Shown here one piece after another: positions 1 to 32,000 of a DNA stretch of 32,000 bases; positions within the stretch are counted from its first letter, which is position 1; each line of letters begins with the position of its first letter. Source of the stretch: an uncultured Oscillospiraceae bacterium. GTDB taxonomy: Bacteria > Bacillota > Clostridia > Oscillospirales > Oscillospiraceae. Made by a program: the position numbers and the translations under genes. The stretch lies in assembly GCA_934661135.1 (NCBI GenBank), contig CAKUJA010000004.1, forward strand, positions 8,814 through 40,813, given 5' to 3'. Below the pieces are notes generated by a model. It made no database searches. It was not told where the DNA came from and saw nothing but the letters and a program-made list of their open reading frames with translations.

Positions 1-1358
1 GTGCGGAACAAACCCGCAAAGGATTCTGCGGCAAACGATGCGGCAGAAGCGGCAGAGCTTGCGGCAGAGACGTTTGCGGCATTTGCGGCAGAAGCGGCTG
101 ACGCTGCGGCAGAGCTGCGGCTGATGTGCAACGCGTAGATCGCAGTATCCAGCCGCGTGTCGCCCAGCTCATAGCGGCCGGTATAGCGGCTGAGGTTGTC
201 GTTTTCAATCGGCTTGAAGTCGTCGCCGTAGTAGGAGTACCAGTCCTGATCGTTGCCGGCATCGTCGCGGAAGGAGATGTCGCTGATCTGGACGGCGGTA
301 TGGATGGCGTCGCTGACATGGGACGCCTGATCGAGGTTTTGCAGGTGACGGCCATAGCCGATGAGCGCGGTACCGGCCGCCGTGCCCTCGCGATAGGCAA
401 AGAGGCTGTTGGTGGTGCGGTCGGTTGCGGCATCGTCGATATGCGCGTTTTCGCTGCTGACGGTGAGCCGGATATTCAGGTCGGCGCCGCAGCGGAGCTT
501 GCCCTCGGTCTGGGCATAGAAGCGGGCGGAGTCGCTCGTCAGGCTGTCGAGCACCCACGTGTAGCGGAAGGTGCGGCTGTTGACCTGCTCAAGCCGGTCG
601 GACGGCACGGTTCGCGTATACTCGTTCTGCCCATCGGACAGGCGGATGGTAAACGTCAGCGCATCCTCGGTCGGATTGCTGCAATAGAACGTGGCAATGA
701 GCTTTTCCGCATTGACAATCGTGATGCCAGGATAGAGCGCGTCGGCGGAATCGGTCTGCGCGACGTCGCCGCCATAGTAGCCGACAACCGCGCCGCCGGA
801 CAGACGGTTGCCCTTCACGCGCAGCAGATCGAGCGCCTGCATATCGGTGGGGATCGCATCCGTCTCGCTGTAAAACACGCCGTAGACGCTACCGCTGTCC
901 GGGTCATACTCGATATGCCACTGGTTATTCCAAAGCTCGAGGTCGACAGCGGACTCGGGCAGGACGGCATCGGCCGCATTGGAGAGCATCTCGCCTGCAT
1001 CACCGGTTTTCAGGGCGGACTCGACATAGCAGAGCGAATCGTCGCTCAGATCGGTGTCGGGCGCGACATCGCGCGGGGTGAGCCCCACCTTTTTGACACC
1101 GTTGCCGGCGTCGGCGCGGTATTGATACAGGCCGTCGTAGCCGGCGGCGCGCAGCTCCGCCATGCGGTTCTGCGCGGCGACATAGAGGATCTCGGCCTTG
1201 CTGTCCAGCTCCTTCTGGCGCAGGTTTTTGCGGATGGCCGTGACGGAGAGGAGGGCAATGCCCATCAGGACGATGAGCACGGCCACGACAATCAGCAGCT
1301 CCGTGAGCGTGAAGCCGGCGCAGCGGTGATTTTGTTGTTGCGGTTTGCGATGTGTCAT
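1..1358 (-). CDS. Large pilin-like protein with type IV prepilin leader (partial; C-terminus runs off the left window edge)
   Basis: Minus-strand frame is open from ATG at 1358 to position 1. It is absent from the ORF track because it has no stop in the window. It starts MTHRKPQQQNHRCAG/FTLTELLIVVAVLIVLMGIA, which is the G-F-T-L-x-E prepilin cleavage motif plus a hydrophobic helix. GGAG lies 9 nt upstream. The last visible residues are Ala/Ser-rich (..SRSSAAASAASAANAANVSAASSAASAAS..). The 126..1400 plus-strand ORF is its antisense shadow. Confidence 0.8.
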   Translation of the reverse strand, partial: MTHRKPQQQNHRCAGFTLTELLIVVAVLIVLMGIALLSVTAIRKNLRQKELDSKAEILYVAAQNRMAELRAAGYDGLYQYRADAGNGVKKVGLTPRDVAPDTDLSDDSLCYVESALKTGDAGEMLSNAADAVLPESAVDLELWNNQWHIEYDPDSGSVYGVFYSETDAIPTDMQALDLLRVKGNRLSGGAVVGYYGGDVAQTDSADALYPGITIVNAEKLIATFYCSNPTEDALTFTIRLSDGQNEYTRTVPSDRLEQVNSRTFRYTWVLDSLTSDSARFYAQTEGKLRCGADLNIRLTVSSENAHIDDAATDRTTNSLFAYREGTAAGTALIGYGRHLQNLDQASHVSDAIHTAVQISDISFRDDAGNDQDWYSYYGDDFKPIENDNLSRYTGRYELGDTRLDTAIYALHISRSSAAASAASAANAANVSAASSAASAASFAAESFAGLFR

Positions 1359-1450
1359 ACGTATCTACTCCAAGCGGAAGCCTTTTCGGAATATTGCTGA
1401 GAAAAAGCAGAAAACCGGGGCCATATACTGGATTCCGGTCTGCTCTATGG

Positions 1451-1987
1451 TCATCCAACCAGTTCAAAATAGGCAATGGTCAGCGTGACGCTGACGGTAT
1501 TGTCCTTCTGGAAGCTGATGGAACAATCTGATATTTGATTGATATTATCGCTGTCGTGCAGATCGTTGAGAATGCTGCGCGCCTGCGCGTAGGTATCGGT
1601 CGAGAACGTCAGGCTGAGCGGGCGGCGCATGATGTAGGCGCTATCCTCCAGCGGGGCGACGGCGCCGAAGTTGAGGGAATAGTCGCGCGAGCGGCCGAGC
1701 ACCGTGTTCAGCTCGACGAGCAGCGCGTCGGAATTATCGTAGGACGGGAGCGGCTTGACGCCGCCCGCGGCATGGATTTCCTCCAGCTCGGTTTGCATCT
1801 GCTGCATCTGCATGAGCACGGCTGTATTTTGCAGGATTTCATCCTGCTCGGCGGTCATATCCGCCTGATAGTCTGCAATTTTGTCGTTGATCGGCTCGAG
1901 CAGCAGCTTGAAATAGCCGATGCCGATGACAAGCACGGCGAGCACGACCAGCAGGACTTTTTCACGGGTGGTAAAGGCACGTCTCAT
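1451..1987 (-). CDS. pilO: PilO-like type IV pilus assembly protein
   Basis: 178 aa with an N-terminal TM helix (VLLVVLAVLVIGIGYF), a coiled-coil stretch (QMQQMQTELEE) and a C-terminal alpha/beta region. ATGA overlap with the upstream ORF. Sits after pilM/pilN. Assigned by architecture and synteny only. Confidence 0.65.
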   Translation of the reverse strand: MRRAFTTREKVLLVVLAVLVIGIGYFKLLLEPINDKIADYQADMTAEQDEILQNTAVLMQMQQMQTELEEIHAAGGVKPLPSYDNSDALLVELNTVLGRSRDYSLNFGAVAPLEDSAYIMRRPLSLTFSTDTYAQARSILNDLHDSDNINQISDCSISFQKDNTVSVTLTIAYFELVG

Positions 1988-2589
1988 GCTTCAGGCTCCT
2001 CTGCGGACTGCAAAATGATGGTGATGGAGAAATCGAGATCGGAATTGGCCGAGTCCTGCGTGGTGGACGCGATGGTCAGCGCGGCGCTGGCCACAATCGG
2101 CTGGCGCTGGAGGTCGGCAAACATGATGGAGATCTCCTCGAGGTTCATATCGGACATCGTGACGATGACGGTGTCGTTTTGGACGTAGAAGGAATTGACC
2201 GTGCCGCAGGACATCAGACGGGCTTCGAGCAGATCGAGCACGTCCATGCGGTCGACCGAGACGAACAGGCCGCTCGTCGTGTTTTGCATCCACTTGCGGG
2301 AGTAGGTGCGGTACTCCTGCTCGACGGCAGGATAGTTTGCAATGGCGTCCTGCATCTGGACGTACTGCTCATGCACGGAATCGTAGACCCGCTCGGCGGC
2401 GCTGAGCCGGTCGAACTGATCGAGCACGCCGAACTTGGCGACGGCGAAGGCCAACAGCGCAATCAGCAGTGCGCCGATGACGATCGTCAGCGTGCTCTGC
2501 GTACGGCTCTCGCGCTTGGCGAGGTTCACCGTGCGCTTGGCGGGGCATTTGACTGCCTTGCGCGATTTGGGTTTCGGTTCTTTGTTCAT
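1984..2589 (-). CDS. pilN: PilN-like type IV pilus assembly protein
   Basis: Start trimmed to MNKEPKPK at 2589, with GGAGGTG 6 nt upstream. Basic N-terminus, a single TM helix (LTIVIGALLIALLAFAVA) and a periplasmic-type domain. Lies immediately after pilM. Confidence 0.65.
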   Translation of the reverse strand: MNKEPKPKSRKAVKCPAKRTVNLAKRESRTQSTLTIVIGALLIALLAFAVAKFGVLDQFDRLSAAERVYDSVHEQYVQMQDAIANYPAVEQEYRTYSRKWMQNTTSGLFVSVDRMDVLDLLEARLMSCGTVNSFYVQNDTVIVTMSDMNLEEISIMFADLQRQPIVASAALTIASTTQDSANSDLDFSITIILQSAEEPEA

Positions 2590-2603
2590 GCGCCCACCTC
2601 CTC

Positions 2604-3602
2604 TCAGGCTTGCAGCGCGCAGCCGATGGCCTTGGCATAGAGCCACGGCTGCTCCAGCGCGGCGCCGTCCGGCAGCAGCTCGGCAACCGGGCGGATGTCG
2701 AGATTGGTCAGCTCGGTGATGGCCGCGCGGATCTGGCCGATGGCCGCGCCGCCGCCGCAGAGATAGATGCGCTGAAGCGTCTGTTCGCGGTTGTTGTAGT
2801 TGTAGAAATTGACGGCCTTCATAATTTCAACGGCCATGCGGTGATAGAGTTCCTGCGAGGCGGCGTCATCGAGCGCACCCTCATAGTCGCTGCGCAGATG
2901 CTCGAGCGCCATGTGCTCGTCGACGCCGCGCGTCTCGGACAGGCTGCGGACGAGATCGAACAGGCCAAGGTCGACCGTGCGGCGCATCATAAATACATCG
3001 TCGTGCAAAATCTGCATCCGGATGGCGTTGAAGCCGAGATCGACGAAGCAGTAGTCCGTCGGGGCGGCGGAGGCGCGCTTTTGATAGCCGGCCAGCAGTG
3101 CGGCATAGGCCGCTTCCTCGGGAATGGCCGATTTCAGGCGGAAGCCGGCGCGTCGGAGCATAGCGCGGTAGTCCTCGATCGTGGACTTGAGCGCTGCGCA
3201 GGCGAACAGGCGCATCTGGCGCACGGCGCCGGATGCGTCCTTGACAAGGCTCTGCACGGCATAGTCGAAATAGTAGCGGCTCTTTTCCTGCGTCAGATAA
3301 TCCTTAAACTCGAACGGCAGGTTGTAGGCGAGCTGCGCGTCGGTCATGGCCGGGACGTCGACATTGCGCGTAAAGACCTGCGACGCGGGCAGAATGACGG
3401 CGGCATTGGTGCGCGGGATGCCGTTCCGCCTGGCGGTATCGCGCAGGAAGTCCGCCATCGCGTCCATCGAGACGATCCCGCCGTTTGCAACCATGTGGTC
3501 GGGCAGATCGGCCGCGACCGCTTTTTTTCTTGTAGTTCCGGCATACCAGACCAGCTTGACCTGGGAACTGCCGATGTCCAATGCAACCAGATTTCCAGCC
3601 AT
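2604..3602 (-). CDS. pilM: PilM, actin-like ATPase of the type IV pilus assembly platform
   Basis: Starts MAGNLVALDIGSSQVKLV (actin/FtsA-like phosphate-1 motif) and contains LCGGGA late in the protein. RBS GTGAGG is upstream of ATG 3602; the track start at 3617 is a GTG extension. Confidence 0.85.
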   Translation of the reverse strand: MAGNLVALDIGSSQVKLVWYAGTTRKKAVAADLPDHMVANGGIVSMDAMADFLRDTARRNGIPRTNAAVILPASQVFTRNVDVPAMTDAQLAYNLPFEFKDYLTQEKSRYYFDYAVQSLVKDASGAVRQMRLFACAALKSTIEDYRAMLRRAGFRLKSAIPEEAAYAALLAGYQKRASAAPTDYCFVDLGFNAIRMQILHDDVFMMRRTVDLGLFDLVRSLSETRGVDEHMALEHLRSDYEGALDDAASQELYHRMAVEIMKAVNFYNYNNREQTLQRIYLCGGGAAIGQIRAAITELTNLDIRPVAELLPDGAALEQPWLYAKAIGCALQA

Positions 3603-3638
3603 GGTGCACGACCTCACTTTCCAAACACTTGTGCGCTT

Positions 3639-3802
3639 TAGGGTGTATCTGAAAACTCATGATGTGACCAGCAGCGAGGGATTTTTGCGTTGAGCAAGAC
3701 ATTTTTTCGCGGGAATACTGACGTATTTCAAGGAAAAATGACGCGGCGCACCGCAAAAAGACCCGCTGTCCGGGTGCATTGGGAGTTTTCAGATACACCC
3801 TA
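3639..3802. repeat. Perfect 20-bp inverted repeat pair (TAGGGTGTATCTGAAAACTC / GAGTTTTCAGATACACCCTA) bracketing 124 bp between pilD and pilM
   Basis: Left arm 3639-3658 and right arm 3783-3802 are exact reverse complements. The bases just inside and just outside both arms mismatch. The right arm contains the pilD TAG stop (3800-3802). Confidence 0.9.
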
Positions 3803-4597
3803 GAATAGCCGCAGGTACGCTTCCATCAGCCAGTCGCCGCAGAGCATCACAGCGATGGCGGCGGCGCAGATGGATGGCCCCCACGGGAACAGTTTCGCGT
3901 TTTCCTGCGCACGGCGCCGCTTTTGCGTGGCAAGCGCAAAGACGATGCCGAGCAGACAGGCAAAGAGCAGGCACAGAAGGTTCTTCGCCCAGCCGAGATA
4001 CAGGCCGGCGACAAACAGCAGCTTGAGGTCGCCGCCGCCCATGGCGTCGACCTTGCGGAGCTTTTCATAGAGCAGCACGACGGCCAGCAGTCCGCCGCCG
4101 ACGGCAAAGCCGCCGAGCAGCGCGTCCGGCAGGGTTCTGTGCCAGTCGCCCACGCAGAAGAAAAACGGAATACGGAGCAAAATCCCGGCCACGATAAACT
4201 GGTCGGGAATGATATATCCCTCCAAATCCGCGAAGGCGCTTGCCAGCAGAATCGACGCCAGCAGCAGCGCTTCGAGCGCTTGGAGCGAAATGTCATATTT
4301 GAACAGGAGCAGCACATAGCTCACGCCCGTGAGCACCTCCGCCCAGAGATGGCGCACAGACAGCCGCGCGCCGCACCAGCGGCAGCGGCCGCGGTTGACC
4401 AGATAGCTGAAAATTGGGAACAGGTCGAACGCGGAGAGCACATGGCCGCAGGCGTCGCAATGCGAACGGCCGCGGAGGACGGACTCTTGATGGACAATGC
4501 GCCACGACATACAGTTGAGAAAGCTGCCCATGCACGCGCCGAGCACAAACGCCAGCACGCCGCAATAGACCGCGATTCCGACAGATAGATACAGCAT
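3800..4597 (-). CDS. pilD: Prepilin peptidase (A24 family, PilD)
   Basis: 265 aa polytopic membrane protein. N-terminal CxxC..CxxC (HCDACGH...RCRWCGA). Two catalytic-Asp contexts (AFADLEGYIIPD and GGGDLKL). RBS GAGAGGA. Confidence 0.9.
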   Translation of the reverse strand: MLYLSVGIAVYCGVLAFVLGACMGSFLNCMSWRIVHQESVLRGRSHCDACGHVLSAFDLFPIFSYLVNRGRCRWCGARLSVRHLWAEVLTGVSYVLLLFKYDISLQALEALLLASILLASAFADLEGYIIPDQFIVAGILLRIPFFFCVGDWHRTLPDALLGGFAVGGGLLAVVLLYEKLRKVDAMGGGDLKLLFVAGLYLGWAKNLLCLLFACLLGIVFALATQKRRRAQENAKLFPWGPSICAAAIAVMLCGDWLMEAYLRLF

Positions 4598-4625
4598 GGC
4601 ACAGGTTCCTCTCTGCTTCTTTCAT

Positions 4626-4677
4626 CCGCACCATCGCAGGAGCCGCAACCCTCCGGCTCCGTTCGCGATTGATGCGG
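4626..4677 (-). promoter_or_regulatory. Long stem-loop immediately 3' of the major pilin gene (no U-tract)
   Basis: In the minus-strand RNA, CCGCAUCAAUCGC...GGAGCCG-GAGGGUUG-CGGCUCC...GCGAUGGUGCGG forms an inner perfect 7-bp stem plus an outer imperfect stem. This fits a transcript stabiliser or partial terminator between pilA and pilD. Confidence 0.4.
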
Positions 4678-4697
4678 GTTGTAATGGGGTTCGGTGA

Positions 4698-5090
4698 TTA
4701 GCCGATGTTCATGGACAGAGACAGCGTTTCGTACTTTGTGTTTTCCGGAGTGTAGGTGATCGTCCACTTATCAGCGGTCTTTGTGAAGGCAACAGCGCCA
4801 GCCTGCATCTTGACATCCGTACCGGCAACCGTCAGTGTGCCGCCCTTGGCGATATTGTTTGCGTCGGTGGGCAGATCATCAGCAGCTTTTTCTTCCAGCA
4901 TATAGGCAGCAGTGACTTCAGCATAGTAGGCACGGACGTTTGCCTTATCAGCGGAGACCTTCGCTCTGGTCAGGGCGTTGGAGAAGGTGGGGATGGCAAT
5001 GGCGACGATGATGGCGATGATCGCGACAACGATCAGCATTTCCATCAGGGTAAAGCCTTTTTTGTCTTTTTTCAACAGCTTGGAAATCAT
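4698..5090 (-). CDS. pilA: Major type IV pilin
   Basis: 130 aa starting MISKLLKKDKKG/FTLMEMLIVVAIIAIIVAIAIP, a textbook prepilin leader with Glu at +5. AAGGAG upstream. Confidence 0.9.
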   Translation of the reverse strand: MISKLLKKDKKGFTLMEMLIVVAIIAIIVAIAIPTFSNALTRAKVSADKANVRAYYAEVTAAYMLEEKAADDLPTDANNIAKGGTLTVAGTDVKMQAGAVAFTKTADKWTITYTPENTKYETLSLSMNIG

Positions 5091-5172
5091 GGTAAAAGAA
5101 CTCCTTTTACAAAATTTAATGTTATGCGTATCCGCCCGGGAGGGTTGTGCGCCGGGAGGTTAACGACTAAGA

Positions 5173-6381
5173 TTAGATCATGCTGCCGTACATGGAGAAC
5201 ATCGGCAGGTAGACAGCCAGCAGTAAGATCACCGTGACAATGGCAAGGCCGATTGTGATGGCCGGTTCGAGCAGGGCGAGGAGCCGGTCGGTCAGGATGG
5301 AGACCTCGTTGTCGAAATAGGCGCCGATGACGGTGAGGGTCTGCTCGAGATTGCCGGAGCGTTCGCCAACACCGGTCATTTCGGTCAGCATTTTGGGGAA
5401 GCAGGGCGACTCGGCCATGCAGTCGACCATGCTGCGCCCCTGCTCCACGCCCTGGCGCACGCTGCGAACGGCGCGGGCGACGGCGTAGTTGGCGACGACG
5501 TTCGAGGTGACCTCGAGCGCGCGGACAATCGGCAGGCCGGCGGTGAGCATCGTGGCCATGGCGGAGGCGAACTGCGAAGCGGCGTTCATGCTGTGCAGCC
5601 TGCGCAGCGGCGAGCGCTTCAGCTTGCCCTCGTCCTGCCGCAGGCGGCCACTGTCGGTTTTGCGCAGCAGCACGCGGATAAGCCAGATCAGAAGCGCCGC
5701 GCCGAGCAGAAGCCACCAGTCGTTCGTCATAAAGCGTGAGAAGGCGATCAGCCCCTTGGTGATGCCGGGAAGCTCAGCGCCGAGTTCTTCAAAGGTTTTT
5801 GTGAACATCGGGACGGCGACGAGCATGATGATGAGAAAGACGATGACGGCTACAAACAGGACGATGACCGGGTAGGTCAGCGTGCTGACGACTTTGGCGC
5901 GCGTCTTTGCGGATTTATCGTAGTAGGTGTGCAGGCGGTCGAAGCAGGTTTCGAGCGTACCGGCCTGTTCGCCGGCGCGGACGGTTTCGACAAACGTCGC
6001 GGGGAGGGTCGGGCAGTTGTTTTCAAAGCTCTGGGCAAGGCTGTATCCGCCGGAGACATCCTCGGCCACCTTTTCCAGCATCCGCCGGAGTTCCTTGCTC
6101 TTGGCCTGCGCAGCGACCATCTCGACGCAGCGCACCACCGGAAGGCCGGACGTGAGGATGATGGAAAACTGGGAGCAGAGGATGGCCAGCTCCTTGTCTT
6201 TGAGCTTGAGCCTGCCCGACTTGGCGGCCGACGCTGTGCTCTCCTTAACCGGCTCAATCTTCGTGATGATGGAGCAGGTGTCGCGCAGGCGCGCGACGGC
6301 TTCATACTCGTTGTACGCCTGAATGACGCCGGAGACCTTTACGCCGTCCTCCGAAAGGCCTTTGTACTTGTAGGTTGTCAA
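5173..6381 (-). CDS. pilC: Type IV pilus platform protein PilC (GspF family)
   Basis: 402 aa with two GspF-type repeats and TM helices. TTG start with GGGAGGTG 7 nt upstream. Confidence 0.9.
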   Translation of the reverse strand: MTTYKYKGLSEDGVKVSGVIQAYNEYEAVARLRDTCSIITKIEPVKESTASAAKSGRLKLKDKELAILCSQFSIILTSGLPVVRCVEMVAAQAKSKELRRMLEKVAEDVSGGYSLAQSFENNCPTLPATFVETVRAGEQAGTLETCFDRLHTYYDKSAKTRAKVVSTLTYPVIVLFVAVIVFLIIMLVAVPMFTKTFEELGAELPGITKGLIAFSRFMTNDWWLLLGAALLIWLIRVLLRKTDSGRLRQDEGKLKRSPLRRLHSMNAASQFASAMATMLTAGLPIVRALEVTSNVVANYAVARAVRSVRQGVEQGRSMVDCMAESPCFPKMLTEMTGVGERSGNLEQTLTVIGAYFDNEVSILTDRLLALLEPAITIGLAIVTVILLLAVYLPMFSMYGSMI

Positions 6382-6402
6382 GGCTGTTCACCTCCCGACG
6401 GG

Positions 6403-7464
6403 TTAAAACCGCCGATTTGCACCGGATTGGAACGCTTCGCGGTCACGGCAGCAGGAAAGCGCCGTCTCATAAGAGACCGTGCCGTCACGAACCATGTGCT
6501 GGAGCGCGCCGTCCATCGTGACGCTGCCGTTCTGGGCGTTCATTGTGATAAAGCTGTCGATCTGCGGGGTTTTTCCCTCGCGGATGAGATTGCGGATAGC
6601 ACTGTTGACGACCATGACCTCGCAGGCTGCTGCGCGGCCGCGACCGCTTTTACGCGGGAGGAGCTGCTGCGAGACGATGGCACGGAGCGTGGCGGACACT
6701 TGCAGGCGGATCTGCCGCTGCTGCCCCTCGGGGAACACGTTGACCATGCGGTCGATGGAATCGGCCGCGGAGTTGGTGTGCAGCGTGGCAAAGACCAGAT
6801 GGCCGGTCTCAGCGGCAGTGAGCGCCGTCTCGATTGTGGGCAGGTCGCGCATCTCGCCGATCAGGATGACGTCCGGATCTTCGCGGAGGATGGCGCGCAG
6901 GCCGTCGGCATAGCTGCGGGTGTCCGTGCCGATCTCGCGCTGGTTGATGATGCACTGATCCGGCGTGTAGAGATACTCGATCGGGTCCTCCAGCGTGATG
7001 ATGTGGCTCTTTCGGGTGTGGTTGATACGGTTGAGCAGCGCGGCCAGCGTCGTCGACTTGCCGGAGCCGGTCTCGCCGGTGACAAGCACGATGCCGCTGC
7101 GATAGTCGGGAAATTCGGAGATGACGGGCGGAAGCTCCAGCTCCTCAAGCTCCGGGATATGATCGGCCAGAATGCGGATGGCCGCCGAAACAGCGCCGCG
7201 CTGTCGGAACAGATTGATTCTCGTGCGCGCGCCGCAGAGAAAGCTGCGCGACAGATCCAGCTCACCGATGCGCTCCATCGCGGCGTATTCATCGCCGGCC
7301 AGCGCACGGGCGTAGACCTCGCAGTCCTCATGGGACAGCGGCTCGGTGGTGAGCGAACGGATGCTGTCGTCGACGCGGCATTTCACCGGCAGACCGCAGA
7401 CAATATGGATGTCGGACGCGCCGGACTCCTGTCCGCGCGCAATGAGTTCTTCCATGTCGAGCAT
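6403..7464 (-). CDS. pilT: PilT-type retraction ATPase
   Basis: 353 aa. N-terminal GASDIHIV, Walker A GETGSGKST, Asp/His boxes, and short PilT-size length. Confidence 0.9.
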   Translation of the reverse strand: MLDMEELIARGQESGASDIHIVCGLPVKCRVDDSIRSLTTEPLSHEDCEVYARALAGDEYAAMERIGELDLSRSFLCGARTRINLFRQRGAVSAAIRILADHIPELEELELPPVISEFPDYRSGIVLVTGETGSGKSTTLAALLNRINHTRKSHIITLEDPIEYLYTPDQCIINQREIGTDTRSYADGLRAILREDPDVILIGEMRDLPTIETALTAAETGHLVFATLHTNSAADSIDRMVNVFPEGQQRQIRLQVSATLRAIVSQQLLPRKSGRGRAAACEVMVVNSAIRNLIREGKTPQIDSFITMNAQNGSVTMDGALQHMVRDGTVSYETALSCCRDREAFQSGANRRF

Positions 7465-7471
7465 AGCTACC

Positions 7472-9163
7472 TCAGTCTACTGTCGAGTTGATCGCCTTGG
7501 CTGCTTCCGCCGCGGTGGTTTCGCCGCGCAGCACCAGATCGCGGCAGTTTTCGCGCATCGTAACAAAATTGCCCTCGCGCACGGCGGCATATAGCTCATC
7601 GTAGGACGCGCCCTCGCTGATGAGCCGGCGCACCTTGCCGCTGACGGTCAGGATTTCAAACACCGCGCGGCGGCCGCGATAGCCGGTATGGTAGCATTCC
7701 TCACAGCCTTCGCCGCGGTAGAACTGCGTGTCGGAGTCCGCCGGCAGACCGAGCAGCTCCAGCTCCCCGGCGTTCGGCCGGTAGGCCTTTTTGCAGTGCG
7801 GGCAGACCTTACGCACAAGGCGCTGCGAAATGACGCCGCGCAGCGCACTGGAAATCAGATACAGCTCGACGCCGATGTCGACCAGGCGGTCGATCGCGGC
7901 GACAGAATCGTTGGTATGCAGGGTGGAGAGCACCAGATGGCCGGTGATCGCGGAGCGGATGGCGATGGCGCCGGTCTCGCCGTCGCGGATTTCGCCGACG
8001 GCGATGATGTCCGGGTCCTGGCGCAGAATCGCGCGCAGACCGACCGCGAACGTCATACCGGTTTTCTCGTTGATCTGACACTGGTTGACGCCGGGGATGT
8101 TGTATTCCACCGGATCTTCGAGCGTCATAATATTGGTCTCCTCGCTGCAAAGCTCCTGGAGCATGGCGCACATGGTCGTCGACTTGCCGGAGCCGGTGGG
8201 ACCGACAAGCAGGATGACGCCGCTACTGTTTTTCAGCAGCGCTTCATACTTGGCAAGGTCATCGCCCTCGAGACCGATTGTGCGGCTCGTGATATGCTGC
8301 TGCGACTTATCGAGCAGACGGAGCACGACCTTCTCGCCGTAGACCGTGGGCATGGAGGAGATACGCAGATCGATCTCATGCTGGCGGACGCGCACCATCG
8401 CGCGGCCATCCTGCGGGAGCTTGTGCTCGGAAATATTCATGCCGCCCATGATCTTCAGGCGGGAGACGACGGTGCTTTGCAGATTGGCCGGCACCGTGAG
8501 GATTTTGCGCAGAATGCCGTCGATGCGCATTCGGACGACCATCTCGCCGTCCTGCGGCTCGAGGTGGATGTCGCTGGCGCGCTCGGTGACGGCGCGCTCG
8601 ATGACGGAGTTGACGAACCGGATTGTCGGCGCGGCGGCTTCCGCGTCGACCCGCTGCGCCATCTGGACAGGGACAATGTCGTTGGAGGACGAGCCAGCCT
8701 CGCGCTTCATCTCCTCGATGGCGCGCGCCGTGCCCTCGCTGCCGTAGAGCGTGGCAATGGCCTGCTCGGTGGCGCGGCGCGTGGCGATCATCGGAACGAC
8801 CTGCTTGTGGCTGGCCGACTTGATCTCCTCCTGCGCAACGAAGTTCAGCGGGTCGCTCATGGCGACGAACAGCTCGTCCTTGACCAGCTTGACCGGCACG
8901 ACGCAGTATTTCTTCGCAATCGCACGCGGGACGAGCTTCGCCAGCTCGACCGGAATTGAGACGGCGGTCAGGTCGATAAAATCGACGCCGAGCTGCATTT
9001 GCAGCGCGTCGATGAGCTGCCGCTCCGTGATGATACGGTTATCGATCAGAACGTCACCAAGGCGCTGGCCGGTCTGCTTCTGAAGCGCCAGCGCTTCGCT
9101 GAGCTGCGCCTGATCGATCGCGCCCGCCGCAATCAGCAGATCGCCGAGCCGCATATATGCCAT
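7472..9163 (-). CDS. pilB: PilB/GspE-type pilus extension ATPase with N-terminal MshEN-like domain
   Basis: Start trimmed to MAYMRLGDLL at 9163, with GGAGGTG 5 nt upstream. Walker A GPTGSGKST. C-terminal tetracysteine CPHC..CEEC. The N-terminal repeat pair RLGDLLIAAGAIDQAQLSEALALQ and RLGDVLIDNRIITERQLIDALQMQ is present. Confidence 0.9.
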   Translation of the reverse strand: MAYMRLGDLLIAAGAIDQAQLSEALALQKQTGQRLGDVLIDNRIITERQLIDALQMQLGVDFIDLTAVSIPVELAKLVPRAIAKKYCVVPVKLVKDELFVAMSDPLNFVAQEEIKSASHKQVVPMIATRRATEQAIATLYGSEGTARAIEEMKREAGSSSNDIVPVQMAQRVDAEAAAPTIRFVNSVIERAVTERASDIHLEPQDGEMVVRMRIDGILRKILTVPANLQSTVVSRLKIMGGMNISEHKLPQDGRAMVRVRQHEIDLRISSMPTVYGEKVVLRLLDKSQQHITSRTIGLEGDDLAKYEALLKNSSGVILLVGPTGSGKSTTMCAMLQELCSEETNIMTLEDPVEYNIPGVNQCQINEKTGMTFAVGLRAILRQDPDIIAVGEIRDGETGAIAIRSAITGHLVLSTLHTNDSVAAIDRLVDIGVELYLISSALRGVISQRLVRKVCPHCKKAYRPNAGELELLGLPADSDTQFYRGEGCEECYHTGYRGRRAVFEILTVSGKVRRLISEGASYDELYAAVREGNFVTMRENCRDLVLRGETTAAEAAKAINSTVD

Positions 9164-9185
9164 GGTAACACCTCCGTACACACAA

Positions 9186-9214
9186 AGAAAGGGTGCGATT
9201 TCTCGCCCCTTTCT
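9186..9214 (-). promoter_or_regulatory. Terminator-like hairpin with GAAA tetraloop in the pilB 5' leader, abutting the RBS
   Basis: Minus-strand RNA is AGAAAGGG-GCGA-GAAA-UCGC-A-CCCUUUCU, followed by UUGUGUGUACGGAGGUG(RBS). That is 12 bp with one bulge and a U-rich 3' side. Confidence 0.4.
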
Positions 9215-9390
9215 CTCCCGTAATATCAATTTTACGTCTATTTTTTACCATATTCCGTCCGATTTTTCAACACAGTCCGGCAAATTTCGTCGGTTCCGTT
9301 AAGAAAACGTGAAGTTGCACAGTTATCGTTGAAATCTTTGTGGAAATTTTATAAAAAGTGTTCAGGAATATCTTGGAATTTATTCCTGAT

Positions 9391-11652
9391 TCAGGGACTT
9401 CCTGGGCTTTTCTTCGCACTTTCCGCCCGCAGAAGTGCTTCAAACTCCTGCTGCGGCATTGGCTTGCCGTAGTAGTAACCCTGCATATAGCGGCAGCCGA
9501 TGGCGGCCAGCGCATCCGCCTGCCGCTGCGTCTCCACACCCTCGGCGATGACGTCCATGTGCAGTCCCACGGCCATGGCGATTATCGACGCAAGAATCTG
9601 ACGGCTGCGCGCGTCGTCCTCCCCGGCGGAGAGGAACTTCATGTCGAGCTTGAGGACATCGACGTGCATCTCCTTGAGCATATTCAGCGACGAATAGCCG
9701 GAGCCGAAATCGTCCATTTCGACGCTGAACCCCGCGTCGCGGAGCTGGTTGACCTGCGCAATCAGGCGATCGGGTTTATCCACGTAGGCACTCTCGGTGA
9801 TCTCCAGCCGAAGCTGCGACGGCGCAAGGCCGTTCTGCCGCACAAGCTCCGTCAGCGTCTTCGGCAGATCCGGCTGACAGAGATCCATCCGCGAAATATT
9901 GACCGAGACCGGGACGGCAATGCCGGCGTCCTGCCAGGCACGCAGACAGCGGCAGGTCTTTTCCCAGACGAAGCGGTCGACCCGCGTGATGAGGCTGCTG
10001 TGCTCGAGCAGCGGGACGAATTCGCCCGGCGAGATCATGCCCTTGTGCGGGTGGCGCCAGCGGACAAGCGCTTCCGCGCCGGTATAGGCTTTGGTCTGAT
10101 AGTCGTACTGCGGCTGGAACCAGACCTCGAACTGCTCCTCGCGCAGCGCCGCGTCGACACTGCCGAGCAGCTTTTGCGCCTCCCGCAGCCGATCCATCTG
10201 CCCCGGCTGATAGTAGGCGATGTGCGTCGTGAGGTTGCCCTTAATGGTCTGGAGCGCGAGCAGCGCCTTGTAGCTCATAATATAGGGGTCGCGATCCTCC
10301 TCGCAGAGATCGTAGACGCCGATGTGCAGCACGAGCGAATAGTCGAGCTTATAGGCGGAATAGTGCTCGCAGAACAGGGCGTAGATCTCCTCCGGCGTCA
10401 TGCTGTCCTCGGCGCAGAAGCGGAGAAACGTGTCCGCCGTGAGGTGAGCGGCGAAACTGTCGTCGGTATTGTTGCCGCGCATAAACAGGCCGAAGTCGCG
10501 CAGCAGCGCGTTGCCGGCTTCATAGCCGAACGAGGCGTTGATGTGCTTAAAGCCGTCGAAATCGTAACGCAGCAGGCGGTATCTGCGGCCGGGATTGTCG
10601 CGCATCCACTCGTGGATGCGATGGTATAAGCCGGTTGCGTTATACAGGCCGGTCTGCGCGTCCATGCGGCTGGTGATGATGTCTGAGATGTTTTCACACG
10701 TGAACAGGATGCTCTCGCGGCGCGTGCCGAGCCATGTGTAGCGGAGCTTGAAATAGTGAATGTCTTCGCCGCCCTTCCACGGCTTTGTGCGGAGCGTGAC
10801 GTTGTATTCGCCAGACTGCAGGAGCTTCCGGCGGATATAGGCAAGGGAAACGACCTTTTCCAAGTCGCGGAACTCCTGTGCGTGCATGATACGGGCAAAG
10901 TCCGGCACGATCTCGCCCTGATAGTCAAAAAGCTTGCGGCCGGCGGCGCGCAGCGCACGAGCGGGTCGCTCATCCTGAATCAGGCAGAGCCGGCCGCTTT
11001 CCGGGTCGATCAGGGCCGTGCAGAGGAAATCGTTTCGGATCAGGTTATGGGCGATCTGCTCCATGCGCTTTTCCTCGTTGACGTCGAGCGCGTAGGCGAC
11101 AGCTTCAATCTCGTCATTCTGCGGGTTTTCCATCAGCTCGATGCAGAGGCGGTACCACACATAGCGTTTGCCGTCGAGCCGCATGAGAAAGTCGCCGCGG
11201 AGCGCAAGCTCCCCCGCGGTGAAATGGCGCTGAAAGCTGTCCAGCGACATGACGCTTAAAAACTCGGCGCGGTCGCTCGGGTGGACGCAGAAGCTCAGCT
11301 TTTTGAAAAAGCCGTCGACGCTGCCGGAGTAGCCGTCGCCCAGGTAGAGCGCAGGGTCAAGCATCTGTCCATCGCAGGTGTTGCGCGTGAGATTCATGCG
11401 GTAGGAGCCGACGATGTCTTTGCGGTTGAGGAAGTGGGCGCGCTGCGAGGTATGATACGTCTCCAGCGTTTGCTGGTCTTTCTCCTCACGGCGGCGCAGC
11501 TCGTGCAGGCGGCTGTGCTGGTGGAGCATGATGCCTGCGGCAACCAGCACCAGCACTGCAATTGAGATACCGGCCACAAGCGTGTCCCAGCGCGTCGCTT
11601 CAGACAGCAGAAACAGCCCGGGATAAGTTTGCTCCAAAGCAGTGTGCAGCAT
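9391..11652 (-). CDS. Membrane-anchored PAS-PAS-(degenerate GGDEF)-EAL protein, probable c-di-GMP phosphodiesterase
   Basis: 753 aa with an N-terminal TM helix. The GGDEF-fold region has DFDGFKHINASFGYEAGN, and LTADTF stands where GGDEF should be. The EAL domain has EALVRW, NISR, EITE, DDFGSGYSS, KLD, EGVET and QGYYYGKP all present. Confidence 0.9.
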   Translation of the reverse strand: MLHTALEQTYPGLFLLSEATRWDTLVAGISIAVLVLVAAGIMLHQHSRLHELRRREEKDQQTLETYHTSQRAHFLNRKDIVGSYRMNLTRNTCDGQMLDPALYLGDGYSGSVDGFFKKLSFCVHPSDRAEFLSVMSLDSFQRHFTAGELALRGDFLMRLDGKRYVWYRLCIELMENPQNDEIEAVAYALDVNEEKRMEQIAHNLIRNDFLCTALIDPESGRLCLIQDERPARALRAAGRKLFDYQGEIVPDFARIMHAQEFRDLEKVVSLAYIRRKLLQSGEYNVTLRTKPWKGGEDIHYFKLRYTWLGTRRESILFTCENISDIITSRMDAQTGLYNATGLYHRIHEWMRDNPGRRYRLLRYDFDGFKHINASFGYEAGNALLRDFGLFMRGNNTDDSFAAHLTADTFLRFCAEDSMTPEEIYALFCEHYSAYKLDYSLVLHIGVYDLCEEDRDPYIMSYKALLALQTIKGNLTTHIAYYQPGQMDRLREAQKLLGSVDAALREEQFEVWFQPQYDYQTKAYTGAEALVRWRHPHKGMISPGEFVPLLEHSSLITRVDRFVWEKTCRCLRAWQDAGIAVPVSVNISRMDLCQPDLPKTLTELVRQNGLAPSQLRLEITESAYVDKPDRLIAQVNQLRDAGFSVEMDDFGSGYSSLNMLKEMHVDVLKLDMKFLSAGEDDARSRQILASIIAMAVGLHMDVIAEGVETQRQADALAAIGCRYMQGYYYGKPMPQQEFEALLRAESAKKSPGSP

Positions 11653-11814
11653 CGTGTCTTACGCCTTCTTTCTCTCCATAGGTTGCTTCCGATCAATTCG
11701 CGTACAGTATATCGTTTTGCGGCAAATTTTGCAATCAGAAAAAACGCTGATAACTTCTCTGGTTTTTCTCCGCACCCAAGGGTGCGTTTTTGTGCAATTT
11801 CCGGTGGTTTTTTC

Positions 11815-11843
11815 TTGCATGATTCCCAAACGCGTGTTATTAT
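11815..11843 (+). promoter_or_regulatory. Sigma-A type promoter candidate TTGCAT-17-TATTAT for the REC-HD-GYP-GGDEF operon
   Basis: -35 hexamer at 11815-11820 and -10 hexamer at 11838-11843, with 17-nt spacing. Confidence 0.45.
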
Positions 11844-11871
11844 ATCAACGATAACTTTGGAGCTTGGATGA

Positions 11872-11897
11872 GGCGCTGGCACCCCGGCGTCTTTTTT
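11872..11897 (+). terminator. Terminator-like hairpin plus T6 inside the leader of the REC-HD-GYP-GGDEF gene
   Basis: GGCGCTGG-CACC-CCGGCGTC (8 bp, including 2 G-U pairs) followed by TTTTTT, about 50 nt before the GTG start. Possible attenuator. Confidence 0.4.
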
Positions 11898-11949
11898 GTG
11901 CGCACACTGAACGACCCGCCAGCGCGCGGAACAGAGGGGGGAGCGGCCT

Positions 11950-14334
11950 GTGAAATCAAAACCCACGATCTTAATCGCGGACGATTCCGTCATAAATCAG
12001 CAGATTTTGACCGACATTCTCGGCGAGGAGTATGAATACCTCTACGCCGACAACGGAATGCACGCGCTCGAGCTGCTCGAGAGCAGCACCGACATCGATC
12101 TGCTGCTGCTCGACATCAATATGCCGCAGCTTGACGGCTTCGGCGTGCTCGACGTAATGAACCGCCGCCGCTGGATTGAGGAAATACCGGTCATTATCAT
12201 CTCCGCGGAGGACGACGCCGACTTCATCAGGCGCGGCTATGACCTCGGCGTGATGGACTACCTCCACCGCCCCTTCAATTTCATGGTCGTTCGGCACCGC
12301 GTGAGCAATATGCTGATGCTCTATGCGCGCCAGAAGCGGCTTACGCAGCTTGTGGAGGCGCAGGTGCTTGAACGCGAAAAAACGAACAGCACCATGGTCA
12401 ACATTCTCAGCCACGTCATCGAAACGCGCAACAACGAGTCCGGCGAGCATCTGCTCCACGTGCGCACGCTGACCGAGCTGGTCCTGCGCCAGCTTATGAC
12501 GCTGACCGACCAATATCCGCTGAGCGAAGCGGACATCGCGATGATTACCACGCTCTCCGCGCTGCACGACATCGGCAAGATCGGCATTCCCACGGCGATT
12601 TTGAACAAACCCGGCAAGCTGACCGCCGAGGAATTTGAGCGTATGAAGAACCACTCCGCCATCGGCGACGCGCTGCTGGCGGACGTACCCATTTCGCAGG
12701 ACGACCCGCTGATGCGCACCGCGCACGAGATCTGCCGCTGGCACCACGAACGCTGGGACGGGCGCGGATACCCGGACGGCCTGCGCGGAGACGAGATTCC
12801 GATTTCGGCGCAGGTGGTTGCGCTGGCCGACGTCTATGACGCACTGACCAGCGAGCGCTGCTACAAAAAGGCCGTCCCGCACGAGACGGCCATCCAGATG
12901 ATTGCCAACGGCGAATGCGGCGCGTTTAACCCGCTGCTGACGGACTGCCTGCGCGCCGTTGCCGACAAGCTCGTCACAGCGATAAAGCAGTCGCCGTCCA
13001 AGTTCGATTTTCGTTCCGAGGCGCAGCGGTTGACGACCGAGGTGCTCGCGCAGGAGGATCTGCCCGCCGACGACCGCGCGCGCCGCCTGCTGATGATTGA
13101 GCAGACCAAAACCGCATTTTTTGCGCACCAGTGCGGCGGCATCCAGTTTGAATACGACCGCTGGCTGAACAAGGTGATCTACACCGACTGGTACGCCGAG
13201 CGCGGCGCGCGCCGCCGCGTGCTCTATCTGGACGACGGCGACGACACGCAGCTTCTTCAGCAGAAAGACTGGGATGCGCTGCGCAAGCGTATCCTCACAA
13301 GCACGCGCGAAAACCCGGAATTCGAGATGGAGGCGCTGATTCCGGTCGGCAAGACCTGGCGCTGGCACCGGCTGCGCGTACGGACCATCTGGACGAGCAA
13401 GGATATTGCCTGCTCCGGCGCGGTCGGCCAGTTCACCGACATCCACAATCAGGTCATTGCCCGCGGATTTGCCGCGCTGAACCCGCCAAACCACGAGATG
13501 CCGCAGGCCGAAACGACGATGGAAGAACTGAGGCGGCTGTTCGACGTGGTACGTATTGTCGACCCCAAGACCTGCCATGTCATGGCGCTCGGCGAGGACG
13601 GCGTGCCGGTGGACACCAACGAGTTCTGCTATTCCTTCTGGGGGCGGCAGACAAGCTGCGAAAACTGCTCGTCATCGCGCGCAATGAGCGAGGAGCGCTG
13701 GACGAACAAGCTCGAATTCCAAGGCAGCACGGCCTATTTTGTGATCTCCCGCTACCAGGAGATCGGCGGGAAGCGCTGTGTGCTGGAGATCGCGTCACGG
13801 CTCGATGAGGATCTCGCGGCACCCTCGTGCGACGGCTGCGGACAGGCCGCAGTGCCGCGCAGCTATCTGCTGACGTTCTACCGCGACGCGCTCACCCGCG
13901 CCTATTCCCGGCTGTATCTTGACACCTTTTCGCCAAGACTCGAACACGCCGACGGTGTGGCCATCATCGACGTGGACAAATTCAAGCAGATTAACGACAC
14001 CTACGGCCACCCGGTCGGCGACAAGGCGCTGCGTATCATCGCGGGCACGATTCTCTCCTGCATCCGCGACAGCGACACGCTGATCCGCTACGGCGGCGAC
14101 GAATTTCTGCTGCTGTTCTCGAAGATCTCGGAAGAAGTCTTTCACCGCCGCCTGGCGCAGATTCGCTCCGCTGTGGCCGGCACGCCGCTGCCCGGGCACC
14201 CGGAGCTGCATTTGAACATCAGCGTCGGCGGCGTCTACCAGGTCTATCCGCTGGGCGAAGCCATCCGGCAGGCCGATCTGAAGATGTACCAAAGTAAAAC
14301 GGCGAAAGAATCGTCCAAGGAGGATGCAATATGA
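11950..14334 (+). CDS. Response-regulator receiver - HD-GYP - PAS - Cys-rich module - GGDEF multidomain protein
   Basis: 794 aa, GTG start after GGGGGGAG. REC domain (ILIADDS, LLLLDINMP). HD-GYP domain (ALHDIGKIGIP, HHERWDGRGYPDGL). GGDEF domain (DVDKFKQINDTYGHPVGD, RYGGDEFLL) with an RDSD I-site 5 residues upstream of GGDEF. Confidence 0.9.
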   Translation: MKSKPTILIADDSVINQQILTDILGEEYEYLYADNGMHALELLESSTDIDLLLLDINMPQLDGFGVLDVMNRRRWIEEIPVIIISAEDDADFIRRGYDLGVMDYLHRPFNFMVVRHRVSNMLMLYARQKRLTQLVEAQVLEREKTNSTMVNILSHVIETRNNESGEHLLHVRTLTELVLRQLMTLTDQYPLSEADIAMITTLSALHDIGKIGIPTAILNKPGKLTAEEFERMKNHSAIGDALLADVPISQDDPLMRTAHEICRWHHERWDGRGYPDGLRGDEIPISAQVVALADVYDALTSERCYKKAVPHETAIQMIANGECGAFNPLLTDCLRAVADKLVTAIKQSPSKFDFRSEAQRLTTEVLAQEDLPADDRARRLLMIEQTKTAFFAHQCGGIQFEYDRWLNKVIYTDWYAERGARRRVLYLDDGDDTQLLQQKDWDALRKRILTSTRENPEFEMEALIPVGKTWRWHRLRVRTIWTSKDIACSGAVGQFTDIHNQVIARGFAALNPPNHEMPQAETTMEELRRLFDVVRIVDPKTCHVMALGEDGVPVDTNEFCYSFWGRQTSCENCSSSRAMSEERWTNKLEFQGSTAYFVISRYQEIGGKRCVLEIASRLDEDLAAPSCDGCGQAAVPRSYLLTFYRDALTRAYSRLYLDTFSPRLEHADGVAIIDVDKFKQINDTYGHPVGDKALRIIAGTILSCIRDSDTLIRYGGDEFLLLFSKISEEVFHRRLAQIRSAVAGTPLPGHPELHLNISVGGVYQVYPLGEAIRQADLKMYQSKTAKESSKEDAI

Positions 14335-14684
14335 TCACGCTGGCTGAGTTCTATGCCCGCCTGGGCGGGAGCCGCGAGGAAGTCCTGAAGCGAATCCCCA
14401 CCGAGAAAATGATTCTGAAATTTGTCAATATGTATAAAGCCGACCCCAGCTATGGACAGCTCACCGCGGCCGTCAAGGTCGAGGACTGGCAGAGCGCGTT
14501 CCGCGCGGCGCACGCGCTCAAGGGCGTGGCGCTAAACCTCGGCTTTGAAAGACTGCAAGCCGCCGCGTCCACGCTGGCCGAGGCGCTGCGCGGCGCAAAG
14601 CCGCTGACCGATCCGTCGCTGCTCGAAGCCGTGACCCGCGAGCATGAGGAGACGATGGCCGCGTTGTCTGCGTTGGAGGACTGA
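14331..14684 (+). CDS. Stand-alone Hpt (histidine phosphotransfer) domain protein
   Basis: 117 aa. Contains the AAHALKGVALNLG motif (H-x-x-K-G). ATGA overlap with the upstream gene. Confidence 0.8.
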   Translation: MITLAEFYARLGGSREEVLKRIPTEKMILKFVNMYKADPSYGQLTAAVKVEDWQSAFRAAHALKGVALNLGFERLQAAASTLAEALRGAKPLTDPSLLEAVTREHEETMAALSALED

Positions 14685-14722
14685 CACGGTCTGTCCCGCA
14701 TGGCGCGGAATTTCCAGTTCAG

Positions 14723-14806
14723 GTGGCCGTCAATGACGCGATCCGCAGCGCCGACGAGATGATATACCACGATAAGGAGCTGTACCGCGAGCACGTAGTC
14801 CTCTGA
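14723..14806 (+). pseudogene. Possible orphan 3' remnant of a GGDEF-domain gene
   Basis: Frame reads VAVNDAIRSADEMIYHDKELYREHVVL*. It resembles the C-terminus of the neighbouring GGDEF protein (EAIRQADLKMYQSK). No start codon or upstream domain is present. Confidence 0.3.
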
Positions 14807-14830
14807 ATGGGCACGTCCGGGCATAAATGA

Positions 14831-14865
14831 GCACCCGCCGCTCTGCTTGGCAGAGCGGCGGGTGC
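14831..14865. terminator. Bidirectional intrinsic terminator between convergent operons
   Basis: GCACCCGCCGCTCTGC-TTG-GCAGAGCGGCGGGTGC, a perfect 16-bp stem followed by TTTGA. Sits between the Hpt operon and tcdA. Confidence 0.75.
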
Positions 14866-14883
14866 TTTGACTCTATGGGACGA

Positions 14884-15639
14884 TCAGTGGGCGACCAGAT
14901 CCTTGATGACCTCGCCGGCGATAATCAGGCCGACGACCGGCGGCACGAAGGCCGTGGAGCCGGGGATGTCGCGGCGCTCGGTGCATTTGCGCGTCGTACC
15001 CGGCGGGCAGACGCAGTGGTTGCGGCAGGAGATGGTTCCGTCATCCATCGGGCGGATCGGCTTTTCCTGCGAGTAGACGACCTTCAGGCTCTTGATGCCG
15101 CGCTTGCGGCACTGGACGCGCATGACGCGCGAGAGCGGGCAGACGGACGTCTCGTAGATGTCGGCCACGCGAAAGGCCGTGGGGTCGAGCTTGTTGCCCG
15201 CGCCCATGGCGCAGATGATCGGCGTGCCCACCGCCTTCGCCTGCTCGACGAGGGAGAGCTTGCCGGAGACGGTATCGATCGCGTCGACCACGTAGTCATA
15301 CTGCGAAAAGTCGAACTGATCCTGCGTCTCGGGCAGGTAGAAGCACTTGTGCGTTGTGACCACGCAGTTGGGGTTGATGGCGTGGATGCGCTCCTCCGCG
15401 ACATCGACCTTGTATTTGCCGACGGTGGTGCGCAGCGCTATGATCTGGCGGTTGATATTGGTCAGGCAGACGCGGTCATCATCGATGAGGTCGAGCGCGC
15501 CGACGCCGGAGCGCGCGAGCGCTTCAACGGTATAGCCGCCGACGCCGCCGATGCCGAACACGGCCACGCGGCTGTTTGCGAGTTTCTCCATGGCCTCATG
15601 GCCGAGAAGCAGTTCGGTTCTGGAAAATTGATTCAGCAT
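14884..15639 (-). CDS. tcdA: tRNA threonylcarbamoyladenosine dehydratase (ThiF/E1-like, TcdA/CsdL family)
   Basis: 251 aa. Contains FGIGGVGG, the Rossmann motif of ThiF/MoeB-like proteins, with typical TcdA length and sequence style. Confidence 0.8.
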   Translation of the reverse strand: MLNQFSRTELLLGHEAMEKLANSRVAVFGIGGVGGYTVEALARSGVGALDLIDDDRVCLTNINRQIIALRTTVGKYKVDVAEERIHAINPNCVVTTHKCFYLPETQDQFDFSQYDYVVDAIDTVSGKLSLVEQAKAVGTPIICAMGAGNKLDPTAFRVADIYETSVCPLSRVMRVQCRKRGIKSLKVVYSQEKPIRPMDDGTISCRNHCVCPPGTTRKCTERRDIPGSTAFVPPVVGLIIAGEVIKDLVAH

Positions 15640-15648
15640 AAGACCATC

Positions 15649-16074
15649 CTAAATTACATAATTGTCTGCCTGGGGCGCGCTCATCAGGTCTGCCAGCGTG
15701 ATGCCCTCAAAATAGTCCTGCGTGAGCTTGTAATATCCCCGCCAGACCGGAAGCGTGCGGCACTCGGCCGCGCGGGTGCATGGCTCCGCGCCGCTTTGCA
15801 GGCAGGCTACGGGCGCAAGGCTGCCCTCGGCGATGCGCAGGATTTCCCAGAGCGTATACTGCTCCGGCTCGCGCGTCAGGCGGTAGCCGCCACCGATGCC
15901 GTGGGTGCTGGCGATCAGGCCGGCCGCTTTGAGCGGCGGCAAAATCCGCTCGACATATTTCAGTGAGATCTCCTGCCGGGCAGCGACCTCCTTCATCGGG
16001 ATATAGCTGCCGTTATAATGCTCCGCAAGATCGAGCAGGATGCGGATGGAGTACCTGCCTTTGGTTGAGATCAT
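15649..16074 (-). CDS. Rrf2-family transcriptional regulator (CymR/IscR-like, three Cys ligands)
   Basis: 141 aa starting MISTKGRYSIRILLDLA, with a winged HTH. Contains C-x7-C-x5-C (VACLQSGAEPCTRAAEC). GGAAAGGAG RBS. Stop codon is TAG. Confidence 0.9.
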   Translation of the reverse strand: MISTKGRYSIRILLDLAEHYNGSYIPMKEVAARQEISLKYVERILPPLKAAGLIASTHGIGGGYRLTREPEQYTLWEILRIAEGSLAPVACLQSGAEPCTRAAECRTLPVWRGYYKLTQDYFEGITLADLMSAPQADNYVI

Positions 16075-16093
16075 GGTGGCTCCTTTCCGGGTT

Positions 16094-16792
16094 TTACTTC
16101 AGGCGCTTGTCACACTTTGTGACGAGCTTCGTGCCGACGCTCTGGAAGATCTGCACGAGCAGAATCAGGAATACGACGGCAAGGGCCATGACGAGGTATT
16201 GATAGCGATAGTAGCCATAGTTGATGGCAATTTTGCCAAGACCGCCGCCGCCGATGATGCCGCTCATGGCCGAATAGCCAAGAATGGTGGTGACGGCGAT
16301 GGTGGCGTTGGAGATGAGCGAGGGGACGCTCTCGGGCAGCATGACCTTGACAATGATCTGAAGCGGCGAAGCGCCCATGCTCTGCGCCGTTTCGATGATA
16401 TTGGGATTCAGCTCGCGCAGGCTGGACTCGACCAGACGCGCAATGAAGGGGAACGAGGCGATGACCAGCGGGACGATGGACGCCGGTGTGCCGACGACCG
16501 TGCCCACGATCAGGCGCGTCAGCGGGAACACGAGAATCATCAAAATCAGGAACGGCACGGAGCGGAGCAGATTGATGATGACGTTCAGAACCCGCAGAAG
16601 CCACTGCGGAACGTGCAGAATGCGGTTATTTTCGCCCGCGACCAGCAGCACGCCGAGCGGCAGGCCAAGGACAATGGCAAAAAACGTGGACAGGAGCGTG
16701 ACATAGACCGTCTCCCAGATGGCAAGCGGGAACTGCTGAATCAGAATTTGCAGCGCGTTTTGAAACGTCTCAGACTGGAAGAACTCAGACAT
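16094..16792 (-). CDS. metI: Methionine ABC transporter permease
   Basis: 232 aa polytopic MetI-type permease. Overlaps the metN stop by 8 nt. Confidence 0.9.
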   Translation of the reverse strand: MSEFFQSETFQNALQILIQQFPLAIWETVYVTLLSTFFAIVLGLPLGVLLVAGENNRILHVPQWLLRVLNVIINLLRSVPFLILMILVFPLTRLIVGTVVGTPASIVPLVIASFPFIARLVESSLRELNPNIIETAQSMGASPLQIIVKVMLPESVPSLISNATIAVTTILGYSAMSGIIGGGGLGKIAINYGYYRYQYLVMALAVVFLILLVQIFQSVGTKLVTKCDKRLK

Positions 16793-17795
16793 ATGCGTCC
16801 ACCTCCTCTACAAAAATATCGGGAATTGTGCGCAGGTAGGTCTTGGCGCGCGCCAGCTCCTCCTCGCCGCCGGGAATGCCGAGCAGCATATTGCCGTAGG
16901 CCTTTTCGCCGATGCCTTTGGTCGACGCGCCGAGGATGCTGGCCGTAATGCCGCAGTCCAGCGCCATCTGAGCGATAAGGGGCGTCTTGGTGGCCTTGGC
17001 GCCATTGAACACAACACGGAGCATTTTGCCCTCATCGAACTTCACGACCGGCTGCTCATAGCCGTCGGGATACACAAGGCGCTTGGCCGCCTGCGACTGC
17101 GGCGCGGCAAAGACCTCGCTGACCTTGCCCTCCTCGGCAACCTCGCCGCCGTCGAGAATGGCGACACGCGTGCAGATCTGCTCGACGACGCTCATCTGGT
17201 GGGTGATCACGATGACGGTAATGCCAAGACGGTCGTGGATGTCGCGGATCAGGGAGAGGATGGACTGGGTGCTCTGCGGATCGAGCGCGCTGGTAGCTTC
17301 GTCGCAGAGCAGAATCTTCGGATGGGTCGCAAGCGCACGTGCAATCGCCACACGCTGCTGCTGGCCGCCGGAAAGCTGCGAGGGATAGCTTTTCAGCTTT
17401 TCACCAAGGCCGACAAGCTCCAGAAGCTCCGCCGCGCGCGCCATTGCTTCTGCGCGCTTCATGCCGGCCAGCTCCAGCGGGAAACAGACATTGCGCTGGC
17501 AGGTTCGCTGCATGAGCAGATTGAACCCCTGAAAGATCATGGTGATATTGCGGCGCTCCTCGCGCAGTTCCGCTTCGGTCAGGCTGGCCATGTCGCGGCC
17601 GTTGATGACAATTTTGCCGCTGGTCGGCCGTTCGAGCATATTGATGCTGCGCACGAGCGTACTTTTCCCCGCGCCGCTCATGCCGATAATGCCGTAGATT
17701 TCGCCGTCGGGGATGGTCAGCGTGATATTCTTCAGCGCTTCCACGGTTCCGCCCGACGTGGTAAAGGTCTTTGATAGGTTCTGAATCTCGATCAA
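16785..17795 (-). CDS. metN: Methionine ABC transporter ATP-binding protein (C-terminal NIL domain)
   Basis: 336 aa. Walker A GMSGAGKST, signature LSGGQQQR, Walker B ILLCDEATSALD, and a C-terminal NIL-type extension. Confidence 0.9.
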   Translation of the reverse strand: MIEIQNLSKTFTTSGGTVEALKNITLTIPDGEIYGIIGMSGAGKSTLVRSINMLERPTSGKIVINGRDMASLTEAELREERRNITMIFQGFNLLMQRTCQRNVCFPLELAGMKRAEAMARAAELLELVGLGEKLKSYPSQLSGGQQQRVAIARALATHPKILLCDEATSALDPQSTQSILSLIRDIHDRLGITVIVITHQMSVVEQICTRVAILDGGEVAEEGKVSEVFAAPQSQAAKRLVYPDGYEQPVVKFDEGKMLRVVFNGAKATKTPLIAQMALDCGITASILGASTKGIGEKAYGNMLLGIPGGEEELARAKTYLRTIPDIFVEEVDAYV

Positions 17796-17867
17796 TGCGA
17801 TCCCTCCAACAAAAGGGAATAACGCTGGCGGCGATTTGCTGGCAGCGTTATTCCCGTCATTTAGTTT

Positions 17868-18713
17868 TTATTTCAGTGCGTCCAGATTGCTCTGCTTGCC
17901 GCCGTAGAGACCCATCGGCTCCACGTGGACAACCAGAACGGAGACAAGGTGCGTACCGTTCTCGGCGTTGAAGTCCTCCAGATACGGAACGTGCTGGAAG
18001 TAGTTCGCGTCAATCTCGCCGCTCTCCACGACGTTGTTCGGCTGGACATAGTCGGTGAATTCCTTGATGTCGAGCGTGATGTCCTTCTCGGCCAGGATTT
18101 CCTTGGCGACGGAGAGGACCTCGGCGTGCGGGGTGGGCGTGGCAGCGACGGTGATGGTCTCGCCGGCGAGGGCGTCGTAGTCGACGGAGTCGTCATAGCC
18201 ATTGCCCGGGTTTTCCACGACGCTGATGACCGCGCCGCCGTAGTTCTCCGCGATATAATCTGCAACCTGCTGGCTGGCAACGGCCGCTTTGAGCGCCTTG
18301 ATCTTATCGGTTTCCTCGTTGCCTTCCTTGACGACCAGAACGTTGCCATACGCGGAAGCGGAGCCTTCGATCAGCAGAGAATCCGTCGTCGGGTTCAGAC
18401 CGGCGGGAATTGCGTAGTTGGAGTTGATGATGGCGTAGTCGACGTCCTGAAGGACATTCGGCACCTGCGCGGCTTCCACTTCCTTGAACTCGATGTTCTT
18501 CGGGTTCTCGGCGATGTCGTTGACGGTAGCAGTGATACCGGCGCCGTCTTTCAGCTTGATGTAGCCGTTGTCCTGAAGCAGGAGCAGCGCGCGCGCTTCG
18601 TTGGTCGCGTCATTCGGGACGGCAATGGTGATGGTGGACGATTTGCTGCCGCAGGCGGTCAGCGCGCCGATCAGCAGAACTGCAATCAGCAACAGAGCAA
18701 TATTCTTTTTCAT
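17868..18713 (-). CDS. metQ: Methionine-binding lipoprotein (NlpA/MetQ family)
   Basis: 281 aa. Signal peptide with lipobox LTAC followed by a MetQ-like body. Confidence 0.9.
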   Translation of the reverse strand: MKKNIALLLIAVLLIGALTACGSKSSTITIAVPNDATNEARALLLLQDNGYIKLKDGAGITATVNDIAENPKNIEFKEVEAAQVPNVLQDVDYAIINSNYAIPAGLNPTTDSLLIEGSASAYGNVLVVKEGNEETDKIKALKAAVASQQVADYIAENYGGAVISVVENPGNGYDDSVDYDALAGETITVAATPTPHAEVLSVAKEILAEKDITLDIKEFTDYVQPNNVVESGEIDANYFQHVPYLEDFNAENGTHLVSVLVVHVEPMGLYGGKQSNLDALK

Positions 18714-18803
18714 AATCGAAAAACCTCTCTTTTTGATTTATTGATATAATAATGATATATGTGGACAAATTTACATCAGGCGGTCACATTCGCCCGCGTT
18801 TTA

Positions 18804-18817
18804 GATTCGCGCGAATC
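18804..18817. promoter_or_regulatory. Perfect 14-bp palindrome GATTCGCGCGAATC upstream of metQ (candidate operator)
   Basis: Exact self-complementary sequence. Lies between the leader terminator and the metQ RBS. Confidence 0.35.
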
Positions 18818-18850
18818 AGCGCTTCAAAATCATGCAGCATAAACCCCTCC

Positions 18851-18891
18851 GAAAAAGAAATAACCAGGATGCCCCGATGGAGCTTCCCGGT
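18851..18891 (-). terminator. Intrinsic terminator inside the met operon leader (attenuator candidate)
   Basis: Minus-strand RNA is ACCGGGA-A-GCUCC-AUC-GGGGC-A-UCCUGGU followed by UAUUUCUUUUUC. Located about 30 nt after the leader ORF stop and about 140 nt before metQ. Confidence 0.6.
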
Positions 18892-18921
18892 AAAACACAC
18901 GTGAAATCAGTCGCCAAAGAT

Positions 18922-19014
18922 TCAGGCGACAGCCTCGGGAGAGCGCATCGGATCGGACGTGACGCAGCACATACGGCACATCTCCATAGGCATCATCGTG
19001 CAGGTCTTGGTCAT
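18922..19014 (-). CDS. 30-codon Met/Cys-rich leader ORF: MTKTCTMMPMEMCRMCCVTSDPMRSPEAVA
   Basis: ATG at 19014 with GGAAAGGAG ending 9 nt upstream; TGA at 18922-18924. 7 Met and 4 Cys in 30 codons. Sits between a promoter and a terminator upstream of metQNI. The stop codon lies inside the small hairpin GTCGCC-TGAATCTTT-GGCGAC. Confidence 0.5.
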   Translation of the reverse strand: MTKTCTMMPMEMCRMCCVTSDPMRSPEAVA

Positions 19015-19064
19015 CTCGGCGTTCTCCTTTCCTCGAAAATACACCTTCTTGGTAGGTTGGTCAT

Positions 19065-19093
19065 ATGATAGCGCCGCGCCAGCCATTTGTCAA
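19065..19093 (-). promoter_or_regulatory. Promoter TTGACA-17-TATCAT driving the met leader/operon
   Basis: On the minus strand the -35 hexamer is TTGACA (19093-19088) and the -10 hexamer is TATCAT (19070-19065), with exact 17-nt spacing. Confidence 0.6.
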
Positions 19094-19161
19094 GTGGTTT
19101 TTATGTTTTTTTTGCGCAGAAATCCAGTCTTTTGCTTTTTCACGCTTTTTTCATTTTGCTC

Positions 19162-19190
19162 TTGACAAACTGCCCCATATCCCTTATAAT
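19162..19190 (+). promoter_or_regulatory. Consensus promoter TTGACA-17-TATAAT for tRNA-Val
   Basis: -35 hexamer at 19162-19167 and -10 hexamer at 19185-19190. The tRNA starts 19 nt downstream. Confidence 0.7.
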
Positions 19191-19208
19191 AACTCTCGCA
19201 AACGCGAT

Positions 19209-19285
19209 GGACAGTTAGCTCAGCTGGTATGAGCACATGCTTGACGTGCATGGGGTCACAGGTTCGAGTCCTGTACTGTCCACCA
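19209..19285 (+). tRNA. tRNA-Val (anticodon GAC), CCA encoded
   Basis: Cloverleaf read by hand. Acceptor stem GGACAGT/ACTGTCC, D stem GCTC/GAGC, anticodon stem CATGC/GCATG with loop TTGACGT, T stem ACAGG/CCTGT with loop TTCGAGT, then ACCA. Confidence 0.95.
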
Positions 19286-19286
19286 T
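19237..19286. repeat. attL: 50-bp direct repeat (3' part of tRNA-Val)
   Basis: ATGCTTGACGTGCATGGGGTCACAGGTTCGAGTCCTGTACTGTCCACCAT is identical to 28141-28190. Confidence 0.9.
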
Positions 19287-19287
19287 A

Positions 19288-19316
19288 CCGCACTTCTTCG
19301 GAAGTGCGGTTTTTCT
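19288..19316 (+). terminator. Intrinsic terminator after tRNA-Val
   Basis: CCGCACTTC-TTCG-GAAGTGCGG followed by TTTTTC. Confidence 0.75.
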
Positions 19317-19440
19317 TTGCCTAAAAACAGCTTTTTAACAAGATTCACACTGCTTTTCTGAATCTTTTTCATAATTTTGATTTTACTTTAAAACACGTTT
19401 TTAACATCTTTGAAGCATCTTTTTTGCCGAAAATACGACA

Positions 19441-19485
19441 GTGGCACGCTTCCGATGTGGCACCTATGTGGCACCCGCGTGGCAC
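19441..19485. repeat. Four direct GTGGCAC repeats (candidate integrase arm-type sites), left arm
   Basis: Copies start at 19441, 19457, 19468 and 19479; the last three are 11 bp apart. The array sits just 3' of the int stop. Confidence 0.6.
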
Positions 19486-19491
19486 CTGTTT

Positions 19492-20589
19492 TCAGCCAAA
19501 CGCGGCGCAGACCTTTTGCGCGGTGCTTTGCTGGCGCGATTCGTGCTGATAATGGGTATAAACGCGCAGCGTCATATTGACCGTGGCGTGTCCTGCGAGA
19601 TATTGAATCTCCTTGATATCCAGCCCGCTCTCAAATAACCGTGTGATGTAGGTATGTCTGAGTCGGTGCGGATGAACGTGGAAATCCAACGTGCGGACAA
19701 CCTTGGAGTGCGGCGCGGTCGTCCAGAGATCGGCAGGATCATCAACCGTGCGGTTCTCGATCATTTGAAGCAGACACTTGAGACTGCTTTTGGAAAGCGG
19801 TTTTCCATTTTCCATGTGCAGCACATAAAGGCCCTTTGCGCCTTTGCGCTCCTTTACAAGCTCTGCAAACAGCGTGGGCGGTATCGGAATATCCCGGACT
19901 GCGGCAGAGGTCTTGAGGGTGTCGCTGACGGTCGTTTGCGCGTTTGTGAGCAGCGCATTGTGCCGAACCTGAATCACACCCGCAGGGAAATCAACGTCCG
20001 ACCACATCAGCCCGCAAAGCTCTCCGCGCCGCATACCGGTTTGAAGTGCCAACAGGCAGAAAAGATATGCTCGCGTTCCTCTCGTCGCGTCCAAAAGGCG
20101 CTGAGACTGTTCAGCGGTGAGTGGGATTTCTTCCTGCGTTGTCTTGCCGCCGATTCGCAAGGTTGCCGGGACTGGCGATTTTGCAATCAGGTTGTTATCC
20201 ACGGCTGCATTAAAAATCCCGCGAAGCACCTGCACCACCTTATTATTCAGGCTCTTGCTCATTTTGGATACAGACGCAATGACAAGCTGAATTTGTATCT
20301 GATTGACCTTTTTGAGCGGCACGTCCCGCAGATAAGGATAAATGTGATTGTTCAGCACGTTTTCAATAGCAAGCAAAGAGTTTTGCCGAAGATACGGCAC
20401 CTTATAGACGCGAAGCCAGAGCGCGGCATATTCTCCAAAAGTAGAGTTGTCGGAAACGTCAAGACCCGCTCCAATCTGTGTCAATAGCTCCTGTTTTTTC
20501 TGTTCCAATCCCTCCTGACTGACAGAACGAATCCACTTGCGCTTGCCGTTCGGAAGCGTGATGGAAGCCCTATAAAGTTTGTTTTTCAT
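19492..20589 (-). CDS. int: Tyrosine site-specific integrase
   Basis: 365 aa. N-terminal SAM-like domain. Catalytic Arg context MRRGELCGL, then HRLRHTYITRL (H-x-x-R) and LAGHATVNMTLRVYTHY (His, Tyr). GGAGAG RBS. Confidence 0.9.
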   Translation of the reverse strand: MKNKLYRASITLPNGKRKWIRSVSQEGLEQKKQELLTQIGAGLDVSDNSTFGEYAALWLRVYKVPYLRQNSLLAIENVLNNHIYPYLRDVPLKKVNQIQIQLVIASVSKMSKSLNNKVVQVLRGIFNAAVDNNLIAKSPVPATLRIGGKTTQEEIPLTAEQSQRLLDATRGTRAYLFCLLALQTGMRRGELCGLMWSDVDFPAGVIQVRHNALLTNAQTTVSDTLKTSAAVRDIPIPPTLFAELVKERKGAKGLYVLHMENGKPLSKSSLKCLLQMIENRTVDDPADLWTTAPHSKVVRTLDFHVHPHRLRHTYITRLFESGLDIKEIQYLAGHATVNMTLRVYTHYQHESRQQSTAQKVCAAFG

Positions 20590-20650
20590 TGTATTCTCTC
20601 CTTATGTAAGCAGCTACATAAGGCTATGGGAAATCATACGGTTTTTCTTG

Positions 20651-20684
20651 CGGCATGAAGCAGTTTCGCTTCGTGCCGTTTTTT
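20651..20684 (+). terminator. Plus-strand intrinsic terminator upstream of the element's rightward genes
   Basis: CGGCATGAAGC-AGTTTC-GCTTCGTGCCG (one G-U pair) followed by TTTTTT. It would stop read-through running antisense to int. Confidence 0.5.
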
Positions 20685-20733
20685 GTGCCTCTCCGTATAT
20701 GTACCATTATAACGACAGGAGCGAAAAAATCAA

Positions 20734-20742
20734 TGCTATAAT
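20734..20742 (+). promoter_or_regulatory. Extended -10 promoter element TGcTATAAT
   Basis: TG at 20734-20735 and TATAAT at 20737-20742, about 65 nt upstream of ATG 20807. Confidence 0.4.
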
Positions 20743-20806
20743 AGGGGCATGAAGCGTGAGGCAAGCAAGCTCACACAAAATAAATAACAAAAAGGAGATT
20801 AAACGT

Positions 20807-21223
20807 ATGAACGCAGATTTGATGAATGGAACGATTGTAATGTCGCAGAATGAGGCACGGAAAGCCGGTAGATTTGGGACAGACGAATATGAGATGTTGG
20901 CAAAGCTGATGCAGCAATTCCCCGCTTTCCGCATTGAAGTTGTGAAGCCCTCCGCAAAGAGAACAGACCATTTCAAGGGTCTGACACGTGCTTATATGAA
21001 ACAGTATGTTGAAAGCCACGATTCGAAGAAGCTGGCAGATTTCTATGCGCTGTGTGGTCTGGATGAGAGCGGAAAAAAGCAGGAATTGGCTGCGGCTGCT
21101 TCCTATGGCGAGCTGAAAATGTGGTTCCTTGAGCAGTTTCCTGAAATCGAGCAGATGAGTGAGAACATCAGAAGGATCATGGATAGAACACGAGAAGCAC
21201 GTGCGGCGCGGAAAGCGTCGTAA
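20807..21223 (+). CDS. Hypothetical protein, paralogue 1 of a tandem pair
   Basis: Start trimmed to MNADLMNGTIVM, with AAGGAG 9 nt upstream. Shares NG-IVM..EY..L....P....KGLT..YM..Y....WFLE.(F/Y)P with the next ORF. Confidence 0.7.
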   Translation: MNADLMNGTIVMSQNEARKAGRFGTDEYEMLAKLMQQFPAFRIEVVKPSAKRTDHFKGLTRAYMKQYVESHDSKKLADFYALCGLDESGKKQELAAAASYGELKMWFLEQFPEIEQMSENIRRIMDRTREARAARKAS

Positions 21224-21247
21224 GCCAGCAGGCAGGAGGAACATAAG

Positions 21248-21715
21248 ATGAAAGTCACGCTTAAAGTTGACCATGAGAATGGTCGTATTGTGATGAATAG
21301 AACATTTGCAAATCTGGCGGCCAATGTTTTCAGCGAAGAATATAAAATCTTGCAGGGAGCCCGGCAGGACTATCCGACTTACGTGGTAGTGCGCCGGACA
21401 ATCAAAAAGAACCCGAACCGTGAATGCTATCGCGGGCTGACCTATGACTATATGCGTGACTACATCAGCCGCTACGAGCCAGAAGAAACCCGTGAAAGCG
21501 TCTGCGCCGAGTTGGAGGACATGATCCAGATTTCCCGCTGTCACAGCCGCTGCAAGCGTTATCCTGTTATCAAACAGTGGTTCTTGGAAAAGTATCCGGA
21601 CGTAAAAAACTTTGGGATGGAAGCATTTGCGGAAGAAGAAACAGAGAACATCACAACGCTTTCTGCTCTTGCAGCCGATCCCGCGCCGGACGAGATCAAG
21701 GGCAAATCTGCCTGA
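21248..21715 (+). CDS. Hypothetical protein, paralogue 2 of a tandem pair
   Basis: 155 aa with AGGAGGAAC RBS. Collinear similarity to 20807-21223 (ENGRIVMNR.., RGLTYDYMRDY, KQWFLEKYPDV). Confidence 0.7.
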   Translation: MKVTLKVDHENGRIVMNRTFANLAANVFSEEYKILQGARQDYPTYVVVRRTIKKNPNRECYRGLTYDYMRDYISRYEPEETRESVCAELEDMIQISRCHSRCKRYPVIKQWFLEKYPDVKNFGMEAFAEEETENITTLSALAADPAPDEIKGKSA

Positions 21716-21807
21716 TTCGATTTTTTTAATAAAATATTATATAATATTTATAGAAAGTTAAGGGAAATCAAAACTTTCAATCAAAAAATGAAGGGTGGTG
21801 AACCATT

Positions 21808-22074
21808 GTGAACAAAGGATATGATTCGTTTTCCAAGCAGTTCTTTATTGACCTGCGCAAAAATGGAGACTATGCCTTGGCGAATATGTTAAAGAAATAG
21901 CTCTTTATGGACTATTTAAACGATTCCAAACGGATGGACGAGCTTGTATAGCGCGTTACGGATAAAGTAGAAGCTGATTTTACATCAGGCAAAATCAGCG
22001 TGACCCTCGAATCAAAGCCGTTGGACGATGCAATCGAGGAAATCAATAACCGTCTAAAAAACTTGGGGCAGTAA
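21808..22074 (+). pseudogene. 88-codon frame interrupted only by two in-frame TAG codons (pseudogene or amber read-through gene)
   Basis: GTG at 21808 follows AAGGGTGGTG. The frame reads VNKGYDSFSKQFFIDLRKNGDYALANMLKK-TAG(21898)-LFMDYLNDSKRMDELV-TAG(21949)-RVTDKVEADFTSGKISVTLESKPLDDAIEEINNRLKNLGQ-TAA(22072). Confidence 0.5.
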
Positions 22075-22099
22075 GCTGCTCCAAGAGAAAGGAAAAAGT

Positions 22100-22573
22100 A
22101 TGCCTACAACTGTACCAAATCAGCGGACGATCTGCGTTCATCGGGAAAAAGCCTCCGCAGATTTCCTAGGTATAAAAAATCGGAATTGGATGGCGGCATC
22201 CCGTGACCTTGGCGCACACGCGCTGCGGCTCTATCTGTATCTGGCTGCAAACGCAAATAACTATTCATTGGCGCTGTCGCCTGCTGCACTCTTGGAGGAA
22301 ATTGGAATGCCGCGTTCCACTTATCATGACCAATTCAAGGTGCTGGAATCCAAGGGCTATCTGATTCACAGAAGTGGAAATACATACGACTTCTATGAAA
22401 AGCCGCAGACGAGCCACGACATACAAGAAAAGAGTGAGTTGTCGTCCGGCAGTCAGGAAAAACCGCCGAACGTAGATTTTACACCGACGCAGGATACAGA
22501 AATAAATATTATAAATAAAAAAAATAATAACGAGGGAGTTTTAGAAAATGCAAGACCTGTGTTCAAATTTTAA
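22100..22573 (+). CDS. Winged-helix DNA-binding protein (possible replication/initiator-type)
   Basis: 157 aa. Contains LGAHALRLYLYLAANAN..LSPAALLEEIGMPRSTYHDQFKVLESKGYL, a wHTH pattern. The C-terminus is low-complexity. GAAAGGAAAAAG RBS. Confidence 0.55.
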   Translation: MPTTVPNQRTICVHREKASADFLGIKNRNWMAASRDLGAHALRLYLYLAANANNYSLALSPAALLEEIGMPRSTYHDQFKVLESKGYLIHRSGNTYDFYEKPQTSHDIQEKSELSSGSQEKPPNVDFTPTQDTEINIINKKNNNEGVLENARPVFKF

Positions 22574-22583
22574 AGAGACTTTT

Positions 22584-22781
22584 ATGAAGATAATGAAGGC
22601 TAAGAAAATGACAAATATTATCAACTTGATTATGGCCGAGACTGAACGAGATCGAGATAGAGAACACTACGAGGAACTGATGACAGCGGCATATAACCTC
22701 TGGGGATTTCTCAATTACGATCTGGGATGTGCTAACCCGCCAGACGAGATATGGGAAGGAAGCGGCAAGTTTGAATTTTGA
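22584..22781 (+). CDS. Small hypothetical protein
   Basis: 65 aa from MKIMKAKKM. The track start at 22548 overlaps the previous gene. RBS is weak. Confidence 0.4.
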   Translation: MKIMKAKKMTNIINLIMAETERDRDREHYEELMTAAYNLWGFLNYDLGCANPPDEIWEGSGKFEF

Positions 22782-23208
22782 GCAGCGAATCTATCAGTCC
22801 CTAAAGCGCAAGGGACTGGCAGCGCAATTTGAATGTGCGGGCATTTATGCGATCCTACTGGATGGCAAGATTGTTTACATAGGAAAGAGCGTCAATATCC
22901 TTGCGCGGATGGCATAGCATTACGCACAGCTTGCACAAGGCAAGGAACATAAGTACCGCATACTCGCTGAGGCTACGCGCAGCGGACGCAAAATGTGCTT
23001 CACTGTGCTTTACCGAGCCTAGCAGAGCGGCTATGACGCAATTACAGAAGAAATCGGTCAGAAGGAGGGCGAGTATATCCGCCTCCACAGACCGCCGCTG
23101 AATCAATAGATACCAAAAGAAGAAAACTGGCGTCAGTTTCAGACGAATCGAAATGTGCAGAGCATTACACTGTCTGAGCTGCTGGAATATATAGGAGAAC
23201 AAAAATGA
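22771..23208 (+). pseudogene. GIY-YIG nuclease frame with three in-frame TAG codons (pseudogene or amber read-through gene)
   Basis: One frame contains AGIYAILLDGKIVYIGKS..ARMA-TAG(22915)-HY....FTVLYRA-TAG(23020)-QSGYDAITEEIGQKEGEYIRLHRPPLNQ-TAG(23107)-IPKEENW...GEQK-TGA(23206). The GIY..YIG, Arg and E..YI....P..N motifs are all in register. The start is uncertain: TTG 22771 after GGAAGGAAG, or GTG 22729. Confidence 0.6.
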
Positions 23209-23486
23209 ATTGTGCAACTGAGAATAAAGTGATAGCTTTGATCCTGAAATATCCTTCGATGGAAAAGCTGCTGGACAACGTTTCTGATGAAATGCTGCAA
23301 GAAATGATAGAATGCTATGAATTGGAATTTCCGGAACCGCTGGATTTTAAAAACCGGGATACGCGCCGTGTGATCTGCTACAGTTTCATTCTGCGCCTAT
23401 ACACCCTGCGGCTCGACGATTGCATAGCAGAAAGCAATGCGTTATTTGAAATCTTGGATTCCTGCTTGGATTATGTACTGCTCTGA
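23205..23486 (+). CDS. Hypothetical protein
   Basis: 93 aa. ATG overlaps the preceding frame's TGA (ATGA). AGGAGAA RBS. Confidence 0.6.
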   Translation: MNCATENKVIALILKYPSMEKLLDNVSDEMLQEMIECYELEFPEPLDFKNRDTRRVICYSFILRLYTLRLDDCIAESNALFEILDSCLDYVLL

Positions 23487-23499
23487 GAAAGCGCGAAGT

Positions 23500-23543
23500 A
23501 AGAGGCGACAGCACTTTGATGCTGCTGCCTCTTTTGTTTTTTT
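23500..23543 (+). terminator. Intrinsic terminator ending the element's leftward module
   Basis: AAGAGGCGACAGCA-CTTTGA-TGCTGCTGCCTCTT (14-position stem with one mismatch and one G-U pair) followed by TTGTTTTTTT. Confidence 0.7.
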
Positions 23544-23740
23544 GTGTCCCGTAATTGAAAATGGAATTGCCATTTCAGAATTATCCAGCCACACCCAAAG
23601 AGGACAGGGCAAACAAAAAAGATTTCTCCTGAAATACACCCCCCTGTCCTCAAAAGGGTGCTGCGCGTTTGCTGAACAGAATTTGCCGTGTATCCGGCTG
23701 ATTTTTGGCTCTTGGAGCAGGCAGAAAAGTGTATAGGAAA

Positions 23741-23953
23741 TCAGTTGTTTTCTTGGACGTATTCAATCAGGTCGCCAGGCTGACATTCCAACAGTCCGCA
23801 GATACGTTCAATGTTCTCCCAAGACAGCCCTTTTCCCTCTCTCAGCTTTTGGAGCGTGGATTGGCTCAGTATGTTTTCTTTCCGCAGAACGTAAGTTGTA
23901 TATCCTTTTGCTTTCAGTGCCTCTAAAACGTCAATCTTAAATTGCATTGGCAT
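23741..23953 (-). CDS. XRE-family helix-turn-helix regulator
   Basis: 70 aa. Contains GYTTYVLRKENILSQSTLQKLREGKGLSWENIERICGLLECQPGDLIEY, a typical Cro/CI-type HTH. Confidence 0.85.
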   Translation of the reverse strand: MPMQFKIDVLEALKAKGYTTYVLRKENILSQSTLQKLREGKGLSWENIERICGLLECQPGDLIEYVQENN

Positions 23954-23993
23954 AAAACCGCCTCCTTTTCCATTGTCCTTATTTTATCATAGG

Positions 23994-24074
23994 ATATGCA
24001 CGAAAACAAGTGTACAAATATCACAGAAATATGCTCGAATTATCGTGTATATTGCCAATTGAATATGCACGAAA
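23994..24074. promoter_or_regulatory. Three phased direct repeats ATATGC(A/T)CGAA (candidate operators) in the divergent region
   Basis: Copies at 23994-24005, 24029-24039 (one mismatch) and 24063-24074, spaced 35 and 34 bp. The third lies in the spacer of the rightward promoter. Confidence 0.5.
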
Positions 24075-24087
24075 CATAGTCTATAAT
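24059..24087 (+). promoter_or_regulatory. Promoter TTGAAT-17-TATAAT
   Basis: -35 hexamer at 24059-24064 and -10 hexamer at 24082-24087, upstream of ATG 24147. Confidence 0.5.
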
Positions 24088-24146
24088 ATAGACAGTTGAT
24101 AGAGATACCCACCAAACAAATTACCATCCAAAAGGAGACAGACAAA

Positions 24147-24425
24147 ATGAGCAAGAATGAAATCGTGAGCATGATTGAAACCATGAATAACTACGACGAG
24201 CTGGCAAGCAAAGCCAAGGCAAAGGCGGACGCCATCCGCGACGCGCTGAAAGAAGAAATGCTGCGGCTCGACACCGAGGAACTGAACGCGGGCGCTTACA
24301 TCCTCCGCTACACCAACATCATCAGCAACCGGTTCGACACCACCACCTTCAAGCGCCTGTATGCCGACCTCTATAAGGACTTCACCAAGGCCGTCAGCAG
24401 CCGCCGCTTCACAGTCAGCTACTAA
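24147..24425 (+). CDS. Hypothetical protein
   Basis: 92 aa from MSKNEIVSM, with AAAGGAGA 8 nt upstream. The track start at 24096 lacks an RBS. Confidence 0.65.
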   Translation: MSKNEIVSMIETMNNYDELASKAKAKADAIRDALKEEMLRLDTEELNAGAYILRYTNIISNRFDTTTFKRLYADLYKDFTKAVSSRRFTVSY

Positions 24426-24483
24426 CAGAAAAAACAAGCTCCGCGGGCAGGAAATGCCCGTGGAGTAGAAAGGACAGAGAGAT

Positions 24484-24774
24484 ATGTTGATATTCGATGA
24501 ATTGTGGAACGGGGCATTCAGCCCGTGTGAGCACCGCTATGAGCGGAACAGCGACTATGATATTGTCAGCCGCCGCATCAGCGCCCAGATGGATGTGCTG
24601 CGTCAGAACGCCTCCAAGAGACAGAAAAAGGTGTGGGAAGCCTATGACCGCGACTTGGCCGAGCGCGAAAATCTGGAACAGCAGGACGCTTATTATCAGG
24701 GCATTCGGTTCGGCGCACGGTTTATGCTGGACGTGCTTCTGGAACAGCCCGGCAGCTATGAGGCGCGGCGATGA
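24484..24774 (+). CDS. Hypothetical protein
   Basis: 96 aa. AGAAAGGACAGAGAG upstream. ATGA overlap with the recombinase gene. Confidence 0.6.
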   Translation: MLIFDELWNGAFSPCEHRYERNSDYDIVSRRISAQMDVLRQNASKRQKKVWEAYDRDLAERENLEQQDAYYQGIRFGARFMLDVLLEQPGSYEARR

Positions 24775-25361
24775 AAGCAGGCTATGCCAGATGCTCCACC
24801 AACGAGAGCAGGCAGGACATTGAACGGCAGGTGCGGGAGCTGAAACAGGCGGGTGCGGAAACTGTATATCTGGAATATGAACACGGCGACGCGGCAGTCA
24901 AGGAACAGCTGTCCTTGCTTCTAGAACAGGCACAGGCGGGTGATACTATCATCACGTTAGAAGTCTCCCGCCTTGCCCGCTCGACCAAGCAGCTCTGTGA
25001 AATCATTGAAGCCATCAGCCGGAAGCACCTGTGTCTTGTCATTGTCGGCAGTATCACAATGGACTGCCGCAGAGGACACGCAGACCCGATGACAGAGGCT
25101 TTTTTGCAAATGGCAGGCGTGTTCAGTCAGTTGGAGCTTGCTATGATACGCGCAAGGGTGCGCTCCGGAATGGCAAATGCCAGAGCCAAGGGCAAGCAGA
25201 TCGGCAGACCGCACCTGACCAGCGATGACATTCCTGCATCGTTTCTGCGGCATTATCCGGCGTATAAGGGCAGACAGCTCAATATCAGTGAGTTCGCAAG
25301 GGTGTGTAATCTCAGCCGGACAACCGTTTATAAGTATATTGACCTTTTGGAGAATGGGTAA
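24771..25361 (+). CDS. Small serine recombinase (resolvase/invertase family)
   Basis: 196 aa starting MKAGYARCSTNESRQD (catalytic Ser context). Contains LEVSRLARS and a C-terminal HTH (ISEFARVCNLSRTTVYKYI). Confidence 0.9.
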   Translation: MKAGYARCSTNESRQDIERQVRELKQAGAETVYLEYEHGDAAVKEQLSLLLEQAQAGDTIITLEVSRLARSTKQLCEIIEAISRKHLCLVIVGSITMDCRRGHADPMTEAFLQMAGVFSQLELAMIRARVRSGMANARAKGKQIGRPHLTSDDIPASFLRHYPAYKGRQLNISEFARVCNLSRTTVYKYIDLLENG

Positions 25362-25363
25362 AA

Positions 25364-25423
25364 CAAGTCATACATTTAACAGATATAGGGAAATGATTAC
25401 CTTTCTGTTGGATGTATGACTTG
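25364..25423. promoter_or_regulatory. Long hairpin / inverted repeat right after the serine recombinase gene
   Basis: CAAGTCATACAT (25364-25375) and ATGTATGACTTG (25412-25423) form a perfect 12-bp inverted repeat, with inner AACAG/CTGTT pairing. This may be a convergent terminator or a recombinase site. Confidence 0.45.
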
Positions 25424-25460
25424 AATTTGTTTATCCTGCTGGCGTTTCAGCTGGTTCTGA

Positions 25461-26213
25461 TTATTCTGACGTCGTATAACCTTCTGGGAGGACTACTGTT
25501 CCTGAAACTTCAAGGACATCAATCTTAAACCGAGGCTCCAAGTTTGGAGTATAGGATGTCCATTTGTAAGTTTTATAATGCATACTCTCACTTATTGTCC
25601 AATTTCCGTCATATGGTAGTGTGATTTTGAAATCTTTGTAGTTCCTCCATCCGCGGACTGTCCCATTTGACCAATAATCCTCATCTTGAACATTCCCAGT
25701 ATCAAATTCCCAACCGGAATTACAATCGTATTGATTTGCTTCTTCGTCCCACGTTGAGTGTATACTCATCGAAACTCGCAGCTTGATTGAAACATTTTCG
25801 AAATGACTATTCGTTTGATTTATAGTGGATATCGTTGCTGTTCCTGAACCGCTATAGTCCCAATACACATGGAAAAACGGATCGAATTCACGATCGGTCT
25901 TATAATCATTTGATGATACTTCAATTTTTAAGTAGTCTTGAATGTTTTCAGTTGTAAGTTTAATTGGCTTTATCTTTTTAAGCTGTGCTTCTGCTTCCTT
26001 AAGTGTTGAATAATTTTCGACACTATCCTTTTCTTCTTTACTCAATGCATCATACGCTTTCCTTGCATCCGTAATCTGCGTTTCACTATCCAGCGTCACT
26101 TCGCCTATGGATGCAATAGACTTTTCTACAGACTTCACCGCTTTGCTTTTTCCACAGGCGCACAGCGACAAAAGCATAACTGCACATAGCACCAATGCAA
26201 CAGCCTTTTTCAT
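25461..26213 (-). CDS. Lipoprotein of unknown function (AT-rich cargo gene)
   Basis: Start trimmed to MKKAVALVLCAVMLLSLCAC/GKS (signal peptide plus lipobox), with GGGGTGG upstream. The C-terminal region is rich in Trp and Tyr and looks beta-rich. Confidence 0.8.
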   Translation of the reverse strand: MKKAVALVLCAVMLLSLCACGKSKAVKSVEKSIASIGEVTLDSETQITDARKAYDALSKEEKDSVENYSTLKEAEAQLKKIKPIKLTTENIQDYLKIEVSSNDYKTDREFDPFFHVYWDYSGSGTATISTINQTNSHFENVSIKLRVSMSIHSTWDEEANQYDCNSGWEFDTGNVQDEDYWSNGTVRGWRNYKDFKITLPYDGNWTISESMHYKTYKWTSYTPNLEPRFKIDVLEVSGTVVLPEGYTTSE

Positions 26214-26226
26214 CCCTATTCCACCC

Positions 26227-26376
26227 CTATTTTGTAATTTCATTGAATTTTAACGCTTTTTCGCATAACTGGCGGACGGCCTCAACAAACGAGGAAATCC
26301 CTTTTTCTTTTTGATACGCAACAATTCTTCTAATCAACTGTGCATCCTTATCACCAAAAGTCACACCTTTGCCCAT
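26227..26376 (-). CDS. Small ribbon-helix-helix-like protein
   Basis: 49 aa, below the track cutoff: MGKGVTFGDKDAQLIRRIVAYQKEKGISSFVEAVRQLCEKALKFNEITK. GGAGGT lies 7 nt upstream. Stop codon is TAG. Sits directly upstream of the lipoprotein gene. The RHH call is by pattern only. Confidence 0.5.
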   Translation of the reverse strand: MGKGVTFGDKDAQLIRRIVAYQKEKGISSFVEAVRQLCEKALKFNEITK

Positions 26377-26508
26377 TGTAAATACCTCCATTTGCGCTTT
26401 TCTTTTCTCTTGGCAATTCTATTATATAACATTTTGTTTTATATTTCAATATAACAAACTGTTTTCTCTATACTTTTCTGTGAAACTTTCACAAAGGAGC
26501 ATAGGAAA

Positions 26509-26733
26509 ATGTATAGACGCATCCGGGATTTGCGCGAAGACTGCGACCTGTTTCAAAAAGACCTTGCCGAGTATTTACAGTGTTCGCAGGTCTGCTATTC
26601 CCACTATGAGATGGGCAAGCGCGACATTCCAACAGACGTTTTAATCAAGCTGGCAAGCTTCTATCATACCAGCACCGATTATCTCTTGGGGCGAACGGAT
26701 GAAAAGCAGGCGTATCCCGCATCCAAGAGCTGA
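26509..26733 (+). CDS. XRE-family helix-turn-helix regulator
   Basis: 74 aa: IRDLREDCDLFQKDLAEYLQCSQVCYSHYEMGKRDIPTDVLIKLASFYHTSTDYLLGR. AAAGGAG RBS. Confidence 0.85.
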   Translation: MYRRIRDLREDCDLFQKDLAEYLQCSQVCYSHYEMGKRDIPTDVLIKLASFYHTSTDYLLGRTDEKQAYPASKS

Positions 26734-26739
26734 AACACC

Positions 26740-26768
26740 AGCCGCAGCACAAAACCGCTGCGGCTTTT
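26740..26768 (+). terminator. Intrinsic terminator after the XRE gene
   Basis: AGCCGCAGC-ACAAAACC-GCTGCGGCT followed by TTTCC. An extended -10 element TGcTACAAT follows at 26778-26786. Confidence 0.55.
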
Positions 26769-26807
26769 CCGTATTTGTGCTACAATGAATAAAACCGGAT
26801 GTAGAGG

Positions 26808-27956
26808 ATGAAGATCATGGAAAAGGCACGCAACGAATACGGTTTTGAAGTTTTCGAGGGCGGGCATGGCCGGAAAGAAAACCAGAAGCTCAAGCCGTAT
26901 CTTGTGCTGCAATACCTCCTGCGGCAGTCGGACGAGAATCACGTCATATCAGCCACAAACATTGTCGGCTATTTGCAGGAAATCTGCGGGATTTACGCAG
27001 AGCGGCGCGGCATCTACAGGGATATCGACGAGATTAACAAGGCCATGCTTATCGTCGAATACGGAATTGACGTGCATGAGGCAGAAGCGCGGCTGGACGA
27101 GGATGAGGGTGAGAAAACCATTGTCTATGACAGGAGCAAAAAGGGCTTTTATGTGCGGCAGCGGCATTTTGACCTGACAGACATCCGGCTTCTGGCCGAG
27201 TGTGTCTATTCTGCGAAGTTCATTGAAAAGGGGCAGGCCGACCGGCTTGTTGATGTTGTTGCAGAGTTTGTCAGTGAGGAACAGGCAAAGACGATCCGCC
27301 ATGACGCGCTTCTGACCGACCGTGTGAAAACAGACAACAAGAGTGTCCTTATCAATCTGAGTGAGATCAGCGACGCTTTGAGCCATGAGCAGAGCGGGCA
27401 GCGCCATGCGCCGGAGAAGATCAGTTTCAAATATCTTGAATATACGATTGACGATCTGGATAAGCCTAAGGAGCGGCGCAAGGGAACACGATATATTGTC
27501 AGCCCATACCGACTACTGATTAACGATGGGAATTATTATCTGCTTGGATACGATGAAGAAAAGCACAAGATGCTGACCTATCGCGTTGACCGGATGAAAG
27601 ACGTTCGGTGCATGGGCGAACCAAGAGAGGGCGAAGAAGCGGCAGCAGCGATTGAAATCAGCAAATATGCGCAGCAGTGCTTTTCCATGTTCGGCGGGCA
27701 GACGACGCGCGTACAGATTCGGTTTATCAATATGCTTCTGGATACTGTGATTGACCGCTTTGGAAAGACCGGCGTGGAATATGCCAAGCTGGATGACAGG
27801 CATTTTACCATCACTGCGGAAGTCCGTGTCAGCGATCCGTTTTTCTCTTGGGTCTGCACATTCGGCAGGCGGGCAAAAATTCTGTATCCTGATTCTGTTG
27901 TTGCATCATTCAAAGCATACCTTGATAAAATTCGGGAAATGTATGAAAGTTGTTAA
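26808..27956 (+). CDS. HTH-WYL-domain transcriptional regulator
   Basis: 382 aa; ATG 26817 is an alternative start. N-terminal wHTH, then a WYL core (YIVSPYRLLINDGNYYLLGYDEEKHKMLTYRVDRMKDV) and a C-terminal WCX-like extension. Confidence 0.85.
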   Translation: MKIMEKARNEYGFEVFEGGHGRKENQKLKPYLVLQYLLRQSDENHVISATNIVGYLQEICGIYAERRGIYRDIDEINKAMLIVEYGIDVHEAEARLDEDEGEKTIVYDRSKKGFYVRQRHFDLTDIRLLAECVYSAKFIEKGQADRLVDVVAEFVSEEQAKTIRHDALLTDRVKTDNKSVLINLSEISDALSHEQSGQRHAPEKISFKYLEYTIDDLDKPKERRKGTRYIVSPYRLLINDGNYYLLGYDEEKHKMLTYRVDRMKDVRCMGEPREGEEAAAAIEISKYAQQCFSMFGGQTTRVQIRFINMLLDTVIDRFGKTGVEYAKLDDRHFTITAEVRVSDPFFSWVCTFGRRAKILYPDSVVASFKAYLDKIREMYESC

Positions 27957-27986
27957 AAAGAAAAAGTAAAGCTGTTTGAAAGACAG

Positions 27987-28028
27987 AAAAAGGTTGCAGA
28001 AAAGATGTTATCTTCCTGCAACCTTTTT
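27987..28028. terminator. Strong hairpin terminator at the right end of the element
   Basis: AAAAAGGTTGCAG...CTGCAACCTTTTT, a perfect 13-bp stem with extra inner AAGAT/ATCTT pairing. Confidence 0.6.
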
Positions 28029-28059
28029 GCTTCTTCCCATAGCCTTATTTGGTTTGTGT

Positions 28060-28077
28060 GTGGCACCCGTGTGGCAC
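28060..28077. repeat. Two direct GTGGCAC repeats (candidate arm-type sites), right arm
   Basis: Copies start at 28060 and 28071, 11 bp apart. They have the same orientation as the left-arm array. Confidence 0.55.
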
Positions 28078-28140
28078 CTGCACGGTTTATGAATGGCGGA
28101 AATCCTTGCAATATCAATGCTTTGGGGCGTCAGCCCCATG

Positions 28141-28190
28141 ATGCTTGACGTGCATGGGGTCACAGGTTCGAGTCCTGTACTGTCCACCAT
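28141..28190. repeat. attR: 50-bp direct repeat (tRNA-Val 3' fragment, not a gene)
   Basis: Identical to 19237-19286. The acceptor 5' strand and D arm are not present upstream. Confidence 0.9.
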
Positions 28191-28291
28191 CAAGCTGCAC
28201 CCAAAAAGATGCCGCTGCGAAAAGCCCAGAAGTTTCAACTGTTTCACCTCATAGGTACACAATGTGTCATGGGGGTACAGTCGGTACGGGC

Positions 28292-28337
28292 AAAAGCAAG
28301 ACGCAAACTCAAATGCATGAGTTTGCGTCTTGCTTTT
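28292..28337. terminator. Orphan bidirectional hairpin in non-coding DNA beyond attR
   Basis: AAAA-GCAAGACGCAAACTCA-AATGCA-TGAGTTTGCGTCTTGC-TTTTT, a perfect 16-bp stem. No convincing ORF on either side. Confidence 0.55.
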
Positions 28338-28601
28338 TACATAAGGATAGAGCTTGGCAGGAGCAATGTCAACGGTCGGCATTTTCAGGTGCAAACTGAT
28401 AAAGTGCTGTGTTTTCAAGCATTGTGCGGATTTCTGACAATAAAGTCAAGATTCTCCGAACATTCCAGAATCCCTTGAAAGTACTGGGGAAATCGCTTTT
28501 TCGGTTTTGCAGACGGAAGTAGTCAAACAGTAGCCACGCCCCGCTGTTGACGGCACGGGCAATTCAGAACAAACGAAAAATCACTTTCTGGAACTCACCG
28601 C

Positions 28602-28904
28602 TCAGGCGGCGGCGTTGAACGGCTCCAAGTCTGTGTGATTTTCCCATTCGTCCGTGACACCAGCATCGCGCAGCAGCTCTGTCACAGTTTTATCCAAGGC
28701 ATCGACTCTGTCGCTGCTGACTGCCTTCAGGTCAAAGCCGGCATCGCCGGCGTCGTCCAGAATCGCGGGATCCTTGCTGCCGTCCAGCAGGGCGTTTGCC
28801 GGATGTAAGCTGCCGCCCGCACTGCCGCTTGCTGCGGTGTCGATGCTCACGAGCAAATTGGCCACCGTATCCTTGCTCTCGGGTGCATACATCCAGCCGA
28901 TCAC
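28602..28904 (-). CDS. Acidic hypothetical protein (weak start signals; may be a gene fragment)
   Basis: 100 aa from GTG. Codon usage resembles the host (G/C at the third position). An in-frame TGA lies just upstream and there is no clear RBS. Located downstream of the AraC gene on the same strand. Confidence 0.35.
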   Translation of the reverse strand: MIGWMYAPESKDTVANLLVSIDTAASGSAGGSLHPANALLDGSKDPAILDDAGDAGFDLKAVSSDRVDALDKTVTELLRDAGVTDEWENHTDLEPFNAAA

Positions 28905-28957
28905 GTCACCGCCGTAATTGACCTTACCCGGCAGCTGTCAACCCAACGTCGGTCTGG

Positions 28958-30154
28958 TCACTGGTGTTTTTCCCGATATTCGCTGGGCGTGCTGCCGACA
29001 TAGGCTTTGAACACCCTTGAAAAATGACTGGCCGAGGAAAAGCCAAGATACGTGCTGATAGCGGTCAAGGATTTATCCGAATAGCGGAGGAGGCGTTTGG
29101 CTTCCTCCGTTTTTTCCTTCAGGATGAAGTCCGTCAGGCTTTCGCCAGTTTCCTCTTTGAACTTCCGCGAGAGATAGGGACGGCTGAGGAACAGATGCTC
29201 TGCGAGCTGCTCGGCAGAGATCGGCTCGGACATATGGTGTTGGATGTAGTTTGCCACGTCCACGGTGAGCTTGGAAGGGTGCTTGCCCAGATGCAGCCGC
29301 TCCACCCGCTCCGTGTAGTCCAGAATCATCCGATATTGCAGATTCATGATCTCCGCCGGTGAGGACAGCAGCTCGCACTGCCGGATGTAGGAGTCGCTGT
29401 GGGAAAAGGCGTCGTCCACGTCCATGCCGCCCCGGATGGCAGCGCGGGAGACCAGCGTGGCGATGACGATGAACGTGTTTTTTCTCTGCCGGAGCTGCTC
29501 CTCCGCCAGAACGCCGCCGCGGACAGCCGGAGCTTGGGCGATCCACTCCTTGAGTGCGGCGGTGTCTCCCTTGCGGACGATGCGCATGACCCGCTGCTCG
29601 AGATCAAAGGTGTTGTGCAGGCTCTGGGGCTCGTCTGCCGGAACCGACAGCTTCTGCTCCGCCAGCGCGGCATTCTGACGCGCCAGCAGCTTTTCCTGCT
29701 CCGTGTCGTAGATGGTGATGTCCTTCAGAGAGAGCGTTTCCCCGTTCAGGACGTGGTTCATGGTACACAGCATTTGCAGGATGCTCTCAACTGGCATCCG
29801 GACGATGCTTTTCATGCCCGCGATAAAATCTTCCATCTCGTCCGCAGGCACATCCGCGCGGAAGGCAAGCTCCCGCAGCTCCTGATCGCGCTCTTCGACC
29901 TGACGGGTCGGCCCAATGACAATCTTCACTGCGCCGGAATTGACGATGCCGTAGCAGTGAAAATGCGGCGTGGTGATGTATCCGACATGGGCTGTTACCG
30001 CGAAGATCTGCTCCTGATAGACGCGCATGGGGTCGCGGGGCAGGTAGGTCTGCGAGTAGTAGAAGGTCATACGTTCGCCCTCAAAAATTCGCACGGGAAC
30101 GCCGGAGAGATTCCCGATGGTGGTGCAGAGATAGGGCAGATCGATCTGTGCCAT
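28958..30154 (-). CDS. AraC-family transcriptional regulator
   Basis: 398 aa. C-terminal double HTH ([26 protein letters not shown] ... [29 protein letters not shown]). Confidence 0.9.
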
Positions 30155-30304
30155 GTCATCGCCTCCAATTCGTTACTATTATACCGGAATGGTTACAGAT
30201 ATGCAAGTAAAGTGAAAGCGAGTTGTGCTACACTGACAATAGAAAAGGACGGGGCATCGGAAATTTCGGCAAAAACGATGCCCGCGGAAGTTGGAGGAAA
30301 AGAC

Positions 30305-31756
30305 ATGAAAAAAGCTACGTTATTGGACTGTAAAGCCTTGCAAAGCCGCGTCCGCTCAGAGGACGTGAAGCCAGCGGAAAAATGGCTCGGTTATCTCTTG
30401 GGCCCGGCGGGAGCGCTGCTGCTGAATGCAGTGCTTGCCACCTATCTGAATGTCTACTATACGGATGTTCTGAAGCTGACCCATGTCTGGGGCGGCGCAT
30501 TTTTGGTGGTCTTTCCCATCATCTCCAAGATCATCGACGCCATCACCAATGTAGTCATGGGCTACATCATTGACCGTACCCACACAAAGGAGGGAAAGGC
30601 ACGGCCCTGGCTGCTGCTTTCTGCGCCGCTGCTGACGGTCACGGGAATCTTGCTCTTTACCGTGCCAAGCGGCAGCGAGACCGTACAGGTCATCTGGGTC
30701 ATGGTCAGCTACAATCTGTTCTACTCCTTTGCCTACACCATTTTCAACATGAGCCATAACCTGATGGTACCGCTGTCCACCCGCAATATCACGGAGCGCG
30801 GCAGTTTGTCGGTCTTTAACCAGATCGCCACCATCATGATGAGCGGTATTCTGGTGGCGCTGGTGTTCCCCATGGCCGTCATGCCCATGATCGGTGTGGA
30901 TCAGGGCAAATGGATCGGCCTTATGAGCGTGTTGTCCATTCTGGCGTTGCCCTTGACGCTGCTGGAGTACTACTTCACCAAGGAGCGCGTTACCCTTGAG
31001 GAGCGGAGTGCGGGCATAGAAAAGACGGTTCCCTTTGCACAGCAGCTAAAGGCGATCTTCACCGATAAATATATGCTGCTCATCTATGCGTATTTTCTGA
31101 TCTATACCGCCGGCACGTCCATCAAGAACATCAGCCTTGTCTACTTCTGCAATTACGTTCTCGGCAGCTATAACGACGGCATCACTCAGACCATGCTCTC
31201 CGTCATCGGCGGCATTCCCATGGGCATCGGTATCTTTGCCGTGTGGCCGCTGGCAAAAAAATTCGGCAAGCGTAACGTGACGCTGGCGGGTTTCATCCTC
31301 TATGCCATCGGCGGCGCAATCTGCTGGGCGTTCCCCACAAATATGGTCATTATGCTGGTGGGACAGTTCATCAAGAACATCGGCGGTCTGCCCTGCGCCT
31401 ATGTGTTCATGGCGCTCTTTGCCGATGTGCTGGATCATCTGGAATGGAAAACAGGATTCCGCTCCGACGGTGTTGCCATGAGCGTGTATAACATCATTGC
31501 CGTCGCGATGGTCGGCATCTGCACGGGTGTATTCAACGGTCTTCTGGGTCACGCAGGCTACATTGCCCCGGAGATCGTGAACGGCGTCACCGTGGCCGCC
31601 GCCCAGTCTGACACGGTCAAGGGCGTCATTACGTTCGGCTTCGTGGGGCTGGAGGTGTTCACCGGCGTGATCCTGGCGGTGCTGCTGGTGTTCCTCAACG
31701 TGGAAAAGGGCATTGAAAAGAAGCAGGCGGAGATCAAGGCAAGGGAGGAAAAATAA
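30305..31756 (+). CDS. Glycoside-pentoside-hexuronide (GPH) family cation symporter
   Basis: Start trimmed to MKKATLLD at 30305, with GGAGGA 7 nt upstream. The track start at 29399 is antisense to the AraC gene. About 12 TM segments. Contains [15 protein letters not shown], a GPH-type loop motif. Confidence 0.85.
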
Positions 31757-31759
31757 GGC

Positions 31760-32000
31760 ATGAAAAAGCCTCTGAAAATCGTAATGATCGCTGCCGCCGT
31801 ACTGGTCGTGGCTTCTTTGGCGGGATTGGCGATCACCGGTCTGAAAATCGGCTGGGGCCCGTTTTCTTTCCTGCATACATGGGATGAGGACGTAGAAAAG
31901 ATCCAGCAGGCCTATCCCGCCGAAGAAAACCAGAACGGCATCATCTTCTACGGCGCATCCAATTTCCGTATGTGGACGGAGATGGAAAACGATCTGCCGG
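31760..32000 (+). CDS. Membrane-anchored SGNH/GDSL-like hydrolase (partial, runs off the right edge)
   Basis: Starts MKKPLKIVMIAAAVLVVASLAG (signal peptide or anchor), followed by GIIFYGASNFRMW, which resembles SGNH block I. Only 80 codons are visible. Confidence 0.5.
   Translation, partial: MKKPLKIVMIAAAVLVVASLAGLAITGLKIGWGPFSFLHTWDEDVEKIQQAYPAEENQNGIIFYGASNFRMWTEMENDLP

Follow-up and report, generated by a model that had tools for sequence, protein, structure and literature searches.

We propose that the leader of the metQNI operon in the window (the whole stretch of 32,000 nucleotides that was analysed) is a ribosome-mediated transcription attenuator which senses how much charged tRNA-Met and tRNA-Cys is available, and we put the probability of this reading at about 0.75. 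Leader-peptide attenuation had already been suggested in a preliminary description of this DNA; it is now supported computationally by the anatomy of the leader, by the conservation of its Met/Cys-dense ORF (sORF1) throughout a family of leaders, by the absence of any known RNA family and by a terminator with a co-varying antiterminator. Most likely, to judge from the sequences, sORF1 lets gut Clostridia raise the methionine importer when Met/Cys are short.

Anatomy of the metQNI leader

The window comes from an uncultured gut Clostridia bacterium. The whole metQNI leader measures about 345 nt and lies on the minus strand; its elements are listed in the order of transcription, followed by the genes, which were assigned by Pfam and NCBIfam matches.

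19065..19093, minus strand: sigma-70-type promoter, TTGACA-17-TATCAT, 11 of 12 consensus matches
19041..19056, minus strand: small inverted repeat or hairpin CCUACC-aagaa-GGUGU at the 5' end of the transcript (compared by eye, without statistics)
19024..19032, minus strand: Shine-Dalgarno sequence (SD) of sORF1, GGAAAGGAG, found in the sequence
18922..19014, minus strand: sORF1, a leader ORF of 30 codons from ATG 19014 to TGA 18922, product MTKTCTMMPMEMCRMCCVTSDPMRSPEAVA, with 7 Met and 4 Cys
18964..18996, minus strand: regulatory codon block, codons 7-17 (MMPMEMCRMCC), 8 of 11 Met or Cys, which is region 1
18910..18930, minus strand: spacer hairpin GUCGCC-N9-GGCGAC, found by folding, whose loop contains the stop codon of sORF1 (18924-18922)
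18852..18890, minus strand: intrinsic terminator, a 12-pair stem-loop at 18890-18864 (-16.2 kcal/mol) and the U-tract UUAUUUCUUUUU at 18863-18852
18711..18733, minus strand: metQ translation-initiation region, SD AGAGAGG at 18730-18724 and ATG at 18713-18711
14884..18713, minus strand: operon metQNI-rrf2-thiF
18713-17868, minus strand: metQ, MetQ/NlpA lipoprotein
17795-16785, minus strand: metN, ABC ATPase with NIL domain
16792-16094, minus strand: metI, permease
16074-15649, minus strand: gene of an Rrf2 regulator
15639-14884, minus strand: gene of a ThiF/TcdA-like protein

The preliminary description had named a near-consensus promoter, a strong ribosome-binding site, a 30-codon ORF with this Met and Cys content and this dense block at codons 7-17, a hairpin holding the ORF stop codon, an intrinsic terminator with a 12-pair stem and a U-tract, and an operon for a methionine ABC transporter and an Rrf2 regulator. 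All of these were recovered at the positions above, and the domain matches add the ThiF/TcdA-like gene to the operon. It had also placed metQ after about 140 nt more. The distance is right, 138 nt separating the end of the U-tract from the metQ ATG (18713), but the stretch is not empty, as a second conserved leader ORF lies inside it.

The -35 box stands inside a short inverted repeat, CCActtgacaaaTGG (19097-19083, minus strand). Where the window has the hairpin at 19056-19041, relatives have CUACC-N4-7-GGUAG (again by eye), and judging from its sequence this repeat might stabilise the 5' end as a hairpin or serve as a second operator. The portion of the sORF1 SD which is kept among relatives is GGAAAGGAGAA. 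The program-made ORF list, and gene callers on one public contig, give sORF1 as a longer version of 54 aa; we rejected the corresponding start at the in-frame ATG 19086, which falls within the promoter spacer, and relatives keep the SD-led form of 30-44 aa.

Conservation of sORF1

A Met/Cys-dense leader ORF with the core MMxMCMCxMCM precedes metQ in 33 distinct leaders including that of the window, 29 of which come from 80 loci gathered by MetQ similarity and 4 from look-ups of profile-matched clusters. All 33 leader ORFs are SD-led, have 25-44 codons and reach 6-10 Met/Cys per 11 codons; SD and ATG are kept in 32, the last leader being cut by a contig end. The profile search, whose query set was headed by a 44-aa relative, returned another 96 protein clusters, all unnamed, that share the core MMMEMCMCxMCM. 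Four of these were looked up in their context, and all four lie directly upstream of Lipoprotein_9, ABC_tran-NIL and BPD_transp_1 genes (metQ-metN-metI). The P0094 and P0017 loci have upstream neighbours in common; otherwise the outer neighbours vary across the looked-up set. Similar ORF-plus-terminator modules stand before metY in 3 leaders, and the family is linked exclusively to genes of methionine uptake and synthesis. The preliminary description had proposed to compare metQ orthologues for a short upstream ORF rich in ATG, TGC and TGT; such an ORF is indeed kept while the remaining peptide drifts. The 30-aa peptide of the window gave no record in an exact-sequence look-up and no Pfam match.

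The density of the block is also exceptional, with 8 Met/Cys in 11 codons where about 0.5 would be expected. In a six-frame scan of the window and 92 loci (about 1 Mb counting both strands), at least 7 Met/Cys per 11 codons were found at metQ leaders only; four other ORFs reached 6, three of them without an SD and one with a weak SD-like match. Beyond the block, the leader ORFs contain a motif UCCGAU, which is translated as F-S-D in some of them and as F-P-M in others. As the motif is read in two frames, the constraint within the ORF acts there at the RNA level.

Known RNA families

SAM-I, SAM-IV, the T-box (RF00230) and every other Rfam family remained unmatched in the leader at the gathering score, and lowering the threshold to E<=10 over 18600-19250 yielded only noise. 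No Rfam family was found in 40 related metQ loci and 20 metY/metQ loci either. The earlier remark that neither an S-box nor a T-box consensus could be recognised thus extends, by covariance models, from the leader to 60 related loci, and on this evidence the S-box and the T-box appear to be absent altogether from this MetQ clade, rather than merely unrecognisable. Similarly, in the literature searched, which included few subscription journals, we found no description of a Met-codon leader peptide, of a leader ORF of metQ or metY, or of a Met-sensing arrest peptide; neither these searches nor Rfam yielded a Met-codon attenuator, and the preliminary description had likewise known of none for metNIQ.

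A co-varying antiterminator

The preliminary description had called for an antiterminator competing with the 5' arm of the terminator, but had not fully derived one by hand. Such a pairing exists between the following two strands, and it co-varies across leaders.

18935..18952, minus strand: region 2, antiterminator 5' strand, UCCGAUGCGCUCUCCCGA, in the 3' part of sORF1 (duplex calculation and covariation)
18874..18889, minus strand: region 3, antiterminator 3' strand, CGGGAAGCUCCAUCGG, which spans the terminator 5' arm, the loop and the first bases of the 3' arm

Region 2 is separated by 11 nt from the last regulatory codon and by 10 nt from the stop codon, and in nearly all of the 33 leaders the terminator follows the stop codon by 16-60 nt. 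According to the folding model, the spacer hairpin at 18930-18910 is what would draw regions 2 and 3 together.

In the window, the duplex of 18952-18935 with 18889-18874 reaches -20.9 kcal/mol, as against -13.5 for shuffles (z = -3.0). Over the 33 leaders, z for the best duplex that the sequence past the block forms with the loop and 5' arm of the terminator averages -1.95 relative to dinucleotide shuffles and is below -2 in 15. Cognate duplexes beat non-cognate ones by 2.94 kcal/mol, 30 of 33 residuals being negative (permutation p<=5e-5); once near-duplicates were removed, the gap was 2.74 kcal/mol with 23 of 26 negative (p<=5e-5). Control segments of equal length gave no significant effect, neither upstream (-0.46, p=0.12) nor downstream (-0.33, p=0.22). 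Compensatory variants of the antiterminator include CCGAUG/CAUCGG, UCAAAUG/CAUUUGA, UUUUCAG/CUGAGA, CCAAA/UUUGG and CAUGACCGA/UUGGUCAG.

RNAalifold, applied to a MAFFT alignment of the truncated leaders, returned no consensus helix and no consensus pair. This is because bulges shift the register between leaders, and we therefore used a fixed-register count and the alignment-free duplex tests above instead. In the fixed-register count on the plain MAFFT alignment, 73.9% of cells pair, against 63.3% and 57.1% after slides by one column; 8 of 13 pairs vary on both sides, and the covariation score was matched by 6 of 500 shuffles.

We also considered a hairpin carrying CGAAUGUG in its loop and rejected it: it is inconsistent across leaders, with a stem score of 6.3 against 4.9 for shuffled flanks. 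By eye, CGAAUGUG pairs with a downstream CACAUUC in a few leaders only.

Folding with simulated ribosome positions

When full leaders were folded at equilibrium under ribosome masks, the terminator formed in 28-33 of the 33 leaders in nearly every state. Since the terminator wins at equilibrium in nearly all states, the switch must be kinetic. Equilibrium folds were replaced by folds of the nascent RNA, truncated ahead of the terminator 3' arm. When a simulated ribosome was stalled in the block, 24 of the 33 leaders had at least 60% of the terminator 5' arm paired upstream; when it stood at the stop codon, 7 did. For the window, the stalled ribosome left the arm 82% paired, 73% to partners inside sORF1.

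The minimum-energy nascent fold of the window without any ribosome is predicted to pair region 1 with region 2; the terminator 5' arm is then unpaired, because the Met/Cys block holds region 2. For 22 of the 33 leaders, the prediction for free RNA is the antiterminator instead of the 1:2 pairing. The folding energy of the whole leader is ordinary (z = -0.85). It is commonly argued that Met starvation blocks the initiation of the leader peptide itself. Met shortage would hit the initiation of sORF1 too, and the predicted free-RNA state of the window would then favour termination.

Proposed mechanism

Transcription would begin downstream of the promoter at 19093-19065, and a ribosome would load at the sORF1 SD and translate the 30 codons. 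With ample Met-tRNA and Cys-tRNA, it would cross the block (18996-18964), run over region 2 and reach the stop codon, so that region 2 would be unable to pair with the terminator 5' arm; the terminator (18890-18852) would form and most transcripts would stop there. If either charged tRNA were scarce, the ribosome would stall in the block with its 3' edge just short of region 2, which could then pair with region 3 before the terminator 3' arm exists, and the RNA polymerase would continue into the second leader ORF and metQNI-rrf2-thiF. In untranslated RNA of the window, the predicted pairing of region 2 with the Met/Cys block would complete the classic four-region layout. What we infer here is that ribosomes stall at Met and Cys codons, that ribosome and polymerase are coupled, and which way the response runs.

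Several relatives have more than 20 nt between the end of region 2 and the stop codon; a terminating ribosome would leave region 2 uncovered in these cases, and timing would have to serve. We must also note that the RNA polymerase of Bacillus subtilis outruns the ribosome, which is unfavourable to ribosome-mediated attenuation. Working leader-peptide attenuators exist in other Firmicutes (PMC5794164, PMC5864092, PMC4191407).

Alternative explanations

Unlikely, but the best placed among the alternatives, is a switch made of RNA only, in which a protein or a small ligand would bind the AUGUGC repeats together with the conserved motif downstream (like TRAP on triplets, or as a new riboswitch class) and choose between antiterminator and terminator, the ORF being incidental. 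Loci deprived of known riboswitches need some other sensor, the (AUGUGC)n block can pair with itself by means of G-U pairs and forms a hairpin of its own in most leaders, and the double reading of UCCGAU shows that the ORF is partly constrained as RNA. However, every one of the 33 leaders that extends far enough upstream has a stop before the terminator and an ATG which shares its reading frame with the Met/Cys triplets, and a strong SD is the rule (GGAG/GAGG-type or better in 29 of 32). The ATG triplets hold their 3-nt phase where the AUGUGC repeat is broken (ATGATGATGGAAATG, ATGCCGATG), TGC and TGT both serve as Cys codons, and the length and flanking residues of the ORF vary freely. The distance that separates the block from region 2 suits a ribosome footprint, and upstream of region 2 there is no conserved structured element resembling an aptamer.

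It is highly improbable that sORF1 encodes a functional micro-protein, metal- or redox-active or a sulfur store, which would be co-expressed with the transporter, the hairpin being an ordinary leaky intergenic terminator. Peptides rich in Cys and Met can bind copper or other soft metals, and public gene calls hold the 96 clusters with their recognisable core and MKK- N-terminus. Yet conservation is limited to the Met/Cys block and the RNA motif, while the C-terminal half shifts freely in frame and sequence; its conserved nucleotides co-vary with the terminator and correspond to no peptide feature. Among the loci examined, the ORF always lies in a leader, 16-60 nt before a terminator, and is never free-standing, and the peptide lacks a Pfam match.

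We give an equally small chance to an attenuator of the erm, bmrB and vmlR kind, which would respond to a ribosome-targeting compound or to translation stress in general rather than to Met/Cys supply. Its architecture of ORF, antiterminator and terminator would be identical, and most of the leader-ORF attenuators studied experimentally in Firmicutes do answer antibiotics (PMC4191407, PMC4335068). Against this, the controlled genes are metQNI (uptake) and metY (homocysteine synthesis) and include no resistance genes, the density of Met/Cys codons is the sole feature conserved family-wide, and the unrelated second ORF in the same leaders likewise ends in Met/Cys codons. Finally, a chance ORF beside an unrelated terminator is refuted by the comparative data: ORFs are plentiful at 60% G+C and 30 codons alone prove nothing, but sORF1 far exceeds the expected Met/Cys density, has no comparable ORF elsewhere in the scanned 1 Mb and is kept at the same place in 33 leaders, to which the 96 protein clusters add.

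A second leader ORF

The stretch between the terminator and metQ carries the ORF mentioned above.

18784..18850, minus strand: sORF2, SD GGAGG at 18850-18846 and ORF at 18840-18784, product MLHDFEALIRANLKRGRM followed by a stop

sORF2 is unrelated to sORF1, and it is also found before metY and metQ across gut Clostridia. In its family there is one Met codon, accompanied by 0-4 Cys codons, and the rare Arg codon CGA as a rule stands before each of them. The ending CGA-AUG-UGN is invariant, and in the window it reads CGA-AUG-UGA (18792-18784). In the core xFExL(V/L)RxN(F/Y)RFGRM we counted 372 synonymous versus 363 non-synonymous codon differences, third-position changes being dominant. These counts point to a peptide under purifying selection upstream of a fixed putative stall site, with the caveat that the same nucleotides also form the proposed anti-SD.

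Covariation links the 3' part of sORF2 to the initiation region downstream of it (68 leaders, -1.44 kcal/mol, p<=5e-5; controls p=0.054 and p=0.42). The metQ initiation region of relatives is complementary to this 3' part, and the window's own duplex is weak (-5.5 kcal/mol). A ribosome waiting at CGA-AUG-UGN would mask the stretch of sORF2 that pairs, in relatives, with the downstream SD. Hence sORF2 probably adds a translational control of metQ, although in the window itself the SD pairing is weak. The spacer after sORF2, inspected for Rho utilisation, is A-rich with C only modestly above G (median C/G 1.3).

A broader reading, which we advance tentatively and hold at somewhat less than even odds, is that of a "Met/Cys ribulon": two unrelated leader-ORF modules, alone or in tandem, would serve the methionine genes of gut Clostridia which have no S-box or T-box on them, sORF1 as a transcription attenuator and sORF2 as an undescribed peptide xFExLVRxNFRFG-R-M-(C/stop) sensing through CGA-AUG-UGN. 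The inosine-A wobble of the P-site tRNA-Arg would then sharpen the sensitivity of the next Met/Cys codon to tRNA charging, and the ribosome waiting on sORF2 would uncover the SD of metY or metQ.

Implications

Leader-peptide attenuation is textbook knowledge for Trp, His, Leu, Thr, Phe and Ile/Val, and model bacteria control their methionine genes by MetJ, S-box riboswitches, T-boxes or MtaR/MetR. To our knowledge, methionine is a conspicuous exception to leader-peptide attenuation. If the present reading is true, a conserved Met/Cys-codon attenuator in abundant and mostly uncultured gut Clostridia would close this gap, and it would show how metQNI and metY are controlled in a large clade without a known riboswitch. 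The "ribulon" idea would also reach a second phylum and a second amino acid, beyond the cysteine genes of mycobacteria. Should the "Met/Cys ribulon" prove true, it would be the first methionine-sensing leader-peptide system, with a specific inefficient codon pair as a conserved regulatory element; the tandem sORF2 with its invariant CGA-AUG-UGN offers a testable hypothesis of codon-pair-dependent amino-acid sensing. Both sORF1 and sORF2 are easy to annotate, and are now overlooked or labelled "hypothetical protein".

Comparison with known systems

Classical leader-peptide attenuators are those of trpL, hisL, leuL, thrL, pheL and ilv in Proteobacteria and of ilv-leu and hisS/hisZ in some Firmicutes (PMC1183508, PMC2965389, PMC5794164, PMC5864092). 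The metQNI leader resembles them by its short SD-led ORF with a codon cluster for the amino acid that the operon supplies, by the intrinsic terminator ahead of the first structural gene, by an antiterminator 5' strand lying just past the regulatory codons and competing for the terminator 5' arm, and by the 1:2 pairing predicted in the window. It differs from them in that the regulatory codons are Met and Cys, that the operon encodes a transporter and the host is an uncultured gut Clostridia bacterium, that the antiterminator also engages the terminator loop, and that the free RNA of most relatives is predicted to form the antiterminator, with no 1:2 protector.

In mycobacteria, leaderless short polycysteine ORFs form the "Cys ribulon" (Canestrari et al., bioRxiv 10.1101/834739), predicted earlier in PMC1262725. 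There as here, a short upstream ORF rich in Cys codons precedes sulfur-amino-acid genes, the device is common to several operons, and a ribosome at hungry codons would block the RNA structure that shuts off the downstream gene; sORF2 may share the sequestration of an SD as well. The mycobacterial ORFs are leaderless, their codon runs consist of Cys alone, and they control translation with no terminator involved, whereas sORF1 is SD-led, interleaves Met with Cys and is followed by an intrinsic terminator and a co-varying antiterminator. A leaderless start with a consecutive Cys run was not found here, sORF1 and sORF2 both having an SD and a 5' UTR.

In Bacillus, Clostridium and Lactobacillales, metNPQ/metQNI and metY are under the control of S-box (SAM-I) riboswitches and Met T-boxes (PMC1262725, citing the S-box literature; PMC2965389). 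The genes, the position in the leader and the output through terminator and antiterminator are the same. The aptamer and the tRNA-binding structure are absent here, as the unmatched covariance models indicate; the proposed sensor is the translating ribosome, and its signal would be tRNA charging, instead of SAM or an uncharged tRNA bound by the RNA.

Finally, sORF2 can be compared with the stalling leader peptides of ermC, cat and cmlA, which act by translational attenuation, and with the metabolite-sensing arrest peptides TnaC and SpeFL (PMC8429421, bioRxiv 10.1101/604074). It shares with them a short conserved leader peptide, a putative stall point at or next to the stop codon and a predicted change in the access to the downstream RNA. 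Variants of the TnaC family have either a stop or a sense codon after the stall codon, and so does the sORF2 family. The signal for sORF2 would be Met/Cys supply, with no ligand implied, and its putative stall context, unlike that of those systems, has an invariant nucleotide sequence, CGA-AUG-UGN.

Anatomy and surroundings of the leader

All the details of the leader reported in the preliminary description (promoter, SD, ORF, hairpin, terminator, Met and Cys counts) are present in the sequence of this uncultured bacterium.

Features of the metQ leader, in order of transcription
19093-19065, minus: promoter TTGACA-17-TATCAT, 11/12 consensus matches
between promoter and SD, minus: 5' UTR of about 44 nt
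19032-19024, minus: SD of sORF1, GGAAAGGAG (sequence)
19014-18922, minus: sORF1, the Met/Cys-rich leader ORF, 30 codons, MTKTCTMMPMEMCRMCCVTSDPMRSPEAVA (sequence)
18930-18910, minus: 6-bp hairpin with the sORF1 stop codon in its loop (folding)
18890-18864, minus: terminator hairpin, 12 pairs, -16.2 kcal/mol (folding)
18863-18852, minus: U-tract UUAUUUCUUUUU, directly 3' of the 12-pair hairpin
18850-18846, minus: SD of sORF2, GGAGG, immediately 3' of the U-tract
18840-18784, minus: sORF2, the second leader ORF, 18 codons, MLHDFEALIRANLKRGRM* (sequence)
18713, minus: ATG of metQ, 138 nt past the U-tract

sORF1 has 7 Met and 4 Cys, with 8 Met/Cys within codons 7-17. The 140 nt previously given as separating the terminator from metQ is right as a distance (138 nt), but the stretch contains sORF2. 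Gene callers annotate sORF1 as a 54-aa protein from an in-frame ATG at 19086 (18922-19086; 175-339 in locus L093). This ATG sits between the -35 and -10 boxes and is therefore probably outside the transcript, so that the 54-aa start would not be transcribed. Spurious N-terminal extensions of a similar kind are seen in many public-database members of the sORF1 family.

The genes 3' of the leader encode a MetQ/NlpA lipoprotein, an ABC ATPase with a NIL domain, a permease and, past metI (14884-16074, minus), an Rrf2-family regulator followed by a ThiF/TcdA-like protein. The Rrf2 protein scores under the equivalog cut-offs for both IscR and CymR; the best match of the ThiF-family protein is TcdA (tRNA cyclic-t6A synthase), under its cut-off. 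A tRNA-modification-like gene within an operon for which control by tRNA charging is proposed is a curious pairing. Divergent from the leader lies a tRNA-Val(GAC) gene (19209-19285, plus) with its own perfect promoter TTGACA-17-TATAAT (19162-19190) and its own terminator (19287-19310). It is adjoined by a tyrosine-recombinase/phage-integrase gene (19492-20589, minus), and about 8 kb beside it (20000-28000) have 45-47% G+C versus 58-63% in the rest of the window; integrase and low-G+C stretch together look like a mobile element integrated at the tRNA gene.

Conservation of sORF1

The comparison covered 80 genomic loci with genes for close relatives of MetQ, every one from a Clostridia MAG (Oscillospiraceae, Ruminococcaceae, Acutalibacteraceae, Lachnospiraceae, Anaerovoracaceae, Christensenellaceae). 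A Met/Cys-dense short ORF lies about 100-350 nt upstream of metQ in 29 of them; with the window and the cluster loci described below (n=4 look-ups), we obtained 33 distinct leaders. The ORF is thus kept in relatives, a check suggested beforehand, while the peptides diverge, having little in common except an MKK-type N-terminus and a core such as MMxMCMCxMCM. In a scan of about 1 Mb, both strands counted, ORFs reaching 7 or more Met/Cys in 11 codons turned up only at these leaders. A peptide-profile search of a 5.8-billion-protein collection gave 96 unnamed protein clusters without Pfam domains. The 4 clusters looked up each lie directly 5' of Lipoprotein_9, ABC_tran/NIL and BPD_transp_1, and their outer neighbours differ across the set. 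Comparable modules of ORF and terminator precede metY (O-acetylhomoserine sulfhydrylase) in 3 metagenomic leaders. Judged on these comparisons, the sORF1 ORFs form a conserved family linked to methionine genes.

The preliminary description had recognised no S-box or T-box consensus, and Rfam agrees: at gathering score (Rfam 15) the tRNA is the sole match in the window, and a permissive search of 18600-19250 (E<=10) returned only three noise matches, all far under cut-offs (a yeast snoRNA, a fly lncRNA and a Brucella sRNA). Related loci (40 for metQ, 20 for metY/metQ) likewise gave no match to the S-box, the T-box or any other Rfam family. By these searches, the usual Firmicute methionine riboswitches are absent throughout this MetQ clade. 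Two tandem Clostridiales-1 RNA copies (RF01699) on a metY-leader contig (L124, 11126-11452) are distant from the leader and unrelated to this finding.

A co-varying antiterminator

A strong hairpin with a U-tract follows the sORF1 stop codon by 16-60 nt in nearly all 33 leaders. A nucleotide motif, typically UCCGAUGyGCUyUCC, is conserved towards the 3' end of sORF1. Its reading frame differs between leaders (F-S-D versus F-P-M); therefore, the constraint acts on the RNA. An RNA-only switch is conceivable but disfavoured, given the strict conservation of SD, ATG, frame and stop and the 3-nt phasing of the ATGs. That sORF1 encodes a functional micro-protein is disfavoured as well, because its conserved C-terminal nucleotides track the terminator and not the peptide.

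The motif is complementary to the terminator 5' arm and loop (GGRAAGC..CAUCGGA). This pairing is the antiterminator that could not previously be worked out by hand: in the window, 18952-18935 (region 2) pairs with 18889-18874 (region 3) at -20.9 kcal/mol versus -13.5 for dinucleotide shuffles (z = -3.0), and the mean z across the 33 leaders is -1.95. Compensatory changes occur in the loop-pairing half (CCGAUG/CAUCGG, UCAAAUG/CAUUUGA, UUUUCAG/CUGAGA, CCAAA/UUUGG, CAUGACCGA/UUGGUCAG). In an alignment-free test we paired all post-block regions (those following the Met/Cys block of codons 7-17) with all terminator 5' arms, cognate versus non-cognate; the p-values describe co-variation across one family of related loci and not independent events.

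Cognate advantage of the antiterminator pairing (kcal/mol; negative residuals; permutation p)
All 33 leaders: 2.94; 30/33; p<=5e-5
26 leaders without near-duplicates: 2.74; 23/26; p<=5e-5
Control, equal-length upstream segment: 0.46; 17/26; p 0.12
Control, equal-length downstream segment: 0.33; 12/26; p 0.22

Counted in one fixed register on an unfitted MAFFT alignment, 73.9% of the cells are paired, versus 63.3% and 57.1% at one-column slides, and both sides change in 8 of 13 pairs. The covariation of the antiterminator is a direct observation, as are the anatomy and conservation of sORF1.

Ribosome position and proposed mechanism

When the whole leader is folded to equilibrium, the terminator forms in nearly all simulated ribosome states. 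Such a preference is usual in attenuators, in which the choice is made during transcription; for this reason we folded nascent RNA that ends at the terminator loop, with a ribosome mask stalled in the Met/Cys block or at the stop codon. A ribosome in the block leaves 60% or more of the terminator 5' arm paired to upstream sequence in 24/33 leaders (82% in the window, where 73% has its partners inside sORF1). When the ribosome is instead at the stop codon, this holds for 7/33, with zero partners inside sORF1, which is a consequence of the mask itself. In the window, region 2 begins 11 nt past the last regulatory codon, just outside the 3' edge of a ribosome holding that codon in its A site, and ends 10 nt before the sORF1 stop, within the footprint of a terminating ribosome; this geometry of region 2 and stop codon is loose in some relatives. 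In free RNA of the window, region 2 is predicted to pair with the Met/Cys block (region 1), hence the classical 1:2, 2:3, 3:4 layout.

When charged tRNA-Met and tRNA-Cys are ample, the ribosome would clear the block and strip region 2, the terminator would form, and transcription would end around 18852. Under scarcity of these tRNAs, the ribosome would stall at 18996-18964, region 2 would pair with region 3, and the polymerase would read through. We infer the stalling, the coupling of ribosome and polymerase and the physiological response; that methionine limitation also affects initiation is a caveat for Met-sensing by the leader. The regulon speaks against a sensor of antibiotics or stress, and a chance ORF is excluded. 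The leader-peptide attenuator originally proposed is thus supported computationally by conservation, terminator and co-varying antiterminator.

The second leader ORF

The ending of sORF2, CGAATGTG, is found in 40 of 85 metQ leaders, at -57 to -147 (background rate 0.016 per 300 nt), in loci both with and without sORF1. CGAAUGUG is followed by A, C or U, never by G. The triplet before isolated ATGTG(A/C/T) is CGA in 30/33 cases, and in 18/18 in a translation-based motif search. CGA is rare (1 of 55 Arg codons of the window's operon, 4% in the relatives' neighbouring genes). Extra Arg-Cys pairs are again CGA-UGU, 12/13 of them in frame (read by eye). The ORF ends in an invariant context built on this rare codon, CGA-AUG-UG(A/C/U). 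In the core subfamily peptide, xFExL(V/L)RxN(F/Y)RFGRM, many codon differences are synonymous (372, versus 363 non-synonymous).

When metagenomes were scanned with a degenerate pattern for N-(F/Y)-R-F-G-R-M, 120 DNA stretches came back, 80 of which were kept as loci. The gene 3' of sORF2 is metY in 54 (O-acetylhomoserine sulfhydrylase, TIGR01326, 643 bits), MetQ in 16 and MetN in 2. sORF2 therefore serves as a leader for genes of a methionine regulon.

Just ahead of its Met codon, sORF2 has 33 nt (e.g. AAUUUCCGUUUCGGnCGAAUG) that are complementary to the ribosome-binding region of the downstream gene (e.g. CAUUUaCGAAAgGGAAAU). Across 68 non-redundant leaders the cognate advantage is 1.44 kcal/mol (p<=5e-5), the controls giving p=0.054 and p=0.42. 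If a ribosome paused with CGA in the P site and AUG in the A site, it would cover precisely this complementary stretch. sORF2 would thus fit erm- or cat-like translational attenuation via hungry Met/Cys codons, at the level of the family, since the window's own pairing with the SD is weak (-5.5 kcal/mol). I-A wobble decoding of CGA is said to have been found inefficient by Curran in 1995, and it may sharpen the pause at the end of sORF2. This second conserved leader ORF was unexpected and merits study in its own right.

Operator-like repeats and a LysR-type regulator gene

An operator-like inverted repeat, CCTATTGACAnnGTAGG, overlaps the -35 box in 21/59 unique sORF2 leaders, and a similar CCTAC-N-GTAGG is often next, at the transcript start. 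The repeats are clearer in L096, L107, L115, L169 and L171 than in the window (CCActtgacaaaTGG and CCTACCaagaaGGTGT, 19083-19097 and 19041-19056). Through these repeats a transcription factor could act on this regulon as well; the second copy might instead serve as a 5' stabiliser hairpin. Where sORF1 is missing, many metQ loci (L002, L004, L009, L011, L013, L017, L020, L041-L043, L050, L054, L066) have a LysR-type regulator gene in the same orientation, with its end about 100-250 nt 5' of metQ. After this gene come a palindrome such as GTTATAG-N7-CTATAAC, which we take to resemble the streptococcal MtaR/MetR MET box, and a promoter, then sORF2 in some loci or metQ directly in others.

Comparison with known systems

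sORF1 and its terminator share the logic and layout of classical leader-peptide attenuators (PMC1183508), which are rare in Firmicutes, yet documented (PMC2965389, PMC5794164, PMC5864092). In the full-text literature searched, which takes in only part of the subscription papers, neither an attenuator with Met codons nor a leader peptide of metQ or metY came to light. From its sequence, the system is best classed as leader-peptide attenuation with new features: the Met and Cys specificity, the target (an importer, sometimes metY) and the clade. Among sulfur-amino-acid systems, the closest precedent comes from mycobacteria, the polycysteine leaderless sORF system (bioRxiv 10.1101/834739; predicted in PMC1262725), which, unlike sORF1, acts at the level of translation and without a terminator; it is sORF2 that resembles it in logic.

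Follow-up and report, generated by a model that had tools for sequence, protein, structure and literature searches.

The question raised by this locus is whether a short frame broken twice by TAG, and by no other stop codon, is a single functional gene whose TAG codons are translated or a set of separate or decaying fragments. The frame, referred to here as f88, lies in a 32,000-nucleotide stretch of DNA (the window, meaning the whole stretch that was analysed) from an uncultured Oscillospiraceae bacterium. It comprises 88 codons at 21808-22074 on the plus strand, beginning with GTG and ending with a TAA terminator at 22072-22074. A reading made earlier from the window's sequence alone (the sequence-only reading) had traced the frame from GTG 21808 to TAA 22072 with TAGs at 21898 and 21949 as its sole interruptions, and retranslation agreed with it: apart from TAG at 21898-21900 (TAG-1, codon 31) and TAG at 21949-21951 (TAG-2, codon 48), the frame has no internal stop. 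The conceptual product of 21808-22074 (plus strand) thus consists of VNKGYDSFSKQFFIDLRKNGDYALANMLKK up to TAG-1, LFMDYLNDSKRMDELV between the two TAGs, and RVTDKVEADFTSGKISVTLESKPLDDAIEEINNRLKNLGQ before the TAA. A Shine-Dalgarno-like AAGGGTGGTG (21791-21800, plus strand), recognized from the sequence, ends 7 nt before the GTG, and AAAGGTGGTG, in this Shine-Dalgarno region, is kept in relatives. A second TAG-interrupted frame, encoding a GIY-YIG nuclease, had been placed about 0.7 kb downstream of f88 and does lie there, on the same strand.

Considered within the window alone, the amber pattern is not significant. Frames of at least 70 codons that are free of TAA and TGA occur many times by chance in the window, especially in its GC-rich part, and the significance of the pattern comes from comparison. 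A first homologue search returned only three proteins of 55 aa, which start at MDY and have Q at the position of TAG-2. A set of close copies was gathered from the contigs of 55-aa proteins and from contigs encoding a winged-helix protein identical to that encoded downstream of f88 (wHTH, described below); it comprises 25 copies from independent metagenome samples, with 89-98% DNA identity to the window. The samples and flanks of these relatives differ, which excludes assembly duplicates of one source. TAG-1 is TAG in all 25 relatives that cover site 21898. At site 21949 the codon is CAG in 17 relatives (L001-L017) and TAG in the other eight (L038-L045), so TAG and CAG are interchangeable at TAG-2 in the population, and TAG-2 is common to nine independent assemblies (the eight relatives and the window) whose sequences are otherwise intact. 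A similar picture is given by the GIY-YIG gene, in which site 22915 is TAG in seven relatives and CAG in eight (L038-L045), while TAG is found in every relative covering site 23020 (13/13) and site 23107 (10/10). The f88 frame is free of TAA, TGA and indels in all 25 close copies, and the same holds for 12 core genes compared across 11 copies, in which TAG occurs in f88, p77 and the GIY-YIG gene only.

The sequence downstream of the TAGs was evaluated by Nei-Gojobori counts between the window and one close relative (L001), and these counts were also submitted to one-sided Fisher tests. Over the whole of f88, pN/pS is 0.16 (23 synonymous and 14 non-synonymous differences; Fisher p 2e-9), and the three segments, in order, give 0.21 (p 4e-3), 0.13 (p 2e-3) and 0.17 (p 3e-4). 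The other two frames of the f88 region have values of 2.29 and 1.13. Past its first TAG the GIY-YIG frame has a pN/pS of 0.07 (p 2e-8), and the uninterrupted neighbouring genes fall at 0.12-0.21. Since pN/pS is low in each segment, the sequence past each TAG must be constrained as protein, and in the f88 frame. Substitution downstream of the TAGs is thus not neutral, either in segments 2 and 3 of f88 or in the nuclease.

More distant homologues were obtained by scanning species-representative genomes with the wHTH protein, which yielded nine loci with 38-64% identity to it, located in metagenome-assembled genomes labelled Oscillospiraceae, Ruminococcaceae, Clostridiaceae, Clostridia, Lachnospiraceae, Acutalibacteraceae and Erysipelotrichaceae. 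The distant f88 homologues share 13-29% identity overall and are encoded in a single frame of 76-86 codons. In L019-L024 the divergent f88 homologue (13-24% identity) is positioned 5' of the wHTH gene as one frame ending in L(G/A/Y)x. The placement of TAG varies among these lineages: L019 and L027 have a TAG at the same alignment column as TAG-1 of the window, L021-L024 have f88 TAGs at other columns, and in L021 a Q lies one alignment column after TAG-1. The L020 homologue is a TAG-free single frame, and two IMG/VR loci, L032 and L033, also encode uninterrupted versions, all three having been translated here from DNA. Homologues spanning all three segments therefore exist as single uninterrupted frames, and a profile search assigned about 198 database proteins, mostly of 76-96 aa, to the f88 family. 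Because the distant homologues constitute one frame, three unrelated short ORFs can be ruled out. The lack of a spanning homologue and neutral substitution past the TAGs, either of which would have told against the sequence-only reading, were thus both contradicted.

Database proteins were also considered as proof of Q at the TAG columns, and were partly rejected for this purpose. Two of them, P0005 and P0016, were flagged 'translates_to_query: no' and have TAG in their DNA; their Q residues stem from code-15 translation by the depositor's pipeline, and the equivalence of TAG and Gln was therefore judged solely from our own DNA translations. These translations reveal exchanges in both neighbouring genes. 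In wHTH, PN(TAG)R corresponds to PNQR and NW(TAG)AAARD to NWQAAARD. In the GIY-YIG protein, RMA(TAG)HYAQL of the window is matched in L033 by RMAQHYA(TAG)L, with further exchanges of ENWRQF for ENWR(TAG)F, LNQ(TAG)IP for LNTQIP and AAQFEC for SP(TAG)FEH. In tblastn alignments of the distant loci, 17 in-frame stops are paired with a defined residue, and in 13 cases this residue is Q. The proportion is highest in wHTH, where Q stands opposite 10 of 11 in-frame stops, whereas among the stops in GIY-YIG homologues three face Q, six face the window's own TAGs and three face Gly. By the same method, homologues of the integrase, p138, p109, DUF6809 and WYL proteins had no in-frame stop in 2,858 aligned codons; the weaker alignments contained two in-frame stops for p155 and one for the serine recombinase. 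All 36 in-frame stops counted in the family genes are TAG, distributed over about 20 distinct columns, most of which are aligned with Gln. Within the f88-led cluster, TAG is almost certainly a sense codon, and the residue that it specifies almost certainly Gln, which is also the most likely residue at TAG-1. The predicted Gln-substituted junctions are QLFMDYLNDSK (or KQLFMDYLNDSK) and MDELVQR in f88 and MAQHYAQLAQGK in the GIY-YIG protein.

The cluster that f88 leads continues with the DnaD-like winged-helix gene, p77, the GIY-YIG nuclease gene and p93, which encodes a 93-aa protein. The 157-aa wHTH protein (22100-22573, plus strand) is related to phage replication initiators and DnaD-like loaders over their N-terminal part, matching phrog_270 (8e-9) and phrog_186 (4e-6). 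Its gene is free of TAG in the window, and five other loci have a TAG at codon 8-9, where PN(TAG)R replaces PNQR. The 77-aa protein p77 (22548-22781, plus strand) is likewise encoded without TAG in the window; in L001, L011 and L043 a TAG occupies the place of the window's TTG at 22626, which is a Leu and not a Gln codon. The GIY-YIG gene (22771-23208, plus strand) bears in-frame TAGs at 22915, 23020 and 23107, and the PF01541 match of its product (2.5e-6) crosses two TAG positions; among solved structures it has only a marginal match to T4 EndoII. The TAG pattern of f88 thus recurs in wHTH, p77 and GIY-YIG, in the window or in related copies. In the sequence-only reading the same amber lesion was seen in two genes, an observation that stands as to the pattern and fails as to its limits, as the pattern marks the whole cluster in the element family. 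The further claim that such a pair of lesions is hard to explain by chance does not hold for the window alone, but it is borne out by comparison, in which the TAGs recur, synonymous changes are in excess and other lesions are lacking. Taken as a codon assignment, TAG would be an additional (in our count, fourth) glutamine codon in the element family, limited to the f88-led cluster.

The product of f88 has no significant match in Pfam, PHROG, NCBIfam or PADLOC, its sole Pfam hit being far below the cut-off. An AlphaFold model of the family member P0016, computed with 34 sequences, consists of four helices (pLDDT 61, pTM 0.26), and this low-confidence model suggests that f88 encodes a small, entirely helical protein, whose family is uncharacterised. 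The position of f88 is fixed, directly 3' of a conserved promoter and immediately 5' of the DnaD-like gene; because of this, an accessory or regulatory role in the replication module of the element may be guessed, with position alone as its basis.

The cluster belongs to an integrated island. A 50-bp direct repeat at 19237-19286 (attL, plus strand) constitutes the 3' part of a tRNA-Val(GAC) gene (19209-19285), and a perfect second copy is found at 28141-28190 (attR, plus strand). The two copies start 8,904 bp apart, a spacing taken as the length of the element, and the GC content between them is about 0.45 (43-52%) versus about 0.6 outside. From left to right, the island comprises a tyrosine integrase gene on the minus strand, the genes of two paralogous proteins of 138 and 155 aa, f88, wHTH, p77, the GIY-YIG nuclease gene, the gene of the 93-aa protein, an XRE repressor gene (minus strand), a p109-DUF6809-serine recombinase module, a lipoprotein gene and an XRE/WYL pair. 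The element of the window has five in-frame TAGs, confined to two of its 15 genes (two in f88 and three in GIY-YIG), and none of the 15 genes terminates with TAG, an observation that is weak on its own, with a chance expectation of a few per cent. The integrase gene (19492-20589, minus strand), an identical copy of which has Phage_integrase Pfam tags in related contigs, is free of TAG in all 365 codons in the window, in all relatives and in 925 aligned distant codons. No TAG occurs in the integrase gene, the two paralogous 138/155-aa genes or the resolvase module of any close copy compared, and the window's own cargo genes are TAG-free as well. The cargo varies, and relatives include a restriction-modification pair.

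No capsid, tail, terminase or lysis genes were recognised among the element's proteins. Pfam, PHROGs, NCBIfam and PADLOC also revealed no packaging, capsid-remodelling or primase-helicase genes, although several genes belong to no family and may hide divergent versions, and the PADLOC matches on the element were limited to generic WYL matches and two marginal matches to the serine recombinase. No sequence match to the element was found among GenBank phages or PLSDB plasmids. The element is widespread and intact, since the exact wHTH protein appears in 421 blocks of an assembly collection, the blocks inspected coming mostly from human-gut metagenomes. The flanks of the island (up to position 19,000 and beyond about 29,000 in the window) have a GC content of about 60% and carry ordinary host genes, including a type IV pilus operon and genes for GGDEF/EAL proteins and a MetNIQ transporter. 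Inspection of translations by eye also points to a putative AraC-type regulator and a putative sugar transporter in the host flank. A related locus (L167) was considered as a 21-kb phage carrying the module and rejected as such, as a partial tRNA-Pro att repeat parts the element integrase from TAG-free lysis and tail genes; the locus is an element-prophage junction at this partial tRNA-Pro repeat, which may act as a shared att site.

Apart from the host tRNA-Val, ARAGORN and Rfam detected no tRNA in the island, and no CUA anticodon stem-loop was found in the whole 32-kb window. Similarly, ARAGORN found no suppressor tRNA in about 40 related loci, and no release-factor gene or other decoding factor was found in the window or in the related loci scanned for tRNAs. 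As the element has no suppressor tRNA, the decoder must act in trans. It is therefore probable, on the comparative evidence presented above, that f88 is a single functional gene, the first in a promoter-led cluster, whose TAGs are translated, almost certainly as Gln, with a suppressor that would be supplied in trans.

The main rival to this explanation, although an improbable one, is leaky readthrough: the TAGs would be real stops, passed at a low level by near-cognate tRNA-Gln, and would act as a throttle on a toxic nuclease and its partner without any need for a suppressor. Such a throttle would agree with the failure to detect a suppressor across the element-family loci scanned and with the TAG/CAG polymorphism, which indicates that both states are tolerated. 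Bacterial termination is weaker when C follows the stop codon, and C is found directly after 13 of 36 TAGs, as compared with 29 of 175 CAG/CAA codons (p = 0.01, relatedness being ignored). However, natural readthrough is well under 1% per site, and the two or three TAGs of the GIY-YIG gene would multiply to essentially no product, while the gene is under strong purifying selection over its full length, with the pN/pS of 0.07 after the first TAG. Leaky readthrough is therefore hard to reconcile with a constrained nuclease gene that bears two or three TAGs.

A less probable alternative is that the host itself decodes TAG, with an amber-suppressor tRNA encoded in its chromosome or with pyrrolysine machinery, and that the element is merely adapted to such a host. 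The rarity of TAG as a terminator would fit this explanation, as only one of the 17 host ORFs examined in the window ends in TAG, namely the prepilin peptidase gene (3800-4597, minus strand). Some plus-strand ORFs of the host region that end in TAG (1535-3641) were rejected as evidence for TAG terminators in the host, as they have no Pfam hits and the real genes lie on the minus strand. The same 17 ORFs, which lie within 22 kb and of which ten have full Pfam matches, contain no in-frame TAG despite their many Gln codons, which argues against decoding by the host, as does the one ORF that does end in TAG. The exchange of TAG and CAG indicates Gln rather than Pyl, the window contains neither pyl genes nor a tRNA(CUA), and the related elements reside in Oscillospiraceae, Lachnospiraceae, Acutalibacteraceae and Erysipelotrichaceae. 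In addition, a standard code has been reported for the Oscillospiraceae hosts of recoded prophages (bioRxiv 10.1101/2021.08.26.457843). The host thus appears to be a gut bacterium of Clostridia type with a 60%-GC genome and the standard code, the code being judged from 17 ORFs and one TAG terminator.

Still less credence can be given to the view that f88 is a pair of separate ORFs, with a 30-residue peptide that ends at TAG-1, a 55-residue protein initiated at ATG 21907, and TAG-2 as a recent knock-out. The ATG does exist: it encodes the M of LFMDY, two codons past TAG-1, and public gene callers have annotated exactly this 55-aa ORF in 17 relatives in which TAG-2 is CAG. The sequence-only reading, which denied the downstream segments both a start codon and a ribosome-binding site, was thus mistaken about the start in segment 2, but right about the Shine-Dalgarno sequence, as no good one precedes ATG 21907. 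Moreover, a recent knock-out does not accord with the presence of TAG-2 in nine independent, otherwise intact assemblies. L020, L032 and L033 cross the junction free of stops and other lineages place TAG elsewhere in a single frame, while the same TAG pattern splits one GIY-YIG domain into three. Least plausible is a decaying pseudogene in a defunct island, which would account for the broken standard-code frame and for an element without virion genes, but conflicts with purifying selection in every f88 segment, with 11 copies free of TAA, TGA and indels, with about 20 distinct stop sites in the family that are all TAG, and with the 421 collection blocks in which the wHTH protein marks a widespread, intact element.

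If the TAGs of f88 and its neighbours are decoded as Gln by a suppressor acting in trans, the ordinary host machinery would yield only the first 30 residues of f88 and the first 48 of the nuclease, and full-length products would be made only when a Gln-charged tRNA(CUA) is present in the cell. The likeliest supplier would be a TAG-recoded phage, either infecting or induced from a prophage. We infer both the supply of the suppressor in trans and a gating role of the ambers, which would form a translational gate on f88 and GIY-YIG, and elsewhere also on the Rep-like wHTH and p77, and would make expression of the replication and nuclease cluster conditional on such a phage being present.

A possible phage link is also provided by the promoter region. 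A promoter-like block ahead of f88 (21716-21757, plus strand), composed of TTCGAT, 18 nt and then TATAATATTTATAGAAAG, probably marks where the TAG-bearing gene cluster begins. This 42-bp block is nearly identical in nine elements whose f88 proteins are only 13-24% identical. Exact copies of the 18-mer TATAATATTTATAGAAAG number more than 120 in IMG/VR, most of them in contigs of 60-200 kb and with a shared -35/TG/-10 context, while the reversed 18-mer, a small control of the same composition, has 20. Among the 120 motif loci listed, 51 contain tRNA genes and 12 a tRNA(CUA), as compared with tRNA genes in none of the 20 control loci; this association with suppressors was drawn from IMG/VR loci in general. 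In the 91 motif-bearing phage loci of at least 5 kb, the gain in ORF coverage favours TAG as a sense codon in 15 and TGA as a sense codon in eight. The promoter of the cluster thus appears to be of a class used by gut phages that bear tRNA arrays, some of them with amber suppressors, which is circumstantial and fits co-regulation. Four large IMG/VR phages (L034-L037) were examined as recoded relatives and set aside, as the TAG in their wHTH homologue lies only nine codons from the end of the open frame and is probably a true stop; their other ORFs of at least 300 codons are TAG-free save for frames that overlap such ORFs on the opposite strand.

These observations allow the tentative, and so far rather doubtful, suggestion that the element is a hitch-hiker on amber-recoded phages, or a defence against them, with its in-frame TAGs as an infection sensor. 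In a healthy cell with the standard code, the replication-type cluster and the GIY-YIG nuclease could not be translated, and this would change only on the arrival or induction of such a phage. The tRNA(CUA)-Gln of the phage would then trigger replication of a satellite or nuclease attack on the phage, and a promoter class found near the tRNA arrays of large gut phages would add transcriptional coupling. The recoded genes of the element are of replication type, and accounts of recoded phages stress late structural and lysis genes.

Gene calling with the standard code overlooks f88 in a prevalent element, and either splits the GIY-YIG nuclease gene or fails to call it; in the annotation of close relatives f88 is uncalled or given as a 55-aa fragment. 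Some pipelines translate the distant relatives with code 15, which mixes real and inferred Gln in protein databases. Earlier accounts treat stop-codon recoding as a trait of phages, used for the timing of late genes, whereas here it is seen in an island that is not of phage size and has no suppressor of its own, and in genes of early or replication type. If the suppressor does come from a co-resident phage, one mobile element would be reading the genetic-code switch of another, and the five-gene cluster, with its five TAGs and natural TAG/CAG variants, may offer a simple testable system for studying how code switching governs conflicts among mobile elements.

The closest known systems are the code 15 temperate gut phages 'Topaz' (Oscillospiraceae) and 'Garnet' (Prevotella) (bioRxiv 10.1101/2021.08.26.457843). 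The Topaz prophages, in which TAG encodes Gln, reside in standard-code Oscillospiraceae and have TAG-free integrases (Borges et al., bioRxiv 10.1101/2021.08.26.457843). In the same study, only 40% of the TAG-recoded phage genomes had a detectable suppressor tRNA, and it was hypothesized that recoding lets a phage sense the suppressor tRNA of a co-infecting phage. The element shares with Topaz and Garnet the alignment of TAG with Gln, what appears to be a standard-code host, integration at a tRNA gene, a GC content below that of the host, a TAG-free integrase, the fragmentation of genes under the standard code and a suppressor tRNA that often escapes detection. On the other hand, it measures 8.9 kb, as opposed to the 22 +/- 3 kb of Topaz, and lacks the capsid, tail, terminase and lysis genes of these phages. 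Nearly all of their genes are fragmented, whereas in the element TAG occurs in two of 15 genes, and the recoded genes belong to a replication and nuclease cluster and not to the late genes.

In its general organization the element resembles phage satellites (PICI, cfPICI, P4-like and PLE), being an island of about 9 kb at a tRNA gene with an integrase, XRE-type regulators, a phage-like replication-initiator gene and variable cargo. It differs from them in that no packaging, capsid-remodelling or primase-helicase genes are recognised, and dependence on a helper is suggested only by its need for a suppressor. Searches of the literature gave no description of recoded satellites or islands. As in crAss-like and Lak phages, whose code is switched by a suppressor tRNA at a late stage of infection, in-frame TAGs would block translation until tRNA(CUA) is present; however, those phages are large and virulent, carry their own suppressor tRNA and recode late genes, whereas the gated genes of the element would be on one replicon and their presumed suppressor on another. 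The locus therefore departs from the described systems as an 8.9-kb non-virion island that is free of a suppressor, highly prevalent and polymorphic for TAG and CAG, with TAG confined to one cluster. It is TAG-to-Gln recoding of a type known from gut phages, in an unusual carrier.

A promoter-like block, composed of TTGAtttt, a spacer of approximately 17 nt and TATAATATTTATAGAAAG (window 21716–21757), lies 5' of f88, the 88-codon gene with two in-frame TAG codons that opens the element's gene cluster. The same block is found upstream of the f88 genes in the related loci L019, L021, L022, L024, L025, L027, L028, L032 and L033, and it is near letter-perfect across these elements, although their proteins have strongly diverged. 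In IMG/VR, the 18-mer of the block returned more than 120 exact matches, compared with 20 for a reversed control. Among the matches listed, phage tRNA arrays often lie close to the 18-mer, and tRNA(CUA), an amber-suppressor tRNA, is present in 12 of 120 loci.

The base following TAG was counted for 36 in-frame TAG codons from the family genes of the window and 11 loci. C is the next base in 13 of these 36, as opposed to 29 of 175 CAG/CAA codons (Fisher p = 0.01, ignoring shared ancestry), and follows four of the five TAGs of the window. Among the 17 host ORFs examined, the prepilin peptidase gene (window 3800–4597, minus strand) alone terminates in TAG; it would gain 24 codons by readthrough. 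The public-collection entries P0005 and P0016 (loci L027–L031), which are homologous to f88, are code-15 translations of TAG-containing genes; the glutamine at their TAG columns is thus an assumption of the depositor's pipeline and not independent evidence.

Two paralogous genes encoding proteins of 138 and 155 aa (window 20807–21223 and 21248–21715) share the motifs Y-[KR]-GLT-x-x-YM and WFL-x-x-[FY]P, are devoid of TAG in every close copy, and have no family match in Pfam, PHROG, NCBIfam or PADLOC. The C-terminal halves of the DnaD-like winged-helix proteins vary greatly, yet 10 of the 13 translated (window 22562–22570, L018–L028 and L033) end in F-x-F, as FKF, FIF, FEF, FVF, FSF or FHF; those of L024 and L026 lack this ending. 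The terminal F-x-F may serve as a short docking motif.

In the contigs encoding a winged-helix protein identical to that of the window (L038–L045), the element core is constant, while the cargo 3' of the serine recombinase varies, comprising an AI-2E transporter, a BglII-type restriction-modification pair, a lipoprotein or a WYL regulator. There the element often adjoins other integrative elements with large serine recombinases. Repeats of the TGTGGCACC type, located immediately inside each element end (window 19456–19488 and 28059–28080), are candidate arm-type integrase binding sites. In L167 (positions 1–10736 of a 21-kb IMG/VR contig), a GIY-YIG gene contains three TAGs; a partial 3' end of tRNA-Pro (approximately 1868–1912, minus strand) comes after this gene and an integrase. 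The holin-like, lysin, tail and 1,088-aa genes beyond the tRNA end are late genes with no in-frame TAG, and the element therefore adjoins a prophage with standard-code late genes.

The 96-kb, 36 % GC IMG/VR contig L033 (regions 7190–7903 and 9736–11157, at the contig end) carries the f88–wHTH–p77–GIY module approximately 1.8 kb beyond a uracil-DNA glycosylase gene, with TAG positions that differ from those of the window. The glycosylase gene itself contains a single in-frame TAG close to the N-terminus, at a position where E. coli Ung has Q.

Follow-up and report, generated by a model that had tools for sequence, protein, structure and literature searches.

The question raised by this locus is whether a reading frame interrupted by TAG codons alone is a decaying gene or an intact gene that is written in a different genetic code. 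In the window, that is, the whole stretch of 32,000 nucleotides that was analysed, the frame at 22771-23208 on the forward strand comprises 145 codons and encodes a GIY-YIG nuclease similar to T4 endonuclease II. Its sole breaks are three in-frame TAG codons (22915-22917, 23020-23022 and 23107-23109), with no TAA, no TGA and no frameshift. A preceding sequence-only reading had described a complete GIY-YIG frame broken at exactly these sites, and translation agrees, with the motifs GIYAILLDGKIVYIGKS, ARMA*HY and EGEYIRLHRPPLN all found. Two start codons are available: TTG at 22771, which has the stronger ribosome-binding site and agrees with the start used for the related protein P0014 (83 aa) in the database, and GTG at 22729, with which the N-terminus would match the longer ones of relatives. 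At the distal end, the terminal TGA (23206-23208) overlaps with the start codon, ATG at 23205-23207, of the downstream ORF g23205 (23205-23486, forward strand; 100% conserved in the related loci L001-L003), and GGAGAA precedes that ATG, as had been noted. Translation of g23205 is probably coupled to that of the nuclease gene via this ATGA overlap.

Two further TAG codons, at 21898-21900 and 21949-21951, interrupt orfA (21808-22074, forward strand), a small ORF that terminates in TAA, such that all five premature stops of the unit are TAG, as previously counted. The ORFs of this left unit indeed end in TAA or TGA, in 7 of 7 cases. The host reads TAG as a stop: the pilD-like gene at 3800-4597 on the reverse strand ends in TAG. 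The earlier claim that TAG terminates genes elsewhere in the window is borne out by this gene and by the RHH-like ORF at 26227-26391 (reverse strand), whereas the 'rrf2' gene that had been cited in addition was not located.

The assignment of the nuclease to the GIY-YIG superfamily is consistent across profile, motif and fold. The protein matches Pfam PF01541 with 26.8 bits (gathering cut-off 22.6; residues 23-108) and the PHROG endonuclease family phrog_1111 with an E-value of 8.5e-8. The residues GIY (24-26), YIG (36-38), R46, E99 (in EGEYIR) and N110 (in PPLN) are invariant or nearly so in the family alignments, and E99 and N110 are located downstream of both the first and the second TAG. 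The best PDB sequence match of the nuclease profile is T4 endonuclease II (2WSH, E 2.5e-8), and denA is the sole match among GenBank phages, with about 31% identity to denA of T4-like phages. The AF2 model of P0001, a homologue that is 84% identical to the window nuclease, has a pLDDT of 93.7, and its top Foldseek matches in the PDB are the UvrC N-terminal domain, T4 EndoII and the I-TevI catalytic domain, at a probability of 1.00. Like T4 DenA, the nuclease is predicted to be a single-domain GIY-YIG protein of about 140 aa in which the fold and the catalytic motifs are retained. Unlike that of DenA, its gene is almost always accompanied on small elements by the gene of a winged-helix initiator, and in small phages its homologue stands upstream of the terminase genes. 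Because of this nearly constant pairing with rep, the nuclease most likely works within a replication or processing module and is not a free homing endonuclease.

The family-wide distribution of stop codons speaks directly to the choice between recoding and decay. In full-length single-HSP alignments of 182 related loci (158 distinct sequences), the distinct nuclease sequences contain 251 in-frame TAG codons versus 3 other stops within the HSPs; one of the latter is a true terminator, which leaves 2 genuine TAA or TGA interruptions, and no frameshifts were seen among the 182 loci. This pattern is far beyond chance, and the frameshifts or mixed stop types in homologues that the sequence-only reading had named as the mark of ordinary decay are not what the family displays. 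At least one TAG is present in 143 of the 158 distinct sequences; most genes hold one or two, 22 hold three or four, and counts over the full reading frame are 4-5 in the loci L021 and L094, compared with three in the window.

The amino acid that replaces TAG in relatives is predominantly glutamine. In alignment columns that contain TAG, Gln accounts for 33% of the residues in the other sequences, against a background of 3.4%, a 10-fold enrichment. The two most common TAG sites are the Gln of AQHY (40 TAG) and the Gln of LNxQIPKE (16 TAG, with Q in 70 of the 72 other sequences). With TAG-bearing sequences left out, homologues carry Gln in 27 of about 48 cases at the first TAG of the window and in 70 of 72 at the third, and either Lys or Gln at the second. 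The nearest relative lacking a given TAG has CAG in 56 and CAA in 23 instances, or 79 of 148 cases altogether, and the main TAG site of the neighbouring rep gene aligns with the invariant Q of PNQR. Taken as sequence comparisons, these observations support the interpretation that the TAGs are sense codons, read as Gln according to code 15, in the nuclease/orfA/rep operon, in line with the original preference for recoding or read-through over decay. Pyrrolysine is ruled out: the TAG columns align with Gln and secondarily with Lys or Glu, with no dedicated position.

The polymorphism of these sites and the substitution rates around them point in the same direction. Among alleles that are more than 90% identical, CAG and TAG toggle, and the exact three-TAG allele of the window recurs in independent metagenome assemblies (L115, L119-L121, L122, which is 98% identical, L123 and L124), so that assembly or sequencing error is excluded. 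Between the window and L005, the nuclease gene as a whole has a dN/dS of 0.12, and the parts beyond the first, second and third TAG have values of 0.20, 0.27 and 0.32, respectively; between the window and L001, pN is 0.021 versus a pS of 0.162 (pN/pS 0.13). Thus, the protein downstream of the TAGs is subject to purifying selection. Ordinary pseudogenization, possibly with a C-to-T bias at CAG, has in its favour that CAG becomes TAG by a single transition and that 3 of the 5 sites plausibly derive from CAG. However, the neighbouring TAG-free genes hold hundreds of CAG codons without a single TAG, indels are not seen, TAA and TGA are almost absent, and the region beyond the TAGs is under the constraint just described, whereas an artefact would have to produce identical TAGs in many independent assemblies. 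We consider the reading of these genes as pseudogenes or artefacts effectively refuted.

The nuclease gene belongs to an element of 8.9 kb (approximately 19287-28190) integrated at the 3' end of a host tRNA-Val(gac) gene (19209-19285, forward strand; detected by ARAGORN, and by Rfam with 65.5 bits), the 3' part of which constitutes the left attachment site. A repeat search delineates a perfect 50-nt direct repeat, with the attL core at 19237-19286 and the 100% identical attR core at 28141-28190, and the GC content of the element is about 45% compared to about 60% in the flanks. The circular attP junction predicted from these boundaries (…GGCGTCAGCCCCATG + 50-nt repeat + ACCGCACTTCTTCGG…) is absent from the JGI metagenomes.

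The left part of the element starts with a TAG-free tyrosine integrase that ends in TGA (19492-20589, reverse strand; phrog_1 integrase, E 7.7e-63), followed on the forward strand by two paralogous conserved proteins without an assigned family, g20756 (20756-21223) and g21248 (21248-21715), both TAG-free, the latter in 33 distinct relatives. Neither has a family match in Pfam, PHROG, PADLOC or NCBIfam, a homology search returned 169 unnamed homologues, and the AF2 model of g21248 (pLDDT 77) has no fold match in the PDB. As a universal code-switch factor these two proteins are ruled out, being missing from minimal 5-kb relatives. Next come orfA, in which both TAGs are kept in L001-L003 and which has small TAG-bearing counterparts at the equivalent position upstream of rep in L057, L069 and L074; the winged-helix replication-initiator-like rep (22100-22573; phrog_270 / phrog_186); and the small ORF g22548 (22548-22781) between rep and the nuclease gene. 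The last two are TAG-free in this copy, while TAG is present in rep in 26 of 58 distinct relatives and in g22548 in 5 of 7. Downstream of g23205, a GC-rich hairpin followed by a T-run (23503-23545, forward strand), read directly from the sequence, is the likely terminator of the TAG-bearing operon; a promoter and terminator consensus scan of 20500-24200 did not report it.

The remainder of the element consists of a TAG-free XRE-type HTH regulator (23741-23953, reverse strand; PF13443 on the L001 counterpart), divergent from a second unit that is TAG-free as a whole (24096-25361, forward strand) and includes a phrog_6244-like ORF (24096-24425), a DUF6809 ORF (24484-24774) and a resolvase-type serine recombinase (24771-25361); cargo on the reverse strand, namely a lipoprotein (25461-26243) and the RHH-like ORF ending in TAG; and, on the forward strand, an XRE HTH protein (26509-26733) and a WYL/WCX regulator (26808-27956), both TAG-free. 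Searches of PHROGs and Pfam matched no structural or virion genes and no terS or capsid-remodelling homologues in the element, several ORFs of which have no assigned function, and a PADLOC defence scan returned only the WYL protein and marginal matches.

Throughout the element family, TAG as an in-frame codon stays within the orfA-rep-GIY-YIG operon. The share of TAG among the three codons TAG, CAG and CAA is 0.26 in the nuclease, 0.31 in g22548, 0.67 in orfA and 0.07 in rep, and approximately zero in the integrase, g20756, g21248, the HTH regulators, g24096, DUF6809, the resolvase and the WYL protein. Family-wide, the TAG-free gene set has about 1,200 Gln codons and a single TAG, located at codon 4 in one HSP of the integrase; for the integrase itself this amounts to 1 TAG versus 258 Gln codons. 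As a terminator, TAG is used by 8 of 182 TAG-free genes, and avoidance of TAG in this role is not a discriminating signal, given that host genes in the window rarely end in TAG either (about 1 in 13). Nuclease genes devoid of TAG number 15, compared to about 32 expected under a Poisson distribution, a figure that ignores phylogeny. The TAG share of 0.26 in the nuclease is close to the value expected from neutral drift among three synonymous Gln codons, and any gating of expression by these codons may be incidental, with no selection for it.

If TAG is read as Gln in a host that stops at TAG, a decoding activity has to be found. The sequence-only reading saw no suppressor tRNA in the window, and both ARAGORN and Rfam bear this out, the sole tRNA being tRNA-Val(gac). 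ARAGORN was applied to the window, then to sets of 70, 12 and 80 related loci, and finally to all 191 sources; among the 93 tRNAs in these 1.99 Mb of related DNA, none has a CUA anticodon. With a threshold of E ≤ 1, Rfam yielded only tRNA-Val and noise in the element, and no code-switching machinery in cis was found in the 191 sources. Small recoded phages were also searched: no CUA tRNA was found in about 23 of the 27 kb of one Topaz-like genome or in large parts of 11 relatives. The Topaz-like contigs that share a distant nuclease homologue are unlikely helpers in this host because their GC content is 33-39% versus 60% in the host, and they too are without suppressor tRNAs. A suppressor tRNA is carried by only 35-40% of recoded phages (10.1101/2021.08.26.457843).

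The lack of a CUA tRNA, both in cis and in the small recoded phages inspected, is also what would be expected if the TAGs were attenuators that a host-intrinsic near-cognate tRNA-Gln reads through at a low level, yielding constitutive traces of a toxic nuclease and more of it when RF1 is limiting. Most nuclease genes carry only one or two TAGs, and the enzyme is related to one that nicks host DNA, so that even a very low dosage could be useful. However, read-through in bacteria typically does not exceed 1% per site, and the yield of the genes with three or four TAGs, as well as of the window gene, would therefore be negligible. Moreover, TAG is freely exchangeable with Gln codons, which points to efficient decoding, and no leaky context is apparent: TAG and CAG are followed by similar bases (A 0.41 and C 0.42 after TAG), although a few recurrent sites dominate these counts, and the flanks of TAG resemble those of CAG, with no read-through signal. 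Leaky read-through is thus an unlikely account of this operon.

Comparison with recoded phages places the decoding question in a broader setting. The Topaz phages are TAG-recoded temperate phages of 22±3 kb that reside at Oscillospiraceae tRNA genes and possess TAG-free integrases (10.1101/2021.08.26.457843), and TAG-to-Gln recoding has been validated by metaproteomics in crAss-like phages (PMC9523058). Similarly to the Topaz and Garnet phages (Borges et al., 10.1101/2021.08.26.457843), the element has in-frame TAG at Gln positions and a TAG-free integrase, is inserted at a tRNA gene in a host of the Oscillospiraceae type that uses the standard code, and is split into standard-code and alternative-code parts, with the suppressor tRNA often missing. 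In contrast to these phages, it spans only 8.9 kb (with relatives down to about 5 kb), lacks capsid, tail, terminase and lysis genes, and its recoded part is a replication/nuclease operon rather than a late structural and lysis block; most of its genes are TAG-free, whereas reading in the standard code breaks up nearly all Topaz genes. The Topaz clade is delineated by phage hallmark genes, through the phylogeny of the large terminase, together with a genome size of about 22 kb and the recoding of structural genes, and the element, which has neither terminase nor structural genes, falls outside it. Its sole link to the Topaz-like contigs L094 and L103 is the distant nuclease homologue (35%).

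Recent acquisition of the operon from a TAG-recoded phage, the alternative offered by the sequence-only reading, would make it a module in transit, non-functional in the element and not yet decayed. Distant homologues of the nuclease are indeed present in the phage contigs L094 and L103 (35-36% identical), where the tail and TerL genes also hold many TAGs, and in the 96-kb viral contig L092, and the nuclease gene is a recombination patch in the window lineage, with a pS of 0.16 versus no more than 0.07 in its neighbours. Nevertheless, the operon and its TAG partition are retained in considerably more than a hundred divergent small elements with 35-98% protein identity and a common architecture, dN/dS within the element lineage is 0.12-0.3, and only 2 of the 158 distinct copies have a non-TAG interruption. 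With a conserved module under purifying selection in a large family, recent transfer is less likely as the sole explanation, and we consider it distinctly improbable.

The element family itself is large, with members of about 5-13 kb in Oscillospiraceae and other Clostridia; minimal relatives of about 5-7 kb have no genes beyond orfA, rep, the nuclease gene, recombinases and small ORFs. In IMG/VR, the nuclease gene is found in only 4 of 2.9 million viral contigs. Much like PICI, P4-like and PLE satellites, the element appears to be a small tRNA-integrated island with an integrase, divergent HTH regulators, its own replication initiator and no virion genes, and its expression would logically depend on another element; unlike them, it has no recognised packaging or capsid-redirecting genes. 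Of the traits that characterise PICI-like satellites, the element shows site-specific integration, att repeats, small size and absence of virion genes. Nucleases are known weapons in conflicts between satellites and helpers, for example NixI of PLE (PMC9410903), which is not described as GIY-YIG in the literature searched. In that literature, no paper links satellites with alternative codes, and helper sensing through a shared code is not described for satellites.

A further relative is the plasmid pRGI00117 (HG796263.1), a 7,167-bp circle from an uncultured bacterium with a nuclease homologue that carries TAG at the AQHY-equivalent site. It resembles the element in having in-frame TAG in most ORFs, TAG-free RepB-like genes and no tRNA, and differs from it in being a free, non-integrated circle with 34% GC and 30% protein identity. 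Its deposited annotation, with 14 small CDS, does not reflect recoding. Annotation pipelines in general mishandle this family, so that genes are split or missed under the standard code, as in the fragmentation of the plasmid record into 14 tiny CDS, and some database entries silently translate TAG as Q. Homologues that appear 'intact' in databases can accordingly mislead: for P0001, the source itself applied TAG=Q in translation, and the contigs of P0001 carry TAG.

Taken together, the gene content and codon usage make it quite probable that this is an 8.9-kb satellite- or plasmid-like element in which the operon at 21808-23486 is written in code 15, with TAG as Gln, and is decoded by a suppressor supplied in trans. 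The element encodes a winged-helix replication initiator alongside an integrase, a resolvase, regulators and cargo, with no virion genes identified, and under this model the code-15 operon comprises orfA, rep, g22548, the GIY-YIG nuclease gene and g23205. The genes for integration, regulation and cargo stay compatible with the standard code. Because the host stops at TAG and no CUA tRNA is present in the DNA examined, synthesis of the nuclease and of orfA would depend on efficient amber suppression in trans, and the same would apply to rep in many relatives. The most likely source of the suppressor would be a co-resident or infecting TAG-recoded phage of the type known from Oscillospiraceae. 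Recoding would thereby silence a presumably DNA-nicking, endonuclease II-like enzyme and the replication module in the integrated state, and would make their expression conditional on a switch of the genetic code in the cell. In this particular copy rep is TAG-free, so that the gating of the replication module would be limited to the nuclease, orfA and probably g23205, the latter through the ATGA overlap.

Compared to what is known of phage recoding, the novel aspects are the occurrence of an alternative code in very small integrated elements without virion genes and in at least one free 7-kb circle, and its restriction to a replication/nuclease operon. The absence of a suppressor in cis sharpens a question that has arisen from the work on phages, namely, how UAG is decoded without a suppressor tRNA. 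The family is present in cultured isolates, including Oscillibacter valericigenes An860, Pseudoflavonifractor phocaeensis An901, Pseudoflavonifractor sp. HCP28S3_F10 and Hominicoprocola fusiformis CLA-AA-H188, which makes this question experimentally approachable. Sequence records of these carriers are NZ_JAFBIV010000002.1 and NZ_JAFBIV010000004.1 for An860, NZ_JADYTU010000038.1 and NZ_JADYTU010000002.1 for An901, and JBBNGO010000006.1 for CLA-AA-H188.

More tentatively, and with less confidence than we place in recoding itself, we suggest that the elements of about 5-13 kb could be unrecognised satellites or integrative plasmids of TAG-recoded phages, for which the altered code of the helper serves as the induction signal. 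If so, the amber codons would act as a 'genetic-code lock' for helper sensing that limits translation of the operon to code-switched cells, and alternative codes would be in use beyond phages, in the parasites of phages as well as in plasmid-like circles of the pRGI00117 kind.

The GIY-YIG nuclease frame at 22771-23208 (+) reads as four segments, LNFEQRIYQSLKRKGLAAQFECAGIYAILLDGKIVYIGKSVNILARMA, HYAQLAQGKEHKYRILAEATRSGRKMCFTVLYRA, QSGYDAITEEIGQKEGEYIRLHRPPLNQ and IPKEENWRQFQTNRNVQSITLSELLEYIGEQK, which are separated by in-frame TAG codons at 22915 (TAG1), 23020 (TAG2) and 23107 (TAG3) and closed by a TGA that shares bases with the start codon (ATG) of the following ORF. Two of the TAGs precede the codons for the catalytic Glu and Asn. 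The frame at 21808-22074 (+), orfA, contains two further TAGs (21898 and 21949). These features, described earlier in the sequence-only reading, were all found again when the sequence was re-read, as was the use of TAG as a stop elsewhere: at least one host gene (pilD-like, 3800-4597) and an RHH-like ORF within the element's cargo half are terminated by it. With TAG read as X or Q, the nuclease scores 26.8 bits against Pfam GIY-YIG (threshold 22.6). A profile of its family matches endonuclease II of phage T4 (PDB 2WSH, E 2.5e-8), and homologues of the nuclease in 50,697 GenBank phage records are denA genes only. A relative with 84% identity was modelled with AlphaFold (pLDDT 93.7), and the model matches the UvrC-N, EndoII and I-TevI catalytic domains.

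A protein search with the nuclease yielded 358 homologues, among which shortened entries stop exactly at the TAG sites of the window. The best match, the seemingly intact P0001 (154 aa), is not obtained by standard-code translation of the contigs that encode it: these contigs (L006-L011) carry TAG at FE-TAG-R and LNQ-TAG-IPKE (e.g. L006:3135 and L006:3459) where the database has Q, and the source of this entry translated TAG as Gln. The analysis was therefore based on DNA rather than on database proteins, and it follows that a 'Q' in large predicted-protein collections can mask amber codons. Related loci were sampled through contig look-ups (L001-L011) and from 80 contigs of GTDB species-representative genomes, 4 IMG/VR contigs and 80 metagenome contigs; the pooled set of 182 loci represents 158 distinct nuclease sequences.

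In these 158 sequences, 251 in-frame TAGs were found compared to three other stops within HSPs. One of the three is a real terminator, and the only true interruptions are those in L052 (TAA, L052:1410) and L159 (TGA, codon 15 of the match), probably true pseudogenes that give a rough gauge of the decay rate. At least one TAG is present in 143 of the sequences (none in 15, one in 58, two in 63, three in 21 and four in 1), and because the alignments are full-length single HSPs, there are no frameshifts. Alignment columns holding TAG contain Gln in 33% of the other sequences, compared to a background of 3.4%. The two commonest sites are TAG1 (A-Q-H-Y), with 40 TAGs and otherwise mostly CAG, and TAG3 (LNxQIPKE), with 16 TAGs and Gln in 70 of the 72 others, whereas at TAG2 the codon interchanges with Lys and Gln; the residues at the TAG positions thus agree with the recoding that had been suspected there. 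Of 148 comparisons with the nearest relative without a given TAG, 56 show CAG and 23 show CAA at the site. Between the window and the related locus L005, dN/dS is 0.20 after TAG1, 0.27 after TAG2 and 0.32 after TAG3, and comparison with L001, where the same element is present in a 96%-identical copy, gives pN 0.021 and pS 0.162 for the nuclease gene; the protein 3' of the TAGs is under purifying selection. Independent assemblies also contain the three-TAG allele (L122, with 98% identity, L115, L119-121, L123 and L124), whose sister alleles differ by CAG at TAG1 or by an additional, fourth TAG. Taken together, these results exclude decay, in accord with the original proposal of recoding or read-through, and also mutational bias and artefact. 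TAG acts as a third Gln codon.

The GC content drops from ~60% to ~45% between 19.3 and 28.2 kb of the window, and because the 3' part of tRNA-Val(gac) is present twice, in a 50-nt direct repeat without mismatches (19237-19286 and 28141-28190), this island is identified as an integrated 8.9-kb element. It encodes a tyrosine integrase, two paralogous unknown proteins (20756-21223 and 21248-21715, both +), orfA, a winged-helix replication-initiator-like protein (rep, 22100-22573, +), a small ORF (g22548, 22548-22781, +), the nuclease with its coupled small ORF, divergent HTH regulators, a resolvase, a lipoprotein and a WYL regulator. Genes for capsid, tail, terminase or lysis functions are not detectable in it. 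Directly 3' of the tRNA-Val/attL repeat, a strong hairpin with a T-run (ACCGCACTTCTTCGGAAGTGCGGTTTTTC, 19287-19315) may be an element-supplied terminator for the reconstituted tRNA gene. A 29-nt direct repeat (23989-24017 and 24058-24086; 76% identical, spacing 69 nt), situated in the intergenic region that separates the divergent HTH gene (23741-23953, -) from the unit starting at 24096, looks like an operator or iteron, with a good -35/-10 match (24059-24087) overlapping its second copy. This HTH regulator is 61% identical to L001:3547-3759 whereas the genes on either side are 95-100% identical, indicating that an immunity/regulator module was swapped between otherwise near-identical elements. 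The pS against L001:2578-3015 is 0.16 in the nuclease gene compared to 0-0.07 in the adjoining genes, and the nuclease allele is a recombination patch in an otherwise near-identical left arm. In the host flank (1-9300), N-terminal sequence features point to a type IV pilus cluster, with a prepilin-peptidase-like gene (3800-4597, -), a prepilin-like ORF (4698-5090, -) and large ORFs around 7472-9229 (-).

Related loci have the same architecture as the element in the window, with integrase, both unknown paralogues, rep, nuclease gene, HTH, a phrog_6244-like ORF, DUF6809, resolvase and WYL, and differ in cargo and size (about 5 to about 13 kb). They adjoin host tRNA genes, those for Val, Pro, Thr, SeC, Arg and Lys among them, and the family uses many different attachment sites; tRNA-SeC(tca) lies at L147:3739-3835, L153/L155/L156:12045-12141 and L160:6504-6600. 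Measured as TAG/(TAG+CAG+CAA), the TAG share is 0.26 in the nuclease gene (78 of 88 distinct sequences with TAG), 0.31 in g22548 (5 of 7), 0.67 in orfA (2 of 2) and 0.07 in rep (26 of 58), where the main TAG site aligns with an invariant Gln. It is essentially 0 over ~1,200 Gln codons of the integrase, both paralogues, both HTH genes, the phrog_6244-like ORF, DUF6809, resolvase and WYL, the exception being one integrase, whose HSP contains one TAG (codon 4). The elements therefore use the standard code for integration, regulation and cargo and an alternative code in the replication/nuclease operon. This partition resembles that of recoded prophages, in which the integrase is also TAG-free; however, recoding there concerns the structural and lysis genes and extends over almost the entire genome (preprint 10.1101/2021.08.26.457843).

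None of the 93 tRNAs in 1.99 Mb (window, related loci and examined phage contigs) has a CUA anticodon, which for the window agrees with the sequence-only reading, and an Rfam scan of the element found nothing beyond tRNA-Val. In minimal 5-kb relatives the gene content is reduced to two recombinases, one or two small ORFs, orfA, rep and the nuclease gene, too little to accommodate a code-switching system. The two conserved, TAG-free paralogues encoded 5' of the operon, which have no recognisable fold, are missing from these relatives. We therefore infer that decoding is supplied in trans. TAG-recoded temperate phages have been reported in Oscillospiraceae, a suppressor tRNA is present in only 35-40% of recoded phages, and recoding has been speculated to let a phage sense co-infecting phages with the same code (preprint 10.1101/2021.08.26.457843). 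Small IMG/VR phages carry more distant nuclease homologues, which in L094 and L099 lie close to the terminase genes, on their 5' side. Some are heavily recoded (L094, with 12 TAGs in a 1,856-aa tail protein and 10 in TerL; L103) and others are not (L099); the parts examined contain no suppressor tRNA, and their low GC content makes them unlikely helpers of this host. In the IMG/VR phage fragment L095, the usual late-gene recoding is reversed: TAG is confined to an early/replication block (270-3455) of six ORFs, including rep and a GIY-YIG gene, with 1-4 TAGs each, and an amidase-like ORF, terminase and other late-region genes downstream (L095:4103-11299) are TAG-free.

The decoding phenomenon is already known, code 15 (TAG read as Gln) occurring in gut phages and prophages. 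What is new is the carrier, namely a family of tiny elements that are integrated at tRNA genes and lack both virion genes and a suppressor tRNA, together with a free 7.2-kb circle, pRGI00117, that shows the same trait. The recoded module is new as well, being replication/nuclease instead of late genes. The literature searched contains no link of satellites or plasmids with alternative genetic codes; we hypothesize that the element is a satellite. pRGI00117 (HG796263.1, 1-7167), recorded as a circular 'plasmid' (7,167 bp, 34% GC) from an uncultured bacterium, has in-frame TAG in most ORFs, including a GIY-YIG homologue across the record origin, TAG-free RepB-like genes and no tRNA; it was deposited with 14 tiny CDS, so that its recoding was overlooked.

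Host-intrinsic read-through, that is, simple leakiness at the TAGs, is an improbable source of the nuclease: the pooled count reaches 3-4 TAGs per gene and the most divergent copies have 4-5, so that useful protein amounts could not be made. The TAG share of the nuclease gene is near the neutral expectation, and TAG-free nuclease genes are rarer than Poisson (15 observed compared to about 32 expected, uncorrected for phylogeny); gating by TAG may be either selected or a by-product of drift. In the integrated state, host release factor 1 would stop at the first TAG, after a predicted 48 residues of the nuclease and 30 of orfA, so that there would be no active nuclease and the ATGA-coupled downstream ORF would probably be silent too. 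With an efficient amber suppressor active in the cell, the likely occasion being replication of a TAG-recoded phage, the operon would become translatable, and the endonuclease II-like nickase would then act jointly with the initiator, either on DNA of the element itself or on competing DNA. The nuclease is paired with rep in 67 of the first 95 related loci, a tight, ancient association that argues for a role in replication/processing rather than homing.
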